From an uncultured Gammaproteobacteria bacterium (GTDB lineage: Bacteria > Pseudomonadota > Gammaproteobacteria > JAKDMP01): a stretch of 64,000 nucleotides of DNA. A model generated the notes under the pieces. That model saw only the letters and a program-made list of their open reading frames with translations. It searched no databases and had not been told where the DNA came from. Below are positions 1-64,000 of this stretch, one piece after another (positions within the stretch are counted from its first letter, which is position 1; each line of letters begins with the position of its first letter). The position numbers and the translations under genes were made by a program. The stretch spans positions 129,023 to 193,022 of the forward strand of contig CAWJLN010000001.1 of assembly GCA_963843735.1 (NCBI GenBank), given 5' to 3'.

Positions 1-416
1 CCGCGGCGCACGTAGCGGAGCAGGTTGGCGGAATTGAGCGCGCCGAATTCGAGGCGGGTGCCGCCGGCTTCAAGCACGAACGCGGGCGGGGCAAGACCGA
101 CTCCGGCGAGCGAGAGCGCATGTACGGAGTAATGTCGCATCGTGGCCTCGTCGAGTCCGGCGAGCAATGCCGCGACCCGGTCCGCATCGGCCCGGGCGCG
201 GATGGGTTTCTGCATGCGCCAGCTGCTGTCGCCACGCACGAGGATGAGTGTGGGCTGCCCCTGTACCTTGACGACAAGGCGCGTGAGCGAGGCGGGTGCG
301 AGCGTGCTGAGCGGCGTCGCGGCGGGTGGGGGACGGTTCTGATGATGCCGGTAGAGCAGGACGAGTGCGGCGATGGCCGCGGCGAGCAGCGCGAGTGCGA
401 TCAGGCGCTTGCGCAT
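1..416 (-). CDS. partial CDS (3' end beyond window edge): membrane-anchored protein following the gldAFG-like ABC operon (DUF4340-like, tentative)
   Basis: Own minus-strand translation from ATG 416..414: MRKRLIALALLAAAIAALVLLYRHHQNRPPPAATPLSTLAPASLTRLVVKVQGQP..., open to position 1. The start overlaps the upstream stop (TGATG). It is absent from the ORF track because there is no stop in the window. The family name comes from remembered operon context only. Confidence 0.45.
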   Translation of the reverse strand, partial: MRKRLIALALLAAAIAALVLLYRHHQNRPPPAATPLSTLAPASLTRLVVKVQGQPTLILVRGDSSWRMQKPIRARADADRVAALLAGLDEATMRHYSVHALSLAGVGLAPPAFVLEAGGTRLEFGALNSANLLRYVRR

Positions 417-1767
417 CAGCGGCGGCGTCGGCGCAGCGCAAGCACGAGCGCCACGGCGAGAAAGACGAGCGGCAGAAATGCCAGAAAGCCGAAGCCGATT
501 CCGCCTTGTTCCGCACGCGAAAGGGCGAGCCTGCTATCGGGCGCCTGCGCGGAGGTGATGTCGAGGTAGCGATCCTCGTCCGTCAACCAGTTGAAGAGCC
601 TGAGCCCGAGATTGAGATTGCCGCCGTTGCCGAGAAAGCTGTTGGCAAGAAAGTTCGTATCGCCGATGACGACGACGCGCTGGGTGCCGTTGCCTCCTGC
701 GCGCGCGCGGGTCAGGGCGATTGCGATCGGAACGGGTCCGGGCACATCGGTGCCGGGGCGATACAGAACGCGACCCGCCTGCGGGCCGCCGATCATCAGC
801 CAGCTCGCCGGGAAGCGCGGGCTTTGCGCGAGCACATCCGGCTTCCAGCCGCCGGTGCCGGCGAGCTTGAAGCCGGTCGCGTCCGGGAACAGAGTGTTCA
901 GATCAAAGCCGCGGGTGATCGCCGACGCGCCGTAGTCGGAAATTACCAGTGCGGTCGGATGTTCGGCACTGAAGCCTTTGGAGGCGCCGGAGACGACCGT
1001 ACCGTCAAGCGTCTGGATGCCGAGTGCCTGTGCAAGCGGTGCGAGGCCGTGCAGCGACCCCGGATTGTGCAGCCAGAGGAGGTTGCCGCCGCCGGCCAGC
1101 CAGTGTTCGAGTGCGACGATTTCGCGCGGCAGGAGATCGAGTTGCGGGCCCGCGATCACCACCAGCGCAATCTTGCCGCCGAGTTCGGAATCGTCCGCAA
1201 GATTTCGCGTGGCGACCTGGAAGCCTTGACGCCGGAGAGTCGCACCGAAGTTGCCGAGATCGTAATTGCGTTTTCCGAGCGGATCCGCCTCGCCGTGCCC
1301 GGTGATGAAAACCACCTGTTTTTCGGCGCCGCGCGAGAGCCGCAGCAAGGCGTTGCTGATACCGGATTCGCTCACGTCGTCGAGTTTTTCGCCGCGCTTG
1401 CCGTAGCTCACATACAGCTCGCCGACGGTGGTGATGCCGAGTTTGCGCAGCTCCTCCAGGGCGGTATCGGGATTCACGAAGCGCAGGCGGATGCGGGAGT
1501 CAGCGCGGTGGTAGCGCTCGAGGAGTTCGTGTTCGGTTCGCGCGAGCGCCGTGTCCGGGCGCACGAAGGCGCTGATCGTGACGGGTTTGTCCAACTTTGC
1601 GAGCAGCTCTGCGTGGTGGCACTCAGGCTGTTCCGGTGCCCCTGGGTCCAATCCGCCTGCGTGCTCCAGGTCAGGGTCGCCCAGGCGGCAAAACCGGCGA
1701 GCGCAAACAGCGCAACGATGAGTGCAATGCTTTGCAGGCGCAACAGCAGACGCGAAGGAAATTTCAT
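416..1767 (-). pseudogene. GldG-family auxiliary component of an ABC-type transporter; frame broken once (apparent 1-nt indel near 1610-1622) or sequencing error
   Basis: The N-terminus MKFPSRLLLRLQSIALIVALFALAGFAAWATLTWSTQADWTQGHRNSLS (ATG 1767, ATGA overlap with the permease stop) lies in the frame of ORF 1474..2544. The remainder (AELLAKLDKPVTISAFVRPD...VVFITGHGE...C-terminal TM + RRRRR) lies in the frame of ORF 416..1804. The span is 1352 nt, which is not a multiple of 3. Confidence 0.65.
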
Positions 1768-2522
1768 CCGCCGAGACGCTCCGCGTCGAGCTTCCATACC
1801 GCAAGGCTGAGAAAGAGCGCGGTCATGATGAGGAAGTAGGCGAGATCGGCGGTATTCACCACGCCGCGGAAAAACGGGGCGAGATGCGGCTGGAAGGCGA
1901 GCCAGCCGAGTGCGTGGGCGCCGGTTCCGCCCGCGTGCGCGGCGAGATTGATAATCAGCAGCAGGATGAGGACGCAGAAGCCGCCGAGCGCGGCGAGCAG
2001 CGGCTGACTGGTGAGCGAGGACATGAACAGCGCCACTGCGCCGAAGGCGGCGGCAACAAGCGCGAGGCCGAGCGCGCCTGCGCCAAGGCGGCCGAGATCG
2101 AGCGCGGTGCCGAGCCGGAGCGTGAGCGGCATGGCGACGGCAAGCGCGACAATCAGCCACAGAAATGCGATGAGCGCGAGGTATTTGCCGGCGACGATGG
2201 CGGTGGTGGAAACGGGCGCCGAACGCAGCAGACGAATCGTACCGTCGCGCTTTTCCCCGGCGATCAGACGCATGGCGGCGAGCGGCGTGAGGATCACAAG
2301 CACGAGGCTCGCCCAGTACAGGGCGGGCGCGGCGACAAGAGCGGTCACGCCGGGCGCGTGCGCGGTGGGGGCCAGCTGCGGCGCGACTTCGATAAAGTTC
2401 TGCACGAAGGCAAGAAAGACCCAGGCGAGCACGAAGCTTGCGCCCGCGAGGATCAGCCAGGCGAGCGGCGAACCGAAGAGCGCTCTCAGTTCGCGTCCGG
2501 CAATCGCGAGCGCACCTCTCAT
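1764..2522 (-). CDS. ABC-2 type transporter permease (GldF-like)
   Basis: 252-aa ORF with several hydrophobic helices. Its start overlaps the ATPase stop by 4 nt and its stop overlaps the next start (ATGA), so the three genes form an operon. Confidence 0.75.
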   Translation of the reverse strand: MRGALAIAGRELRALFGSPLAWLILAGASFVLAWVFLAFVQNFIEVAPQLAPTAHAPGVTALVAAPALYWASLVLVILTPLAAMRLIAGEKRDGTIRLLRSAPVSTTAIVAGKYLALIAFLWLIVALAVAMPLTLRLGTALDLGRLGAGALGLALVAAAFGAVALFMSSLTSQPLLAALGGFCVLILLLIINLAAHAGGTGAHALGWLAFQPHLAPFFRGVVNTADLAYFLIMTALFLSLAVWKLDAERLGG

Positions 2523-3472
2523 GCCGCAGCCTTCCGATCACCACTCACGATGCGCATGAAAAGTTCTTCCAGCGAGGCGCGGTGCGGTGCCAGCGCAAGC
2601 AGTCCCCAACCTTCGGCGAGCGCGCTTTGCGCAAGCGTCTCGCGGGGGTCCGCGCCGGTTTCTGCGAGGATCAGAAAGACGCCATCGGCGAGCGACGTGA
2701 CGCCGGCGACGCCGGGCAGAGCCGAGAGCCGATCCGGCGTGGGCGGGCGCGCGAGTTCGAGGCGAAACTGCCTTGCATCGAAGGGCGCTTCGTCGAGTCG
2801 GGACTCGTGCACGATGCGGCCGTGATCGAGAATGGCGACATGGCTGGCGATTTCGCCCGCCTCGGCGAGCAGATGCGTCGAGACGATCAGCGCGGCGTCG
2901 TCCGCGAGCGCGCGGATCAGGCCGCGCATCTCGCGGATTTGCACCGGGTCCAGACCCACGGTGGGTTCGTCGAGCACGACGACCGTGGGCTTGTGGACGA
3001 TGGCCTGTGCGACGCCGACCCGTTGCCGATAGCCCTTGGATAGGTGTCCGAGCAAGCGCTTGCCTTCGGTGTCGAGACCGCAGCGTGCACGCGCTTCGAC
3101 GACGGCCGTGCCGCGTGCCGCGCGTGCCACGCCGCGCAGGCGCGCGCACCAGCCGAGATAGGCATTCACGCTCATTTCGGGATAGAGCGGCGGATGTTCG
3201 GGGAGATAGCCCAGTGCGCGCTTGGCCGCCCGGGGCGCGGCGAGAAGATCGTGGCCCGCAATCCGTACGCGCCCGGCGTGGGGCGCGAGATTGCCCGTCA
3301 GCATCGAAAGCGTGGTGGTCTTGCCCGCGCCGTTGGGGCCTAGCAGCGCCAGTACTTCGCCGCGGCGCACCCGCAAATTGACGCCGCGCACGGCCCAAAG
3401 CGCTCCATAGCGGCGCGCGAGGCCCTGCGCCTCGATGAGAACGTCTTCAGTCGGGATTGGGGTTTCTCTCAA
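2519..3472 (-). CDS. ABC transporter ATP-binding protein (GldA-like)
   Basis: Walker A GPNGAGKTT, ABC signature LSKGYRQR, Walker B VVVLDEPTVGLD in the 317-aa ORF. Confidence 0.9.
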   Translation of the reverse strand: MRETPIPTEDVLIEAQGLARRYGALWAVRGVNLRVRRGEVLALLGPNGAGKTTTLSMLTGNLAPHAGRVRIAGHDLLAAPRAAKRALGYLPEHPPLYPEMSVNAYLGWCARLRGVARAARGTAVVEARARCGLDTEGKRLLGHLSKGYRQRVGVAQAIVHKPTVVVLDEPTVGLDPVQIREMRGLIRALADDAALIVSTHLLAEAGEIASHVAILDHGRIVHESRLDEAPFDARQFRLELARPPTPDRLSALPGVAGVTSLADGVFLILAETGADPRETLAQSALAEGWGLLALAPHRASLEELFMRIVSGDRKAAA

Positions 3473-3541
3473 AATTTCCCTTTCAGGGGTTTAGAAGCAG
3501 TACACTAACCGGCGAAGCTGCAATTTTTCAATTGATATTTC

Positions 3542-4741
3542 ATGCTTGGATTCATTACGGATTTTATTGCCCGCGGCCTCTTGCCGCTGCCCTGGTGGGG
3601 CTACCTCGCCGTCGCGGTCGTCACGATTCATCTTACGGTGACCGGCGTCACCATCTATTATCACCGCGACCAGGCGCATCGTGCGCTCGATCTGCATCCG
3701 TTGCTGCGCCACTTCTTCCGTTTCTGGGTGTGGCTGACGACGGCCATGGTGTGCAGTCAGTGGGTCGCCGTGCATCGCAAGCATCACGCCTTTGTCGAGA
3801 GCGAGGAGGATCCGCACAGCCCGCAGATTCTCGGCCTCGGCTACATGCTCGGACACGGCGCGGAAGTCTATGCCCGTGCGACTCGCGATCCCGGCATAGT
3901 CGAAAAATATGCGCGTGGTACGCCCAATGACCGCTTGGAGCGTTTTTGCACCCGTTTCCCGCACATCGGCGTGATAGTTCTGATGTTTGTCGAATTGCTG
4001 CTCTTCGGCGCACCGGGGATCGCCATCTGGGGCGCGCAGATGCTTGCCATGCCGCTACTCGCCTCGGCGCTCGTGAACGGGGTCGGGCACCACAGCGGCT
4101 ATCGCAATTTCGAGCTGCCTGACGCCTCGGCCAACGTCATGCCGTTCGGCTTTCTTGCCGGCGGCGAAGAGTTGCACAACAACCACCATGCCTTCCCGAG
4201 TTCGGCCAAGTTCTCGGTGCGCTGGTTCGAATTCGATCTCGGCTGGTGCTACATTCGTGCGCTCGCCGCACTCGGTCTCGCCAGGGTGCGCCGCACCTAT
4301 CCGCGCCCGCAACTCGCGGAACGCCCCGCGCGCATTGATCTCGAAGCCGTGCGCGCCGTGGTGGCCAATCGCCTCCATGTTCTGCGCGCCTATCGTCGCG
4401 AGGTGCTGTTGCCGGTATTGCGTGAGGAACTGGTGCGGCGAGGGCGAAAGAAGCATTTCCGCCGCGATCGCCGCTTGCTGCTGCGCGACGCCAAGCTGCT
4501 CGATGCGGATGCGCTGAATCGGCGCGAGCGCCTCATCGGGCGCTTCCCGCGTCTTGCGGCGGTCTGGAGTTATCGCGAGGAATTGCGTGCGATCTGGGAA
4601 GAACGCACCTCATCCAACGAGCGCGTGATCGAGCGTCTGCGCGCCTGGTGCCAGGAGGCCGAAGAGAGCGGACTCGCCGGGCTTGCCGAATTCGCCACGC
4701 GCTTGAGGACCTACCGGAGCGCGCAGACCGCCCGGATATAA
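3542..4741 (+). CDS. membrane fatty-acid desaturase (delta-9 acyl-lipid/acyl-CoA type)
   Basis: Three histidine boxes (HRDQAH, HRKHH, HNNHH) with hydrophobic segments between them; 399 aa. Confidence 0.85.
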   Translation: MLGFITDFIARGLLPLPWWGYLAVAVVTIHLTVTGVTIYYHRDQAHRALDLHPLLRHFFRFWVWLTTAMVCSQWVAVHRKHHAFVESEEDPHSPQILGLGYMLGHGAEVYARATRDPGIVEKYARGTPNDRLERFCTRFPHIGVIVLMFVELLLFGAPGIAIWGAQMLAMPLLASALVNGVGHHSGYRNFELPDASANVMPFGFLAGGEELHNNHHAFPSSAKFSVRWFEFDLGWCYIRALAALGLARVRRTYPRPQLAERPARIDLEAVRAVVANRLHVLRAYRREVLLPVLREELVRRGRKKHFRRDRRLLLRDAKLLDADALNRRERLIGRFPRLAAVWSYREELRAIWEERTSSNERVIERLRAWCQEAEESGLAGLAEFATRLRTYRSAQTARI

Positions 4742-4750
4742 GAAAAATAC

Positions 4751-5425
4751 TCAGCTCTGACGCTTGCCCTTCTTCGGCGCCCAAGGCTTGAGCGCTTCGC
4801 TGATGCGTTTCGAGATCTCCGCAATTTCCCCTTCGGCCTCTATCGTGAGCAGCTTGTCCTGCTTGGCATAAAACTCCGCAACGGGCTGGGTATGCGCTTG
4901 ATATACCCGCAGACGGTTTTCGATGGTGGATTGCTTGTCGTCGCTGCGCTGCATGAGTTCGCTGCCGTCGAAATCGCACTGGCCGTCAATTTTCGGCGGT
5001 TTGGTGTAGAGGTTGTAAACGCGGCCGCACTGTGGGCAGGTGAGGCGGCCGGTGAGCCGTTGAAGCAGCACGTCGGGGTCTATCTCCAGCAGCAGGACGG
5101 CGTCGAGCGGCTGAGCGATGCTGCCCAGCAGTTTGTCCAGTGCTTCGGCCTGCGAGATATTGCGCGGAAAGCCGTCGAGGACGAAGCCCGTGCCGGTGTC
5201 GGGCTTGCGCAGACGCTCCTGGATGATCTTGAGCACCACCTCGTCGCTGACCAGGCGTCCCGCTTCCATGGCCTCCTTGGCGAGTCGGCCGAGTTCGCTG
5301 CCCGAGACCAGCGCGTCGCGCAGGAGATCGCCGGTGGAGACCTGAGGAATGCCGAAACGGTCCGTAAGGAGTTTGGCCTGTGTGCCCTTGCCGGAGCCGG
5401 GCGCGCCGAGTAGCACTATGCGCAT
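4751..5425 (-). CDS. adk: adenylate kinase
   Basis: Internal Met of ORF 4751..5578 gives MRIVLLGAPGSGKGTQAKLL (P-loop) and a LID segment CPQCGRVYN...DGQCDFDG. ATG confirmed at 5425..5423. Confidence 0.95.
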   Translation of the reverse strand: MRIVLLGAPGSGKGTQAKLLTDRFGIPQVSTGDLLRDALVSGSELGRLAKEAMEAGRLVSDEVVLKIIQERLRKPDTGTGFVLDGFPRNISQAEALDKLLGSIAQPLDAVLLLEIDPDVLLQRLTGRLTCPQCGRVYNLYTKPPKIDGQCDFDGSELMQRSDDKQSTIENRLRVYQAHTQPVAEFYAKQDKLLTIEAEGEIAEISKRISEALKPWAPKKGKRQS

Positions 5426-5549
5426 GATGAAATGTATTCCTGTAAAGGGATGGAAAAGGCGGCGCGAGCAGCAAAGGTAGCCGACGACAGGCCCCGCGTC
5501 AATACGGGGGAGGCCGGATTTCCGTCTATGGCAGAATGCAGGCATTCTT

Positions 5550-6827
5550 GTGCCGGCCGTATCCGTGAGTAAACGCAACGCTTTTTATGCGCAATCGGGT
5601 GGCGTGACGGCGGTTATCAATGCCACCGCGTCCGCCGTTATCGAGGCCGCGCGCGCGCACAGCGGTGCGATCGGCAGGCTTTACGCCGGGCGCAACGGCA
5701 TCCTCGGCGCTCTGCGCGAGGAACTCATCGATACCGGCAAGGAAAGCCGGAGCGCGATTGCGGCGCTGCGCCACACGCCCGGTGGCGCGTTCGGTTCCTG
5801 CCGCTACAAGCTCGGTAGCCTGGAGAAGTCCCATCGCGAATACGAAAGGCTGATCGAGGTGTTCCGCGCGCACGATATCGGCTATTTCTTCTACAACGGC
5901 GGCAACGACTCGGCCGATACCGCGTGGAAGGTTTCGCAGCTCGGCCGCGAGATGGACTATCCGCTCGCCTGCATCGGCATTCCGAAGACGGTGGACAACG
6001 ATCTCGCGGTGACCGACTGCTCGCCCGGCTTCGGCTCGGTGGCGAAGTACGTGGCCGTGTCCACCCGCGAGGCCGCGCTCGACGTGGCTTCGATGGCGGA
6101 AACCTCGACGAAGGTGTTCATTCTCGAAGTCATGGGTCGGCATGCCGGCTGGATCGCGGCCGCCGCAGGGCTTGCGGGAGCGGGCCGGGGAGAGGCGCCG
6201 CATCTCATCCTCTTTCCCGAGCGGCCCTTCGATCAGGCCGATTTTCTGAAAAACGTGGACGTCTGCGTGAAGCGCCACGGCTACTGCGTGGTGGTGGCCT
6301 CGGAGGGCGTGCGTGACGCCGCGGGCCGATTTCTTTCCGAGGCGGGCACGCGTGATGCCTTCGGCCACGCCCAGCTCGGCGGACTTGCGCCGCGTCTCGC
6401 GGCCATGATCCAGGAGGCCTTGGGCCATAAATACCATTGGGCGGTGGCGGATTATCTGCAACGCTCGGCGCGGCATATCGCTTCGCAGACCGATCTCGAT
6501 CAGGCGCTTGCGGTGGGCCGTGCGGCGGTGGAATTCGCCGTGGCGGGGGAGAATGCCGTGATGCCGGTGATCGAGCGGACTTCCGACAGCCCCTATCGCT
6601 GGCGAATCGGCAAGGCGCCGCTTGCGCGCATCGCCAATCATGAAAAGAAACTCCCGGCTTCGTTCATACGTGCCGACGGTTACGGGATCACGGCCCGGGC
6701 CCGGCGCTATCTTGCGCCGCTGATCGCGGGCGAGGCCTGGCCGCCGTTCGAGCGCGGGCTGCCACGCTATGTGGCCCTCAGGCTCGAACTTGCCCCGCGA
6801 AAGCTGCCGGCGTGGCGGGCGGGCTAA
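5550..6827 (+). CDS. 6-phosphofructokinase, PfkA family (Lys in PKTVDND suggests a PPi-dependent subtype; not proven)
   Basis: Motifs [16 protein letters not shown] and MGRHAGW; 425-aa ORF divergent from adk. Confidence 0.8.
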
Positions 6828-6918
6828 AGCCCACGCGAAGTCGTATCTTGCGCCAAAGGTGGTGCTCCGGCTAAACTATGCGGTTCCAGGTGATGCCAAG
6901 AAAACTACGGAGACGGAG

Positions 6919-7155
6919 ATGGCCAGAGTCTGCCAGGTGACCGGCAAACGACCGCTCAGCGGCAACAACGTATCGCATGCGCACAACAAGACGCGCCGGC
7001 GGTGGCTGCCCAATCTTCAGTCGCGCCGCTTTTGGCTGCCGACGGAAAAGCGCTACGTGCGCCTGCGCGTCTCGGGCCACGGCCTGCGCATCATAGACAA
7101 GAAGGGCATTGAGGTCGTGGTGGCGCAACTTCGCGCCGACGGCGTCAAGGTTTGA
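6919..7155 (+). CDS. rpmB: 50S ribosomal protein L28
   Basis: [34 protein letters not shown]..., from the internal Met of ORF 6769..7155. Confidence 0.95.
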
Positions 7156-7166
7156 GGAACTGAGTC

Positions 7167-7337
7167 ATGGCGAAGAACACCGCACGCGAGAAAATCCGCC
7201 TGGTTTCCAGTGCGGGGACCGGGCATTTCTATACGACCAGCAAGAACAAGCGCAATCAGCCCGAGAAGATGGAAATCAACAAGTTCGATCCGCGCATCCG
7301 CAAGTACGTGCCCTACAAGGAAGCCAAGATCAAGTAG
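7167..7337 (+). CDS. rpmG: 50S ribosomal protein L33
   Basis: Own translation: [56 protein letters not shown]. At 56 aa it falls below the ORF-track cutoff. It starts 11 nt after the rpmB stop. Confidence 0.95.
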
Positions 7338-7510
7338 CCGCCCGCGGAGGCGGTGGCGGCAAAGCCGCCGTCCTGTTTCCGGTTTCGTGGAATTTCAAGC
7401 GAATAAATTGATACGCGGGTTTTAAACCCCGTGGATGGCGCCGCGCGGGGGCGCGTCCCCGCGTTCTCAAGCGCTTGTTTGCAGCGTGCCGGCGAATGAA
7501 GACTTTTGTT

Positions 7511-8611
7511 TTATGCAGTCCTGTCGCGGATAAAGTCCTCGACCATGCGCCAGGCTTCGTCGTCACCAAACTGACGCGGTGGATGCTTGCAGAACCAGGC
7601 GCTGGGCGCCTCCAGCGCGCCGCCTTCTCCGCGCGCGAGCGCAAGCTTGGCGCAGCGGATCGCATCAATCGCCACGCCCGCCGAGTTGGGCGAATCCTCC
7701 ACCGAAAGCCTGAGTTCGAGATTCATCGGTACGTCGCCGAAAAGCCGTCCCTCCATGCGGATGAAGGCGATCTTGTTGTCTTTCTGCCAGGGCACGTAGT
7801 CGCTCGGACCGATGTGAATGTCGTCGTCGGCAAGGCGTTCGCCGGCCACGGCCTGCACGGCCTCGGTCTTGGAAGTCTTCTTGGAGGCGAGGCGCGTGCG
7901 GTTCAGCATGTTCAGGAAATCGGTATTGCCGCCGGTGTTGAGCTGATAGGTGCGATCGAGCTTCACGCCGCGTTTGTGGAAGAGATCGGCAAGCAGACGA
8001 TGCGTGATCGTCGCGCCCACCTGCGACTTGATGTCGTCGCCGATGATCGGCAGGCGCGCTTCGGCGAAGCGCCGGGCCCAGTCGGGATCGCTTGCGATGA
8101 AGACGGGAATGTTGTTGATGAAGCCGCAGCCGGCTTCGAGCGCGCATTCGGCGTAAAAATGTGTGGCCTGCTCCGAGCCGACGGGGAGATAGTTCACCAG
8201 TATTTCGGTGCCCGATTCGACAAGTGCGCGAATGACCTCGGCCTGATCGGGCTGCGCGAGTTCGGCCGGTTCGAAGCGCTGATGCGCGGGATAGTCGGCA
8301 AGATGTTCGGAAACGCCGTCGAGCACGGCGCCCATCGAGACCGCGACATCCATGCGTGGCAGATCGCGGCAGAATGTTCGGGTGCAATTGGGCGGCGCGA
8401 AAACGGCCTCGGACAAATCCCGTCCTACCTTGCGGGCGTCTATATCGAAGGCCGCCACTACCCGCAGGTCCGCGGGCGTGTAGCCGCCCAGTTCGTAATG
8501 CATGAGCCCGATTGCAGTATCCGGTGCTCGATTCCGGTAGTAATGGATGCCCTGGATCAGCGCGCTTGCACAATTGCCGACGCCGATCACGGCAATCCGG
8601 ATTTCCGCCAT
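7511..8611 (-). CDS. ino1: myo-inositol-1-phosphate synthase (inositol-3-phosphate synthase)
   Basis: MAEIRIAVIGVGNCASALIQG..., LPVGSEQATHFYAECALEAG, PIIGDDIKSQVGATITHR, NTGGNTDFLNML and SPNSAGVAIDAIRCAKLA closely follow the actinobacterial Ino1 pattern. An AGGAGA sits 8 nt upstream of ATG 8611. Confidence 0.85.
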   Translation of the reverse strand: MAEIRIAVIGVGNCASALIQGIHYYRNRAPDTAIGLMHYELGGYTPADLRVVAAFDIDARKVGRDLSEAVFAPPNCTRTFCRDLPRMDVAVSMGAVLDGVSEHLADYPAHQRFEPAELAQPDQAEVIRALVESGTEILVNYLPVGSEQATHFYAECALEAGCGFINNIPVFIASDPDWARRFAEARLPIIGDDIKSQVGATITHRLLADLFHKRGVKLDRTYQLNTGGNTDFLNMLNRTRLASKKTSKTEAVQAVAGERLADDDIHIGPSDYVPWQKDNKIAFIRMEGRLFGDVPMNLELRLSVEDSPNSAGVAIDAIRCAKLALARGEGGALEAPSAWFCKHPPRQFGDDEAWRMVEDFIRDRTA

Positions 8612-8706
8612 ACGAAAGGTCTCCTGAACGCTTTTGGAAGTGTTTTGAGCCGGCAAAACCTGCTGGTACGATAGCATAGAGGTCCCAGGTCACAAGGGCT
8701 GAAGCC

Positions 8707-9405
8707 ATGGATGATTGGGCGGGGATGGATGCACGGATTCTCGGTTGGCGCGAACGCGCCCGGCGCGGTGTCGCCGATGCGGCCGCGCCGCTCGTCAACC
8801 GCATGGCGCAGGCGGGAATTACGGCCGACCAACTGAGCTGGGCGGGATTTGCGTTCGCCGTGCTGGCCGCACTCTTTGCCGGTTTCAGGGTGTTTATCGC
8901 CGCGGGAATCATTTATCTGCTCGCCGGCCTTTGCGATCTTCTGGACGGCGCACTCGCCCGCCGCGCGGCAAATCCGAATGCCGGCGGCGCCTTTCTGGAT
9001 TCGATGCTGGATCGGGCCGGCGAGACCGCCATACACGCCGGCGCCGCGGTTGCCTTCGCCTGGTGGGGCTGGTGGGTCGGCGTGCTCGCGGTGGTGCTTT
9101 CGCTTTCCGGCTCCTATCTGACCAGTTACGCCCGCGCCCGCGCCGAGGGTCTGGGCGTTACGCTTCAAGAAGTCTGGTTCGGACGCGGCGAGCGGTTGAT
9201 CCTGCTTTCGCTGGGCCTGATTTTCCATTTCGCGCTGATCGCCTTCTGGATCCTCGCGGTGTTCGGTTGGGCGAGCGCGGCACATCGTTCCTTGCTCGCC
9301 CGTCGCCGTCTTGAAGCGGCGCCCGGTGAGACGAGTCAGGAGGAAGTTTCTGTACCGCCGGAAGCGTCGGCGGTGGATTCCGACGCCGATTCCGATTCCG
9401 TCTGA
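8707..9405 (+). CDS. CDP-alcohol phosphatidyltransferase family protein (candidate phosphatidylinositol-phosphate synthase)
   Basis: The complete motif DG-x2-AR-x8-G-x3-D-x3-D is present as DLLDGALARRAANPNAGGAFLDSMLD. The protein is multi-TM and 232 aa, and lies divergent from ino1. Confidence 0.8.
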   Translation: MDDWAGMDARILGWRERARRGVADAAAPLVNRMAQAGITADQLSWAGFAFAVLAALFAGFRVFIAAGIIYLLAGLCDLLDGALARRAANPNAGGAFLDSMLDRAGETAIHAGAAVAFAWWGWWVGVLAVVLSLSGSYLTSYARARAEGLGVTLQEVWFGRGERLILLSLGLIFHFALIAFWILAVFGWASAAHRSLLARRRLEAAPGETSQEEVSVPPEASAVDSDADSDSV

Positions 9406-10271
9406 GGCTCCACGGTTTCGATCAGTTCGATCAGTTGCTGCCCATAGCGACGCCTTGCGGCGGGCGTGAGCGGACCGATTCGCCCCAGTTCCGCAAGGTT
9501 TCGCGGCGCCTGCCGCGCGAGTGCAAGCAGGACCTCGTCGCGCAGAATCCATTGCCGGGGACGATCCTCGTCCATGGCCTGCCGCTCCCGCCAGGCGCCC
9601 AGCGATTTGAGGCGGGCGAGTGCGTCGCCGTTCATTCGGCGCGCGGCGCGTATTCGCCGCCAGACATTGTCCGGATCGGGGCGGTAGCGCACCGGGTCGG
9701 CAGCCTTGCGCATGGCTTCGGCAAAGGCGGCTTCCTTTTTCGAAGCGACGAGTTGCGCAGCGAGTTGCTCATGCAGTTCGCCGAGGTAGGCCACGTCGTC
9801 CGCGGCATAGTCGAGCGCGTCCGGCGCAAGCGGCCGGCGCAGCCAGTCGTAGCGGCCGAGCGAGGCGCGCGGCGCGGCGTTCAGCAACGCTTCCACCAAC
9901 GTGGCATGGCCGATCTGGGCCGCGAGACCGACCGCTTCCGCCGCCGTCTGCGTGTCGAAGAGCGGCGCGGGTACGCGGTCGAAAAGACACAGGAGCAGTT
10001 CCATATCCTGATGCGCCGCATGCAGGATTTTCGTCGCCGGAGTCTCAAACAGCAGTGGTGCAAGCGTTGCGAGATTGTCGAGCCGAACGGGGTCCACGAG
10101 GGCGATCCGCGACGGCGTCGCTATCTGGATCAGGCCCGCGCGCGGGAAGTAGTGGCGGTCGCGCACGAACTCGGTGTCGAGTCCCAGCCAGGGCGCGCCG
10201 AGCGAATCCGCGACGAATGCCCGCAAGGCATCGGCGGTGTCAATTAATTGCACATCCAACATCGTTGGCAT
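9336..10271 (-). CDS. rnd: ribonuclease D (3'-5' exonuclease + HRDC)
   Basis: WLGLDTEF..., ILHAAHQDMELL and ALDYAADDVAYL (DEDDy exonuclease motifs). The start is uncertain: ATG 10271 or 10262, or GTG 10298 inside the adjacent repeat. Confidence 0.8.
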   Translation of the reverse strand: MPTMLDVQLIDTADALRAFVADSLGAPWLGLDTEFVRDRHYFPRAGLIQIATPSRIALVDPVRLDNLATLAPLLFETPATKILHAAHQDMELLLCLFDRVPAPLFDTQTAAEAVGLAAQIGHATLVEALLNAAPRASLGRYDWLRRPLAPDALDYAADDVAYLGELHEQLAAQLVASKKEAAFAEAMRKAADPVRYRPDPDNVWRRIRAARRMNGDALARLKSLGAWRERQAMDEDRPRQWILRDEVLLALARQAPRNLAELGRIGPLTPAARRRYGQQLIELIETVEPQTESESASESTADASGGTETSS

Positions 10272-10273
10272 GA

Positions 10274-10382
10274 TAGAGCCTATCTCATAATCCCGCACGA
10301 GCCGCGTTGCCGGTCCCGCGCTTCACACCGCCGACGCAATCCGCCGCCGTCACGATCGTGGGGGATTATGAGATAGGCTCTA
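10274..10382. repeat. 109-bp MITE-like element: perfect 21-bp terminal inverted repeats (or 19 bp + TA/TA) around a 67-nt GC-rich core
   Basis: 10274..10294 TAGAGCCTATCTCATAATCCC is the exact reverse complement of 10362..10382. It lies in the rnd/mpl divergent intergenic region, 3 nt from the rnd ATG. Confidence 0.7.
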
Positions 10383-10407
10383 ACGGCTAAACGCAGGCGT
10401 TCGATTC

Positions 10408-11766
10408 ATGCACATCCACATACTCGGTATCGGCGGCACCTTCATGGCGGGCGTGGCGCTGCTCGCCCGCGAGCTCGGTCACGGGGTCAGCGGCAGCGAC
10501 GGGCCGCTCTATCCGCCGATGAGCGAGGTGCTCGCCGGCGCGGGGATTCATGTCTGCGAAGGCTACAAAGCGGAGCATCTCGCGCCCGCGCCCGATCTCG
10601 TGGTGATCGGCAACATCATTTCGCGCGGCAATCCGGCGGCGGAATATGTGCTCGATCGCGGCCTGCCTTACGTTTCCGGCCCCGCCTTCGTTGCCGAAGA
10701 GATTCTCGCCGGGCGGCGCGTGATCGCCGTTGCCGGCACCCACGGCAAGACCACGACCACCAGCCTCATCGCCTGGCTGCTCGATGCGACGGGGCGCAAG
10801 CCGGGGTTTCTCGTCGGCGGGCTGCCCGAGAATTTTCCCGCCCCGGTGCGGCTCGGTGCAGGCGAATGCTTCGTGATCGAGGCCGACGAATACGAGACGG
10901 CCTTCTTCGATCGGCGGCCCAAGTTCATCCACTATCGTCCGCAGATTCAGGTGCTCACCAACCTCGAATACGACCACGCCGACATCTATCCCGACCTTGC
11001 CGCAATCGAGCGTCAATTCCACTATCTTCTGTGCACTGTGCCCGGCCGCGGACGGATCGTTGCCAACGGCGGCGATGCCGCGCTCGCGCGGGTGATTGCG
11101 GCAGGTTGCTGGACGCCGATTGAATATTTTGGTGCGGGGCCGAAGGCCGACCTCGCGGGACAGTTGATGGCGTCGAATCGCTTCGAGCTATGGGCGGACG
11201 GCGAGCCGTTGACCGCGGTCGAGTGGGGCATGCACGGCACGCACAACATGGAAAACGCGCTGGCCGCGTTGGCCGCGGTGCGAGCCGCGGGCGTGCCACT
11301 CAACGAGGCGATCGAAGCGCTCGCCGGGTTTCGCGGCGTGCGGCGGCGATTGAGTCTCCTCGCTGACGCAAACGACATCCACCTGTATGATGATTTTGCC
11401 CATCATCCGACCGCGATCGCACGCACCCTGCAGGGATTGGTACGGCCGGGACGACGTCTGCTCGCAGTAGTCGAGCCGCGTTCCAATACTATGCGCCGCG
11501 GTGTTCACGCCGCCGAGCTGGCCGTGGCGCTAGGCGCCGCTGATCGCGTCTTCGTTCTGCACCGCGCGGACCTGGCCTGGAATCCCGCGACCGTGCTCGC
11601 GGCTCTCGGCGAAAGGCTGACCGTGGAAAGCGAGGTGTCGGCGCTTGCCGCGCGCGTGCTGGCCGAGGCACGCGCAGGCGATGACGTGGTGCTCATGTCG
11701 AACGGCGACTTCGGCGGCTTGTCCGCACTTTTGAAAGCTGCTGTCGAGACGAAGAAAAGCACGTGA
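10408..11766 (+). CDS. mpl: UDP-N-acetylmuramate:L-alanyl-gamma-D-glutamyl-meso-diaminopimelate ligase
   Basis: MHIHILGIGGTFMAGVALLARELGHGVSGSD and GTHGKTTTTS (Mur ligase P-loop); 452 aa. Confidence 0.9.
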   Translation: MHIHILGIGGTFMAGVALLARELGHGVSGSDGPLYPPMSEVLAGAGIHVCEGYKAEHLAPAPDLVVIGNIISRGNPAAEYVLDRGLPYVSGPAFVAEEILAGRRVIAVAGTHGKTTTTSLIAWLLDATGRKPGFLVGGLPENFPAPVRLGAGECFVIEADEYETAFFDRRPKFIHYRPQIQVLTNLEYDHADIYPDLAAIERQFHYLLCTVPGRGRIVANGGDAALARVIAAGCWTPIEYFGAGPKADLAGQLMASNRFELWADGEPLTAVEWGMHGTHNMENALAALAAVRAAGVPLNEAIEALAGFRGVRRRLSLLADANDIHLYDDFAHHPTAIARTLQGLVRPGRRLLAVVEPRSNTMRRGVHAAELAVALGAADRVFVLHRADLAWNPATVLAALGERLTVESEVSALAARVLAEARAGDDVVLMSNGDFGGLSALLKAAVETKKST

Positions 11767-11852
11767 AGCGCGGTGAATCGCACGCCTCCGTCTGAATCGG
11801 TGCGAGTTCGGACGCAAGACCGACGGGCGGCCCAGCATGCAGAATAGCGACT

Positions 11853-14540
11853 GTGAGTACGCATAATCTGAAATCCTTCCTCGATCCGGCGTCAGTCGCG
11901 CTCGTGGGCGCGAGCCGGCGGCCGGGATCGGTCGGTGGGGTCGCTTCGCGGAATTTGGAACTCTTTCCCGGCCGCGTGTTCCGCGTCAACCGCCACCTCG
12001 AACCCGATGCGGTCGCCGGCATTTATCCGGCAGTCTCCATGCTGCCGGAGGCGCCGGAACTTGCGATCGTCGCCGTCCCGGCGGCCGGCGTGCCCGCCGT
12101 TATCGAGGATCTCGTGCGGTTGGGTACGAAGGCGGCCGTCGTACTATCGGCGGGCTTCGCCGAGACCTCTGCCGGCGCGCAGGGCAAGATCCTGGAAGCG
12201 GAGATGCTTTCGGCCGCGCGCCGCAGCGGAATGAGGATTCTGGGACCGAACTGCCTCGGCATGCTGGCGCCCCGCGCCCGCCTAAACGCCGGTTTCGCGC
12301 AGTGCCTCCCGAAGGCGGGGCCGATCGCCTTCCTCTCCCAGTCCGGCGCGTTGCTCACGACCGTGATTGACTGGTCGGCCGAGCGCAGCATCGGCTACTC
12401 CGCCCTCGTGTCGCTCGGCGACATGAGTGAGGTGGACGTCGCCGACTGGCTCGACTATCTCGCGGACGATCCGCACACCGGCGCGATTCTGCTGTATCTG
12501 GAAAGCATCCGCGAGGCGCGCAAGTTCATGTCCGCAGCACGTCTGGCGGCACGGCTCAAGCCGTTGATCGTACTCAAGGCCGGCCGCGCGTTTGCCGGCG
12601 CACGCGCCGCCGCGTCGCATACTGGTGCGCTCGCGGGGCGCGACGAGGTGTTCGACGCTGCACTGCACCGGGCGGGCGCCCTGCGCGTGCCGACGCTGAT
12701 GCAGATGCTCGAGGCGGCGGAAACGCTGGCGCATGGAATCCATCTCGAAGGCGATCGTCTTGCGCTTCTGACCAACGGCGGGGGGCTTGGCGTACTTGCC
12801 GCCGACCAACTCTCGGCGAGCAGGGGAACGCTGGCGCCGTTGAGCGAGGCGACGGTCGCAAAACTCGACGAGTTCCTGCCCCCGGGTTGGTCGCACGGCA
12901 ATCCCGTGGACTTGCTCGGCGACGCGGATGCCGAGCGCTACCGAGCAGCGCTGGAGATTCTGCTCGAAGCGCCGGAAGCGGATGCCGTGGCGGTGATGAA
13001 CTGCCCGACCGGTCTCGCCGATTCCGCGACAGCCGCGCAGGGAGTGCTTACCGCCGCTGCGTGCAATCGGCGTCGCAAACCGATCCTCGCGGCGTGGCTG
13101 GGCCCGACGGCGGGCCGCGAGGCCGCGGAGCGCCTGGAAGCGGCGGGTATTCCGAATTTCCAGACCCCCGAGGCGCTGGTGCGCGGGTTCATGCAGCTTG
13201 CCGAGCGTCGCCGCCAGCTCGAATTCCTGAGCCGTACCGTACCGGCATTCCCGCTGCGCGGCGCACCCGATCGGGGGCGCGTGCGCGAACTCGTTGATGC
13301 GGCACTGGGCAAAGGGGAAACCTGGCTCGACGAAGCCGCCGCCAAGGAGCTGCTCGGTGCTGCCGGATTGCCGGTGAACGCCACCCGCCGTGCGCGGACT
13401 CCGAAGGAAGCGCGGGCCGCCGCCGCGCAGATCGAGCCGCCGTACGCCGTGAAGATTCTATCGCCGGATCTGCTGCACAAAAGCGACGTCGGCGGCGTCG
13501 CTCTCAACGTGGAAAGTCCGGAGGAGGTCGGGCGCGTCGCCGAGCGTATGATTGCGCGCCTGCACGAGCGCTACCCCGAGGCACGTCTTGCCGGGGTTTC
13601 GGTACAGCACATGGTTGAGCGTGGCGAGGGCAGCGAGCTCATTGCCGGTCTCACGCTCGATCCGGTCTTCGGTCCCGTCATCCTGTTCGGCGCTGGTGGC
13701 GTCGCCGTCGAGGCGATCGACGACACAGCGCTCACCCTGCCGCCGCTCGATGTGAACCTCGCGCGCGAACTCGTCACCCACACACGCATCCACCGCGTGC
13801 TTGAGGGCGCGAAGGGGCGGCTGCAGCCGGCGGACCTCGATGCTCTGTATGCCGTCCTCATTCGCCTGAGCGAGTTGATCTGCGAGTTTCCCGAGATCAC
13901 CGATCTCGATCTGAACCCGCTGCTCGCAACCCCGCGCGGCGTCACGATTCTCGACGCGCGCATCAAGCTACAACCGGCAACCGGCGCCGCCATCGCCCGG
14001 CTCGCGATCGTGCCGTACCCGCGCGAGCTGGAAGTGCCCTTCGAGCTGCCGGACGGCACGCGCTGCGTGCTGCGTCCGATCCGCGCCGAAGACGAGTCGT
14101 CCATGCGCCGGGCCTTCGAGCGGCTCTCGCCGCGCAGCCGCTACTTTCGCCTCGGCGACTCACGCGCTGTTCTGCCGCACGACATGGCGGCGCGAGCCAC
14201 GCAGATCGACTACGACCGAGAGATGGCCTTTGTTATCGCCGAGGACAAACCTTCCGGCGAGGCCTCGCTGTTTGGCGGCGTCAGGCTCGTCTGCGACGCC
14301 AATCGCGAGCGCGGGGAGTTCGCCATTACCGTACTCGACGAATACGCCGGCAAAGGCATCGGCCGCCGCCTCATGCAGCGGCTGATTGAGTATGGGCGCA
14401 CTATCGGCGTGCGCGAAATCTACGGCTACGTCATGCGCGTCAACGCGCCGATGCTCGCGCTTTGCAACGAGTTCGGCTTCGTGATCGAGCCTTGCTCCGA
14501 CGATCCCACCCTCGTCGAGGCTTGCATCAAGCTCTCCTAA
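11853..14540 (+). CDS. acyl-CoA synthetase (NDP-forming)-like / GNAT protein acetyltransferase (Pat/PatZ family)
   Basis: 895 aa. N-terminal CoA-binding start (LDPASVALVGAS), ATP-grasp-like middle, and a C-terminal GNAT region (RPIRAEDESSMRRAFERLSPRSRYFR...GKGIGRRLM). GTG start. Confidence 0.8.
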   Translation: MSTHNLKSFLDPASVALVGASRRPGSVGGVASRNLELFPGRVFRVNRHLEPDAVAGIYPAVSMLPEAPELAIVAVPAAGVPAVIEDLVRLGTKAAVVLSAGFAETSAGAQGKILEAEMLSAARRSGMRILGPNCLGMLAPRARLNAGFAQCLPKAGPIAFLSQSGALLTTVIDWSAERSIGYSALVSLGDMSEVDVADWLDYLADDPHTGAILLYLESIREARKFMSAARLAARLKPLIVLKAGRAFAGARAAASHTGALAGRDEVFDAALHRAGALRVPTLMQMLEAAETLAHGIHLEGDRLALLTNGGGLGVLAADQLSASRGTLAPLSEATVAKLDEFLPPGWSHGNPVDLLGDADAERYRAALEILLEAPEADAVAVMNCPTGLADSATAAQGVLTAAACNRRRKPILAAWLGPTAGREAAERLEAAGIPNFQTPEALVRGFMQLAERRRQLEFLSRTVPAFPLRGAPDRGRVRELVDAALGKGETWLDEAAAKELLGAAGLPVNATRRARTPKEARAAAAQIEPPYAVKILSPDLLHKSDVGGVALNVESPEEVGRVAERMIARLHERYPEARLAGVSVQHMVERGEGSELIAGLTLDPVFGPVILFGAGGVAVEAIDDTALTLPPLDVNLARELVTHTRIHRVLEGAKGRLQPADLDALYAVLIRLSELICEFPEITDLDLNPLLATPRGVTILDARIKLQPATGAAIARLAIVPYPRELEVPFELPDGTRCVLRPIRAEDESSMRRAFERLSPRSRYFRLGDSRAVLPHDMAARATQIDYDREMAFVIAEDKPSGEASLFGGVRLVCDANRERGEFAITVLDEYAGKGIGRRLMQRLIEYGRTIGVREIYGYVMRVNAPMLALCNEFGFVIEPCSDDPTLVEACIKLS

Positions 14541-14563
14541 ACATCAACTTTCGGCCAGCCCCA

Positions 14564-14950
14564 TCATTTGATGTCAGTTCTCCATGGATGGTCTGAGCAA
14601 TCCTCGAGTGCCTCATTGTATGAACGGTGTAGCTTCCCGGTGCCCATCTTTGCGCACTTTCGTTCGTCAACTGCTTCGGCGATGTGTTCCGGGCACAAGA
14701 CAATCTCTACGATCACAGGTCTCTTGCCTATATCCGCAACCGTCGCTCCCCCAACCATTGAAAGAATCACCTGATTGAACTCCTTAATAGAGTCGTCGCG
14801 AAATCTTGAGCGAAGTGCCGGATCTACATAGACAGCCAAGTAGCGTTTCGTGCGCCGCGAGATGCCTTTCTTTTCCGCCACGACTCGGCAATGTCTTGGC
14901 CGCAAATCGGCCCCAAAATCGTGAGATGTGAGGAAGAATTTCTTACGCAA
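14564..14950 (-). CDS. hypothetical protein (128 aa), lower GC than flanks
   Basis: ORF only, with no recognisable motif. It sits between patZ-like and the IS-disrupted gene. Confidence 0.3.
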   Translation of the reverse strand: MRKKFFLTSHDFGADLRPRHCRVVAEKKGISRRTKRYLAVYVDPALRSRFRDDSIKEFNQVILSMVGGATVADIGKRPVIVEIVLCPEHIAEAVDERKCAKMGTGKLHRSYNEALEDCSDHPWRTDIK

Positions 14951-15355
14951 AACAGCTCGGCTCAGCTATCCATCCCTTCAGTGCAAACCCCTTCTTCGCC
15001 CGGGCGCCAGAGTAGGTCCATGGTCCGATACTTAAGACCGTGGGAATGTTCACTTTAGGTCGTCTGCGATGCCCGAGGAGGGCTGAAAATTGTTGTTTGG
15101 AGGGAGAAGGAATATTCAGATCAGGGTTGCCTGATGCCCTCGCCTTCATCAACGGTGATCCAATGCTTGCCATCACGGGAAATTTCGATCTTCACGCCGA
15201 CACGGGTGGGTGACGTGAAAACATAGACGATGCGTTCCTTGATCCTCTTGCCGTTGTTTTCGTCGCCGCCATATTCGGTCCAGGTATTCCCGTCTATGGT
15301 CATACGCGAGACGAACGGATGTTTGCCACTGGCGCCGGCGGCGAAGAATTCGTAG

Positions 15356-16538
15356 GGAAACTCTGATTAATTCCTCTGATTTGAGATAATACGCTTTGTT
15401 ATCCATTCACGTCCCCCGGAGATTGAACCGATGCGCCAGGAGAGTTTTGCCGAAGCCGGCTTTGAGAAGTATCGCAAAGTGACGCGGCGCGAGCGGTTTT
15501 TGGCCGAGATGGAGCGAGTGATTCCATGGGCGGAGCTGGCGGCGGTGATTGAGCCGTACTATCCGAAGCCCGAAGGGGCGGGCCGCCGCCCCATAGGTAT
15601 CGAGCGGATGTTGCGCATCCACTTTCTGCAGCACTGGTTCAACCTCTCGGACCCGGCGGTAGAAGAGGCACTGTATGAGTCGCGCTCCATGCGCACCTTT
15701 GCGGGCATAGACCTCGGGCGCGAGCCGGCGCCCGACGAGACCACGGTGCTCAAGTTTCGCCATCTGCTCGAGGCGCACGATTTGGGCGCGAGCCTGTTTG
15801 CGCTCATCAACGAGTACCTGGAAGCACAGGGTCTCACGGTGGGCGCCGGCACGATCGTGGATGCGACGATTATCAACGCCCCGAGTTCGACCAAGAACCG
15901 GGAGAGGAAGCGCGACCCCGAGATGCACCAGACCAGGAAGGGCAATCAGTGGTACTTCGGCATGAAGGCCCACATCGGGGTGGACAGCCGCACGAAGCTG
16001 ATCCACTCGGTGGCGGCGACGGCGGCGAACGTGCATGACAGTCAGCTCATGAGCGATCTGCTGCACGGCGAGGAGACCCGGGTGTGGGGCGATTCGGCCT
16101 ACGCGGGCCAGCGCGAGCAGATACGCGAACACGCGCCGCGAGCGAGCGACTTCACGAACCAGAAGGGGCGGCGCAACCATCCGCTCGACGAGGCCGAGCG
16201 CGATAAGAATCGCACCAAGTCCAAGGTGCGGGCGCGGGTCGAGCATCCGTTCCTCGTGGTCAAGTGCATTTTTGGCTTTCGCAAGGTCTGCTACCGCGGG
16301 CTGGATAAGAACGCCAATCGGCTCTTTATGGTCTGTGGCTTGACCAATTTGTATCTCGCGCGCCGACAATTGTTGGGCGTCACGTAGGCGAGGTGCGCCC
16401 GCGGTGCGCCGCGGAGACCCTAAAATGGCATCCACAGCGCCAAAAGTGACACAATCCATCGGTTTTCGGAGAGGCTTTGAGTCATGCAACAGAACCGCTC
16501 CCATTTTTTACTGTCAGCGTGAATTAATCAGAGTTTCC
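15356..16538 (+). mobile_element. IS5-family insertion sequence, 1183 bp
   Basis: Perfect 18-bp terminal inverted repeats GGAAACTCTGATTAATTC (15356..15373 and the reverse complement of 16521..16538). Flanking 4-bp direct repeats GTAG at 15352..15355 and 16539..16542. Single transposase ORF. Confidence 0.9.
15431..16387 (+). CDS. IS5-family (IS4/IS5 DDE) transposase
   Basis: The 318-aa ORF has the typical IS5 N-terminus (FLAEMERVIPWAELAAVIEPYYPK) and DDE-region strings (IVDATIINAPSSTKN, GDSAYAG, VEHPF). Confidence 0.9.
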   Translation: MRQESFAEAGFEKYRKVTRRERFLAEMERVIPWAELAAVIEPYYPKPEGAGRRPIGIERMLRIHFLQHWFNLSDPAVEEALYESRSMRTFAGIDLGREPAPDETTVLKFRHLLEAHDLGASLFALINEYLEAQGLTVGAGTIVDATIINAPSSTKNRERKRDPEMHQTRKGNQWYFGMKAHIGVDSRTKLIHSVAATAANVHDSQLMSDLLHGEETRVWGDSAYAGQREQIREHAPRASDFTNQKGRRNHPLDEAERDKNRTKSKVRARVEHPFLVVKCIFGFRKVCYRGLDKNANRLFMVCGLTNLYLARRQLLGVT

Positions 16539-17002
16539 GTAGTGCCAGTAGCTCTTGTCCTCGCCGTTCCAGGTGTCCACGACCAGCGATTTGACGGCCT
16601 TGCCGGACCATTCATTGTCGAAACTGCATTCGAGAAAAAGGCGGTTTTCGGACCAACGGCAGTTCTCGTTCCACGTCCACGATCCCGCTTTGCTGAACGG
16701 TGTATCCAGACTCTTGCCGTGAAATACCCACCGGCCGACGGAGATATCCAGTTTCTGGAGCTCGGGCGAGAGCGGCCGGTTGTTGCCGGCCAGGGCTGAG
16801 GCTGTCGAGGCAGCCAATAACAGAAAAAGCGCGCGGTGCTTCATATCGGTTCCTTCGATGCCGACGATGGGCGTATTCAAACGACAACAAGGATAGCGCA
16901 CCGGTGGCGTAAGCGCCGTGTTTCGGGCGAGGCTCGATGAGCCACGCAAAGAAAAGGCCGCACCGGTTGGTGCGGCCTTTCTTGTGCCGTGCGCGGCGTC
17001 GG

Positions 17003-18424
<1,422 letters not shown>

Positions 18425-18439
18425 AACGTTCTCCATATT

Positions 18440-18520
18440 CGGGTGAGCGCCGTTGACAAAACGTTCCGCAAGGCAAGCCTGGCAGGGATTGATGATCCCT
18501 CGTCGCAGCGCTCCTTGCCC
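18440..18520 (-). promoter_or_regulatory. SAH riboswitch in the ahcY 5' leader
   Basis: The minus strand reads GCAAGGAGCGCTGCGAC-GAGGGATCATCAATCCCTG-CCAGGCTTGC...AACGGCGCTCACCC. This matches the remembered SAH riboswitch core: GGAGCGCUGCGAC, a P1 closure (GCAAG/CTTGC), and the AACGGCGCUCA pseudoknot partner of GAGCGC. Confidence 0.75.
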
Positions 18521-18533
18521 GCGGATCTAAAAC

Positions 18534-19715
18534 CTAACCGGCGGCAGCGGCCTGTTTGACGCCGGCGTCGTCGGCGAGCGTCTCTGCCTTGTCGGTACGT
18601 TCCCAGCTGAATTCGGGTTCTTCGCGCCCGAAGTGTCCGTAGGCCGCCGTCTTGCGGTAGATCGGGCGCACGAGATCGAGCATGCGGATGATGCCCCAGG
18701 GACGCAGGTCGAAATGTTTGCGTACGAGCGCTTCGATGCGTTCGTCAGCAATCGCGCCGGTGCCGAAGGTGTCCACCGAGATCGAGGTCGGCTCGGCGAC
18801 GCCGATCGCGTAGGAAATCTGGATTTCGCATTTTTCCGCGAGACCCGCGGCGACCAGGTTTTTTGCGACGTAGCGCGCGGCATAGGCAGCCGAACGGTCC
18901 ACCTTGGACGGATCCTTGCCGGAGAAGGCGCCGCCGCCGTGGCGCGCCATGCCGCCGTAGGTGTCCACGATGATCTTGCGTCCGGTGAGCCCGCAGTCGC
19001 CGACCGGCCCGCCGATCACGAAGCGTCCGGTGGGGTTGATCAAAAAGCGCGTGTCCTTGCCGATCCATTCGCGCGGCAACACCGGCTTGATGATTTCCTC
19101 CATCACGCCTTCGCGGATGGTTTCGTTGGAGACGTCCTCGTCGTGCTGGGTGGAGAGCACGACCGTTTCGATGCCGGTCGGACGCCCGTCCTTGTAGCGG
19201 AACGTGACCTGACTCTTGGCGTCGGGGCGCAACCAGTCGAGCGCACCCGAGCGGCGCACCTCGGCCTGGCGTTTGACCAGACGATGCGCGTAAGTGATCG
19301 GCGCCGGCATCAGCACCTCGGTTTCGTTCGAGGCGTAGCCGAACATCAATCCTTGATCGCCCGCTCCCTGGTGCTCGTTGAGCTCCCTGTCCACGCCCTG
19401 GGCGATGTCGCCGGACTGCTTGCCGATGATGGAGATTACGGCGCAGGTGTCTCCGTCGAAGCCGACTTCGGAACTGGTGTAGCCGATGCCGGAGATGACC
19501 TCGCGCACCAGCCGGTCGAGATCAATCCACGCCGAGGTGGTGATTTCGCCGCCGACGATGGCCGTGCCGGTCTTGATCATGGTCTCGCAGGCGACGCGTG
19601 CGCTGCGGTCCTCGGTGAGGATCGCGTCGAGTACGGCATCCGAAATCTGGTCGGCAACCTTGTCGGGATGCCCTTCGGAAACGGATTCCGAAGTAAAAAG
19701 ATAATTGTCGGCCAT
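18534..19715 (-). CDS. metK: S-adenosylmethionine synthetase
   Basis: Internal Met of ORF 18534..19829 gives [39 protein letters not shown] and GGGAFSGKD are present. Confidence 0.95.
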
Positions 19716-19791
19716 CAGCCGGCTCTCCACGGGGAAGGCTTTGAGGCATCGAATTTTATCATTGTTGCGGGCCGGGCGCGAAGGCGACGCT

Positions 19792-21507
19792 TCAATCCTT
19801 ATCCTCGTCATCGCCCGAGGAGAGCGCATCGCCCAACTTGCTCCAGCGCTTACCGGTGAAGGTCATCACCTTCACCTGATCCTTGTCGTCGCCGTCCCGA
19901 TAGGAGAGGAAAAGCCTGTTCTTGTAAGCAATCGCGAAGGAGATGCCCTCGGCCTCGCCCCTGGAGAATCCGGCGTGGCCCACAAACTGCCATTGCTTGC
20001 CGCCAAACTTGCGCACGCTGGCGCCTTGGTGCACTTCGTCCTGATAGGCCATGTAGGGTGTGCCGTCGGGGGCGACGGCGATGACGTTGAATTCCGCTTC
20101 GCCGGTCGTGAACCAGTTGGCACCTACGTATGCCCATTGCCGACGGTTGAATTTCTTCACGGAACTGGGGTGGTCGGGACCGCCGTCTTCATAGGCGACG
20201 TAAGGCATGCCGTCGGGCGCGACGGCGAGCGCGACGAACCTGACGGCGCCGGCGGAAAATCCGCGGTTGCCCACCGCGTACCATTGCTTGCCGTCGAAGC
20301 TTTCGGCGCTGGCGCCCGCGTGAACGTCTTTGTGATCCCGGTAGGCGACATAGGGCATGCCGTCGGGCGCGATGGCGAGGGAAACATACGTCGCCCGGCC
20401 CGGCGAAAATCCCGGCTTGCCCAGCGTGACCCACTGGCCGTCCTTGAACTGCCTGACGGTGACGCCGCCCCGGCCCGCCGGGCTGAAATCCTGATATGCC
20501 ACGTACAGGGTGCCGTCACGGCCGGCGGCGAGGGAAATGTATTCCGCTTCGCCGCCCGAGAATCCCGGCTTGCCCAGCGTCATCCATTTGCCCTGGTCGA
20601 ACTGCCTGACGGTGACGCCGCCCCGCCCTTCGGCGCTGAAGTCCGCATAGGCCACGCAGGGCACGCCATTGCCCGCGAGCGCGAGCGACACATAGAAAGC
20701 CTCGCCCAATGATGCCGCCTCGTCGCCCACAAGACCCCAATGCCTGCGGTCGAATTTCTTGACGTGGATTTTTCCGCCGTCATCTTCTTCACGATAGGCC
20801 ACATAGGGTGTGTTTGATGCGAGGGCGAGCGACGTGCCGTTCGCCTGTTCTTCCTTGAATTCGGGTTCGCTGCCGGCATGCCAGACATGTTCGGCGGTGA
20901 TTGTTGTCGAGTCGGCGGCGCCGCTGACCTTGACTTGCAGTTTGTAGATGCCACTCACGTCCGGGGTGAAACTGGCATCCGCGCTATCGTCGCCGCCGAT
21001 TGCGGCCTTGCTGTCATGGGGCCTGGAGACGAAACTCCAGCGGTAGGCTGGATTTATCGCGTTGGAAGCGGCGTGCAGTTCAACCGTCTGATTCCCGAAC
21101 ACCGTCCTGTCGGCGCCGGCGGTGACTCCCACGGTAGAGCTGATTTTTACCGTATCGCTGGCGGTACCGTGGCCGGTGTCCAGCGTTACCTTAAGGACAT
21201 AATCGCCGGGCACGTCCGGCGTGAAGCGGGCCGTGGCGCTGTTCGCGCCGGCGATGTCAGTCGTGGTGAGCCGGCTGGCATCGGGTTTGGATTCGAGCGT
21301 CCAGCGATAGCGTTGATTGTCCGCGTCCGAGGAGGCGAACAAGGTAGCTGTCCGGCTGCCTTGCACCGTCTGGTCCGCACCTGCGCTGACGCTCAGGTCG
21401 GGGGAAGAATGTGGGTTTTTATCAGCGCCGTCGCCACAGCCGCCAAGCCCGAGTGGCAGCATGAGTACGGCGAAGACAAGGCCGTAGCAGCGAGTACGAT
21501 CGAACAT
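19792..21507 (-). CDS. lipoprotein with two PKD/Ig-like repeats and a seven-repeat beta-propeller-like C-terminal domain
   Basis: Lipobox LGLGGC at residues ~19-24. Two repeats of the form AGADxTV...YRW...P..S...FTPDVxGxYxLxV. Seven tandem ~47-50-aa repeats with consensus A.Y.SLA....G.PYVAY.D......V.V..F.G..W..vG..GFS.G. Confidence 0.7.
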
Positions 21508-21666
21508 GAGCGCCTTCCTTGATGCCCGGTTTTGAGCTTGTTCCGCAGACGATGAACTTTATCCCATGAGGTAATCGCGGGCAAGCGCCGGTTGCCGCGT
21601 AGCACGCGGCGCTTGAGAAAATCCGTCTCCGGCCTCAATATGTATGAGTTGCATCAGGACATTGTC

Positions 21667-22038
21667 ATGCCGATATACGAATACCGCTGCGATGCTTGCG
21701 GACACCGGTTCGAGCGCCTGCAGAAGATGTCCGATCCCGATCCGGCGCATTGCCCGCAGTGCGAAGCCGCGACCATTTCGCGCCTGATTTCGGCGGTCGG
21801 CTTCCGTCTCAAGGGCGGGGGCTGGTACGAGACCGACTTCAAGCAGGCCGGTCGGCGCAATGTGAGCGGCGACGGCGACGGCGCGCAGAAAAAGGACAAG
21901 CCGGGTGCGAACAAGGCTGCGGAGAAATCCGGGGACAAGCCCGCGGACAAGCCCGCAGCCAAATCCGAAACCAAGAGCGCCAAGGCCGGCAAGTCGGGCG
22001 CGGACAAGTCCGCGGGCGCCAAGGGCGATTCGGCGTAG
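21667..22038 (+). CDS. FmdB-family zinc-ribbon protein with K/A/G-rich tail
   Basis: MPIYEYRCDACGHRFERLQKMSDPDPAHCPQCEA (CxxC...CxxC), from the internal Met of ORF 21592..22038. Confidence 0.8.
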   Translation: MPIYEYRCDACGHRFERLQKMSDPDPAHCPQCEAATISRLISAVGFRLKGGGWYETDFKQAGRRNVSGDGDGAQKKDKPGANKAAEKSGDKPADKPAAKSETKSAKAGKSGADKSAGAKGDSA

Positions 22039-22047
22039 GCCGGGATC

Positions 22048-22695
22048 ATGTTGACGCGACTGAAACGCTGGTTCGTCTACGGACTTCTGATCTGGGTGCC
22101 GATCGCCATCACGGTGTTTGTCGTGCGCTTTCTGCTCGAACTGTTCGACAAGCTGCTCGGTTTCGTGCCCGCGCAATATCGGCCCGAGCATCTGTGGGGT
22201 TTCGGGATTCCGGGGCTCGGCCTGATGCTGGCGATCGTGCTGCTGATCATGACCGGGTTGCTTGCCAGCAATCTGGTGGGCCGCTTTGTCGTCGCCGGTC
22301 TGGATCGGCTGATGGCGCGGATCCCCTTCGTGCGCGCGATCTACGGCGGCTCGAAACAGGTCGCGGCGACCCTGTTCGCGGGCAAGACCCAGGCCTTTCG
22401 CCGCGCCGCGCTGGTGCCCTTCCCCACCCGGGGCGTCTACTCGATCGGCTTCATTACCTCGTCCCAACTGGGCGAGGTGCAGGAGAAGACCGGCGTCGAG
22501 GTCGTTTCGGTATTCGTGCCGACCACGCCCAATCCCACCTCGGGCTTCATCCTCCTGGTGCCGAAAGAGGACGTGACCGAACTGGAGATGACGGTCGAGG
22601 AGGCCCTGAAAATGATCGTGTCGCTGGGTGTGGTGGTGCCCGAATGGCCGCGCGTCGTGCGCGATCAGCTTGTCGCGGCGAAGGGCAACCGATAA
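22048..22695 (+). CDS. DUF502-family membrane protein
   Basis: N-terminal TM pair plus PTTPNPTSGF, the typical family string. Conserved position between fmdB and aspS. Confidence 0.75.
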   Translation: MLTRLKRWFVYGLLIWVPIAITVFVVRFLLELFDKLLGFVPAQYRPEHLWGFGIPGLGLMLAIVLLIMTGLLASNLVGRFVVAGLDRLMARIPFVRAIYGGSKQVAATLFAGKTQAFRRAALVPFPTRGVYSIGFITSSQLGEVQEKTGVEVVSVFVPTTPNPTSGFILLVPKEDVTELEMTVEEALKMIVSLGVVVPEWPRVVRDQLVAAKGNR

Positions 22696-22761
22696 AATGC
22701 CCTTATTCGCGGGCGCGTGAGCGACCCGATCCGATTCTTCCCCGACTGACGAGAATATTTG

Positions 22762-24531
22762 GTGCGCACGCATTCCTGTGGCGAGCTTGACGCCTCTCTG
22801 ATTGACCAGACGGTGACGCTCGCCGGCTGGGTGCATCGCCGCCGCGATCACGGCGGCGTCATCTTCGTGGACCTGCGCGATCGCTCGGGCCTCGTGCAGA
22901 TCGTGTTCGATCCGGACGCCGCGGAGAGTTTCGCGCAGGCCGAACGGCTGCGCGGCGAGTGGGTCATCGAAGTCGCCGGCCGCATTCGACATCGCCCCGA
23001 AGGCACCGAGAACGCCACACTCGCCACCGGCGAGATCGAGGTGCTCTGCGCGCGCATCGAGATTCTCGCCGCCGCGGCAACGCCGCCCTTTGTGCCCGAG
23101 GACGAGGACGTCGGCGAGGATCTGCGTCTGCGCTACCGCTACCTGGACCTGCGCCGTCCCGTGATGCAGGCGCGGCTTGCCGCGCGCCACCGCATCATCC
23201 GCGCGCTGCGCCGCTTTCTGGACGAGCAGAACTTCATCGAAGTGGAAACGCCCTGTCTCACCAAGGCGACGCCCGAGGGCGCGCGCGATTACCTGGTGCC
23301 CAGCCGTACGCATCCCGGCAAATTTTTCGCGCTGCCGCAATCGCCGCAGCTCTTCAAGCAACTGCTGATGATGGGTGGTCTCGAACGCTACTATCAGATT
23401 GCGCGTTGCTTCCGTGACGAGGATTTGCGCGCCGATCGGCAACCGGAGTTCACTCAGCTCGATATCGAAACCTCGTTCCTCGACGAGGACGCGATTACCG
23501 GCTTGATGGAGCGGATGCTGCGTGAACTGTTCCAGGCGGAACTGGGCGTGGACCTCGGCGAATTTCCGCGCCTGACTTATGCCGAGGCCGTGCGCCGCTA
23601 CGGCAGCGATCGCCCGGATTTGCGCATTCCGCTCGAACTGGTCGAGATCGCCGAGGCGGTGGCGGATTCGGACTTTAAGGTATTTTCCGCGCCGGCGAGC
23701 GATCCGCAAGGCCGTGTCGCGGCGCTGCGCCTGCCGGGCGGAGCCGCGCTCAGCCGCGGGCAGATTGACGGCTACACCGAGTTGGTCGCGCGCTACCGGG
23801 CGAAGGGACTCGCCTGGATCAAGGTCACGGACCGCGCGGCCGGGCGCGAAGGCTTGCAGTCGCCGATCGTGAAGTTCCTCTCCGATGCCGCACTCGAAAA
23901 AATCCTGGATGCCACCGAAGCCGCGAGCGGCGACATCCTGTTCTTCGGCGCCGGGGCGGCCGGGGTGGTAAACGAATCGCTGGGCGCGCTGCGCGTGCGC
24001 CTGGCCGAAGAGCAGGGACTGGTGCGCGAGGGATGGGCGCCGCTGTGGGTGGTGGATTTTCCGATGTTCGAATGGAATGCGGACGAGAAGCGCTGGCAGG
24101 CGCTGCACCATCCCTTTACCGCACCGGCGGGAGACGACGCGGAAACGCTCGCTGCCGCGCCGGGCGAGACGCTTTCGCGCGCTTACGACGTCGTGTTGAA
24201 CGGCTACGAGATCGGTGGCGGTTCGATCCGCATCCATCGTCCCGAAATGCAGCGCGCGGTGTTTGCCGTGCTCGGCATTGGCGCGGAAGAGGCCGAGGAA
24301 AAATTCGGCTTTCTCACCGAGGCGCTTAAATACGGCGCGCCTCCGCACGGCGGCATCGCCTTCGGACTGGATCGCCTGGTCATGCTGATGACCGGTGCGG
24401 CGAACATTCGCGAGGTGATCGCCTTCCCCAAGACCCAGACCGCGCAGGACCCGATGATGGGCGCGCCTGCCGGCGTGGACGCCAAGCAGCTTGCCGAACT
24501 CTCGATTCGTCTCAAGCCCGGCCTCGGCTGA
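22762..24531 (+). CDS. aspS: aspartate--tRNA ligase
   Basis: (M)[24 protein letters not shown], class II motifs ([33 protein letters not shown]). GTG 22762 is preferred over TTG 22759. Confidence 0.95.
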
Positions 24532-24545
24532 GGTTGCTTCTTGTT

Positions 24546-24575
24546 CCTTCTCCCCTTGCGGGAGAGGGTGAGGGG
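24546..24575. repeat. single copy of the CCCTCACCC...CCCTCTCCC/GGGAGAGGG hairpin repeat family (inverted orientation)
   Basis: CCTTCTCCCCTTGCGGGAGAGGGTGAGGGG lies just after the aspS stop. The same motif recurs at 40481 and 41497 and, in the opposite orientation, in the 111/114-bp units. Confidence 0.7.
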
Positions 24576-24613
24576 TAGGCCGCAAAGCGGCGCAAGCGGC
24601 TTACCGAAGTTTC

Positions 24614-25753
24614 TCAGGCCTCAGGCGAGGCCGGTTTTCGATTCTTTGCGACGTCGTAAAACAGGTCTTCAAGACGCTGTAAATGACGTTCGCGATCGAA
24701 CCGTTCGCTTGCGATCCGTTGTCCGGCTTGAGCAAGCTTGCGCGCATACTCCGGATCGGTCGCGAGCCGGCGCAGTTGTTCGCTGAGCGCATCCACGTTT
24801 CCCACCGGGTAGGTCAGGCCCGTTTCACCGTCGGTGACGAATTCGAGCAGGCCGCCGGCGGCCGGACCGATTGCCGGCACTCCCATCAGCATGGCCTCCA
24901 CCAGCACCAGCCCGAGCGCCTCGCCCGAGGAGGGCATCACCACCACGTCGCAGCAGGCCATCGCCGGGCGGGCGTCCGCGAGCGTGCCGAGGAAGCGGAT
25001 GGGCCCGTCGAGACCGAGTTCCTTCACGCGGCGACGGATGCCGGCATCGTAGGCTGCATCCATCACGGGCCCGGCAAAGACCGCACCGGCGTTAATCCCC
25101 GTCGCGCGGAGTCCGGCGATGGCCTCAATCAATTCGTGCTGACCCTTGGCCGCCTCAATGCGGGAGAAGCAACCGGCAATGAAATCCGTTGCGCCCGGAC
25201 GAATTTCCTGGCAATTCATCGTATCGGCGGTGGGCGAAACGCCCGGCGGGAGCGCGCGGATGCGCTGCGGAGCGATCGGCAGACTCCGATGCGCCTTCGC
25301 CGAAAGTTGTTCGGTGATGGTGATCAGGCGATCCACCCGCGCGAACATGTAGCGATGCGCGGGACTTTTCTGGCGGTTGCGCGTGATCAGCATGTGGCGG
25401 GTGTAAACGAGCGCCGGCGCGTCTTCGGCATGGCGCTTTGCCATGACGGCGAGCGGCAGGTCGGCGCTGCGGTGGATATGGAGAACGTCGGCATCGCGGG
25501 CAAGACGCGCGAGTTTGCGAGCGCCGTGCCAGGGCATGAGGCGGGAGTGATCCAGGGTAAGCGCCGACGGCTGGCCGGTACGGTTCGCGAATTCGCTCCC
25601 GGCCCGCGCGACCACGATAAGCCGATGTCCGCGTTCGCGCAATGCGGGCACCAGTTCCGCGGCGTAGTGTTCGAGCCCGCCGCGCCCGTCGGAGAGGCAA
25701 AGCTCGATAATGGTGAGCGGGCGGCGGGGTATTTCGCTCGGTGCGGCTGACAC
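24614..25753 (-). CDS. glycosyltransferase, GT4 (GT-B) family
   Basis: C-terminal EX7E-type region (MPSSGEALGLVLVEAMLMGVPAIG) and N-terminal GGLEHY. The start is uncertain: GTG 25753 avoids overlap with the divergent hydrolase, whereas the ORF-track start is TTG 25786. Confidence 0.75.
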   Translation of the reverse strand: MSAAPSEIPRRPLTIIELCLSDGRGGLEHYAAELVPALRERGHRLIVVARAGSEFANRTGQPSALTLDHSRLMPWHGARKLARLARDADVLHIHRSADLPLAVMAKRHAEDAPALVYTRHMLITRNRQKSPAHRYMFARVDRLITITEQLSAKAHRSLPIAPQRIRALPPGVSPTADTMNCQEIRPGATDFIAGCFSRIEAAKGQHELIEAIAGLRATGINAGAVFAGPVMDAAYDAGIRRRVKELGLDGPIRFLGTLADARPAMACCDVVVMPSSGEALGLVLVEAMLMGVPAIGPAAGGLLEFVTDGETGLTYPVGNVDALSEQLRRLATDPEYARKLAQAGQRIASERFDRERHLQRLEDLFYDVAKNRKPASPEA

Positions 25754-25764
25754 GGTTAAAGACA

Positions 25765-26433
25765 ATGTCCGAAGATGGCGGGTCAATTATAGAGAGCGGG
25801 ACGCTGAAGCGCTCCGCGGTTCTGTATGTGCACGGCCTGTTCATGACCGGGCGCGAAGGTTTCGTGCTTGCCCGTCGGCTGCGCCGTCACGGCATTCGCT
25901 GGGAGCGCTTCGTGTATTCCTCGCGGCGCGAGGCGCCTTTGCAGGTGGCGGATCGGCTCGCCGCACGGCTTGCCGCCGAACCCGAATTGAATCTCGTCGG
26001 CCACAGTCTGGGCGGCGTGATCGTTGCGCACGCGCTTGCCGGGTCGCCCGACTGGCGTGGTCGCGCCGTGCTTCTCGGCGCGCCGTTTGCGGGCAGCGAC
26101 ACGGCGCGGCGCGCGGCGCGTTTGCCGGGCGGCCGTCGCCTGCTCGGCGCCGGCGGGCGATTTCTCGCGGGAGAGCTGGCGCAGACATCGGCATCGCGCC
26201 GGGTGATGGTAATCGCCGGCGTACGCAATATCGGCATCGGGCGTTTGATCGGAGCCTGTGCGCCACCGGGCGACGGGCAGGTGCGGCTTGCGGAAACCCG
26301 GCTCGCCGGCGCCGTGCACCGGCTCGCGCGCCGGGGACATGTGGCGCTCCTGTTCGATCGTTTTGTAGCCGAGGCTTGCGCCGCATTCATCCGCGACGGC
26401 CGCTCTTGTCCGGCGCATCGGCGAGGCGGGTAG
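25765..26433 (+). CDS. alpha/beta-hydrolase fold protein
   Basis: VLYVHGLFMTG and the nucleophile elbow GHSLGG. Start taken at ATG 25765. Confidence 0.6.
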   Translation: MSEDGGSIIESGTLKRSAVLYVHGLFMTGREGFVLARRLRRHGIRWERFVYSSRREAPLQVADRLAARLAAEPELNLVGHSLGGVIVAHALAGSPDWRGRAVLLGAPFAGSDTARRAARLPGGRRLLGAGGRFLAGELAQTSASRRVMVIAGVRNIGIGRLIGACAPPGDGQVRLAETRLAGAVHRLARRGHVALLFDRFVAEACAAFIRDGRSCPAHRRGG

Positions 26434-26634
26434 GAGCGGGACCATGCCCGTGATCCCTCCTGGCACGATGAAAACCAATAGAGTCGCGGCTGAAGCCGCT
26501 CCCACCCGAATCATTGCCGGAATCGCGGCAGGGACCGCCACTCCTACGATGGAGGCTGGGGTAGGAGCGGTCGTCCCGGCCGCGATTGCGGCGGTGGGGT
26601 TTTGCGCAGAATCGCGGGCATGGCCCGCTCCTAC
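26430..26634. repeat. cluster of four REP-type elements (GTAGGAGCGG-N-CCGCGAT) in alternating orientation
   Basis: Copies at 26430..26454 (+), 26522..26547 (-), 26561..26586 (+) and 26611..26634 (-). The same family occurs at 36432..36498 and 36893..36963. Confidence 0.8.
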
Positions 26635-26709
26635 CATTTCATTCGTCATTATGGGGTGCCCGCGCTCACGTTTCGTCATTCCGGGGCTCCCGCAGGGAGA
26701 ACCCGGACT

Positions 26710-26782
26710 GCGAAGGCGGAACGCCGAAGCGAACATGCGCGAAGCGCATGGCCCGAAGGGCGAGCGACTCAGGTCGCGAGTA
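26710..26782 (+). repeat. diverged fifth copy of the four-hairpin element family seen in the tRNA genes
   Basis: ...AAC-ATGCGC-GAA-GCGCAT-GGCCCGAAGGGCGA-GCGAC-TCAG-GTCGC-GAGTA|ATC matches stems 2-4 and the terminal GAGTA of copies A-D. The 5' hairpin is not conserved and there is no tRNA context. Confidence 0.45.
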
Positions 26783-26931
26783 ATCTTTCCGCAACGAAGG
26801 CGACACATCGGTGCCGCCGTAAACCCCAGACAAGATTACGCAAACCGCCCATGGTTTGCGTCCTTCGGGCCAGCGCCGAAACGGCGCTGTTCAATCCGTT
26901 CCATACGGACACGTCCGGAATGACGAGATGG

Positions 26932-29490
26932 CTATAAAAGCTTTTTCAATTCGTAGAGGAGATCGAGTGCGCCGCGCGGACTGAGCGCATCGGGGTCGAG
27001 TTCGGCCAGCCGTTCGCGCAGCGGATCGGGACGCGCTGCAATTGCTGCGGAGGTAAACATTTCCGTCTGCGCGGCGGGATGCGGTCGGCTTGCTTCCAGC
27101 TCGGCAAGATGTTTGCGCGCGCGTTCGATGACGCTGCGCGGCACGCCCGCGAGGCGCGCAACCTCGAGGCCGTAGCTCTGGCGCGCGGGGCCTTCGCGCA
27201 CGCTGTAGAGAAACGCGAGCCCGCCGGCGTGTTCGCGCGCTTCCACATGGGCGTTGGCGACGCCGGCTAGCATTTCGGGCAGATCGGTCAACTCGAAGTA
27301 ATGCGTCGCAAAGAGGGTGAGCGCACCGCGCGCCGCGAGCGCTTCCGCCACGGCGCGGGCAAGCGAGATGCCGTCGTAGGTGCCGGTGCCGCGCCCGATC
27401 TCGTCCATGATGAGGAGGCTCTCGGGCGTTGCCGTATTCAGGATGCGCGCGGTTTCCACCATCTCGACCATGAAAGTCGAGCGGCCGCGGGCAAGATCGT
27501 CGGCGGCACCGATGCGGCTTGCAATGCGGTCAATCGGGCCGATCGTGACGCGGCTTGCGGGCACGAAACTGCCGATGTGCGCAAGCAGCACGATGAGCGC
27601 CGCCTGGCGCATGTAGGTGGATTTGCCGCCCATGTTGGGGCCGGTGAGAATCAGCATGCGCCGCTCGGCGTCGAGCGCGAGATCGTTGGGGACGAAGGGC
27701 GCGCTCTGCGCCGCTTCCACCACCGGATGGCGTCCGCCTTCGATCGCAAGGCCCGGCGCGTCGCCGAACTCCGGGCGCACCCAATCGAGCGCGCGGGCGC
27801 GTTCGGCAAGCGTCGCCAGCACGTCGAGTTCGGCCAAGGCGTGGGCGAGTGCGCGCAGCGTTGCGAGGTCGGCCGCGACGCGGGCCACCAGCGCCGCATA
27901 GAGGGTGCGTTCGCGCGCCCGCGCCCGTTCGCGTGCCGACAGCACCTCGTTCTCGAAGCGCTTGAGTTCGGGCGTGACGTAGCGTTCCGCGTGCTTGAGC
28001 GTCTGGCGCCGGGTGTATTCCACGGGTGCGCGTTCGGCGTCGCGGCGCGCGAGTTCGATGTAGTAGCCGTGTACGCGGTTGTAGCCGACCTTGAGGTTCG
28101 CGAGGCCGCTGCGTTCGCGTTCGCTGCGTTCGAACGCGAGCATGCGTGCGCCCGCGTCCTCGTCCATCGCGCGCGCTTCGTCGAGCGCCTCGTCGTAGCC
28201 GCCGGCGATCACCTCGCCGTCTTTGAGCGCGGCGGGCGGATTTTCCAGCAATGCGCGCGCGAGTTCGGCAGAGAGATCGGGATGCGGATCGAGAGACGCG
28301 GCGAGCGGCGCAAGCCGACCCGCAAGCGGCGGCGTCAACTGTTCGCCAATCGCGGGAATGCGTGCGAGCGCGTCGCGCAGACGCGCGAGATCGCGCGGCG
28401 TCGCCGTGCCGAGTGCGGCGCGCGTGAGGATGCGTTCGAGATCGCCCAGGCCGCGCAGGCCGTCGCGCAACGCCGCCAGGCTTTCGCCGTGCATGAGCGA
28501 TTCGACGGCGTCGAGGCGTTCGTTCAGGGCTTCCCGGTCGCGCAGCGGTTCGCGCAGACGGCGCCGGAGCAGGCGTGCGCCCATCGGCGTCACGCTGCGA
28601 TCGAGAACGCCGAGCAGCGTCAGTCCGTCGGCGCCGGAGAGATTCTCCTCGATTTCCAGATTGCGCCGCGTGGTCGCGTCCACGATGAGACCCTTTTCGG
28701 GGCGCAGGCGGATCAGGCGGTCGAGTTGCGGAAGCGACGCCGTGCCGGTCTCGGCGGCGTAGGCGAGGAGAGCTCCCGCGGCGCCGAGCGCGGCGCTCAA
28801 ATCCTCGGCATCGTAGCCGGCGAGATCGGCTACGCCGAACTGGCGCGTGAGGGCCTTGCGCCCGTTTGCGGGATCGAAATGCCAGGGCGGGCGTTGGCGC
28901 AAGGCATGGCGTCCGGGAACGGCCGCTTTGCGATCTTCGGCGGCGAGGAGTTCCGCCGGCGCCGCCGCGACAAGCGCGGCGTCCCGTTCATCGGCGCTTG
29001 CGTATTCGGCAAGCGTCAGTTCGCCGCCGGCAAGATCGAGCGTTGCCAGCCCGAAACGCTCGTCCGTGCGGGCGAGTGCCGCGACCAGCACTGCGTCGCT
29101 TGCATCGAGGAGCGCCTCGTCGGTCACGGTGCCGGGCGAAAGTATGCGCGTCACCTCGCGGCGCATCGGCCCATTGCCGTCGGCTTCGCCGACCTGTTCG
29201 GCAATCACCACCCGCTCGCCGCGTTCGAGCAGGCGCGCGAGATAATTCTCCACCGCATGCACCGGAACGCCCGCCATCGGAATCGGCGCGCCCGCCGATT
29301 CGCCGCGCGTGGTGAGCATGATGCCGAGGCGTTCCGAAGCGCGGCGTGCGTCCTCGTAGAAGAGTTCGTAGAAATCACCCATCCGGTAGAACAGGAGGTC
29401 TTCGGGATGCTCGGCCTTGATGGCGAGGTACTGGCGCATCATCGGCGTGTGCTCGCCGCCGGGCGCTGCGGACGGGCGCGCCCGGCTCAT
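26932..29490 (-). CDS. mutS: DNA mismatch repair protein MutS
   Basis: [44 protein letters not shown], Walker [10 protein letters not shown]. The ORF-track N-terminal extension to 30114 was rejected. Confidence 0.95.
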
Positions 29491-29538
29491 GGCTTCGGGA
29501 TCGCGCGGCAGGTCGTAAAATCGGAAGGATAATCGCTC

Positions 29539-30054
29539 ATGGCGGGTCAATGTAGCATGCGGAATCCGGCAGTCGGGAACGACGATGCCGCCCTGGGCGC
29601 CCTCGCCGAACGCGTCGGTGCGCGGGCGCTCGCGGTGGGCGTGACGATTGCCGCCGCCGAATCCTGCACCGGCGGCTGGATCGCCAAGTGCCTGACCGAC
29701 ATCCCCGGCAGTTCGCAATGGTTCCGCGCGGGACTCGTCGTCTATTCGAATGCGGCGAAGACGGCGCTTCTGGGGGTGCCGGAAGCCCTCGTCGCCGAGT
29801 GCGGTGCGGTGTCCGAGGCGGTTGCCCGTGCGATGGCTGAAGGCGCGCTCGGAGCCGCCGGCGCCGATCGGGCGGTCGCCGTCACCGGCATTGCCGGGCC
29901 GGATGGCGGCACGGCGGAGAAGCCGGTCGGCACCGTATGGTTTGCCTGGGCGGCGCGCGGCGACGCAACGCACAGCGTGCTCGGGTATTTCGAGGGCGGG
30001 CGCGAGGCGATCCGCCGCGCTGCCGTAGCGTGCGCCTTGCAGCGGTTTGCTTGA
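29539..30054 (+). CDS. pncC: nicotinamide-nucleotide amidohydrolase (CinA C-terminal domain family)
   Basis: [24 protein letters not shown] and [10 protein letters not shown]. Confidence 0.85.
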
Positions 30055-30073
30055 GCGAGTTTGAAGGTCCCGC

Positions 30074-30609
30074 CGACTGTTTTTTGCGCTGTGGCCGGAT
30101 GCGGCAAGCCGCACGGCGATTCGATGCGCGACGCGGCAAGCGGTACGTCTCGCCGGCGGTCGCCCGGTACCGGCCGCGAATTATCACCTGACGCTGGCCT
30201 TTCTCGGCGAGCAAGCGGCGGCGCTATCTGCCCGCCATACTCGAGGCCGGCGCCGGGCTCGCGCCGCCGAGCGGGGTGCTGCGCCTCGATCGGCTCGGAT
30301 GTTTCGAGCACGCGCGAGTGCTCTGGCTGGGGCCGGAGCGCACGCCGACCGGCGCTGCGCCGCATGGTGCGCACGCTGTGGGAGTCGCTTGCCGGGCTGG
30401 ATATCGGGCAGGAACGGCGCGCGTTTGCGGCGCATCTCACGCTGGCGCGCAAGGTGGATCGGGCGCCGGAGGTTCCGGTCCGCGCAGTGATCTGGCGCTA
30501 CGGCGGTTTCGCGCTGATCGAGAGCGTCCCGGCCGCGCAGGGACCGCGCTATCAGGTCGTTGCCCGATGGTCGGCGGCGGCCGACGCAGGTGCATGGCCT
30601 GTGGAATAA
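30074..30609 (+). pseudogene. thpR: RNA 2',3'-cyclic phosphodiesterase (2'-5' RNA ligase, ThpR/LigT family) spread over three frames
   Basis: Frame 1: RLFFALWPD...[16 protein letters not shown]. Frame 2: [42 protein letters not shown]. Frame 3: [35 protein letters not shown]... Both HxTx motifs are present. The shifts lie near 30215-30225 and 30340-30360. No canonical start codon was found. Confidence 0.6.
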
Positions 30610-30640
30610 TGGCCGTCTGTTTTCTGCGATGAGGTGAGGG

Positions 30641-31652
<1,012 letters not shown>

Positions 31653-31672
<20 letters not shown>

Positions 31673-32127
31673 GGAAGACTCGCCGCCGGATGCACGGGCA
31701 ATCGCCGCGCGCCTGCTTGCGCGCCGCGAACATAGCCGCGCCGAGCTTGCCGCCAAGCTCCTGAAGCGCGGCGTAGCGGAAGACGAGTGCGCCCGGGTGC
31801 TGATTCGCCTGGAGGCGGCAGGCGCGCTTTCCGAGGCCCGCTTTGTGAGAATCGCTCGCCGCTTCGCGCCTGCGCCAGGGCTATGGGCCGGCGCGCATCC
31901 GCGCCGACCTTGTCGCTCGCGGTGTTGATCCTTCCGCCGCCGATTCCGTACTGGCCTTCGACGACGAGGAATGGGCGGCGCGCGCCGAGGCTGCGCGCCG
32001 TCGCCACTTCGGCGGCGACGTTCCCAACGAACAGGCCGCACGCGCGCGCCAGGCGCGCTTTCTCGAACGCCGCGGCTACGCCGCCGCCCACATCGGCCGC
32101 GTCCTGCGCGGCGGAATCGAAACGTGA
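31653..32127 (+). pseudogene. recX: recombination regulator RecX with an apparent +1 insertion near 31848 (or sequencing error)
   Basis: Frame 0: ...AIAARLLARREHSRAELAAKLLKRGVAEDECARVLIRLEAAGALSEARFV. Frame +1: ESLAASRLRQGYGPARIRADLVARGVDPS...RGYAAAHIGRVLRGGIET*. Deleting the A at 31848 joins FV-ESLAAS. The start is tentative (TTG 31653). Confidence 0.7.
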
Positions 32128-32193
32128 GGTTTTTGCTTGCATCAAACGGCAAATTTAGCTAACATTAGCTAATGCCGTAACGGGAGATACGCA

Positions 32194-32454
32194 GTGACAA
32201 AATCGTCCGGCGATGCGTTGCAAATCAACATGCACGAAGCCAAGTCGAGCCTGTCGCGCCTGGGTGTTTTGGCGTGGGAGGGCAGACGTATCGTGATTGC
32301 CAAGGCCGGTAAACCCTATTTGGATTTGATTCCGCATCGCGAGCCCGCCAAGCAGCGCCGACCCGGACGCTACGCGGGGGAAATCGTCCTGGCCGAAGAC
32401 TTTGACGCCACTTCGCCGGAGTTGATCGCCGCATTTGAGGGCGACGAGCGGTGA
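32194..32454 (+). CDS. type II antitoxin, Phd/YefM (prevent-host-death) type, partner of VapC
   Basis: 86 aa, INMHEAKSSLSRL...VIAKAGKPYLDLIP. GTG start with a GGGAGA RBS. Its stop overlaps the toxin start (GTGA). Confidence 0.7.
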   Translation: MTKSSGDALQINMHEAKSSLSRLGVLAWEGRRIVIAKAGKPYLDLIPHREPAKQRRPGRYAGEIVLAEDFDATSPELIAAFEGDER

Positions 32455-32837
32455 GGCGGCTGTTGCTCGACACGCATGTTTTTCTCTGGTGGCTGGCCGA
32501 CGATCCGGCGCTTGGCGGGGAAACGCGCGCGGTGATCGGCGCCGGCGACAATACAGTTTTTGTAAGTGCCGTTACCGGCTGGGAGATCGCCATCAAGCGC
32601 GCGCTGGGCAAGCTTCAGGCGCCGGACGGCCTTAACGATGCGGTTAGCGGGGAAGGCTTTACGCATCTGCCGATGACTTTTCTTCACGGCGAGCGTGCCG
32701 GTGCGCTTCCGCTTCATCATCGCGACCCCTTCGATCGCATGCTGATAGCGCAGGCCGAGATCGAAGCGCTCGAGCTCGTGAGTGCCGATTCGCGAATGGG
32801 CCTTTATGCCGTCAATCTGCTTTCCGCCGGCGGTTGA
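32451..32837 (+). CDS. vapC: type II toxin, PIN-domain VapC family
   Basis: LLLDTHVFLWW (N-terminal acidic D), SAVTGWEIAIK and HRDPFDRMLIAQA; 128 aa. Confidence 0.85.
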   Translation: MRRLLLDTHVFLWWLADDPALGGETRAVIGAGDNTVFVSAVTGWEIAIKRALGKLQAPDGLNDAVSGEGFTHLPMTFLHGERAGALPLHHRDPFDRMLIAQAEIEALELVSADSRMGLYAVNLLSAGG

Positions 32838-32865
32838 TCCGGGCCGCGAGGAATATTGCCGACAG

Positions 32866-33095
32866 TCCAGTTCCTCACGGACAATCCCGAGCTGGCCGAC
32901 AAGCTCGAGCACCGCGGCGTGCCGGGCGTGGAAATCGAACGGGTGCTGGACCGTCTCGAAGCGCAGGGGCTGCTTTCCGAGGCGCGCTTCATCGAGCAGT
33001 TTGTCGTCCTGCGGCTGCGCCAGGACTACGGGCCGTTCCGCATCCGCGGCGATTTCGCCGCCCACATCGGCCGCGTCTTTCGCGGTGAGATCGGA
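32866..33095 (+). pseudogene. decayed, internally deleted duplicate of the recA 3' end fused to recX fragments
   Basis: QFLTDNPELADKLE corresponds to rec[43 protein letters not shown]...RLRQDYGPFRIR corresponds to recX RGVAEDECARVLIRLEAAGALSEARFVE...RLRQGYGPARIR. AAHIGRVFRG corresponds to the recX C-terminus AAHIGRVLRG. Nucleotide similarity is visible but diverged. Confidence 0.65.
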
Positions 33096-33180
33096 GAACG
33101 AGCGGGATCGCGCGGGTAGCCCGCTTCGGGCTTGCGCAGAGATGCCGTAGAATAGCAATGTACATGTATTGCGCTTTGCG

Positions 33181-33429
33181 ATGAAAGCAACCGAAAACCT
33201 GAAGCCTGTGACTTATCGCATCCCGCCGGAACTGGATCGGCGGCTGGGAGAGGTGGCGCAGCGCACCGGGCGCAGCAAGTCTTATTACATCCGACGCGCT
33301 CTTGACGAATGGCTGGAGGATCGCGAAGACTACCTTGCGGCGCTCACGGTGCTTGAACGGGTCGAAAGCGGCGAAGAACGCATCTACCCGCTGGACGAGG
33401 TGGAGCGAGAGCTTGGGTTGGCGGATTGA
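33181..33429 (+). CDS. type II antitoxin, ribbon-helix-helix (RelB/ParD/CopG-like)
   Basis: [37 protein letters not shown] (RHH signature); 82 aa. It overlaps the toxin start. Confidence 0.75.
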
Positions 33430-33679
33430 GGTCACGGCAGAGGCCCGAAGTCAGCTGCGCAAGATAGATCATGGTGATGCGAAGCAAATCCGGGATTATC
33501 TGCGGGAACGAGTCGAGGCACTAGAGGATCCCCGCCAGCTGGGAAAGCCGCTCAAGGGCCGGTTCTCGGAGTTGTGGCGCTACCGTATTGGTAGATATCG
33601 GGTGATCTGCGAGTTGCAGGACCAGAAACTGATGGTCCTGGTAGTCCGCATCGGTCATCGTAAAAATGTATATCGCTAG
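33413..33679 (+). CDS. type II toxin, RelE/ParE family
   Basis: (M)[18 protein letters not shown]...[41 protein letters not shown]. The TTG 33413 start was chosen because the longer ORF-track N-terminus overlaps the antitoxin. Confidence 0.8.
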
Positions 33680-36380
<2,701 letters not shown>

Positions 36381-36431
36381 GCAGGCCGTGATTAATTCGG
36401 GACTTATATTGCGCTGCCACAGATGTTGATT

Positions 36432-36498
36432 GTAGGAGCGGGCCATGCCCGCGATGAGTGGCGCGATGGCTTCTGTCGCGGGCATGGCCCGCTCCTAC
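36432..36498. repeat. inverted pair of REP elements (GTAGGAGCGGGCCATGCCCGCGAT family)
   Basis: 36432..36455 forward and 36475..36498 reverse complement, between alaS and csrA. Confidence 0.8.
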
Positions 36499-36576
36499 GG
36501 CGATTGCGTTCGACCGTCATGGTTAAACCTGTGACGCTAGAATTGCCCGTGATGCAGCCGTAAACGGAAGAAGGCC

Positions 36577-36798
36577 ATGTTGATCCTCAGCCGCCGTGCG
36601 GGCGAAATCCTCAAGATTGGCGAAGAGATTGCCGTTACCGTGCTCGACATCAAGGGTGGTCAGGTGCGTCTGGGAATTGACGCGCCGCGCGGGCTGCAGA
36701 TACGCCGCGAGGAGCCGCAGCACGAAAGCGAAAAGCACGGCGCGGGTTTGGCCGGGGACGCCGCCGGGACGGGCGGAGAATTGCCCTCGAAGGCCTGA
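36577..36798 (+). CDS. csrA: carbon storage regulator CsrA (with extended C-terminal tail)
   Basis: [46 protein letters not shown]; 73 aa. Confidence 0.9.
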
Positions 36799-36892
36799 AT
36801 GGGCCTGTGTGTTACGCTTTCGCACGCTGTAGCTATTGCGCCCTTTCTATTGGAGGAAGGACCCGAATCTGGAACGCGGCTGGAGTGGAACT

Positions 36893-36963
36893 GTAGGAGC
36901 GGCGGTCCCCGCCGCGATTACGTAACGTGCGATTAAAATCGCGGCGGGGACCGCCGCTCCTAC
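36893..36963. repeat. inverted pair of REP elements (GTAGGAGCGGCGGTCCCCGCCGCGAT)
   Basis: 36893..36918 forward and 36938..36963 reverse complement, downstream of csrA. Confidence 0.8.
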
Positions 36964-36989
36964 CAGGTTGGTGTAAGGCCGGTCAGTGC

Positions 36990-37104
36990 GGAGAGATGGC
37001 CGAGTGGTCGAGCAGATTGTATGGAACAATCTGCAACATGCGCCGCGCAGCGGTGCATGGCCCGCAGGGCGGCGGCCATGGACGGCCGCCGTAACGCGCT
37101 CCCC
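36990..37104 (+). pseudogene. truncated tRNA-Ser 5' fragment carrying four-hairpin element copy A (37012..37093) in its D-loop
   Basis: GGAGAGATGGCCGAGTGGTCGA (identical to the first 22 nt of the intact gene), then the 82-nt element, then ACGCGCTCCCC (intact gene: AGGCGCTCCCC), after which homology ends. Confidence 0.65.
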
Positions 37105-37165
37105 GGCACGCGCCGCGAGGCGCGTCGGCCTGGTAAAGCGCGAGCGTGTGAGGTTTCGATAATGC

Positions 37166-37255
37166 GGAGAGATGGCCGAGTGGTCGAAGGCGCTCCCCTG
37201 CTAAGGGAGTAAGGGCTAACGCCCTTCGAGGGTTCGAATCCCTCTCTCTCCGCCA
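37166..37255 (+). tRNA. tRNA-Ser (anticodon GCT), CCA encoded
   Basis: Hand-folded: acceptor GGAGAGA/TCTCTCC, anticodon stem CTCCC/GGGAG with loop CTGCTAA, long variable arm GGGC-TAAC-GCCC, T-arm GAGGG-TTCGAAT-CCCTC. Confidence 0.9.
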
Positions 37256-37294
37256 TCTTTCCGGGAACGGCCTGCAAGGCCGTTCCCGGAAAGA
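37256..37294 (+). terminator. perfect 17-bp hairpin immediately 3' of tRNA-Ser (no T-tract; termination or processing signal)
   Basis: TCTTTCCGGGAACGGCC-TGCAA-GGCCGTTCCCGGAAAGA. Confidence 0.4.
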
Positions 37295-37332
37295 TCACAG
37301 ATGGGCTTTGAACCCTCGAAGTTAAGCAATAC

Positions 37333-37437
37333 GGGTTCGAGCGATCCGCCACAGGCGGATCACAACATGCGCCGCACAGCGGTGCATGGCCCCGAAGGGG
37401 CGAGGCCGCAGGCCGAGTAATCCCTCTCTCTCCGCCA
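37333..37437 (+). pseudogene. tRNA-Ser 3' fragment (T-arm + acceptor 3' strand + CCA) carrying element copy B (37341..37419) in the T-loop
   Basis: GGGTTCGA, then the 79-nt element, then ATCCCTCTCTCTCCGCCA (identical to the 3' end of the intact gene). Confidence 0.65.
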
Positions 37438-37495
37438 TCTTCGGCGCGAAGATGTCCTGGCGTTTCGATACAATAACGGGAGGAGGAAAGTTGTC

Positions 37496-37693
37496 ATGAT
37501 TCGAGTTGAAACCGAACAGGAATCCGACGGCCGCTGGTTGGCGGAATGCGCTCAACTTCCAGGAGTTTTGTCCTATGGGGCAACCCGGACAGAGGCTATC
37601 GTCAAGGCTCAAGTCTTGGCGTTGCGGGTACTGTCAGAGCGCCTGGAGCATGGTGAGCCCGTCCCCGATCTGAACAACCTGTTCGCAGCGTGA
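37496..37693 (+). CDS. hicB: type II antitoxin HicB-like (UPF0150 fold)
   Basis: 65 aa, MIRVETEQESDGRWLAECAQLPGVLSYGATRTEAI. GGAGGAGGA RBS. The stop overlaps the hicA GTG (GTGA). Confidence 0.7.
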   Translation: MIRVETEQESDGRWLAECAQLPGVLSYGATRTEAIVKAQVLALRVLSERLEHGEPVPDLNNLFAA

Positions 37694-37902
37694 CCCAATG
37701 GCGTGCCGTCAAGGCGCGTAGAGTTCTGGCGGCTTTGCTTGCGCAGGGCTGGCGTGTGAAGCGGCAAAGCGGTTCGCATAAAACCCTGCAGCGAGACGGC
37801 TGGGAGGATTTTGTATTCGCTTTTCATGATCGGGAAGAAATCGGCCCGCGCATGCTGGCCCGTATCGCCAAACGTACGGGACTGAAGCCGGACGATCTGT
37901 GA
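37690..37902 (+). CDS. hicA: type II toxin HicA (mRNA interferase)
   Basis: 70 aa, KARRVLAALLAQGWRVKRQSGSHKTLQRDG...IGPRMLARIAKRTGL. Confidence 0.8.
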   Translation: MTQWRAVKARRVLAALLAQGWRVKRQSGSHKTLQRDGWEDFVFAFHDREEIGPRMLARIAKRTGLKPDDL

Positions 37903-37966
37903 AGGGTTTGCCCGATGAGGTCCGATGTTGACCTGACAGCGCGAGAACCACGATAATACGCAGTTC

Positions 37967-38130
37967 GCGCCCGTAGCTCAGTTGGATAGAGTACCTGGCT
38001 ACGAACCAGGGGGTCGGGAGTTCGAGCGATCCGCGGAGCGGATCACAACGTGCAGCGCGAAGCGCTGCGCGGCCCGAAGGGTGAGCCTGAGCACTCGCGA
38101 GTGCTCAGGCGAATAATCTCTCCGGGCGCA
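37967..38130 (+). pseudogene. full-length tRNA-Arg(ACG) copy interrupted in the T-loop by element copy C (38026..38115); no encoded CCA
   Basis: GCGCCCGTAGCTCAGTTGGATAGAGTACCTGGCTACGAACCAGGGGGTCGGGAGTTCGA, then the 90-nt element, then ATCTCTCCGGGCGCA. Both acceptor strands are present. Confidence 0.65.
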
Positions 38131-38203
38131 CGACTCTCGGAAGAGTCGAGTTGATCAGGATGGAGGTGAAGCGCCGATAATATCGGCTTGATGCAAAGTT
38201 TAC

Positions 38204-38280
38204 GCGCCCGTAGCTCAGTTGGATAGAGTACCTGGCTACGAACCAGGGGGTCGGGAGTTCGAATCTCTCCGGGCGCGCCA
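38204..38280 (+). tRNA. tRNA-Arg (anticodon ACG), CCA encoded
   Basis: Hand-folded: acceptor GCGCCCG/CGGGCGC, anticodon stem CCTGG/CCAGG with loop CTACGAA, T-arm GGGAG-TTCGAAT-CTCTC. Confidence 0.9.
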
Positions 38281-38310
38281 TTGCGAAAGGGCCTTTTGGC
38301 CCTTTCGCAA
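38281..38310 (+). terminator. perfect 13-bp hairpin immediately 3' of tRNA-Arg (no T-tract)
   Basis: TTGCGAAAGGGCC-TTTT-GGCCCTTTCGCAA. Confidence 0.4.
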
Positions 38311-38350
38311 TGGCATGGGTGGGTTCGGACTCCCGAAACCCGCGCAAGCG

Positions 38351-38460
38351 GGTCGGGAGTTCGAGCAAATCGCGGAGCGATTTACAACGTGCACCGCGTA
38401 GCGGTGCGCGGCCCGCAGGGCGAGCGCCGAGAGGCGCGAGTAATCTCTCCGGGCGCGCCA
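38351..38460 (+). pseudogene. tRNA-Arg 3' fragment carrying element copy D (38365..38442) in the T-loop
   Basis: GGTCGGGAGTTCGA, then the 78-nt element, then ATCTCTCCGGGCGCGCCA (identical to the intact 3' end). Confidence 0.65.
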
Positions 38461-38740
38461 TCTTGCCGCGGCAAGTCATGGCCGCAAAGTAATCGCGGCT
38501 TTGAGGGGGGGCGGAGATGAGATCGGTTCGAAAATTTACAATAAATCAATAGCTTCGATATTATCCGGTCGGCAGAAGTAGTAAGTGTTCATCCATTCGC
38601 GGGCGGTGGCGAACAGAGGCCTACAGAGTGGATAAACGAAAGCGATCGAGAGGAACCTTCGTGCAAATACCGAATCCTGATCGTGTAGGTTTGAAAAAGC
38701 CAATGGAAATTGAATGGTAACTGGGGTAACCTAAAGCTCT

Positions 38741-40426
38741 GTGTCAGGTATGCCTGCTTTGTTCAGGAGCGGTGTGCCGAAGGTGTCAATAAAGAGCCGC
38801 GGGAATGGTAGCAGCAACATTTTGGAGGCCGCTTCGGGTGATGGATTCCGAGATCCAGGCTTATCGGACGCGTATGGTCAAGGCGCTGTGACCAAAGCAT
38901 TTACCCGGGTAACCACGTTGGCGCGCCTCTGTGGCAGGCGCTTTTTAATATCAGGTTTGATTATTGGATTGAGTGTGGTGCTTGCGCTTGCGCTTGCGCC
39001 GCGTCCGGCGCAGGCCGATCCCTGGCTCGCACCGGGCAACGTGCAGGCCCGCCAGGACGTCGAACTTCTGGTGGACACGGGTGTCATCAACGTTCCGGTC
39101 ACCACCTGGCCGATTCCCTGGGGTTCAATCTCGGCGCAATTGGCCACCGTGGAGACCGACAAGCTCTCTCCCTCCCAGCAGCTCGCCTACGAACGTCTGC
39201 TCGACGACATCCGCGGCGTGCAGGCGGGCGGCAATCAGTTCGGGTTCATGGCGGCTGCGGCGCCCGGGCGTCCGGCGCTGCGCTGGTTCGGCGACACGCC
39301 GCGCGGCAAGGAGGCGGCCGGCGCCTCCTGGTCCGGCTACAACGGCAATCTCGCCTTCCGCTTCAACGTCGCCGCGGTGTACGGCAGTCGCGATCACCAG
39401 CGTGCTCGTTTCGATGGCAGCTATCTCTCCGTCGCACTCGGCAACTGGATTCTGACCGCCGGCCAGATTGATCAATACTGGGGGCCGGCCTGGAGCGGCA
39501 GCCTGATTCTTGGAACGAATTCGCGGCCGGTGCCCGGCGTGATGTTGAGCCGCAATGTCTCCACGCCCTTCGATACTCCGATCCTGCATTGGATGGGACC
39601 GTGGACGTTCACGATTTTTGCCGGGCGGCTCGAGAACAGCCGCTATGTGCCAAATCCCTTTCTGCTCGGTGCACGTTTCGCGATCCGACCGCTTTCGGGC
39701 GTGGAGATCGGGCTTTCGCGTACCGCCGAGTTCGGTGGCGCGGGGAGACCCCAGAACTGGAGTTGCCTGTGGAAAACCATTATCGGACACACGAATATAC
39801 AACCAGGGACAACAGTTAATTGCGCCAATCAGCTTGCCGCGGTTGACGCAAGGTTCCACATCCCCCGAACACGCCTCGCCTTTTACGGGCAGTTAAACGC
39901 GGAGGACACATCAAGTTCAGGTTTGAGCAAATGGACAGACCTTTTAGGGCTTTCCATGTGGGGAAGTGTCGGCAACGACGGCGCGAACTATCGCGGATTC
40001 CTCGAATATGCCAATACCACGGTCAATTCATATAAACAGCCCGACCCCAATATCGAATATGAACACGGTATCTATCGCAGCGGTTACCGCTATCGTGGCT
40101 TCGATCTGGGCTATCCGACCGACAACGACAGCGAACTATGGACCCTGGGCCTGACCCTGCAAGGTGCGAACGATGGCCAATTGACCTTCATTCTGCGGCA
40201 TGGTACCCTCAATCGCGACAATACCAATGTGTTCGAGCCGTGGGGTGGCAATAAATTGGCGCCGGTGCGAACGGGGCTGGACGAAGCCGACGTGTATTTC
40301 CAACCGTCGTTCTGGGGGGGGCATTTGAATCTCGGTGTGGGGGTTATCCGCTGGGCGCCGATTGGGCTGCCGGTCGAGACGGGACTGCACGCGCAAGTGG
40401 TATGGCAGCAAGGCTTCAACGAATGA
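38741..40426 (+). CDS. wzi: capsule assembly outer-membrane protein, Wzi family
   Basis: Signal peptide ...LALALAPRPAQA|DPWLAPGNVQARQDVELLVDTGVINVPVTTWPIPWGSI (Wzi-type N-terminal motif), followed by a long beta-rich region. The true start is probably GTG 38888 or TTG 38918. Confidence 0.7.
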   Translation: MSGMPALFRSGVPKVSIKSRGNGSSNILEAASGDGFRDPGLSDAYGQGAVTKAFTRVTTLARLCGRRFLISGLIIGLSVVLALALAPRPAQADPWLAPGNVQARQDVELLVDTGVINVPVTTWPIPWGSISAQLATVETDKLSPSQQLAYERLLDDIRGVQAGGNQFGFMAAAAPGRPALRWFGDTPRGKEAAGASWSGYNGNLAFRFNVAAVYGSRDHQRARFDGSYLSVALGNWILTAGQIDQYWGPAWSGSLILGTNSRPVPGVMLSRNVSTPFDTPILHWMGPWTFTIFAGRLENSRYVPNPFLLGARFAIRPLSGVEIGLSRTAEFGGAGRPQNWSCLWKTIIGHTNIQPGTTVNCANQLAAVDARFHIPRTRLAFYGQLNAEDTSSSGLSKWTDLLGLSMWGSVGNDGANYRGFLEYANTTVNSYKQPDPNIEYEHGIYRSGYRYRGFDLGYPTDNDSELWTLGLTLQGANDGQLTFILRHGTLNRDNTNVFEPWGGNKLAPVRTGLDEADVYFQPSFWGGHLNLGVGVIRWAPIGLPVETGLHAQVVWQQGFNE

Positions 40427-41034
40427 AGGCTTCCCTGTTCAATCCTTCATTTCCACAGTTGTCGGAGGATGACTCTCTTGCTCCTTCTCCCCTTGCGGGA
40501 GAAGGTGAGGACAAGGGGAACATTGCGAAGCAATGGAAGGTGCTTTTCACCCTCACCCCAACCCTCTCCCGTCGAGGGAGAGGGGGCAAGACAGGTTTTT
40601 TACCCTCCTTCTTGTTCGCATTGCGAGGAAGGGGGAGTTGGAGGGGGATTCCGGGATTTCTCACCCTCACCCCAACCCTCTCCCGTCAAGGGAGAGGGAG
40701 CAAGACGGCTGGAAGCATTCTCGCAATCGGCGTTTTGAGTTTGGCGCTCGCAGGCTGTTCGCTGCCGGGCAGGGCCTTTCCGGGCGGTCCAAGCCCTTGG
40801 CTGTCGGGAGGGGCACCGGGTTCCGTTTACGGAGCCCCGCCAGCCACGTCTCCAGCCCCGGCGACCACTCACCGGGGCAGCTCTGAAGTACAACGTCCGG
40901 CCGATTCAGGCACAGCGACGAGCGGCAAAAAGGGCGGCGATTATCCGTTGCCACGCAGTGTCGGCTTCGATAAAGAACGAGTATTTCGATACAATGCGCG
41001 CCTTGATCCCGAGCTGCGCACCGCTTTATCTACA
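40423..41034 (+). other. open frame from an ATGA-coupled ATG through the repeat array to a lipobox (LALAGC, Cys codon 40756); coding status unresolved
   Basis: ATG 40423 overlaps the wzi stop. The frame stays open through the 114-bp repeats to AIGVLSLALAGCSLPG and then a Pro/Gly/Ser-rich stretch. There is no stop before wzb, which is in the same frame. Confidence 0.3.
40481..40700. repeat. repeat array: one inverted-orientation hairpin copy + 1.35 tandem units of 114 bp (CCCTCACCCCAACCCTCTCCCGTCGAGGGAGAGGG...)
   Basis: Units start at 40547 and 40661 (period 114). Each unit holds the hairpins CCCTCTCCC-N4-GGGAGAGGG and CCTTG/CTCGCA-T-TGCGAGGAAGG. Confidence 0.8.
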
Positions 41035-41478
41035 ATGATAGCCAGTCTGCTTGTCGTTTGCACCGGTAATATCTGCCGCAGCCCGATGGCGGCGGCCCTG
41101 TTTGCCGAGCGCGCCGGCGCAGCGGGGAAGCCGCTTGAAGTGGCCTCTGCCGGCACGGCGGCGATGATCGGTCATCCTCCACCCGATGAGGCGATTGAAC
41201 TCATGGCCGAGCGGGGGCTCGATATCAGCGGTCACCGGGGCCGGCAGATCACGGGTGAAATCGCCCGAAACTACGACCTTATTCTGGTGATGGAGCGCGC
41301 GCAGCAACAGTACATTGAAGCCAACTGGCCGATATTCAGGGGACGCGTGCACCGCCTCGGCGATCGGCGTGACGAAGACATCAGCGATCCGTATAGCAAG
41401 CCAAAGGAGGCATACTTGGAAAGCCTTGCGCAGATTGATGCCGGGGTGGAGGAATGGAGCGGGATGTTGCTTCAATGA
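41035..41478 (+). CDS. wzb: low-molecular-weight protein-tyrosine phosphatase
   Basis: MIASLLVVCTGNICRSPMAAALF (C-x5-R-S P-loop) and DISDPY; 147 aa. Confidence 0.9.
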   Translation: MIASLLVVCTGNICRSPMAAALFAERAGAAGKPLEVASAGTAAMIGHPPPDEAIELMAERGLDISGHRGRQITGEIARNYDLILVMERAQQQYIEANWPIFRGRVHRLGDRRDEDISDPYSKPKEAYLESLAQIDAGVEEWSGMLLQ

Positions 41479-43004
41479 AAAAAATGATATTCGTATCCCC
41501 TCTTCCCTTGCGGGAGAGGGCAAGGGTGAGGGGTACAGCCGCGAAGCGGCTGATAGTTGGAATGTTCACCCTCACCCCAACCCTCTCCCGTCAAGGGAGA
41601 GGGAGCAGGACAGGTTTACCCTCCTCCTTGCTCGCATTGCGAGGAAGGGGGAGTTGGAGGGGGATTTCGGGATTTCTCACCCTCACCCCAACCCTCTCCC
41701 GTCAAGGGAGAGGGAGCAAGACAGGGTTACCCTCCTCCTTGCTCGCATCGCGAGGAAGGGGGAGTTGGAGGGGGATTCCGGGATTTCTCACCCTCACCCC
41801 AACCCTCTCCCGTCAAGGGAGAGGGGGCAGAGCTGCTCTTGCAATCGGTGTGCTGGGCTTGGCGCTGGCGGGATGCTCATTGCCGGGTTTTTCCTTTCAC
41901 GGCAGCCACAAGCGTGCGCAGGAGAACGGGAAAGCGACGGGCTATCAGGTGCAGCCCATTACCCCGGCGCTGCTTCGGGCGCAGGCCGAGAAGCGGCAGC
42001 AGACCGCAGTGGGTCTGCCCAATCCGGCGCTGAAACAGGCCATCAGCGACTACAGTTATCGCGTGCAGTCCCAGGATGTGATCGGCGTCACGATTTGGGG
42101 GCACCCGGAGTTCAGCCCCGGCGCATCTCCGGCCGCCGATTTGTCTTCGGCCAATAACACCGGCATTACGAATCCCGGTGCCGCATCCCCCGGTCAGGCC
42201 GGATTCACCGTCCAGGCGGACGGGACAATTTTCTTCCCCTACGTCGGTAAGCTGCACGTCGCGGGACTCACGATGGACGAGGTGCGCGAGAAACTGACCA
42301 AGGCACTGAAGGCCTACGTCGTTGATCCGCAGATCAACGTGACCGTAGTCGGGTTTCACGGCCAGACGTATCAACTTGCGGGCGCGGTCGTCAAGCCGGG
42401 CTTGTATCCGATTACCAACGTGCCGGTTACGGTATCTCAGGCGATCCAGGCCGCGGGGGGCATCCTGCAGACGGTCCCGACCGTAACGGTTGCTTCCAAG
42501 GCATCTGCAACGGCACTGGCTGATCTGGCGCACGTCCTCTACATCCACGATGGCAAGCGCTCGGTCTTGAACCTGCGCGATTTCTTTCAGAACGGCGACG
42601 AATCGCAGGATCGTCTCGTGCATCCGGGCGATATCATCCAGGTGCCCGACAATTCCTTCGATCAGGTGCATCTGATTGGCGAGGTGCGGGAGCCGGGTAA
42701 TTACCCGCTCGACAACGGGCAGTTGAATCTAGCCCAGGCGTTGGGCGCCGCGGGCGGTCTCGATCTGACCACGGCGAATCCGAGCCGCATTTTTGTGTTC
42801 CGGGGAGCGTACGAAAAGCCGCTGATCTTTTGGCTGGATGCGCGGTCTCCCGAATCCATGCTGCTGGCCACGCAGTTTGAGTTGAAACCGCAGGATGTCG
42901 TCTTTGTCGCAACCGCGGGCATCAGTACCTGGAACCGTATCGTCAGTCAGATTCTGCCGACGGTGCAGGCGCTTTACGAAACCAAGGTGTTGGTGAAGCC
43001 ATGA
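41475..43004 (+). CDS. wza: polysaccharide export outer-membrane lipoprotein Wza (start and N-terminus unresolved because of the in-frame repeat array)
   Basis: Lipobox LALAGC (Cys codon 41874), then a Poly_export-type region (YRVQSQDVIGVTIWGHPEFS, TVQADGTIFFPYVGKLHVAGLTMDEVR) and SLBB-like repeats. ATG 41475 overlaps the wzb stop (ATGA). The only start-like codon near the lipobox is GTG 41850. Confidence 0.8.
   Translation: MKKMIFVSPLPLRERARVRGTAAKRLIVGMFTLTPTLSRQGRGSRTGLPSSLLALRGRGSWRGISGFLTLTPTLSRQGRGSKTGLPSSLLASRGRGSWRGIPGFLTLTPTLSRQGRGGRAALAIGVLGLALAGCSLPGFSFHGSHKRAQENGKATGYQVQPITPALLRAQAEKRQQTAVGLPNPALKQAISDYSYRVQSQDVIGVTIWGHPEFSPGASPAADLSSANNTGITNPGAASPGQAGFTVQADGTIFFPYVGKLHVAGLTMDEVREKLTKALKAYVVDPQINVTVVGFHGQTYQLAGAVVKPGLYPITNVPVTVSQAIQAAGGILQTVPTVTVASKASATALADLAHVLYIHDGKRSVLNLRDFFQNGDESQDRLVHPGDIIQVPDNSFDQVHLIGEVREPGNYPLDNGQLNLAQALGAAGGLDLTTANPSRIFVFRGAYEKPLIFWLDARSPESMLLATQFELKPQDVVFVATAGISTWNRIVSQILPTVQALYETKVLVKP
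41497..41825. repeat. repeat array: one inverted-orientation hairpin copy + 2.35 tandem units of 111 bp, same family as 40481..40700
   Basis: Units start at 41566, 41677 and 41788 (period 111 = 37 codons). Confidence 0.85.
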
Positions 43005-45208
43005 GTGATGCCGAGAATAAATCCGAAAACCAGAGCAAAGGTAATGCCTGGACGCCATCGCAGAGTATGGCCGTAGCCGGTAATGAGGACGGAGTAGATC
43101 TACGCGTATTGACCGCTGCGTTGTGGGGAGGGAAGTGGATCATTGCGGCCATCGCCGCCGTGGTGCTGGTGCTCGCGCTACTTTATGCTTTCCTTGCGCA
43201 TCCGGTTTACGAGGCGGATGCGCTGATCCAGATCGAGCAACAAAATCAAACTCCGGGCACCTCCACGGATATTCTATCGCTTCTATTGCCGATGGCCGCT
43301 CCTGCGGATGCCGAAATCGCGATTATGACTTCGCGCTCGGTCCTTCAGCCTGCCGTCGAGCACGAGCACCTTAATATCGTGATAGCGGGGGAGGGGTTGC
43401 CCTTCATCGGGCATTCGGATGTGACAGGGGTTGCGGTTACGCAATTGCAGGTGCCCGGTGATTGGATGGACCAAAAACTGGAACTCACACCCAAGGGAAA
43501 TGGTGCTTATGAGCTTGCTTCCCCGTCAGGCGACGAGGTTCTCAAAGGCCAGGTCGGCCGGCTTGTGAGCGCTCGCAACGGAACCGTCAAGATTCTGGTC
43601 AGCCGTCTGGATGCACCGGCGGGCGAGAGTATTACGCTAACGCGCCTTTACGATCAGGAAGCCATCTCGACGCTGCAGAAGAATTTAACCGCTGCCGAAC
43701 AGGGCAAGGACACCGGCATCGTGCAGATCACTTTGGATGGTCCGCAGCCAACCCGAACCAGGGATATCCTCAACACCCTGGTGGATCAGTACATCAATCA
43801 GAATGTAGCGGTCATGGCACTGCAGGCAAAAACCAGCCTGGCGTTCATTAACAAGCAATTGCCACAGCTCAAAAAACAACTGGACGCTGCCGAAGCCAAG
43901 CTGACTGTCTTCAAAACGAAAAACGGTGCCGTTGGCCTCGATCAACAGGCGCAAACGATGCTGCAAGTGCTGACAACGTTGGAATCTCAGCTTACACAAC
44001 TAAATCTTGCCGAGGCGGCCATGCGCCAGAGCTACACTTCCCGCTATCCGGGCTTCCGGGCACTGCGTGGTCAGGAGAAGGACATCCAGCGGAAAGTAGA
44101 AGCCATCGAGACCAAAATCAACCTGTTGCCCAAGCAGGAGCAGAACTACCTGGGATTGATGCAGGACGTGCAGGTATATACGCAGCTTTATACGACACTG
44201 CTGGCCAAGGTGCAGGATCTTCAGCTCGCCGAGGCAGGCACGGTGGGGAGTGCGCGCGTCGTGGATTATGCGGTCACGCCGATCAAACCGGTTGCGCCCC
44301 GCAAGAGCATCATCGTCGTGCTAGGGCTGTTGCTCGGATTATTTCTGGGCGTCATGGTCGTATTTTTACGCCACGCATTGTCGCGCACGGTGCAGGACGC
44401 GGCCGCGCTTGAGCGCGAGTTCGGCTTGCCGGTTTACGCCGTGGTGCCGCACAGCGACCAACAGGACTATTTGATCAAGAAAGCCAAACGCAGCCATGCG
44501 ACGGGGATACCCTTGCTGGCGGTTGACGATCCGCTTGATCCGACCGTCGAATCCATCCGCAGCCTGCGTACCAGCATCAACTTTGCGCTGCAAGGATCGG
44601 CGCGCAAGGTAATCACCTTGGGCGGCTGCGCTCCCGGGGTCGGCAAGAGTTTCCTCAGCGTCAATCTGGCGCATGTCCTTGGAGCGAGTGGTGCGAGGAT
44701 ATTGCTTGTTGACGCCGACATGCGACGCGGACATCTGGAAAAGTACATGGATGGGCGCAAGCAGCCCGGCCTGTCCCAGATTCTATCCGGCGAAGTCTCT
44801 TCGGAGGAGGCGATTCGCCACAGCCCGTACAGCAAAAACGTGGACTTTCTGCCTACCGGAATATTTCCTCCCAATCCCTACGAATTGCTGACGAATCCTC
44901 GCCTGCGAGCGCTCATTGACACATGTTCGGATAGTTATGATCTGGTGGTTGTTGACGTGCCGCCGGTGTTGGCGGTTGCGGAAGGCTTGCTTATCAACCG
45001 CCTTGCGACGGCTAATTTCCTTGTCGTCAGGGCGGGATCACAGACGCTTCAGGAGTTGCGCCTGGCAGTAGATCGCATGCGGCAAAACGGCATTCAACCG
45101 AACGGCTTCGTGTTCAATGACCTTACGCGTCAGGCGGCAACCAACACCTATGGTCGCTATGCCAAGACTTATTACTACACCCGTTATGGCAATCAAGGGA
45201 AGAAGTGA
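43001..45208 (+). CDS. wzc: polysaccharide co-polymerase / tyrosine autokinase (BY-kinase)
   Basis: Wzz-like N-terminal half with two TMs, Walker A GCAPGVGKS, Walker A' LLVDADMRR, Walker B VVVDVPP, and a C-terminal Tyr cluster YGRYAKTYYYTRY. ATGA overlap with wza. Confidence 0.9.
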   Translation: MSDAENKSENQSKGNAWTPSQSMAVAGNEDGVDLRVLTAALWGGKWIIAAIAAVVLVLALLYAFLAHPVYEADALIQIEQQNQTPGTSTDILSLLLPMAAPADAEIAIMTSRSVLQPAVEHEHLNIVIAGEGLPFIGHSDVTGVAVTQLQVPGDWMDQKLELTPKGNGAYELASPSGDEVLKGQVGRLVSARNGTVKILVSRLDAPAGESITLTRLYDQEAISTLQKNLTAAEQGKDTGIVQITLDGPQPTRTRDILNTLVDQYINQNVAVMALQAKTSLAFINKQLPQLKKQLDAAEAKLTVFKTKNGAVGLDQQAQTMLQVLTTLESQLTQLNLAEAAMRQSYTSRYPGFRALRGQEKDIQRKVEAIETKINLLPKQEQNYLGLMQDVQVYTQLYTTLLAKVQDLQLAEAGTVGSARVVDYAVTPIKPVAPRKSIIVVLGLLLGLFLGVMVVFLRHALSRTVQDAAALEREFGLPVYAVVPHSDQQDYLIKKAKRSHATGIPLLAVDDPLDPTVESIRSLRTSINFALQGSARKVITLGGCAPGVGKSFLSVNLAHVLGASGARILLVDADMRRGHLEKYMDGRKQPGLSQILSGEVSSEEAIRHSPYSKNVDFLPTGIFPPNPYELLTNPRLRALIDTCSDSYDLVVVDVPPVLAVAEGLLINRLATANFLVVRAGSQTLQELRLAVDRMRQNGIQPNGFVFNDLTRQAATNTYGRYAKTYYYTRYGNQGKK

Positions 45209-45233
45209 TGCATGTAGCGACATGCACATTTTG
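45209..45233 (+). terminator. candidate intrinsic terminator after wzc
   Basis: TGCATGT-AGCG-ACATGCA followed by CATTTTG. The stem is short (7 bp). Confidence 0.45.
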
Positions 45234-45462
45234 TGATTGAGGCCCTGCCTGTCAGTAATTTCGATTGAAGCACAAGGGCGTCAGATTGCGAGTGCTATGA
45301 ATGGGCAGGAGACGCGGCTCTGCGGGTATCCTGTCATCCGGACAGCAGATCGTGGTCACGGGTATCGGTTTTGGGTTTTGAAGCTGTATTTATAGCGCCT
45401 TTGATGTTGTTACTGAGCGTGCGACCCAGTTTCTATGGAATTAAATTAATCTGCTCAGGTCT

Positions 45463-47544
45463 ATGGTGAAAATGGTTAAGCCCGACTTTTCGGGAGTGCT
45501 CAATCATACCTTGCTATTACTCAAGGAAATCAGCCGCGAGTATCAGCCTTCAGTATTGGCCAATGGGTTCGGCCCTGAGTCCATGGTGCTCATTGATTTG
45601 ATTGCCAAACACGATTTATCGATAGACATTATTTCGCTGGATACCGGGCGCCTTCCTGAAGAGACTTATGAACTGGCGCAAAATGCGTTTAAACGCTACG
45701 GATCTATTATTCGGCTGGTGATGCCGGATGAAGAAGAGATTCTGGCCTGGACGTCGCGGAATGGGCCGAATGCTTTTTATCAAAGTGTCGAATTGCGTCA
45801 AGAATGCTGTGGCATACGCAAAGTGGCGCCGCTGAAGCGCGTGTTGGCGGGCAAAAAGGCTTGGTTGACAGGAGTTCGCAAGGAGCAGACAATTACGCGT
45901 GCCCATATGGGAGAACGCATGTGGGATGCCGGTAACAGCCTGTACAAGTTCAACCCGATGATTGATTGGACTGCGGAGCAAGTGTGGGCCTATATTCACG
46001 AATATACCGTCCCTTATAATGCACTGCACGATAAGGGGTACCCCAGCATTGGATGTGCGCCGTGTACTCGTGCGGTGAGTCCCGGTGAGGATCATCGGGC
46101 TGGCCGCTGGTGGTGGGAGCGGGAAGCGGCCAAGGAGTGCGGCTTACACCTGGATCCGGAAACGGGGCGCTTTCAACCGAAGGCTGCCTCAAAGGCGGAA
46201 ACCGCCGGGAGCCCACCGCTTCGGAACCACAGGAAAAGTGCGCATTTTCCGCATCCGGAAGAGGATGCGAAATATGCCAGTGAAGCTAATTTTTTCGATA
46301 ATGTAGCCAAGGTTAAAGACAGGAGTTCAGCAATGAAGGTATTGATATTGGGTGGAGACGGATTTTGTGGCTGGCCGACCGCTTTGCATCTTTCGGCACA
46401 GGGCCATGATGTGGCTATCGTGGATAATCTATCGCGTCGCAACATAGATATTGAGCTTGAATGCAATTCATTGACACCCATCAGGCCGATGAGCGAGCGT
46501 CTGCGGGCATGGAAAGAAGTGTCCGGAAAGGAAATTTCCTTCCACAACTTCGACGTGGCGGTGAACTATCAGCGCCTGTTGGATTTGCTCAAGGAATGGC
46601 AGCCCCAGGCGGTGGTGCACTTTGCGGAGCAGCGTGCTGCGCCGTACTCGATGAAAAGCAGCTACCACAAGCGCTACACAGTCAGCAATAATCTGAACGC
46701 TACCAACAATTTACTGGCTGCCGTGGTCGAAAGCGGCCTGGACATTCATATTGCTCATCTGGGCACTATGGGAGTGTATGGTTACGGCACGGCGGGCATG
46801 AAGATTCCAGAAGGATACCTGAAGATCAAGATAGACACAGGCGAAGGCGAGCTGATTGACAATGAGATTTTGTATCCGGCAAATCCAGGCAGCATTTACC
46901 ACATGACGAAGACACAGGACCAGTTACTGTTTTTCTTCTATAACAAGAATGACAAAATTCGCATTACCGATTTGCATCAGGGCATCGTTTGGGGCACGCA
47001 AACCGAACAGACCAAGATGGACGAACGTTTGATCAATCGCTTCGACTACGACGGTGATTATGGCACGGTGTTGAACCGTTTCCTGATGCAGGCCGCCATC
47101 GGTTATCCCTTGAGTGTTCACGGTAGCGGCGGGCAGACTCGCGCCTTCATCCATATTCAGGACACCGTACGTTGCATCCAGATTGCTCTGGAAAATCCGC
47201 CTGCCGTTGGAGAGCGGGTACAGATATTCAACCAGATGACAGAATGTCATCGAGTACGTGATTTGGCCAAGATGATATCCGATCGCACGGGTGTGAAGAT
47301 TGATAATGTGCCGAACCCTCGTATCGAAGCGGACGAGAACGAACTGCACGTCGCCAACGATCGCTTCCTGCACTTGGGACTCGATCCGGTTACGCTGAGT
47401 GACGGGCTCATGGAAGAGGTCACGGAGATTACCCACAAGTACGCCGGCCGCTGTGACAAATCGAAGATTCCGTGTGTGTCATTTTGGCGCGCCCCTGCCG
47501 CTTCAGGCCATGCGAAGCGGGCCAAATCAGATATTGCCGGTTGA
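45463..47544 (+). CDS. fusion protein: N-terminal APS/PAPS reductase (CysH-like, Fe-S type) + C-terminal UDP-sulfoquinovose synthase (SQD1/SqdB)
   Basis: N-terminal domain: FGPESMVLIDL, LDTGRLPEETY, ECCGIRKV, SIGCAPCTR, RAGRWWWE, KECGLH. C-terminal domain from M291 (nt 46333): MKVLILGGDGFCGWPTALHL, HFAEQRAAPYSM, GTMGVYG, SIYHMTKTQD, DYDGDYGTVLNRF, NPRIEADE. No stop between the two domains. Confidence 0.85.
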   Translation: MVKMVKPDFSGVLNHTLLLLKEISREYQPSVLANGFGPESMVLIDLIAKHDLSIDIISLDTGRLPEETYELAQNAFKRYGSIIRLVMPDEEEILAWTSRNGPNAFYQSVELRQECCGIRKVAPLKRVLAGKKAWLTGVRKEQTITRAHMGERMWDAGNSLYKFNPMIDWTAEQVWAYIHEYTVPYNALHDKGYPSIGCAPCTRAVSPGEDHRAGRWWWEREAAKECGLHLDPETGRFQPKAASKAETAGSPPLRNHRKSAHFPHPEEDAKYASEANFFDNVAKVKDRSSAMKVLILGGDGFCGWPTALHLSAQGHDVAIVDNLSRRNIDIELECNSLTPIRPMSERLRAWKEVSGKEISFHNFDVAVNYQRLLDLLKEWQPQAVVHFAEQRAAPYSMKSSYHKRYTVSNNLNATNNLLAAVVESGLDIHIAHLGTMGVYGYGTAGMKIPEGYLKIKIDTGEGELIDNEILYPANPGSIYHMTKTQDQLLFFFYNKNDKIRITDLHQGIVWGTQTEQTKMDERLINRFDYDGDYGTVLNRFLMQAAIGYPLSVHGSGGQTRAFIHIQDTVRCIQIALENPPAVGERVQIFNQMTECHRVRDLAKMISDRTGVKIDNVPNPRIEADENELHVANDRFLHLGLDPVTLSDGLMEEVTEITHKYAGRCDKSKIPCVSFWRAPAASGHAKRAKSDIAG

Positions 47545-47678
47545 ATGGCCGCGGGATGTGCGAACAATCCGTATGTTCCTCGCATAGCCTGCCGCTTTGC
47601 GGAGTTCCAAGCTGGGTGAAATTGTAATGTCCGTGTGCCGGATTGCTGCGAGGCGCACGGTCTGCCATTGAGAGGACG

Positions 47679-48350
47679 ATGATGCGCAAAATGATGAGAA
47701 TTAATGTCGGGTGTGGCAAAACGCCTACAAAAGGCTGGGATAATTACGACAACGCATCGAGTCTTCGTCTGGAAAAGACACCCTTTATACCTGATCTCTT
47801 GATGAGGTTAAGACTTATTGGGAGCTCCCGCGCTCAATTTATTCGGTTTGCGCGAGAAAATAAAATAAGGTACGGTGATGTGACAAAAGGGTTGCCTATT
47901 AAAGACAATTCCGTTTCCGTTCTTTATAGCTGTCACATGCTGGAGCACCTGGATAGAAGCGAAGTCGCCATATTTCTCCGAGAGGCAATTCGGGTCCTGT
48001 GCCCGTGTGGAGTCATCAGAATAGCCGTGCCGGATATAAAAAAATTGGTCAACCAATACATGGAATCTGGTGACGCAGATGAATTTATCGGAGCGACGCT
48101 CCTGGCTTCCCCTCAACAAAAATCCTTTGCAAAACGTTTGCGTATGTTTCTCTCGGGCCATCGCGACTATCGCCAACATCAGTGGATGTACGATGGCGCT
48201 TCATTGGCGAGCTTGCTAAAGAGGCAGGGTTTTGTGAATATTGAGGTCCTTCCTGCCGGCCAGACAAGAATAGAATCGCCTGACCTGCTGGATCTGTACG
48301 AAAGAGACTGGGAGAGTGTTTATGTAGAGGCGGTAAAGCCGAATGGTTAA
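47679..48350 (+). CDS. class I SAM-dependent methyltransferase
   Basis: MMRKMMRINVGCG (motif I-like), VLYSCHMLEHL and GVIRIAVPD. GAGAGGA RBS before ATG 47679. Confidence 0.7.
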   Translation: MMRKMMRINVGCGKTPTKGWDNYDNASSLRLEKTPFIPDLLMRLRLIGSSRAQFIRFARENKIRYGDVTKGLPIKDNSVSVLYSCHMLEHLDRSEVAIFLREAIRVLCPCGVIRIAVPDIKKLVNQYMESGDADEFIGATLLASPQQKSFAKRLRMFLSGHRDYRQHQWMYDGASLASLLKRQGFVNIEVLPAGQTRIESPDLLDLYERDWESVYVEAVKPNG

Positions 48351-48447
48351 TGGACGCGACGCCTTTTATAGTCCCGTTCAACTACAACTGGAAGTTGATG
48401 GAAATAATGATCTTCATATGGAAAAACTTGTTGTTATGTGAGAGAAA

Positions 48448-49293
48448 ATGAAAGCAAATTGTGCATTTTGTAAACAGTGGACATTATGCGTTTTGGCAAC
48501 CTTATTTTTGGCAGTAGTCGCGTGTTTTGCCGGTGCGTCTGGAGTTCAATCAGATAAGCAATTATTGCCCCTGACGGATAAAAGTACCGCTTGGGTTTTG
48601 ATCCCTGGGTTGTCAGATGAATTCAACGGAAGTCGGATAGAGACTTCCAAGTGGGATACTCAACTTAAAAGCTGGTCCCCGTATTGGACATGGTCCGATA
48701 AGTCGTTAACGGAACATAATGGAGACTTATATATAACCATGCAATATGCTCCGCATAAGAGAAATGCTAGAAGAGTGCACTATGTAAGTGGCATCTTGAG
48801 GAGCAGATTGACTATAAAGTACGGCTATTTCGAGGCAAAAATCCGAGCTGCGCCCAGATTCCCGGGTGTGTCATCGGCATTCTGGTCATCACCATCCAGG
48901 AAGAATGGTTCTCAGTGGACAGAGATAGATTTTGTGGAGACGGATCAACACAAATCAGATCCGCGCAGTATGGACTTTACATTGCATGTTCTCCAGTTGC
49001 CACATATCGCAAGCCTGAAATCTCAAATTCACGAATATCACACATGGCGCGCGCCCTGGGATCCAAGTGCGGCTTTTCATATCTATGGATGTGAGTGGAC
49101 TCCTGCGGAAATCAGCTGGTATGTTGATGGGGTAAAGGTGGAGTCCCGTGATAATAAATATTGGCATCAGCCATTAAATATTTCGCTGTCTCTGGGGCTG
49201 CGCCCCCCCTTGAAAATGAATCCCACCGCATCGGGCTTCCCCACGACGATGGTGGTGGATTATGTCCGTGTGTGGACCAAAAATAAATTCTAA
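48448..49293 (+). CDS. secreted glycoside hydrolase family 16 (beta-glucanase-like)
   Basis: Signal peptide, catalytic motif EIDFVE (E-x-D-x-x-E), and WDPSAAFHIYGCEWTPAEISWYVDG, typical of GH16. Confidence 0.75.
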   Translation: MKANCAFCKQWTLCVLATLFLAVVACFAGASGVQSDKQLLPLTDKSTAWVLIPGLSDEFNGSRIETSKWDTQLKSWSPYWTWSDKSLTEHNGDLYITMQYAPHKRNARRVHYVSGILRSRLTIKYGYFEAKIRAAPRFPGVSSAFWSSPSRKNGSQWTEIDFVETDQHKSDPRSMDFTLHVLQLPHIASLKSQIHEYHTWRAPWDPSAAFHIYGCEWTPAEISWYVDGVKVESRDNKYWHQPLNISLSLGLRPPLKMNPTASGFPTTMVVDYVRVWTKNKF

Positions 49294-49304
49294 ATACTAT
49301 TGAC

Positions 49305-50633
49305 ATGAAGCGTATATCTAAAATTAGAATCTCAAATTCTCCGCTTCGGATAAAAATATTTTCAAACGCAGGATGGCTGCTGGGTGATAAAGTAGTGCGT
49401 ATGGGGGTTGGCTTATTTGTCGTGGCATGGGTCGCACGCTACCTGGGGCCGGAAAGATTTGGAATTCTGAGTTATGCGCTAGCGCTTATCGCGCTACTCG
49501 TTCCAATCGGGAAATTGGGGCTCGATACCATCGTGGTTCGAGATATCGTGCGCGATGAAGGGGCTACGCACGAAATTCTCGGCACGGCATTCACTGCAAA
49601 ATTAATCAGCGGAATAATTGTTGCCATTCTAGGTGTAGTAACAATATCGCTGATCAAACCAGGGGATTTGGAGATGCTCTGGCTGGTGGCCATATTATCC
49701 TTGATGATTGTATTCCCTGCAATGGATGTAGTGGATTTCTGGTTCCAGTCGCAATTGCGATCAAAGAATATTGTGATCGCAAGAGATGCCGCATTTCTTC
49801 TTGCTTCCATTGCTACTGTTGGAATTCTTCTGGCCAAATCATCGCTACTCGCCTTTGCTGGAGCACGAAGTTTAGAGCTGTTTCTCGCTGCACTGGGCAT
49901 GGCCTGGGCGTACAAGATGAGCGGAAATAGCATCAAGCGCTGGAGATTCGATAAATCAAGACTTAAGATGCTAATGGCGGATAGCTGGCCGCTTATCCTC
50001 GCCGGTGTGGTTACTGGAATTTATATGCGAATTGATCAGGTTATGATTGGTCAAATGATAGGCAATGCCGCAGTTGGCCAGTATTCCGTGGCCATACGTA
50101 TAGCGGAGGTATTCTATTTTCTGCCTGTAGTGATCTCGAAGTCATCTTTCCCGGCTATCATAAATGCGAAAGGCATAAGTTCCGATTTATACAAACGGAG
50201 AGTTCAAAAGCTCTGTAGCTGGCTTGCAATCATATCCTACGCTATTGCATTGCCTATGACATTTTTGTCCGATTTTGTCGTAAGGGTTATTTTTGGCAGG
50301 CAATATATGGAGGCAGGCCCCGTATTGGCTATCTATATTTGGGCCTTGGTTTTCGTTTTCCTGGGGGTAGCAAAGAGCACTTGGATAACCTCTGAGGGTT
50401 TGATGAAATACATATTTATATCCACTGGCATGGGCGCAGTATTAAATATACTGTTGAATATAGCTTTTATCAGGTCGTGGGGTATGTTAGGCGCTGCTTA
50501 TGCCACGTTGATTTCTCAAAGTATTGCGTCTGTGCTGTCCAATGCGTTGTTCAGGAAAACTCGACCCATATTTTTTGTTCAAATAAAATCCCTATTGCTT
50601 TTGGGGTTTTTCAAGAAGTTTCAACAAGCATAG
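49305..50633 (+). CDS. wzx: polysaccharide flippase, Wzx (MOP superfamily)
   Basis: 442 aa, ~12 hydrophobic segments, located within a Wzy-dependent locus. Confidence 0.75.
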   Translation: MKRISKIRISNSPLRIKIFSNAGWLLGDKVVRMGVGLFVVAWVARYLGPERFGILSYALALIALLVPIGKLGLDTIVVRDIVRDEGATHEILGTAFTAKLISGIIVAILGVVTISLIKPGDLEMLWLVAILSLMIVFPAMDVVDFWFQSQLRSKNIVIARDAAFLLASIATVGILLAKSSLLAFAGARSLELFLAALGMAWAYKMSGNSIKRWRFDKSRLKMLMADSWPLILAGVVTGIYMRIDQVMIGQMIGNAAVGQYSVAIRIAEVFYFLPVVISKSSFPAIINAKGISSDLYKRRVQKLCSWLAIISYAIALPMTFLSDFVVRVIFGRQYMEAGPVLAIYIWALVFVFLGVAKSTWITSEGLMKYIFISTGMGAVLNILLNIAFIRSWGMLGAAYATLISQSIASVLSNALFRKTRPIFFVQIKSLLLLGFFKKFQQA

Positions 50634-50648
50634 CGGCGGAGTCAAATT

Positions 50649-51410
50649 ATGGACGTAGCCGTATTTTGTTACAACAGACCGGATAAATTAAGAATGTGCC
50701 TGGATATGGTGGATTTGTCTTATGTGGACAAATTGTGGGTCTTTTGCGATACATGGAAAAATAAGCAAGATGAAGAAATGGTGTTAAAGACTATAGATAT
50801 AGCAAGAAAATTCAGGTTCCAAAATAAAGAAGTTGTTGTTCGAGAAAAAAATTTTGGTACACCGAAAAATGTTATCAACGGCCTTGATCGAGTCTTTAAA
50901 AGCTCGGATACGTGCATGGTATTGGAAGATGATTGTATTGTAAGACCGGAAGCCTATGCGTATGTTGATAAAGCACTAAAAATTTTTGAAAACGATAGGC
51001 GGGTATTTTCTATAAACACCATGGCGCCACTCGGGCTGATTCTTAATAAAATTGCATCGCTTTTTGTACATAATGACATTGTTGCTTGCCGTCGTGTCTT
51101 TGCCTTTTGGGGATGGGCGACGTGGGCTAGCCGATGGGGGGAATTCAGAAGCGACCTGGAACCATTTAAGAATCCCTATGGTAATGCACAAAAAGTCCCA
51201 TTGGGTGTTGGGCGGCATGTACGGGCAACATTGAAACTGCATGAGGAAGGGAGAGTGGGCGGCTGGGACGCTAGACTGTTATGTTTGGCCTACTACAATA
51301 AGTGTCTTCATATCCATCCACGCGTGAGCCTCATGCGAAACATTGGTCTCGATGGGACAGGGCCCATTATTCGGCACGCCAGCAGAGCGTATATGATGTC
51401 AAAGCATTGA
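50649..51410 (+). CDS. putative GT-A fold glycosyltransferase (GNT-I/GT13-like; tentative)
   Basis: VAVFCYNRPDKL, VLEDDCIV (EDD metal-binding-type motif) and FWGWATWASRW. Confidence 0.55.
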   Translation: MDVAVFCYNRPDKLRMCLDMVDLSYVDKLWVFCDTWKNKQDEEMVLKTIDIARKFRFQNKEVVVREKNFGTPKNVINGLDRVFKSSDTCMVLEDDCIVRPEAYAYVDKALKIFENDRRVFSINTMAPLGLILNKIASLFVHNDIVACRRVFAFWGWATWASRWGEFRSDLEPFKNPYGNAQKVPLGVGRHVRATLKLHEEGRVGGWDARLLCLAYYNKCLHIHPRVSLMRNIGLDGTGPIIRHASRAYMMSKH

Positions 51411-51621
51411 AATTCAGCGGCCCCAAGGGAATTGCCATTGATGAAATACAGCAGATTAAAGCAAAGAAAGTAATCAGAATATTGATGATGCTTGAAATAT
51501 TTTTCAGGGTGTTACGCACATACTCGCTTTCGATGTTCCCAAAGTCATTAAGGCGCAGTATAAAATTAAAATTCTTTGGCGAGAAAAAACAGTTCTCTAG
51601 ATTTTAGGGAGATCTTCACCT

Positions 51622-52320
51622 ATGAATACCAAGTATCTTGTAAAAACAGCATTTAAGAATCCAATTACTGAGTACTTATATTTTGTGCTTAATTTTATAA
51701 GAAATAAATTTAGGTACGAGCATATATCTCAAGAATACCTTTCGTTAGTCATAAGATCGAATCTTGAGAAGAATATTAGGATTTATGATCATGCTATTGT
51801 CAAGAAGTCAAAAATTGGCACATATACTTACGTGGGTAGATCAAGCCGTGTAAACAGGGCTTCAATAGGAAGATTTTGCTGTATAGGGCCGAATTGTATT
51901 ATCGGAACGGGCCGACACCCTAGCCGCACATATGTGTCGTCTCATCCGGCATTTTATTCTACGGGAAGGCAAGTAGGATTAACTTTCTCAGATAAAAATT
52001 ATTATGAAGAACTTGGTTCTGTCGTGATTGGGAATGACGTATGGTTGGGTACTAATGTTATCGTAGCTGACTCGGTTAAAATAGGCGATGGTGCGATCAT
52101 TGCTGCTGGCGCTGTGGTTACTAAAGATATACCTGCTTATGCCATTTATGGAGGGGTTCCCGCCAAGCTGATTCGATATCGTTTTGAACAGGATGTGATT
52201 GAGTTTTTGTTAAAGTTCAAATGGTGGGGAAAAGACGAAACCTGGTGGAAAGAGAATTTTAAGGAGTTTCATGATATAACCGAATTTATCCGGAATTATG
52301 GCCCCTGTATTCTAGAATAG
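51622..52320 (+). CDS. hexapeptide-repeat O-acetyltransferase (XAT/CatB-like)
   Basis: IGNDVWLGTNVIVADSVKIGDGAIIAAGAVVTKDIPAYAIYGGVPAKLIRYRF. Confidence 0.85.
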   Translation: MNTKYLVKTAFKNPITEYLYFVLNFIRNKFRYEHISQEYLSLVIRSNLEKNIRIYDHAIVKKSKIGTYTYVGRSSRVNRASIGRFCCIGPNCIIGTGRHPSRTYVSSHPAFYSTGRQVGLTFSDKNYYEELGSVVIGNDVWLGTNVIVADSVKIGDGAIIAAGAVVTKDIPAYAIYGGVPAKLIRYRFEQDVIEFLLKFKWWGKDETWWKENFKEFHDITEFIRNYGPCILE

Positions 52321-52376
52321 AAATTTTAGGCGCCTTTACAGGTGTTGTCTGCAATGATATTTTAAAGGTAATATAT

Positions 52377-53112
52377 ATGTTGGCTAATCGCGCAAAGCGT
52401 TTCGCAAAACACCAGATTAGACGTTGTGGTTTCGAAATCAAAAAATATAAAGTTGGCACATCAAGCTTGGCTACGCTATACCGCCTGCTATCCCAGTATA
52501 GGGTCGATCTTATTTTTGATGTGGGCGCCAATGTCGGGCAGTATGCAATGGATCATGCGTGTTGCGGGATATAAAGGTCGTATTGTGTCATTTGAACCAT
52601 TATCTACTGCCTACAATAAATTAGTTCAATCAAGCAGGAGAGATGCTAGGTGGCTTGTAGCGCCAAGAATGGCTATTGGCGATGTGGATAAAGAGATTAC
52701 AATAAACATTTCGGGAAATTCGGTCAGCAGTTCCATTCTAAATGTTTTGGACAAGCACGTGGAAAGCGCGCCTTCGTCGGCCAGGGTTGGCGAAGAAAGG
52801 GTTGCCATGAAAACATTAGATAGTGTTTCTGAGCAGTTTTTGGAAGGCTCGGAAAGTCCGTTTATTAAAATTGACACTCAGGGCTATGAAGCCCAGGCCC
52901 TGATGGGGGCGGCTAATACGCTGCCCAGAATATGTGGCCTGCAGATAGAACTTTCTTTGGTTCCACTGTATGAAGGGCAATCCCTCTATTTTGAGATGGT
53001 GGAGTCTATTGTGTCGCTGGGGTTCAGCCTTCATGGGCTGGTGCCGGGATTTACTGATCCTCATTCGGGTAGATTGTTGCAGGCCGACGGTATTTTTTTC
53101 AGAGACGTTTAG
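52377..53112 (+). pseudogene. FkbM-family methyltransferase with an apparent frameshift near 52550-52560 (or sequencing error)
   Basis: ORF 52377..52574 ends ...DLIFDVGANVGQYAMDH. ORF 52426..53112 continues in another frame: ...RVAGYKGRIVSFEPLSTAYNKL...FIKIDTQGYEAQALMG. Confidence 0.6.
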
Positions 53113-53191
53113 CCCAGTCATTCCGAAAGCAAGCTTTGAAGACCATTAATCTAAAAGCATCTGGAAACGGTAACAGAATTGCATTTTTCAT

Positions 53192-54484
53192 GTGAGCTTT
53201 AGAGAGATCGATGTGAAAAAAAATATTTTAGGGCAAAGCTTGGAAATGTGGGTCTTATCCCTGTTCCTGTTTGTGTTTGGCCTGTGCATTCCAGTGATTT
53301 CTCAAGCACTGATCTATCCGGTAGTTTTTTGGCTTCTAATCTTTTGGAAAGGCAGGGTTATAAAGGATTTTGTAATTCAAATTTCTATCCTCGCCATGTT
53401 TTGTGCAACGTACTATCTTGTTAGCTATGGATATGGCTACGTTTCCTTTGCGTATGTTATTCACAGGCCCCTTCTGTTCATTGGGTTATATGGCTTGGGG
53501 TATTATTTGGGGAAAAGAAGAGGGCCAGCTTGGCCGGATAGTTTAGTTTTGCCCTTGATTGCGTTTGTTGCCGGATTTGCCTGTTATACATTTTTGTTAT
53601 TTTATAATATTACTCCGACGCAGCTTTCCGAAGCTGCATCCTCCCGCACTATAGATAGCTTTTGGCGCGGAGGACAGAGTGATATTGCAACCATTATAGG
53701 CTTGTATGCATCGCTTGGTTTGTGCCTCGCACCTGTTTTGTTATTTATGGCAAGAAGGAAAATCAGGAGCTATCAAGCATGGGTCTTTTCGGCAATAATT
53801 ATATTATTTGTTGTCAATGCGTTGTTTATTATCATCGTGTTCCAAGATAGAACACCGCTTGTGGCCCTGGCGCTTTCTTTTATAGCATGTTTGGGTGTAT
53901 TCCTGCTCTCGAAACAAGAAGATTCGGGCTCGGGGAACAAGAAGCTCTTTAAGGCGCTACTAATATTTGTGGGACTTGGTATTGCTGCGTTTGCTGTCAT
54001 GAGCTATGTCAACCTCAGTGACGTTTTTGTACGATTCTCGAATAAGGGTCTGGATACACCAAGATTTGCGGCGTGGGCAGATATGATCTCGGAGCTTCCT
54101 GCTCATCTTGCGGGTGGCAGGACTGCTGCAATTAACGGGCTGAATTATGTGCATGACACTTGGCTTGATGTTGCATATACCGCGGGGGTCCTGCCCTTTC
54201 TGTTTCTGTTGATTTTTAATATAAGTCATTTCTGGAGCACGTTCAAGGTTATTAAATCGGGCTTTCCGCAATTACTCAGGTTGATAATTTGTGCGCTGGG
54301 AGTTTCGTTTGTAACCGGACTTTTTGTCGAACCGGTTCTTAGTGGATATCCGTATTATTTTGGTTTGAGTTGCTTGTTCTTCGGTATGGCAAGACGGCTG
54401 TCACGCGAGTATAATCGGGGGCACCTTGATAACCTGCATCAACAAGCATATGCATATGCTCCCGAACCGGTTGTTAACTCATGA
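53192..54484 (+). CDS. wzy: polytopic membrane protein, candidate O-antigen/EPS polymerase Wzy
   Basis: 430 aa with ~10-11 TM segments and a larger loop (...RFAAWADMISELPAHLAGGRT...HDTWLDVAYTAGV). Position in the locus supports the call. No strong motif. Confidence 0.55.
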   Translation: MSFREIDVKKNILGQSLEMWVLSLFLFVFGLCIPVISQALIYPVVFWLLIFWKGRVIKDFVIQISILAMFCATYYLVSYGYGYVSFAYVIHRPLLFIGLYGLGYYLGKRRGPAWPDSLVLPLIAFVAGFACYTFLLFYNITPTQLSEAASSRTIDSFWRGGQSDIATIIGLYASLGLCLAPVLLFMARRKIRSYQAWVFSAIIILFVVNALFIIIVFQDRTPLVALALSFIACLGVFLLSKQEDSGSGNKKLFKALLIFVGLGIAAFAVMSYVNLSDVFVRFSNKGLDTPRFAAWADMISELPAHLAGGRTAAINGLNYVHDTWLDVAYTAGVLPFLFLLIFNISHFWSTFKVIKSGFPQLLRLIICALGVSFVTGLFVEPVLSGYPYYFGLSCLFFGMARRLSREYNRGHLDNLHQQAYAYAPEPVVNS

Positions 54485-54591
54485 TATTTCACGCATGTAT
54501 GCAGGTTGGGAAAAGCATATTGACGTCACGGGTCTGGCATGTATATCCGTCCATGCTTGTCTGATTTCTTGATGCAGGGCAGCCTCTGTTT

Positions 54592-55404
54592 ATGAATAAT
54601 ACTTTTCGAGTGAGTGTCATTACGGTTTGCTGGAACTGTGCTGATGAAATTGAAAATACGGTCAGGAGCGTTCTTGACCAAACCTATAAGAACATCGAAT
54701 TTATCGTTATAGATGGAGGGTCAACTGACGGCACACTGGAATATCTGGAATCCTTATCGAAAAGAATTGACGTTCTAGTTACGGAGTCAGATAAGGGTCT
54801 TTATGATGCGATGAACAAGGGTGTTAATCGGGCGTCTGGAGATTATGTAATTTTTATGAATGCTGGCGATAAATTTTTGTCGAATAAAGTCGTCAAAGAC
54901 GTGATAGAGGATCCAGAAATAATCGAGGGGAAACCAAAAATTATATCCGGCAGGGTGCAGTTTGAATATAAGGGAAAGCTGTTAAACAGGTTTAGGCCCT
55001 CAAAATTTGGGAAGGGATCTGCTGGATTGCCGCACCAGGCGACTTTTATTGACAAGCAATTACAGGAAGACAATCCTTTTGATATCCGTTTAAAGTGGGT
55101 TGCGGACTATGAGCTGTGGCAAAGATTGAAGTTTAAGGGTTTGTTTGATGTTTTTTATATTCCAAATGTGATAGCTGTTTTTGCTCTTGGCGGCAGATCG
55201 AATGACGTAAAATATGACACAAGGCGTCTTGCGGAACGCCTATTTGTTGATAGCATCTACTCGGACGATTTTGGGGTTTCCAAGTGGATAAAGGCGATTG
55301 TAAAGATCATTTTTAGGCGTATTGTATATAGGCTTTTTGGCAGTGGTTTATTATATTGGTCTTTATATGTTTCCAGAGCAAGGTTTTTTGAAAGAAATGC
55401 TTGA
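54592..55404 (+). CDS. glycosyltransferase family 2
   Basis: VSVITVCWNCADEIENTVRSVLDQTYKNIEFIVIDGGSTDGT and FMNAGD (DxD-equivalent). Confidence 0.85.
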   Translation: MNNTFRVSVITVCWNCADEIENTVRSVLDQTYKNIEFIVIDGGSTDGTLEYLESLSKRIDVLVTESDKGLYDAMNKGVNRASGDYVIFMNAGDKFLSNKVVKDVIEDPEIIEGKPKIISGRVQFEYKGKLLNRFRPSKFGKGSAGLPHQATFIDKQLQEDNPFDIRLKWVADYELWQRLKFKGLFDVFYIPNVIAVFALGGRSNDVKYDTRRLAERLFVDSIYSDDFGVSKWIKAIVKIIFRRIVYRLFGSGLLYWSLYVSRARFFERNA

Positions 55405-55523
55405 TTATAAATTGCGAATTAAAATAACCTTTCACGGGGGTGCGTGCCAATTTCTAGGGCATATTCGTAGCCAGCGCTCTATATAATCAGCGAAAGTTAC
55501 TTTCAATTTATTCAGGAAGAGAC

Positions 55524-56636
55524 ATGAGCAAGACAGCATTGATTACCGGGGTGACCGGACAAGACGGGGCATACCTGGCCGAGTTTCTATTGAACAAAGG
55601 GTACGAGGTGCACGGTATTAAACGTCGTTCCTCGTTATTTAACACGGCTCGTATTGATCACCTGTATCAGGATCCCCATGTTTCTAATCGTCATTTTTTC
55701 TTGCATTACGGAGATTTGACAGATTCGACCAATTTAATACGCATCATGCAACAGGTCAGGCCAGATGAGATATACAATCTCGGGGCTCAGAGTCATGTTG
55801 CGGTGTCGTTTGAAAGCCCGGAGTACACGGCAAATAGCGATGCGATCGGAGCATTGCGTCTGTTGGAGGCCATTCGCATTCTTGGATTTGAGGAAAGTAC
55901 TCGTTTCTATCAGGCGTCAACCTCCGAACTGTATGGCAAGGTTCAGGAAGTACCACAATGCGAAACTACGCCATTTTATCCGCGTTCTCCTTATGGCGTG
56001 GCTAAATTGTACGCATACTGGACTACAGTGAACTACCGAGAATCCTATGGAATGTATGCATGCAATGGAATCCTGTTTAATCACGAGTCGCCGTTACGTG
56101 GAGAAACTTTTGTGACGCGCAAGATCACCCGCGCACTGAGCCGAATTTTACTAGGGCTGCAGGACCGTCTTTACCTGGGGAACCTTAACGCTTTGCGTGA
56201 TTGGGGGCATGCACGTGATTACGTCGAAGCGCAGTGGCTCATGTTGAGGCAGGATAAACCGGAAGATTTCGTGATTGCCACAGGCACGCAACATTCTGTA
56301 CGTGAGTTTGTTGAGGGCGCGGCGAATGAACTGGGCATAGGGATCACTTGGGAAGGCAAAGGCGTAAATGAAGTTGGTAAGGTTTCTTCGTTGCCTGATG
56401 GCTCATCATTACATAAAGGACAGACTATCGTTGCGGTTGATCCACGGTACTTTCGTCCGGCCGAAGTGGATAGCCTCCTGGGTGACCCCGGTAAGGCAAA
56501 GGAGCAGCTTGGTTGGACGCCAAAGATCGGATTCGAGGAACTTGTCCGCGAAATGGTAGAAAGCGATCTGTCTATAGCAAAACGTGATCTGTTGGTCAAA
56601 AACGCCGGCTTCCATACGTACTCATATCACGAGTGA
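55524..56636 (+). CDS. gmd: GDP-mannose 4,6-dehydratase
   Basis: [55 protein letters not shown] and [17 protein letters not shown]. Confidence 0.95.
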
Positions 56637-57568
56637 AGACGCCAGTGGATCGTGACGCCAGGATATTTGTTGCGGGCCATAGAGGGTTGGTTGGCAGTGC
56701 TATTGAGAGACGGTTGAAAGCGGAGGGGTTTGATAATTTGATTACTCTTGAACATGGGCAGCTGGACTTGACCAACCAGGCAGAAGTGATGAATTTTTTT
56801 CAGAGAGCAAATCCCGATTATGTGTTCTTGGCTGCAGCTAAAGTTGGCGGCATTCACGCAAATAATACATATCCGGCCGAATTCATTCGCGATAATTTAG
56901 TTATCCAGAACAATGTTATTCATGCTGCTTTTTTGTCGAGAGTGCGTAAACTGTGCTTTCTGGGGTCGTCGTGCATATATCCCAAGCATGCAGCACAGCC
57001 GATAACTGAAGATGCACTACTTACAGGGCCACTGGAGCCGACCAACGAGTGGTATGCGGTGGCGAAGATTGCCGGAATCAAGATGTGTCAGGCATATCGG
57101 CGGCAATACGGTTTTAATGCAATCAGCCTGATGCCGTCGAATCTATATGGTCCGGGTGACAATTTCGACCTGCAGAATTCGCACGTGCTGCCGGCACTGA
57201 TCCGTAAGTTTCACGAGGCGAAGATGACAGGGGCCAAAGAAGTAGTAATGTGGGGTACTGGATCGCCTCGACGAGAGTTCCTCCATGTCAATGACTTGGC
57301 TGACGCGGTGGTGCATTTAATGCAAAAATACGATGAAGAAGAGATTGTCAACGTGGGTACAGGCGAAGATATTAGTATTTTAAATCTGGCTGAGTTGATC
57401 CGGAAGGTGGTTGGCTTCCGTGGCCGTATTGTTAATGATGCCAGCAAGCCGGACGGTACTCCGCAAAAACTGCTGAATGTATCCCGGCTGCATTCACAGG
57501 GCTGGAAAGCGAAGATTCCTTTGTTGGAGGGTATTCACCAGACTTATAGGTGGTTTTTATCCCACTAG
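56633..57568 (+). CDS. fcl: GDP-L-fucose synthase (GDP-4-keto-6-deoxymannose 3,5-epimerase/4-reductase)
   Basis: [41 protein letters not shown] and [12 protein letters not shown] overlap with gmd. Confidence 0.95.
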
Positions 57569-57689
57569 TCCGATCTTCGAGCTTGATCTGTGTGTAGTAA
57601 TATAATCGTTGATCCGTGTGGCGCGGGCACTACTTCCGCGTACTAAAACTTGTGGAATTGCAAAGGTTAAGACAGGTAGAATTTAGATT

Positions 57690-58919
57690 ATGTCTAATAT
57701 CCTGTATTACAGTAATCACTTGCGTGGCCCTCAGGGTGAGGCGGGTGCCAGGACATGGCATCAGGTCAAATGTCTTTCAGAGCAACATTTCGTATCCGTA
57801 ATTATTCCCGGCATTGATCCCGTAACTCAAAAAAAGGTAACGGATGATACTTGCGCCGGCTTAAATCGCCAGAAAGTGAAAGTTATTAAAACTTGGACAT
57901 CGAAAAGCGATCGTTCGAGACGTTGGCGAAGGGTTGTTTTTTTTGTGTCGGCAATGGCTGGGCAGTTCTGGTATGGAATGAAAGAGCGCAGGCCAGATCT
58001 GGTGCTCTCCATGAGTGTGCCGATTACCCAGTTATTGGTGGCTCGGATTATCGCCTCGATTCGGCGGGTTCCGTTTGGAATCAATGTAAGGGATTTTCCG
58101 GTGGAAACGGCGAGAGAGGTTGGTTACGCGAAATCGAGAAGGTTTGCGGCATTGATGATTTGGCTGGAGACACGTATATTCAGGAGCGCCGATTTTATTC
58201 TTACAGTTTCACCATATTATGTTGAGTTTTTAAAAGAACGTGGCGTAGACGGGAGCAAGGTAACGCTTGCTCCGATTGGCTATGATGATTTTACGGCACC
58301 GGCAATTGAAACCATTGAACTTTGGCGTCAGAGAATGGAGAAATCATTGCGGAAAAATTCTGGCGAGTGTTTCATTGGCCTTTACGCTGGCACCCTGGGC
58401 CACGCATTTCCGGTGGAAAAAATTATGAATGGAGCTGAACGTTTACGCTACGATACCAACGTCGGGTTCGTGTTTGTTGGCGATGGGCAACGCGAGGCGG
58501 AGTTTAAGGCGGATATGGAAAAAAAAGGAATTAATGGTCTTTTTTTGGGGCGTCAAAAGAAGGCGGATGTCCACGCTATTTGTCGAGCAGTGGATTTTTG
58601 TATTTACCCTGCCGCGGCCGGGAAGTTCGCAAGCGGCATTTTGGGAAACAAGGTGTTTGACTACCTCGGCGCGGGTAAACCCATTTTATACGTAGGGGGT
58701 AAAGGTGCGGTGCGGGATGTGATCGAGGAGCTTGGCGCCGGCATGTTCTGTGAGCATGAGGATGTTGTATTCGCCGAAAATGTTCTAAAGCTTAAATATA
58801 GCGAGTCACTCCGCGCAAAACTTTCTAAAAATGCGGCAGGTTTCCGAAGCAAAAATTATACTGCCAGTTCGTCGGCGGGGAAACTTGCTGTGTTGGCAAA
58901 CCAATATTCACGACGGTAA
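57690..58919 (+). CDS. glycosyltransferase, GT4 family (WbuB/WcaI-like)
   Basis: 409-aa GT-B-like organisation. C-terminal ...GNKVFDYLGAGKPILYVG resembles the EX7E region. Weaker motif support than the other GTs. Confidence 0.7.
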   Translation: MSNILYYSNHLRGPQGEAGARTWHQVKCLSEQHFVSVIIPGIDPVTQKKVTDDTCAGLNRQKVKVIKTWTSKSDRSRRWRRVVFFVSAMAGQFWYGMKERRPDLVLSMSVPITQLLVARIIASIRRVPFGINVRDFPVETAREVGYAKSRRFAALMIWLETRIFRSADFILTVSPYYVEFLKERGVDGSKVTLAPIGYDDFTAPAIETIELWRQRMEKSLRKNSGECFIGLYAGTLGHAFPVEKIMNGAERLRYDTNVGFVFVGDGQREAEFKADMEKKGINGLFLGRQKKADVHAICRAVDFCIYPAAAGKFASGILGNKVFDYLGAGKPILYVGGKGAVRDVIEELGAGMFCEHEDVVFAENVLKLKYSESLRAKLSKNAAGFRSKNYTASSSAGKLAVLANQYSRR

Positions 58920-58986
58920 TGCTATGTTTGGTTAAGAACTTGGCATGATGTGATGTTTTTATCCGCTATAAGCGAGTCGCTGCGTG

Positions 58987-59880
58987 ATGAGAAGGATTAA
59001 TACTATAGTGTCAGAGAAAAGTTTGCCAATGCAAAGCGTTGTGATTATAGGTGCGCCGCGCTCCGGCACTAATATGCTAAGAGACGTGTTGACTTCATTC
59101 GATGGAATCGGAACTTGGCCCTGTGACGAGATCAATTATATTTGGCGGCATGGGAATGCCAAGTATCCGTCGGATGAGATTCCTGAGGATATGGCCACGC
59201 CAAAGGTGTTGTCGTACATCCGCGATCGCTTTGAGGCAATAAGGCGAGAGCAAGATGTAAATATAGTCGTGGAAAAGACTTGCGCGAATTGTCTCCGAAT
59301 TCCATTTGTTGATCGTGCGCTTCCTAATGCGAAATATATATACATCTACCGGGATGGTATTGACGCTGCCGGCTCGATAAAACAGAGATGGGCGGCCGGT
59401 CTCGATATTTCCTACCTGATGAAGAAAGTACGTTTCGTGCCGATATCAGACGTGCCATATTATGGGGCGCGCTACCTTTGGAGCCGGATTTACCGTGTTC
59501 TCTCCAATGATAAGCGTCTTGCTTTTTGGGGGCCAAAATTCAATGATATGCAAGATATGCTGATGTCGTTCTCTTTGAACGAAGTATGCGCTATTCAGTG
59601 GCAGCGCTGTGTAGATAAAGCGGAGGCGGGTTTGTCGTTAATGCCTGCAAATAAGATAGCAAAGGTACGTTATGAAGATTTCGTTAATAATCCCGCAATT
59701 GAGTTGAAGAAATTGCTTAATTTCTTGGGCTATGAGGTTTCTGAGGAACGGGTCAGTACGGCAGTAAAATGTGTATCAACGAAAAGTTTGGGAAAGGGAC
59801 GGGAAGTGCTTGGTGAGGATGAGGTCCGCCGGCTTGAAGCTTTGGTGTCGGCGTCATTGAAGCGTTATGGCTACCTCTAG
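58987..59880 (+). CDS. PAPS-dependent sulfotransferase family protein
   Basis: 5'-PSB loop VVIIGAPRSGTNMLRD and a 3'-PB-like YIYRDGIDAAGS. The start could also be ATG 59029. Confidence 0.8.
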   Translation: MRRINTIVSEKSLPMQSVVIIGAPRSGTNMLRDVLTSFDGIGTWPCDEINYIWRHGNAKYPSDEIPEDMATPKVLSYIRDRFEAIRREQDVNIVVEKTCANCLRIPFVDRALPNAKYIYIYRDGIDAAGSIKQRWAAGLDISYLMKKVRFVPISDVPYYGARYLWSRIYRVLSNDKRLAFWGPKFNDMQDMLMSFSLNEVCAIQWQRCVDKAEAGLSLMPANKIAKVRYEDFVNNPAIELKKLLNFLGYEVSEERVSTAVKCVSTKSLGKGREVLGEDEVRRLEALVSASLKRYGYL

Positions 59881-59899
59881 TTCAAGCCCGTCACTATCA

Positions 59900-60493
59900 A
59901 TGCGACAGTCTATTGCCAAGCGAACATTCGATTTTGTGGGTTCCCTTGTGGGTTTGCTAATACTGTGGTGGCTGATCTTGCTGGCTTTTTTATGCGCCTG
60001 CATCGATACTCGGAGTAATGGTTTTTTTATTCAACAACGGGTGGGGCGCCAAGGCCGCTTGTTTCAGGTGATAAAAATAAAAACTATGCGGTCAACCAGC
60101 GTGTTCAAGACGACGGTAACACGTTCAGATGATCCTCGTATAACGAAGCTGGGCGCTTTTTTGCGGAAGACAAAAATTGATGAGCTGCCCCAGCTTTGGA
60201 ATGTTTTGTGTGGCCATATGAGCTTTGTGGGGCCACGTCCTGATGTATCGGGGTTTGCCGATCATTTGCAAGGCGTAGATCGTGCTGTGCTTTCCATTCG
60301 TCCTGGGATTACCGGACCTGCCACGCTCAAGTACCGTGGGGAGGAAGAAATTTTGGTTTCGCAGACAGATCCAGAGGCGTATAATCGTGACGTCATTTAC
60401 CCTGACAAAGTGAGTATCAACCTGGATTACATTCGTGACTGGAGTTTTATAGGGGATCTTTGTTACATCTGGAAAACTGTTTTGGGTGACTAA
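59900..60493 (+). CDS. monotopic phosphoglycosyl transferase (bacterial sugar transferase, PglC/WbaP C-terminal type), initiating enzyme
   Basis: KRTFDFVGSLVGLLILWWLILL (re-entrant helix), DPRITKLGAFLRKTKIDELPQLWNVL and MSFVGPRP. Confidence 0.85.
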   Translation: MRQSIAKRTFDFVGSLVGLLILWWLILLAFLCACIDTRSNGFFIQQRVGRQGRLFQVIKIKTMRSTSVFKTTVTRSDDPRITKLGAFLRKTKIDELPQLWNVLCGHMSFVGPRPDVSGFADHLQGVDRAVLSIRPGITGPATLKYRGEEEILVSQTDPEAYNRDVIYPDKVSINLDYIRDWSFIGDLCYIWKTVLGD

Positions 60494-60504
60494 GGGTTTA
60501 ATCT

Positions 60505-61680
60505 ATGCTCAACGGGTCTTTTCCTCCCTGGCCGTCTTATACTCAGGAAGAGGCGGATGCGGTGCGTCGGGTATTGCTCTCCAATAAGGTTAATTATTGG
60601 ACGGGCCAGGAGTGCCGGGAGTTTGAAAGGGAGTTTGCCTCATGGGTGGGTACCGGCTACGCAATTGCCCTTGCCAACGGCACGGTGGCCCTGGATGTAG
60701 CCTTGAAGGCGCTGGGTATTGGTGCTAATGACGAAGTGGTGGTTACCTCGCGGACCTTTATGGCGACGGCATCCTGCATTGCCAATGCAGGCGCTATTCC
60801 GGTGTTTGCCGATGTAGACAGGAACAACCAGAACATTACCGCCGAGACGGTGCGAGCAGTGTTGACGTCGCGTACTCGCGCCATTATCTGTGTGCACTTG
60901 GCTGGTTGGCCCTGCGAGATGGATGCCATCATGGCATTGGCCAAAGAACACGATCTGTTTGTCATCGAGGATTGTGCCCAAGCGCATAGCGCGATCTACA
61001 TGGGTAATCCGGTAGGCTCCATCGGACATATCGGGGCTTGGTCTTTCTGCCAGGACAAGATTATGACCACGGGTGGGGAGGGTGGCATGATCACCACCAA
61101 TGATCGCACACTGTGGTCAAAAATGTGGTCATTCAAGGATCATGGCAAAAGCTGGGGGGCGGTTTACGCGCGTGAGCATGCGCCGGGGTTTCGTTGGCTG
61201 CACGAGTCTTTCGGGACCAATTGGCGAATGACCGAGATGCAGGCGGCGATCGGACGTATCCAGCTTGGCAAGTTACCCGCCTGGAGCGAACGCCGGAGGC
61301 GCAACGCGCATGTCCTTGCCTCAAGGTTGTCCGTCTTGCCGGCGTTGCGGGTGCCGATGCCGCAGAAGGGTGTCGAGCATGCATACTACAAATTCTATGT
61401 ATTCGTTCGGCCGGAGCGATTAGGCGCAGGATGGAATCGAGATCGTATTCTCCAGGAGATTTTGACGCGGGGGGTGGTTTGTGGACAGGGCTCATGTTCG
61501 GAAGTTTATTTGGAGAAAGCTTTCGAGGCGACGGGCTGGGTTCCCGACCCAAGATTACCGGTTGCCAAGGAACTTGGGGAGACCGCATTGATGTTTCAGG
61601 TGCATCCGACCTTGGAAGAGGATGATATGCACAGAATGGCCGACATTATTTGCGACGTAGTGTGTGCGGCTCAGCATTGA
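60505..61680 (+). CDS. DegT/DnrJ/EryC1/StrS-family sugar aminotransferase
   Basis: EFEREFASWVGTGYAIALANGTVALDVAL, DEVVVTSRTF, and a candidate PLP-lysine context FCQDKIMTTGGEGG. Confidence 0.85.
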   Translation: MLNGSFPPWPSYTQEEADAVRRVLLSNKVNYWTGQECREFEREFASWVGTGYAIALANGTVALDVALKALGIGANDEVVVTSRTFMATASCIANAGAIPVFADVDRNNQNITAETVRAVLTSRTRAIICVHLAGWPCEMDAIMALAKEHDLFVIEDCAQAHSAIYMGNPVGSIGHIGAWSFCQDKIMTTGGEGGMITTNDRTLWSKMWSFKDHGKSWGAVYAREHAPGFRWLHESFGTNWRMTEMQAAIGRIQLGKLPAWSERRRRNAHVLASRLSVLPALRVPMPQKGVEHAYYKFYVFVRPERLGAGWNRDRILQEILTRGVVCGQGSCSEVYLEKAFEATGWVPDPRLPVAKELGETALMFQVHPTLEEDDMHRMADIICDVVCAAQH

Positions 61681-61733
61681 GCTGCGTAGGAGTTGCTTTT
61701 ACAAACCTGTGTCTTTTTTGCGGGATTATATAC

Positions 61734-61762
61734 TTGACGAACCCATAACCCTTTGCTATGCT
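61734..61762 (+). promoter_or_regulatory. candidate sigma70 promoter TTGACG-N17-TATGCT
   Basis: The hexamers were read directly. It lies ~25 nt upstream of the GGGAGGG RBS and ATG 61789. Confidence 0.35.
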
Positions 61763-61788
61763 TTGCGTAACCGTTGGGAGGGAATGTC

Positions 61789-62034
61789 ATGCAGGCCGCT
61801 AAAACTGGGTTCATCTATTTTGGGTTTGAGTGCCCCTCATGCGGAGCATTCATCCCTTTACAAGAATCCACCAAAGAAGGCCAAGAAACTCTCCCATTTT
61901 CCGGCAACGGCGATGTATCTGCCGAATGCCAAAACTGCGGTAAGACTTCATCGGTTCCACCAGAGCAAATTCTAGCCCGGGCGGTAGTGAATAAGGCTGA
62001 AGGTTCAATTTCTCGCCTTTGCGAAGGTAAATAA
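61789..62034 (+). CDS. small zinc-ribbon-like protein (81 aa), function unknown
   Basis: CPSC...CQNC pairs and a GGGAGGG RBS. The stop lies 2 nt before the transposase ATG. Confidence 0.4.
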   Translation: MQAAKTGFIYFGFECPSCGAFIPLQESTKEGQETLPFSGNGDVSAECQNCGKTSSVPPEQILARAVVNKAEGSISRLCEGK

Positions 62035-62036
62035 TC

Positions 62037-62966
62037 ATGTCTAACCTCAATGCTCCTCATTTCCAAGATGCCGATAAGGCCCGCGAGTACCTTGAGGCAC
62101 TACGCTGGCCTAATGGCCCCGTATGCCCGCACTGCGGGAGTGAGAACGATCACTACCGAATCACGGGCAAGAGCGCCCGTCCCGGCCTGTGTAAGTGCAA
62201 GGATTGCCGCAAGCAGTTCTCCGTCACTGTCGGGACTGTGTTCGAGCGTTCCAAGATTCCGCTCAATATCTGGCTACAGGCCACTTTTCTGGTCTGCTCA
62301 AGCAAGAAGGGCATCAGCGCTCACCAGATACACCGTATGCTCGGCGTGACCTATAAGACTGCTTGGTTTATGTGCCATCGCATCCGCGAGGCCATGACCA
62401 TGAATCCTAACGGGCTTCTCGGCTCGGGCGGCAAGACCGTCGAGGCCGATGAAACCTATTGGGGAAATATGCCCGGCAAGACCAAGCGCCAAGGCTACCA
62501 GCACAAGATGAAGATCGTCGCACTAGTCGAGCGTGAGGGCGACGTGCGCTCATTCCACGTCCCGCATGTGAGCGGCAAGACGCTGCGCCCAATCCTCAAG
62601 GGTCAGATAGCCTCCGAGGCCCGTCTCATGACCGATGAGGCGCGCATGTATATCAAGATAGGCCGCGAGTTTGCGTTTCACGGCGTAGTTAATCATTCCG
62701 CTGGTGTCTATGCCGATGGGGATATAACTACCAACACCATCGAATCTGTGTTTAGCCTACTCAAGCGTGGCCTAGTCGGCACCTTTCACCATGTAAGCGA
62801 GGAACACTTGCAGCGCTATCTGCATGAGTTCGACTTCCGCTACAACCTGCGCAGCAGCCAAGGGTTTGACGATGCAGACCGCACGGATGCCGCCCTGATC
62901 GGTATAGCGGGAAAGCGCCTTACCTATCGGCGGACTCAAGAAGAAGCCCAAATAGCGGACCTTTAG
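62037..62966 (+). CDS. IS1595-family (ISXO2-like) transposase
   Basis: N-terminal zinc ribbon (PVCPHCGS...CKCKDCRKQFSVTVGTVFERSKIPLNIWL), HTH-like GISAHQIHRMLGVTYKTAWFMCHRIREAM, and a DDE region (VEADETYWG...LMTDEARMY...NTIESVFSLLKRG). Confidence 0.85.
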   Translation: MSNLNAPHFQDADKAREYLEALRWPNGPVCPHCGSENDHYRITGKSARPGLCKCKDCRKQFSVTVGTVFERSKIPLNIWLQATFLVCSSKKGISAHQIHRMLGVTYKTAWFMCHRIREAMTMNPNGLLGSGGKTVEADETYWGNMPGKTKRQGYQHKMKIVALVEREGDVRSFHVPHVSGKTLRPILKGQIASEARLMTDEARMYIKIGREFAFHGVVNHSAGVYADGDITTNTIESVFSLLKRGLVGTFHHVSEEHLQRYLHEFDFRYNLRSSQGFDDADRTDAALIGIAGKRLTYRRTQEEAQIADL

Positions 62967-63362
62967 CCGCTATCTGGGCAAAATCCTCCATTCCGGCCTA
63001 TACTCCATAGGCCAGCGCTCTTGCTGGTAACCGTTGAATGCAATTACGGAGGACTTATGTCAGCCCAATTTTTGTGTTTCCCCGCTTCGCTTGGTCTCTG
63101 CAAAGACCTGTGATCTGACCTAGGGGAACGGTAGGCTGACAGGGCGAACTTATACCATCGGCCCGGCAGTTTGAGTTAGCGAAAGTTAGCGAGAAAGCGT
63201 CTGGTCGGTGCAAGGCCTGAAAGTCTTGCAGGACAGTCAGGCCCCGTGCTAATACACGGGATAAGCTCGGGACAGTCGGTCAGAGCTACTTGGAACCCGA
63301 ACCCCGAAAGGGACAACTCGGAGAAAGAGAGTAGCGAAGGCTGTTCCTGTCAGCCGCTTATA

Positions 63363-63391
63363 AAACCGGATCATTTCTCCGGTTTCTTTTT
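63363..63391. terminator. bidirectional intrinsic terminator
   Basis: AAACCGGA-TCATTTC-TCCGGTTT followed by CTTTTTC on the plus strand. On the minus strand the stem is followed by TTTTAT. Confidence 0.6.
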
Positions 63392-63499
63392 CTCCTCTTT
63401 CCGCTTAGGCTGAGGAGGGGTTTTAAGCATCCGGCGCAATGTTTCATCAAACCCTGGCTCATTGTCTTTTCGCTTCTGATCTTTAGGGGATTTAGCCAT
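63371..63499 (-). CDS. possible small basic protein (42 aa)
   Basis: Own translation: MAKSPKDQKRKDNEPGFDETLRRMLKTPPQPKRKEEKKKPEK*. GGAGAGG sits 7 nt upstream. The ORF ends in the terminator hairpin. It is too short for the ORF track. Confidence 0.3.
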   Translation of the reverse strand: MAKSPKDQKRKDNEPGFDETLRRMLKTPPQPKRKEEKKKPEK

Positions 63500-64000
63500 G
63501 CCTCAACCTCTCCATAACCCTACGGGAATCTTTATTGTGCCTGACGGAGTTTTGCACCGTCGGGAATTGGCTGAATGGATTGGAAATATATGCGCAAACT
63601 GGACGAACATAGAAACCATTCTTTCACAAATATATGCAACGCTTCTAGGTGACGATTTGCCAAAACCACCGCTTGTAGTCGCACCCATTGCCCACCCAGT
63701 AGGACACATGATATTTTCCAGCCTAAACAGTTTAAACGCAAAACTAGACCTATTGGAAAGCCTGATTGAATACAGAGAAGGCAAAGAAACCCGTATTTCA
63801 TTTAACAAAACATTGCGCCCCAAGATTGCCAAAGCCTCCAAACAACGCAATGATGTAATTCACTCACAATGGGCGCTCTCTAACCAATACCCAGATGCGC
63901 TTATTGCTATTCATCCTTCCAAAAAAGCCATGTTATACAAACCCAAAGACTTTGAAGAAATATCTACCCGAATTTTGGAGTTGCAAACACCTCTCTGGGA
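63498..64000 (+). CDS. partial CDS (runs off right edge): alpha-helical protein with an R-N-x3-H (HEPN-like) motif
   Basis: Own translation: MPQPLHNPTGIFIVPDGVLHRRELAEWIGNICANWTNIETILSQIYATLLGDD...KIAKASKQRNDVIHSQWALSNQYPD...ILELQTPLW. 167 codons without a stop in ~42% GC DNA. AGGGGA RBS. Confidence 0.5.
   Translation, partial: MPQPLHNPTGIFIVPDGVLHRRELAEWIGNICANWTNIETILSQIYATLLGDDLPKPPLVVAPIAHPVGHMIFSSLNSLNAKLDLLESLIEYREGKETRISFNKTLRPKIAKASKQRNDVIHSQWALSNQYPDALIAIHPSKKAMLYKPKDFEEISTRILELQTPLW

What the first reader, a model, noticed from the sequence alone, without database searches (positions are those of the whole stretch)
40423..41880. In-frame REP-type arrays sit between ATGA-coupled start codons and lipobox signal peptides, duplicated on both sides of wzb
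Two loci 1.05 kb apart share the same layout.

**First component: coupled start.** An ATG overlaps the stop of the preceding gene: AATGAAGG at 40423 after wzi (MKASLF...), and CAATGAAAAAAATG at 41475 after wzb (MKKMIF...).

**Second component: repeat array.** One inverted-orientation hairpin copy is followed by tandem units containing CCCTCTCCC-N4-GGGAGAGGG. The first locus has 1.35 units of 114 bp and the second has 2.35 units of 111 bp.

**Third component: signal-peptide end.** The ends are homologous: AIGVLSLALAGCSLPG and AIGVLGLALAGCSLPG.

Both periods are multiples of 3, and both frames stay open from the coupled ATG to the lipobox Cys (codon 112 and codon 134). For wza there is no ATG or TTG, and only one GTG (41850, 8 codons before the Cys), between the array and the lipobox. 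Three explanations are possible. Wza may be made with a >100-aa repeat-encoded insertion splitting the n- and h-regions of its signal peptide. It may use an atypical start. Or the arrays may be intercistronic RNA elements, such as mRNA stabilisers or attenuators setting wzi:wzb:wza ratios, that happen to preserve frame. The first locus looks like a duplicated wza 5' end now running without a stop into wzb.
Basis: partly seen in the sequence, partly recalled or inferred. Interest (0 to 1): 0.6.

Follow-up and report, generated by a model that had tools for sequence, protein, structure and literature searches.

The report
Repeat arrays inside lipoprotein signal peptides
Selfish hairpin repeats have landed inside the export-signal coding region of two capsule-locus lipoprotein genes (a small lipoprotein and the exporter Wza), and in every related genome that carries such an insert the reading frame is kept, so the repeats are probably translated as a long throw-away extension of the signal peptide.

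Summary
Hairpin arrays follow (one inverted copy plus tandem units of 114 and 111 bp), then a lipobox (Cys codons 112 and 134), with no stop in between.

Relatives decide the reading. Wza and a conserved small lipoprotein normally start at that same coupled ATG, with signal peptides of 15-21 codons before the Cys. Twelve alleles in eight genomes have extra DNA there, 43-133 codons before the Cys. All twelve have a length that is a multiple of 3 and no stop from the coupled start, including old inserts whose hairpins have decayed.

The best reading is therefore that REP-like elements inserted just after the upstream stop codon. Because of the overlap they lie in the n-region of the signal peptide, and they survive only when they can be read through. 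The window has no credible start codon downstream of either array.

This is a new variant of the known in-frame REP/RPE insertions. Translation itself is inferred, not shown.

The parts
38741..40426 (+). wzi (capsule assembly protein Wzi). Its TGA stop lies inside the ATGA at 40423-40426. The true start may be downstream of 38741.
   Evidence: Pfam PF14052, E 1.7e-73; sequence
40423..40758 (+). Extended signal-peptide region of the small lipoprotein: coupled ATG 40423, 111 codons, lipobox LAGC 40747-40758 (Cys codon 40756-40758).
   Evidence: Translation has no stop and the length is a multiple of 3. The relatives L005, L006, L008, L009, L086 and L092 have 19-20 codons from the same coupled ATG.
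40473..40517 (+). Locus 1, inverted-orientation REP-like copy (hairpin CCTTCTCCCC-TTGC-GGGAGAAGG).
   Evidence: Inverted repeats I1 and I2; pattern match at 40483
40546..40706 (+). Locus 1 tandem array, about 1.4 units of 114 bp. Hairpin A sits at 40562-40584 and 40676-40698, hairpin B with its G-rich tail at 40599-40650.
   Evidence: Direct-repeat families D1 and D2. About 96% identical to the locus 2 units, with one 3-nt indel. RNA fold z -4.7.
40756..40830 (+). Conserved mature N-terminus of the small lipoprotein (CSLPGRAFPGGPSPWLSGGAPGSVY). The ORF continues in frame into wzb.
   Evidence: Conserved in L002, L005, L006, L008, L009, L086, L087, L089 and L092
40967..40995 (+). Promoter-like site TCGATA-17-TACAAT, about 40 nt upstream of the wzb ATG.
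   Evidence: Consensus scan. The TACAAT motif is also present at the matching place in L001 and L002.
41035..41478 (+). wzb (low-molecular-weight phosphotyrosine phosphatase), from its own ATG. Its TGA lies inside the ATGA at 41475-41478.
   Evidence: Pfam PF01451, E 1.1e-30. A start codon is conserved at this position in the relatives.
41475..41876 (+). Extended signal-peptide region of Wza: coupled ATG 41475 (MKKMIF), 133 codons, h-region AALAIGVLGLALAG, lipobox LAGC 41865-41876 (Cys codon 41874-41876).
   Evidence: No stop, length a multiple of 3, net charge +22. The only hydrophobic stretch is the h-region. ATGA coupling is conserved in all 9 relatives first examined.
41497..41532 (+). Locus 2, inverted-orientation REP-like copy. 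It pairs with the forward copy at 41569-41603, giving a REPIN-like doublet with a 36-nt spacer.
   Evidence: Inverted repeats I3, I6 and I7
41566..41829 (+). Locus 2 tandem array, 2.4 units of 111 bp. Hairpin A cores are at 41581-41603, 41692-41714 and 41803-41825. Hairpin B tails GGAAGGGGGAGTTGGAGGGGGATT are at 41643 and 41754.
   Evidence: TRF period 111, 96% matches. RNA fold of 41470-41880: -226.5 kcal/mol, z -8.55.
41874..43004 (+). Mature Wza (outer-membrane polysaccharide export lipoprotein), from the lipobox Cys to the stop.
   Evidence: Pfam Poly_export, SLBB_2, SLBB and Wza_C. 55-79% identical to homologues.
43001..45208 (+). wzc (tyrosine autokinase and co-polymerase), overlapping the wza stop.
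   Evidence: Pfam Wzz, WZC_N, GNVR and AAA_31
24546..24568 (+). The only other copy of this hairpin family in the window. It sits in an ordinary extragenic position, 13 nt after a stop codon.

Best explanation
REP-like hairpin elements inserted a few nucleotides downstream of the stop codons of wzi and wzb, which is the usual landing zone for such repeats. They comprise an inverted doublet and then tandem units, each made of hairpin A plus hairpin B.

Both stop codons overlap the next gene's ATG (ATGA). The landing zone is therefore not intergenic. It is the first few codons, the n-region, of a lipoprotein signal peptide.

Only inserts that keep the frame and carry no stop survive, because Wza and the small lipoprotein are still translated from the coupled ATG. 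The result is a precursor with a roughly 90-115-residue basic, Gly/Ser/Arg/Leu-rich extension ahead of an otherwise normal h-region and lipobox.

The extension would stay on the cytoplasmic side. It would be discarded when signal peptidase II cuts before the Cys, so the mature proteins are unchanged and the insert is nearly neutral. The tandem expansion (111- and 114-bp units) and the near-identity of the two arrays are recent events in this lineage.

**Shown:** the anatomy, the ancestral start position, and frame conservation across relatives.

**Inferred:** translation through the array, export competence of the long precursor, and the insertion mechanism.
For: 1. **The coupled start is ancestral.** ATGA overlap of wzb and wza is present in all 9 relatives first examined. 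It gives canonical signal peptides of 15-21 codons before the Cys in L001, L003, L005, L006, L009 and L010. L091 has 21 codons from a GTGA overlap. The small lipoprotein likewise starts at the wzi ATGA, with 19-20 codons, in L005, L006, L008, L009, L086 and L092.
2. **The frame is always kept.** Twelve extended alleles are all a multiple of 3 in length, with no stop from the coupled start to the Cys. They are the window x2, L002 x2, L008, L085, L086, L087 x2, L089 x2 and L092. Lengths differ: 43, 55, 58, 64, 64, 71, 75, 86, 111, 121, 126 and 133 codons. The +1 frame has 2 or more stops in every allele. L089 was fetched as a possible counter-example, because its gene call was truncated, and it also fits.
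3. **Old inserts kept the frame after losing their structure.** L085, L002-wza, L008, L092 and L089-lip no longer fold better than shuffles (z -0.2 to -1.5). They still have the frame, the start codon and the basic MK(K/R) N-terminus.
4. **The window has no usable downstream start.** For wza the nearest in-frame candidates are GTG at -8 and TTG at -5 codons, then TTG at -45. For the small lipoprotein they are TTG at -7 and -5, then -45.
5. **Indels between the two window arrays are 3 and 9 nt**.
6. **The extension suits a cytoplasmic n-region.** Net charge is positive in all 12 alleles (+4 to +22). The only hydrophobic stretch is the h-region.
7. **The position fits known REP behaviour.** REPs characteristically sit close to the 3' end of the upstream ORF, and in-frame intragenic REPs are documented (PMC3733652). 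The one other copy in the window lies 13 nt after a stop.
Against: - No expression or protein data exist. Translation through the array is an inference.
- Five relatives have a plausible internal start with its own basic n-region: L008, L086, L087 x2 and L002-lip. In those the insert could be untranslated leader.
- The alleles are not fully independent. Some share ancestry, and arrays within one genome are related. Two of them (L085 and L087-wza) were picked because a long ORF had been called.
- The tandem units have no stop in any forward frame, so absence of stops there is cheap.
- The coupled frame is the most basic of the three in only 6 of 12 alleles, so charge is weak evidence.
- I know of no tested lipoprotein signal peptide with an n-region over 100 residues. 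A -226 kcal/mol structure must be unwound by the ribosome.
- The 3' junction and the copy number of the arrays are not independently confirmed.
Confidence: 0.6

Rival explanations
1. The arrays are untranslated intercistronic REP/BIME-type RNA elements, acting as mRNA stabilisers or attenuators that set the wzi:wzb:wza ratios. Wza and the small lipoprotein would start at an atypical or weak codon at or inside the 3' end of the array. Candidates are GTG 41850, ATC 41844, or TTG 45 codons before the Cys.
For: - This is the default view for REPs found at annotated N-termini (PMC3733652).
- The arrays fold very strongly, with z -8.55 and -4.71.
- L008, L086, L087 (both loci) and L002-lip have an internal ATG or GTG 19-32 codons before the Cys with a basic n-region.
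- Gene callers chose downstream starts.
Against: - 12 of 12 alleles are in frame and free of stops from the coupled start. Chance predicts about one in three in frame, and fewer also free of stops.
- The frame is kept where the hairpins have decayed.
- In the window, GTG 41850 would leave 8 residues before the Cys with no charged n-region. It lies 22 nt from the nearest GGAGG-like stretch, which is itself a hairpin arm.
- The coupled ATG or GTG and the MK(K/R) N-terminus are retained in all insert-bearing alleles.
Confidence: 0.22
2. The inserts have disabled both genes in this genome. wza and the small lipoprotein would be young pseudogenes, or be expressed without export, and frame preservation here would be luck.
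For: - The arrays in the window are young: units are 94-97% identical.
- The genome's own gene call for Wza lacks a signal peptide (P0001, 374 aa).
- Unchecked earlier notes report frameshifts in alaS and recX in this window.
Against: - The Wza body is full length with all four domains and is 70-79% identical to relatives.
- Both loci are in frame.
- Insert-bearing alleles have persisted across lineages that are only 61-77% identical in Wza.
Confidence: 0.1
3. Assembly artefact: dispersed repeats caused a mis-join, or a collapse or expansion, so the arrays are not really at these sites or not of these lengths.
For: - The repeat core occurs with many unrelated flanks in soil metagenome contigs.
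- Short-read assemblies handle 111-bp tandem units poorly.
- The 3' junction between the array and the h-region has no independent contig.
Against: - Independent contigs cover wzb into the first hairpin (41376-41526 and 41332-41494) and the inside of the array (41677-41817) with 1-2 differences.
- Seven other genomes have inserts at the same two junctions.
- Any copy number of a 111- or 114-bp unit keeps the frame.
Confidence: 0.05

Closest known systems
Intragenic REPs (GTAG- and CGTC-tagged palindromic repeats; Di Nocera, De Gregorio and Rocco 2013, PMC3733652)
   Same: Short GC-rich palindromes that are dispersed and mostly sit just downstream of ORF 3' ends. Some are carried in frame inside genes, singly, as dimers or as clusters encoding up to 43-82 residues. 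The paper's supplementary list includes N-terminal cases in exported proteins, for example a P. fluorescens periplasmic binding protein.
   Different: - The array units here lack a GTAG or CGTC head.
- The authors regard most N-terminal cases as misannotated and not coding. Here the homologous start lies upstream of the insert and the frame is conserved in 12 alleles.
- The encoded stretch is longer (about 90-115 residues) and lies specifically between the n- and h-regions of a lipoprotein signal peptide.
Rickettsia palindromic elements (RPE; Ogata et al. 2000, as cited in PMC3733652)
   Same: Selfish palindromic repeats inserted in frame in genes that still encode functional proteins. According to the paper, some N-terminally decorated proteins are expressed in vivo.
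   Different: A different sequence family and host. RPEs add surface loops to mature proteins. Here the insert lies in a segment that is cleaved off, so the mature protein would not carry it.
REPIN/RAYT systems and E. coli BIMEs (REP mosaics between genes of an operon, e.g. malE-malF; from general knowledge)
   Same: An inverted doublet with a 36-nt spacer (41498-41603), a mosaic of two hairpin types, a position between co-transcribed genes and very stable RNA structure. The same window also holds a classical GTAG REPIN family.
   Different: - The tandem units all point the same way, whereas BIME units alternate.
- There is no GTAG head.
- The elements lie inside an open reading frame rather than in an untranslated spacer.
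Extended signal peptide region (ESPR) of autotransporters, and long Tat n-regions (from general knowledge)
   Same: Natural signal peptides with an N-terminal extension ahead of a normal n/h/c core. They show that export machinery tolerates extra N-terminal residues.
   Different: Those extensions are about 25-30 residues, conserved and functional. Here the extension is 90-115 residues, repeat-derived and variable between relatives, on a type II (lipoprotein) signal.

Membership tests
REP / REPIN (RAYT-mobilised repetitive extragenic palindromes) | Short (20-40 nt) imperfect GC-rich palindrome | tested here: met
   CCCTCTCCC-GTCAA-GGGAGAGGG with flanking C-rich and G-rich tails
REP / REPIN (RAYT-mobilised repetitive extragenic palindromes) | Many dispersed copies, mostly extragenic and close to ORF 3' ends | tested here: inconclusive
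   - Only three sites lie in the 64-kb window: one extragenic, 13 nt after a stop, and two in signal peptides.
- The core occurs with unrelated flanks in soil contigs.
- Unchecked earlier notes report nine or more loci elsewhere in the genome.
- A whole-genome count was impossible.
REP / REPIN (RAYT-mobilised repetitive extragenic palindromes) | Conserved GTAG (or CGTC) tetranucleotide at the head of the palindrome | tested here: not met
   The array units start TCACCCTCACCCC, with no CTAC or GTAG head. CGTC occurs only in the loop. The single copy at 24546 has GGGGTAGG after its G-rich tail. A separate family in the window does have GTAG heads.
REP / REPIN (RAYT-mobilised repetitive extragenic palindromes) | Inverted doublets (REPINs) | tested here: met
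   Arms 41498-41532 and 41569-41603, 80% complementary, 36 nt apart. The analogous pair at locus 1 is 40476-40517 and 40664-40705.
REP / REPIN (RAYT-mobilised repetitive extragenic palindromes) | Cognate RAYT transposase gene flanked by the repeats | not testable with these tools
In-frame palindromic insertions in coding genes (RPE-like / intragenic REP) | The insert is absent from orthologues and interrupts an otherwise collinear ORF without a frameshift or stop | tested here: met
   Canonical orthologues have 15-21 codons before the Cys. All 12 extended alleles are in frame and free of stops.
In-frame palindromic insertions in coding genes (RPE-like / intragenic REP) | The decorated protein is actually expressed with the insert | not testable with these tools
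   No RNA, ribosome-profiling or proteome data exist for this organism. The only runs found are low-depth soil DNA.
Type II (lipoprotein) signal peptide | Hydrophobic h-region followed by a lipobox [LVI][ASTVI][GAS]C | tested here: met
   AALAIGVLGLA-LAGC and SILAIGVLSLA-LAGC. This is the only window with Kyte-Doolittle mean above 1.6 in the first 160 residues of pre-Wza.
Type II (lipoprotein) signal peptide | Short, positively charged n-region (a few residues) directly at the N-terminus | tested here: not met
   The charge is positive (+22 and +8), but the region ahead of the h-region is about 95-118 residues if translation starts at the coupled ATG. No start codon gives a normal length.
Wza / OPX outer-membrane polysaccharide exporter | Poly_export, SLBB domains and the C-terminal Wza helix | tested here: met
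   PF02563, PF22461, PF10531 and PF18412 are all above their cut-offs

The most novel reading that the evidence does not exclude
The n-regions of cleavable signal peptides may be a general safe harbour for selfish hairpin repeats wherever genes are ATGA-coupled, because whatever is inserted there is thrown away after export.

In this clade the harboured arrays may have become functional. They would act as frame-neutral (111- and 114-bp) expandable modules that tune how much Wza and small lipoprotein is made relative to Wzb, through slow translation of a -226 kcal/mol structure or slower targeting of a long precursor.

The two arrays are 96% identical direct repeats flanking wzb. They could also mediate deletion or gene conversion that switches capsule regulation.
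Probability: 0.2. Interest if true: 0.7.

Novelty: new variant of a known kind. Interest (0 to 1): 0.55.

Why it matters
- **Coding status of N-terminal REPs.** REP-type repeats at annotated N-termini are usually dismissed as annotation errors. Here comparative data, rather than a gene call, argue that the repeats are read through. That would give lipoprotein precursors with signal peptides of 111-133 residues, far beyond what predictors and annotation pipelines accept.
- **A practical annotation error.** The genome's own Wza call starts after the lipobox Cys and so lacks its signal peptide.
- **A simple rule for where selfish repeats can hide in compact operons.** When ATGA overlap removes the intergenic spacer, the cleaved-off signal peptide is the tolerant target.
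- **A ready experimental system.** It offers a natural case for asking how long and how structured an n-region the Sec/Lgt/LspA pathway tolerates.

Tried and rejected
- **Rfam:** only sub-threshold chance hits to miRNA and BjrC80 models, nothing at gathering score.
- **Exact repeat core in relatives:** no match in the first 84 fetched loci. With up to 4 mismatches, only degenerate relics (L085, L087) and the shared hairpin-B tail (L002, L086, L087, L089) turn up.
- **Sequencing runs:** only three low-depth soil DNA runs. There was no RNA, no joints and no copy-number variants.
- **P0017**, another long-N-terminus homologue, is not on record, so its DNA could not be read.
- **'The coupled frame is the basic frame':** true and striking for the window's wza array (+19 against -1 and -1). 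It is the most positive frame in only 6 of 12 alleles, so I dropped it as a general argument.
- **'Open frame across the units is significant':** rejected, because all three forward frames are open there.
- **Recent gene conversion covering the h-region:** the arrays are about 96% identical between the two loci, but the adjacent h-region and lipobox DNA is only 68% identical (47-61% in other genomes). The conversion or co-insertion concerns the arrays, not clearly the h-region.
- **L090**, fetched as a possible counter-example, has a different upstream context (a transposase, no wzb) and a normal GTG-started signal peptide.
- **Literature searches** for REP insertions in signal peptides found nothing specific.

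Full report
**1. What is in the window**

The region is a group-1-type capsule/EPS export block: wzi (38741-40426), an ORF that runs from 40423 into wzb, wza (41475-43004) and wzc (43001-45208). Pfam supports each assignment:

| Gene | Pfam evidence |
|---|---|
| wzi | Wzi, 1.7e-73 |
| wzb | LMWPc, 1.1e-30 |
| wza | Poly_export, SLBB_2, SLBB, Wza_C |
| wzc | Wzz, WZC_N, GNVR, AAA_31 |

- The wzi stop and the wzb stop each lie inside an ATGA whose ATG opens the next frame, at 40423 and 41475.
- From 40423 the frame reads MKASLF..., then 111 codons, then lipobox LAGC with its Cys codon at 40756.
- From 41475 it reads MKKMIF..., then 133 codons, then LAGC with its Cys codon at 41874. Neither stretch has a stop.

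**2. The repeats**

- TRF reports 2.4 copies of a 111-bp unit at 41566-41829, 96% matches.
- Locus 1 holds about 1.4 units at 40546-40706. They are about 96% identical to the locus 2 units apart from one 3-nt indel, which makes the period 114. A 9-nt indel lies at the 3' edge.
- Each unit has two parts. Hairpin A is TCACCCTCACCCCAACCCTCTCCC-GTCAA-GGGAGAGGG. Hairpin B is CCTCCTTGCTCGC-ATY-GCGAGGAAGG, followed by the G-rich tail GGGGGAGTTGGAGGGGGATT.
- Each locus starts with an inverted-orientation copy of A, at 40473-40517 and 41497-41532. At locus 2 this copy forms a REPIN-like doublet with the first forward copy, with a 36-nt spacer.
- The A core occurs 8 times in the window against 0 in shuffles. 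The only copy outside the two loci is at 24546, 13 nt after a stop codon.
- As RNA the two regions fold to -226.5 kcal/mol (z -8.55) and -154.9 kcal/mol (z -4.71).
- Rfam has nothing at threshold.
- A distinct, classical GTAG-headed REPIN family also lies in the window, at 26430-26634, 36432-36498 and 36893-36963. The array units have no GTAG or CGTC head.

**3.

- The loop is 5 nt, not 4.
- An in-frame TTG exists at 41859.
- The tandem units have no stop in any of the three forward frames, while all three reverse frames have stops. An open frame across the units therefore proves little. What carries information is that the whole insert length is a multiple of 3, and that the non-repeat and inverted parts are also free of stops.

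**4. What relatives show**

I collected relatives through the Wza protein from genome contigs, metagenome contigs and the protein collection plus contig look-ups.

*The normal state.* wzb and wza overlap by ATGA in all 9 relatives first examined, down to 55% Wza identity.
- In L001, L003, L005, L006, L009 and L010 the coupled ATG opens an ordinary lipoprotein signal peptide of 15-21 codons, for example MKKISVVAVVLSIGTVTAG-C.
- L007 has the same kind of peptide (MKRYTLIVLSLAGLTAAGLSG-C).
- L091 has 21 codons from a GTGA overlap.
- The coupled ATG is therefore the ancestral Wza start.

*Locus 1 is a gene in its own right.* It is not a recent copy of the wza 5' end.
- A small lipoprotein with the mature N-terminus CSLPG(R/Q)AFPGGPSPWLPGGAPGSVY follows wzi in L002, L005, L006, L008, L009, L086, L087, L089 and L092.
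- In L005, L006, L008, L009, L086 and L092 it starts at an ATGA overlap with wzi and has 19-20 codons before the Cys.

**5. Insert-bearing alleles**

| Junction | Allele (codons before the Cys) |
|---|---|
| wzb\|wza | window 133, L002 43, L008 58, L085 64, L086 64, L087 126, L089 71 (GTGA-coupled), L092 55 (ATG 5 nt after the wzb stop) |
| wzi\|lipoprotein | window 111, L002 86, L087 121, L089 75 |

- All twelve lengths are multiples of 3, and none has a stop in the coupled frame. The +1 frame has 2 or more stops in every allele, and the +2 frame has 0-3.
- If the frame were irrelevant, about one in three alleles would be in frame, and fewer would also lack stops.
- Two alleles (L085 and L087-wza) were chosen because a long ORF had been called, so they are biased. 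The other ten were not.
- L089 was fetched as a likely counter-example, because its Wza call was truncated to MALTLAGC. It turned out in frame at both loci.
- The alleles are not fully independent, since some share ancestry and arrays within one genome are related. But all except two lengths differ, so many indels have happened and the net frame was kept each time.
- The inserts of L085, L002-wza, L008, L092 and L089-lip no longer fold better than shuffled sequence (z -0.2 to -1.5). They still keep the frame, the coupled start codon and the basic MK(K/R) N-terminus. L085 is plainly a decayed version of the window's first doublet: FPLPSKKRAKARG...FALTPTFSYQGGEG against SPLPLRERARVRG...FTLTPTLSRQGRGS.
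- What is conserved is therefore the reading frame, not the RNA structure.

**6. Alternative starts**

*In the window.*
- For wza the in-frame ATG, GTG or TTG codons nearest the Cys are GTG at -8 and TTG at -5 codons, then TTG at -45.
- For the small lipoprotein they are TTG at -7 and -5, then -45.
- A start 5-8 codons before the Cys leaves no n-region and half an h-region.
- GTG 41850 lies 22 nt from the nearest purine-rich stretch, which is itself the 3' arm of a hairpin.
- L089 likewise has no credible internal start.

*In other relatives.*
- L008 (MEHPSRR..., -27), L086 (MPSLLLAKRGRGSWRG..., -32), both L087 loci (M(S/G)GQ(A/G)RGSWRGFLL..., -26 and -27) and L002-lip (GTG, -19) do have plausible internal starts.
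- In those genomes a shorter precursor may be made as well as, or instead of, the long one.
- The tail of hairpin B, read as RGSWRG, supplies the basic n-region in several of them.

**7. Mechanism proposed**

REPs characteristically sit within a few tens of bases downstream of the upstream ORF's stop (PMC3733652). The window's own extragenic copy does so. At an ATGA junction that zone is the 5' end of the next gene.

Here it is the n-region of a type II signal peptide. This segment needs only a start codon, net positive charge and no folding. It stays cytoplasmic and is cut off and degraded.

The extensions are net positive in all 12 alleles (+4 to +22). In pre-Wza the only hydrophobic window is the h-region next to the lipobox. 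The frame used in the window's wza array has no acidic residue in the units (+19 against -1 and -1 in the other frames). Across alleles, however, the used frame is the most basic in only 6 of 12, so I do not lean on charge.

I therefore hold that the arrays are translated from the coupled ATG and discarded with the signal peptide, leaving mature Wza and the small lipoprotein unchanged. The steps that are inferred rather than shown are translation through the array, export and LspA processing of a 111-133-residue signal peptide, and the insertion mechanism.

The high identity of the two arrays (about 96% over roughly 170 nt) suggests recent co-insertion or conversion between the loci, plus tandem duplication. 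The neighbouring h-region DNA is only 68% identical. Three other genomes (L002, L087, L089) also carry inserts at both loci. Those of L087 and L089 share long motifs between the two loci, and those of L002 show no evident likeness.

**8. Rivals**

- **Untranslated intercistronic element with a weak downstream start, about 0.22.** It fits general REP lore and the relatives with internal ATGs. It fails to explain 12/12 frames and decayed but in-frame inserts.
- **Young pseudogenes, about 0.1.** The arrays are young, and unchecked notes mention other frameshifts in this window. But the Wza body is intact, and such alleles persist across lineages that are 61-77% identical.
- **Assembly artefact, about 0.05.** Soil contigs confirm the wzb/array junction and an internal segment with 1-2 differences, and other genomes show inserts at the same sites. 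The 3' junction and the copy number remain unconfirmed, although any copy number keeps the frame.

**9. Comparison with known systems**

- In-frame palindromic inserts are known: Rickettsia RPEs, and the intragenic GTAG/CGTC REPs of many bacteria, with clusters encoding up to 43-82 residues (PMC3733652).
- That paper lists N-terminal cases, including one in a periplasmic binding protein, but regards most as annotation errors. It also notes REP arrays flanking EPS genes in Thauera.
- What differs here is the site (between the start codon and the h-region of a lipoprotein signal peptide, at two paralogous ATGA junctions), the size (about 90-115 residues) and the comparative evidence that the frame is under selection.
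- I found no paper describing REP insertions in signal peptides.
- I class this as a new variant of a known kind.

**10. Earlier notes of this scan**

All are unchecked leads. They report the same hairpin family at nine or more loci elsewhere in this genome, a 112-bp-period array in an untranslated gap, and in-frame copies in an oxoprolinase gene. If confirmed, the contrast between a 112-bp period outside ORFs and 111/114 bp inside signal peptides would strengthen the selection argument. I could not test it.

Noticed in passing
window 40756-41034, and L001, L002, L005, L006, L008, L009, L086, L087, L089, L091, L092: A small lipoprotein gene with no Pfam match lies between wzi and wzb. Only its first ~25 mature residues are conserved (CSLPGRAFPGGPSPWLPGGAPGSVY), and the rest is a variable Pro/Ala/Ser/Thr-rich tail. 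In about half of the genomes (window, L001, L002, L008, L087, L092, and apparently L091) it reads without a stop into wzb, giving a roughly 240-aa 'lipoprotein-Wzb' ORF. Gene callers report this ORF as one gene in L091 and L092. In L005, L006, L009, L086 and L089 it has its own stop. A periplasmic lipid-anchored Wzb would be odd, because its substrate Wzc is phosphorylated in the cytoplasm.
   Followed up: partly
window 40967-40995: A promoter-like site, TCGATA-17-TACAAT, lies about 40 nt upstream of the wzb ATG (41035), inside the small-lipoprotein ORF. A TACAAT motif sits at the corresponding place in L001 and L002 although the protein sequence there has diverged. It may be an internal promoter for wzb-wza-wzc.
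   Followed up: partly
window 41880-43004 (protein P0001): The gene call on record for this genome's Wza is 374 aa and starts at the TTG two codons after the lipobox Cys (MPGFSFHG...). As annotated, the protein has no signal peptide or lipidation site.
   Followed up: yes
window 26430-26634, 36432-36498, 36893-36963: A second, classical REPIN family with GTAG heads (GTAGGAGCGGGCCATGCCCGCGAT and its inverse), unrelated to the array units. Inverted pairs bracket csrA.
   Followed up: partly
L002 3253; L086 2528; L087 1806, 2813, 6341 and 2545(-); L089 2453: The G-rich tail of hairpin B (GGAAGGGGGAGTTGGAGGGGGATT, read as RGSWRG) is nearly invariant in relatives whose Wza is only 61-71% identical. 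One copy is intergenic, downstream of wzc in L087. In several alleles it lies directly before the h-region, where it provides the basic n-region behind an internal ATG.
   Followed up: partly
L008 2827-3001: The extended Wza signal-peptide region of L008 contains what looks like a decayed second h-region (ILSIGTVVPT, compare L005 VLSIGTVTAG) upstream of the functional one. This suggests duplication or replacement of the signal-peptide end rather than a REP insertion.
   Followed up: no
window 40546-40706 and 41566-41829: The two arrays are direct repeats, about 96% identical over roughly 170 nt and about 1 kb apart, flanking the small-lipoprotein tail and wzb. Recombination between them would delete wzb. 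No such joint appeared in the low-depth soil runs.
   Followed up: partly

Follow-up and report, generated by a model that had tools for sequence, protein, structure and literature searches.

A gene fusion that is genuine, conserved and found in many bacteria joins, in one reading frame, a putative APS reductase of the Fe-S type (CysH) to a domain of the SqdB/SQD1 family of UDP-sulfoquinovose synthases. It is characterized here from a 64-kb stretch of DNA (hereafter the window), where it lies within a locus for polysaccharide assembly and export. Our preferred reading, which we hold to be reasonably probable, is that of a bifunctional enzyme endowed with its own local source of sulfite, whose predicted product, UDP-sulfoquinovose, would be used for a Wzx/Wzy capsule, with free SqdB made as well.

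A conserved fusion in a single reading frame

The fused gene, comprising an APS reductase domain, a linker and a UDP-sulfoquinovose synthase domain, occupies positions 45463..47544 of the plus strand, exactly the single ORF that a preliminary description of this DNA had interpreted as a CysH-SqdB fusion. It encodes 693 amino acids with zero internal stops, and is defined by the ORF list, by domain matches and by at least 120 full-length homologous clusters. Pfam recognizes PAPS_reduct (PF01507; residues 31-204, 1.2e-39, full-length profile covered) and Epimerase (PF01370; residues 293-582, 4e-20). All motifs quoted in the preliminary description were found in their places (ECCGIRK at residue 114, GCAPCTR at 197, KECGLH at 224, GGDGFCG at 297, HFAEQRAAPYSM at 386 and YHMTK at 479), and the HMM scans it had recommended produced matches to PF01507, TIGR02055 and the sulfoquinovose-synthase model NF041015, all on the fused protein.

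At least 120 independent protein clusters display this architecture; they come from MAGs of Gammaproteobacteria and from isolates of Nocardioides and Isoptericola. Cultured carriers include Nocardioides coralli, N. antri, N. bizhenqiangii and Isoptericola jiangsuensis. Residue conservation was judged on 60 fused homologues. A contig scan of genomes, using a single window protein and window-specific peptides, recovered mostly stand-alone sqdB genes together with four fused species, and a metagenome scan with an alignment added one further fused locus. Carriers of the fusion are non-phototrophic Gammaproteobacteria and Actinobacteria; the source of the window was itself placed, by way of MetK, as an uncultured gammaproteobacterium.

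Indel errors do occur in the assembly, and the concern expressed on this point in the preliminary description was justified: a frameshift at about 34.1-34.3 kb of the window interrupts alaS. In principle the fusion could be an assembly or sequencing artefact, produced by the loss of a stop codon or by an indel. We consider the probability of this negligible and the reading effectively refuted, as the fusion-carrying clusters come from independent projects, with finished Nocardioides and Isoptericola genomes among them, and the junction reading frame is uninterrupted by stops in 14 fused loci representing 11 distinct junctions. Since the architecture is shared so widely, the fused ORF is unaffected by the indels of this assembly.

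The putative APS reductase domain

Residues 1-229 (45463..46149, plus strand) constitute the Fe-S type APS reductase domain. Their earlier assignment to the APS-reductase subtype is borne out by the presence of both Fe-S cysteine pairs and of the catalytic cysteine C226, and by a score of 240-242 bits with the NCBIfam model TIGR02055 (APS_reductase), above its cut-off of 235.3; NF002537 gave 248 bits against a cut-off of 154. In a search of the PDB, the APS reductase of P. aeruginosa (2goy) matched residues 33-230 with an E-value of 4e-51. The cluster motif consists of C115-C116 and, after 81 residues, C198-A-P-C201, invariant in the 60 fused homologues; a CC-X~80-CXXC motif of this kind separates APS reductases from PAPS reductases (PMC1175818). 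Equally invariant in those homologues are K224, E225, C226 and G227 of the catalytic tail KECGLH (residues 224-229). By these features the domain is a sulfonucleotide reductase of the Fe-S (APS) type, with the corresponding putative activity. The fused protein contains no redox domain, and no thioredoxin gene is encoded near the fused gene; lacking a fused redox domain, the enzyme would still need free thioredoxin.

The putative UDP-sulfoquinovose synthase domain

Residues 291-693 (46333..47544, plus strand) had been said to follow SQD1 and SqdB motif for motif, and this proved to be so. SQD1 (1i24) was matched over residues 291-676 in the PDB search with an E-value of 4.5e-97, and the domain is 65.1% identical to S. 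meliloti SqdB, whose gene heads an sqdB-glycosyltransferase operon for SQDG. The NAD site GGDGFCGW (residues 297-304), a GxxGxxG motif of the extended SDR type, is invariant. By reference to a published list of SQD1 and Agl3 active-site residues (PMC4388408), T435, Y479, K483, H480 and R391 align with Thr145, Tyr182, Lys186, His183 and Arg101 of SQD1, and all five are invariant in the 60 homologues, as is H386. On the whole protein, NF041015 (UDP-sulfoquinovose synthase) scored 347 bits (E 9e-104), whereas GalE models reached 47 bits and the next-best SDR families in NCBIfam 50 bits or less. Clustering with ordinary UDP-glucose epimerases, which the preliminary description had named as an outcome that would count against its assignment, was thus not what these scores and the identity to SqdB revealed: the domain belongs, by its sequence, to the SqdB/SQD1 family.

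Whether membership in this family also means the same reaction was weighed against a second reading, namely that the domain is an SQD1-like SDR with another chemistry or substrate (a different UDP-sugar, or a 4,6-dehydratase stopping at the 5,6-ene) joined to an ordinary assimilatory CysH. Two observations could be cited for it. The equivalog threshold of NF041015, 575 bits, is missed by the domain (350 bits); however, the control, S. meliloti SqdB from its SQDG operon, scores lower still (332 bits) and a representative of the SQD1 class 474, so that the cut-off leaves out accepted members of the class. The missed cut-off was accordingly rejected as an argument against SqdB identity. Similarly, Glu148 of SQD1, whose counterpart Glu147 in Agl3 is important for dehydration (PMC4388408), is replaced by Val438 in the fused protein, but the stand-alone bacterial SqdB representatives nearest to the domain carry the same Val in the motif LGTMGVYGYG, and this residue was likewise rejected as a sign of different chemistry. 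With the Thr, Tyr, His, Lys and Arg of the SQD1 site invariant, and with a recurrent link to a sulfite-producing enzyme that is hard to explain unless sulfite is a co-substrate, we regard a different chemistry as very improbable.

The linker and a conserved internal start

The two domains are separated by a linker of 61 residues (230-290; 46150..46332, plus strand), in agreement with the stop-free segment of about 60 residues described earlier. It shows little conservation, and flexibility is predicted for it: linkers across the fused loci measure 33-63 residues without conservation of sequence, and AF2 assigned a pLDDT below 50 to residues 198-288, in a model built from a 60-sequence alignment that is of low confidence overall (mean pLDDT 61.6, pTM 0.47) and silent on the docking of the domains.

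Near its end the linker coding sequence contains, as had been pointed out, a Shine-Dalgarno sequence AGGAG (46321-46325) followed after 7 nucleotides by the ancestral SqdB start ATG (46333-46335), the pair spanning 46321..46335 of the plus strand within the fused ORF. In 8 of the 11 distinct junctions, GGAG occupies position -11 relative to the internal ATG; the background is 4.1% for the remaining in-frame codons and 2.5% for the remaining internal ATGs. The GGAG is written there in rare NGG-AGN codons that encode differing amino acids. Stand-alone relatives begin at this Met, several of them with AGGAG at a similar distance upstream. Retention of the SqdB Met and GGAG within so variable a linker indicates that free SqdB is probably translated too.

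This conserved start weakens a strict channeling model, as it suggests that free SqdB is made as well, and the covalent link may not be essential if both activities are also produced as separate proteins. Taken to its limit, the argument would have the two halves act essentially as separate proteins, with most SqdB made from the internal start and the fusion a tolerated by-product of tight gene packing that confers co-regulation only and no proximity effect. The maintenance of GGAG by rare codons would accord with this, as would the existence of unfused sqdB/APS-reductase gene pairs in both orders and of a few non-fused genes nested inside the fused clade (in a neighbor-joining tree with 40 bootstraps that serves as a rough guide only). 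Neutral read-through would, however, soon acquire stops or frameshifts in a freely varying linker, and the frame through this non-conserved segment has been kept open in 14 of 14 fused loci and in the full set of at least 120 clusters. We therefore find it unlikely that the halves function only apart.

The capsule locus of the window

The fused gene is the first of a low-GC block of serotype type in a Wzi-Wzb-Wza-Wzc/Wzx locus. Upstream, at 38741..45208 on the plus strand, lie the export and assembly genes wzi (38741-40426), wzb (LMW phosphatase, within 40402-41478), wza (within 41454-43004) and wzc (43001-45208), all four with strong Pfam matches (Caps_assemb_Wzi; LMWPc; Poly_export/SLBB/Wza_C; Wzz/GNVR/AAA_31). 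Directly 3' of wzc and before the variable block, a hairpin with a T-rich tail (45209..45226, plus strand) resembles a terminator, on weak evidence; in a promoter and terminator scan, sites were not above shuffled expectation.

The remainder of the low-GC polysaccharide block (47643..61680, plus strand), delineated by Pfam, NCBIfam, transmembrane profile and GC per gene, is transcribed in the same direction throughout. It encodes, in order, a methyltransferase (47643-48350), a GH16 protein (48448-49293), a Wzx flippase (49305-50633; Polysacc_synt/Polysacc_synt_3), a weak GT2-like protein (50649-51410), a hexapeptide acyltransferase (51622-52320), an FkbM methyltransferase (52426-53112), a polytopic membrane protein of 430 residues that is likely Wzy (53192-54484; about 10 hydrophobic segments, as in Wzy proteins, and no Pfam or NCBIfam match), a WcaE-like GT2 (54592-55404), Gmd (55524-56636), an Fcl-like epimerase/reductase (56633-57568), a WcaI-like GT4 (57690-58919), a sulfotransferase (58984-59880), the initiating phosphoglycosyl transferase (59867-60493; Bac_transf) and a DegT aminotransferase (60505-61680). 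In NCBIfam the GT4 and GT2 enzymes resemble fucosyl- and galactosyl-type enzymes of colanic acid synthesis, which weighs against the pathway proposed below. Most of the block has a GC content of 38-52%, its last gene reaching 56%, whereas backbone values are 61-70%. The capsule context proposed in the preliminary description was accordingly recovered in its parts (Wzi, Wzb, Wza, Wzc, Wzx, glycosyltransferases and, in addition, a sulfotransferase), with no lipid glycosyltransferase of the SqdD type in the locus.

The block adjoins tRNA genes and is bounded at its distal edge by an IS element, with an IS1595-family transposase gene (62037..62966, plus strand; PF12762 and PF12760).

Fused and unfused loci in other genomes

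Each fused locus annotated with Pfam proved to be a glycan locus, bearing GT2 and GT4 genes together with Wzx or ABC export (genes of high-GC loci were called with a GC3-filtered caller). Sulfotransferases from three Pfam families were present in 8 of 10 distinct fused loci; the tblastn comparison of sulfotransferases drew its queries from fused loci and is biased in that respect, and it under-detects, having missed in one locus (L084) a sulfotransferase found by Pfam. Translational coupling of the fused gene to sulfotransferase or glycosyltransferase genes is frequent. Unfused genes for an Fe-S APS reductase adjoin sqdB in a Pelagovum plasmid and in two further loci (L101 and L117), in both gene orders. 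In these three other lineages at least, sqdB became associated with the reductase independently and without being fused to it.

These settings bear on the destination of the sugar. The fused enzyme might make UDP-sulfoquinovose whose sugar ends up in a glycolipid of the membrane (SQDG or a sulfolipid akin to it), the position in a polysaccharide locus being incidental. Characterized bacterial SqdB enzymes all serve SQDG, as in S. meliloti, where sqdB is followed by a glycosyltransferase gene; cyanobacterial SqdX is a member of the GT4 family, and enzymes of this family are encoded in the window and also immediately downstream of some stand-alone sqdB genes. The GT4 of the window is nevertheless WcaI-like, the fused gene is part of a low-GC serotype cassette, and every gene-annotated fused locus, in two phyla, is a glycan-assembly locus with the fused gene inside its operon. 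A homologue of the S. meliloti type of SqdD was absent from the window, from within 10 kb of any fused locus, and also from 94 stand-alone loci. A lipid destination seems to us distinctly unlikely, and the pattern of loci suggests that some bacteria put sulfoquinovose into surface polysaccharides rather than membrane lipids.

A proposed pathway

In the pathway we propose, the [4Fe-4S] APS reductase would take APS, forming S-sulfocysteine on C226 of its flexible C-terminal tail, from which thioredoxin would release sulfite. The tethered SqdB domain would oxidize and dehydrate UDP-glucose to the 4-keto-5,6-ene, add sulfite at C6 and reduce the product to UDP-sulfoquinovose. The fusion would in this way provide sulfite locally for sulfoquinovose synthesis, independently of the housekeeping cysteine regulon and with free sulfite kept low, and the conserved internal ribosome-binding site would yield free SqdB besides. 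UDP-sulfoquinovose would then be used by a glycosyltransferase encoded in the same cassette, which was acquired horizontally, leading to a capsule, assembled by Wzx/Wzy, exported by Wza/Wzc and anchored by Wzi, that contains a C-sulfonate sugar and may also carry fucose or another 6-deoxyhexose along with O-sulfate, O-methyl and O-acyl groups.

A more far-reaching proposal, which we advance tentatively and regard as doubtful in its entirety, is that the fused loci define a widespread, undescribed class of surface polysaccharides (gammaproteobacterial capsules and cell-wall glycopolymers of Nocardioides and Isoptericola) containing sulfoquinovose and O-sulfate esters, and that the S-sulfocysteine tail swings to the SqdB active site for direct hand-over of sulfite.

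Discussion

In the parts of the literature available to us, a 2026 review of sulfoquinovose included, nearly all production of this sugar is ascribed to SQDG, the lipid of phototrophs, with the addition of archaeal N-glycans; within the same compass of open-access sources, we met neither the fusion nor any bacterial polysaccharide containing sulfoquinovose. The preliminary description had allowed that the architecture might already be common and annotated. It is common, and automatically annotated, but under the name of one domain only ('phosphoadenylyl-sulfate reductase' at NCBI, 'UDP-sulfoquinovose synthase' at JGI), and we found no paper describing the architecture; because each name reflects a single domain, the predicted pathway has been hidden.

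Conservation of the fusion, as 'Rosetta-stone' evidence, and the independent unfused pairings argue that APS-derived sulfite is the physiological donor. Because the fusion, wherever its locus was annotated, occurs exclusively in glycan-assembly loci rich in sulfotransferases, bacterial polysaccharides both sulfonated and sulfated may be predicted. Were they to exist, they would supply the sulfoglycolytic food web with sulfoquinovose from a new source and represent a polyanionic capsule of a new type; as a broad class, they would amount to a reservoir of sulfoquinovose in soils and waters that is neither phototrophic nor lipid in origin. Channeling could, moreover, be tested on the fusion as a self-contained enzyme, and hand-over by the tail, if true, would be the first direct evidence of how UDP-sulfoquinovose synthases obtain sulfur in vivo.

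Comparison with known systems

The host locus shares its order with group 1 capsule and colanic-acid Wzx/Wzy loci, in which the Wzi-Wza-Wzb-Wzc export genes and a hairpin precede a low-GC variable block, and it has in common with them Wzx, a putative Wzy, glycosyltransferases (among them WcaI- and WcaE-like enzymes) and Gmd/Fcl. We know of no sulfoquinovose synthase or APS reductase described in a locus of this type, the searched literature included.

With the assimilatory APS reductases of bacteria (CysH, [4Fe-4S]; P. aeruginosa 2GOY, M. tuberculosis) the amino-terminal domain shares the fold, the CC-X81-CXXC motif and the C-terminal ECGLH cysteine. It differs in that the flexible catalytic tail runs on into the 61-residue linker and a second enzyme, and in that the gene belongs to a capsule cassette rather than a cys operon. 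Plant APR, an Fe-S sulfonucleotide reductase whose catalytic tail is directly followed by a thioredoxin-like domain, is the known precedent for such a fused partner (PMC1175818); that partner, however, gives electrons and acts upstream of sulfite release, whereas the SqdB partner would consume the product.

The carboxy-terminal domain aligns end to end with SQD1 and shares the GxxGxxG motif and the Thr, Tyr, His, Lys and Arg residues with SQD1 of Arabidopsis, SqdB of S. meliloti, Rhodobacter and cyanobacteria, and Agl3 of Sulfolobus. Those are stand-alone enzymes serving the synthesis of SQDG or of archaeal N-glycans, in contrast to the fused form described here; PMC4388408 describes the mechanism of sulfite transfer to them in vivo as unknown and states that SQD1 occurs in a complex with Fd-GOGAT. 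In the N-glycan pathway of Sulfolobus acidocaldarius (Agl3 and downstream transferases), sulfoquinovose is built into a lipid-linked oligosaccharide bound for the cell surface rather than into a diacylglycerol lipid, much as we propose here; that pathway is archaeal, leads to a dolichol-linked protein N-glycan, and has neither a fused reductase nor the Wzx/Wzy/Wza/Wzc machinery. SqdB takes part in other fusions within our library of representatives, with a GT8 (SqdD-like) domain in P0129 and with HAD and GT8 domains in P0133. These link SqdB to a downstream lipid glycosyltransferase, whereas the fusion of the window links it to the predicted upstream supplier of sulfite.

The fused ORF and its two catalytic domains

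The ORF at 45463..47544 (+) comprises 693 codons without internal stops and joins an APS reductase to a UDP-sulfoquinovose synthase (SqdB), as proposed in the preliminary description and confirmed here by domain scans and alignment with solved structures. By Pfam, residues 31-204 form a complete PAPS_reduct domain (1.2e-39) and residues 293-582 an NAD-dependent epimerase/dehydratase domain. With NCBIfam models, the N-terminal part is a thioredoxin-dependent APS reductase (TIGR02055, 240 bits vs a cut-off of 235.3) and the C-terminal part a UDP-sulfoquinovose synthase (NF041015, 347-350 bits, E 9e-104), whereas GalE scores only 47 bits, placing the C-domain with SqdB and its plant counterpart SQD1 rather than with ordinary epimerases. 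Arabidopsis SQD1 (1i24) aligns end to end with residues 291-676 (E 4.5e-97), and Pseudomonas aeruginosa APS reductase (2goy) with residues 33-230 (E 4e-51).

All motifs quoted earlier were recovered where they had been placed. The N-domain (residues 1-229) carries C115-C116, separated by 81 residues from C198-x-x-C201, and the catalytic C226 within KECGLH; the CC-X~80-CXXC motif marks the [4Fe-4S] APS-reducing subclass, and the C-terminal catalytic cysteine is essential in sulfonucleotide reductases (Carroll et al. 2005, PMC1175818). The C-domain (residues 291-693) contains the NAD motif GGDGFCGW and R391, T435, Y479, H480 and K483, equivalents of SQD1 R101, T145, Y182, H183 and K186 (residue list from PMC4388408). 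Across 60 aligned fused proteins the cluster cysteines, the C226 region, GGDGFCGW and the SQD1-equivalent residues are all invariant, which bears out both the APS-reducing subtype and the SqdB assignment.

Two features might be raised against SqdB identity. The position of SQD1 Glu148 is occupied by Val438, but LGTMGVYGYG, with the same Val, also occurs in those stand-alone bacterial SqdB representatives that lie closest to the C-domain, LGTMGEYG being typical of the SQD1-like class. The C-domain score (350 bits) also falls below the NF041015 equivalog cut-off of 575, but SqdB of the S. meliloti operon for SQDG, the sulfoquinovose membrane lipid, scores lower still (332). The C-domain is 65% identical to this S. 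meliloti protein, whose gene is followed by the operon's glycosyltransferase and adjoined by tolQR and ruvAB. Both objections were dismissed.

Integrity of the fusion

The preliminary description had cautioned that indels affect the window and that a lost stop codon must be excluded. The first concern was justified: alaS is split into 33686..34294 (tRNA-synt_2c profile positions 1-152) and an overlapping 34101..36380 (positions 152-552), and a frameshift in this essential gene points to an assembly indel error. The fusion itself is not such an artefact. The best 120 clusters (90% identity) for the full protein all carry both Pfam domains and match it over 95-100% of its length with 66-79% identity; they include cultured Nocardioides and Isoptericola genomes, some in contigs 3.5-4.5 Mb long, and many MAGs. 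The nucleotide sequences of 14 fused loci (11 distinct junctions) read in frame and stop-free from reductase through linker to SqdB. Recurrence in at least 120 independent clusters and these 14 loci effectively rules out both artefact and lost stop.

Elsewhere in the window, a single ORF at 3542-4741 combines a fatty-acid desaturase domain (18-244) with the C-terminal portion of ISL3 transposase (273-393), reflecting either an IS inserted into a desaturase gene or a further frame error. Two long ORFs lacking a Pfam match, 21559-24585 (-; 1008 aa) and 30437-32152 (-; 571 aa), could be wrong-strand shadow ORFs rather than genes in the 65% GC backbone.

Linker and internal start

The linker (residues 230-290) measures 61 aa, and 33-63 aa elsewhere; apart from a short xDPxTGR at its start its sequence is not conserved among fused loci. 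An AlphaFold2 model, poor overall, gives pLDDT <50 for residues 198-288 vs ~90 in the reductase core. The ancestral SqdB Met is nevertheless kept in all fused loci, in the motif MK[VI]L[VI]LGGDGFCGW, and a possible independent SqdB start, AGGAG with ATG at 46333, had been noted earlier. Comparison favours it: of 11 distinct junctions, 8 have GGAG exactly 11 nt 5' of the internal ATG and 9 have it within -16..-5, compared with a background of 4.1% for the remaining in-frame codons and 2.5% for the remaining internal ATGs of these genes, although the binomial P of 2e-11 is overstated because the sequences are not phylogenetically independent. GGAG is written in rare NGG-AGN codons that encode differing residue pairs (RS, GR, RR, GS), indicating constraint on nucleotides rather than protein. 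Non-fused members of the fused clade begin at the same Met, several with AGGAG similarly far upstream. From the retention of GGAG while the surrounding linker diverged completely, we infer that free SqdB is probably also translated from this site.

The capsule locus in the window

The fused gene heads the variable block (45200-62966) of a capsule locus, as originally described: wzi, wzb, wza and wzc lie upstream (Pfam), with a tentative hairpin bearing a T-rich tail between wzc and the fusion. Downstream follow, in order, a methyltransferase, a GH16 protein, the Wzx flippase, a weak GT2-like protein (50649..51410), a hexapeptide acyltransferase, an FkbM methyltransferase, a polytopic membrane protein without Pfam match (plausibly Wzy), a WcaE-like GT2, Gmd, an Fcl-like reductase, a WcaI-like GT4, a sulfotransferase (58984-59880), a small Bac_transf phosphoglycosyl transferase (59867-60493) and a DegT aminotransferase; an IS1595 transposase marks the distal end of the block. 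The sulfotransferase reading frame runs 14 nt into that of the initiating phosphoglycosyl transferase, an arrangement suggestive of translational coupling; regardless of what becomes of sulfoquinovose, the polysaccharide is probably O-sulfated.

GC content is 61-70% in the backbone and drops from wzc on, to 52% in the fused gene and 38-49% in most of the block. Together with tRNA-Ser(GCT) (37166-37255) and tRNA-Arg(ACG) (38204-38280) just upstream of the locus, and IS1595 at its edge, this drop is what characterises a cassette gained by horizontal transfer: the block has the architecture of a serotype-specific, horizontally exchanged cassette within a capsule locus of group-1-like type. The host is an uncultured gammaproteobacterium; by MetK, its closest named relatives (~79-80%) are Inmirania, Thioalbus and Acidihalobacter.

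Fused and stand-alone loci in other genomes

Seven more genomes with the fusion were mapped gene by gene with Pfam annotation. In two MAG lineages of Gammaproteobacteria the order is Wzb-Wzc-Bac_transf-Wzx-fusion-GHL15-...-sulfotransferase-...-FkbM-GT4-Gmd-Fcl. Nocardioides coralli has fusion-Sulfotransfer_2-GT2-GT4, and a related actinobacterial genome the fusion, two Sulfotransfer_2 genes, GT2 and GT4. Glycosyltransferases, two Sulfotransfer_3 genes and an ABC transporter surround the fusion in Isoptericola jiangsuensis; another lineage has Sulfotransfer_3, WbsX, glycosyltransferases and an ABC transporter. The remaining locus, in which no sulfotransferase is visible, holds an epimerase, the fusion, two FkbM genes, Wzx and GT4s. 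In one fused locus (L170), a NusG-family (RfaH-like) gene at 7928-8431 lies directly upstream of the operon holding the fusion and hints at antitermination control of such cassettes.

Sulfotransferases occur in 8 of 10 distinct fused loci (at least 12 kb) vs 2 of 94 stand-alone sqdB loci (Fisher P ~8e-9), a count by Pfam and homology that is biased, the queries being drawn from fused loci, and in which tblastn under-detects, Pfam having found one more (in L084). Those of fused loci belong to three Pfam families, so that the association is recurrent rather than a single inherited cassette. A homology search of the fused loci found SqdD, the S. meliloti-type SQDG glycosyltransferase, near none of the fused genes, in keeping with the earlier remark that the fusion does not adjoin a lipid glycosyltransferase.

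Stand-alone sqdB-like genes with 69-86% identity to the C-domain are frequent in Solirubrobacterales, Rhodobacterales, Sphingomonadales and Gammaproteobacteria; GT4 lies directly downstream in 3 of 10, other neighbours being GT2, P450, transposase and one sulfotransferase. They are very common among non-phototrophic soil Actinobacteria (Solirubrobacterales), and loci L021-L086, from many Solirubrobacterales/Actinomycetota MAGs, hold such genes at 69-76% identity with varied neighbours.

Origin of the fusion and related architectures

Neighbour-joining analysis of SqdB domains groups the 11 fused sequences into one compact clade with about six non-fused sequences inside (at most nine in 37 of 40 bootstrap replicates), and actinobacterial fused copies nest among proteobacterial ones. 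This topology fits one or few fusion events with occasional fission and horizontal spread.

An unfused cysH-like gene lies beside sqdB, in either order, in three other lineages (Pelagovum pacificum plasmid p_SM1903_1 and loci L101 and L117). These reductases share only 33-36% identity with the N-domain, and each retains CC...CAPC and a C-terminal catalytic Cys. Coupling of Fe-S APS reductase to SqdB thus arose repeatedly, and this repeated pairing is the strongest comparative argument that the reductase serves to feed SqdB. On the 41 kb Pelagovum plasmid (NZ_CP065916.1; L087, 12013-13919), sqdB precedes the separate reductase gene amid glycosyltransferases, DUF4422, a large HAD-family protein and ABC/sugar transporter genes, a mobile unfused counterpart in a cultured marine alphaproteobacterium.

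Other architectures in the representative protein library (P0129, P0133, P0212, P0162, P0229, P0250, P0187) include GT8(SqdD-like)-SqdB fusions, one also with a HAD domain, a Gly_transf_sug-SqdB fusion, SqdB genes interrupted by LAGLIDADG inteins, and a DUF934-CysH fusion.

Proposed function and comparison with known systems

In the reaction we propose, C226 would attack APS to yield AMP and an enzyme S-sulfocysteine, from which thioredoxin would free sulfite, a mechanism established for the reductase family (PMC1175818). The SqdB domain, with tightly bound NAD+, would convert UDP-glucose through a 4-keto-5,6-ene to UDP-sulfoquinovose by sulfite addition, the route described for SQD1/Agl3 (PMC4388408). 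Fusion would keep the sulfite source within linker reach of its sink, and sulfite might be channelled as first proposed; conservation of the internal start speaks against an obligatory covalent link, and the minimum benefit would be that a mobile cassette is sure to express both activities together, independently of the host cys regulon. The product would most likely be used by a cassette glycosyltransferase. The WcaI- and WcaE-like enzymes resemble 6-deoxyhexose or hexose transferases (NCBIfam), which leaves either the weak GT2-like protein (50649..51410) or an enzyme not recognised here as the candidate.

Both enzyme families and this type of capsule locus are well known. The preliminary description had considered that the architecture might already be common and annotated: databases contain many examples, each named after just one of the two domains, and the open-access literature searched yielded no paper mentioning it and no report of sulfoquinovose in a bacterial polysaccharide. 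The fusion is relevant to how UDP-sulfoquinovose synthases acquire their sulfur in vivo, a point described as unresolved (PMC4388408), and predicts a new non-phototrophic, non-lipid sulfoquinovose pool, directly testable in cultured Nocardioides and Isoptericola strains. The only sulfoquinovose glycoconjugates in the literature searched are SQDG and archaeal N-glycans. For the fused gene itself plant APR offers a precedent, its catalytic tail tolerating a C-terminal partner domain (PMC1175818).
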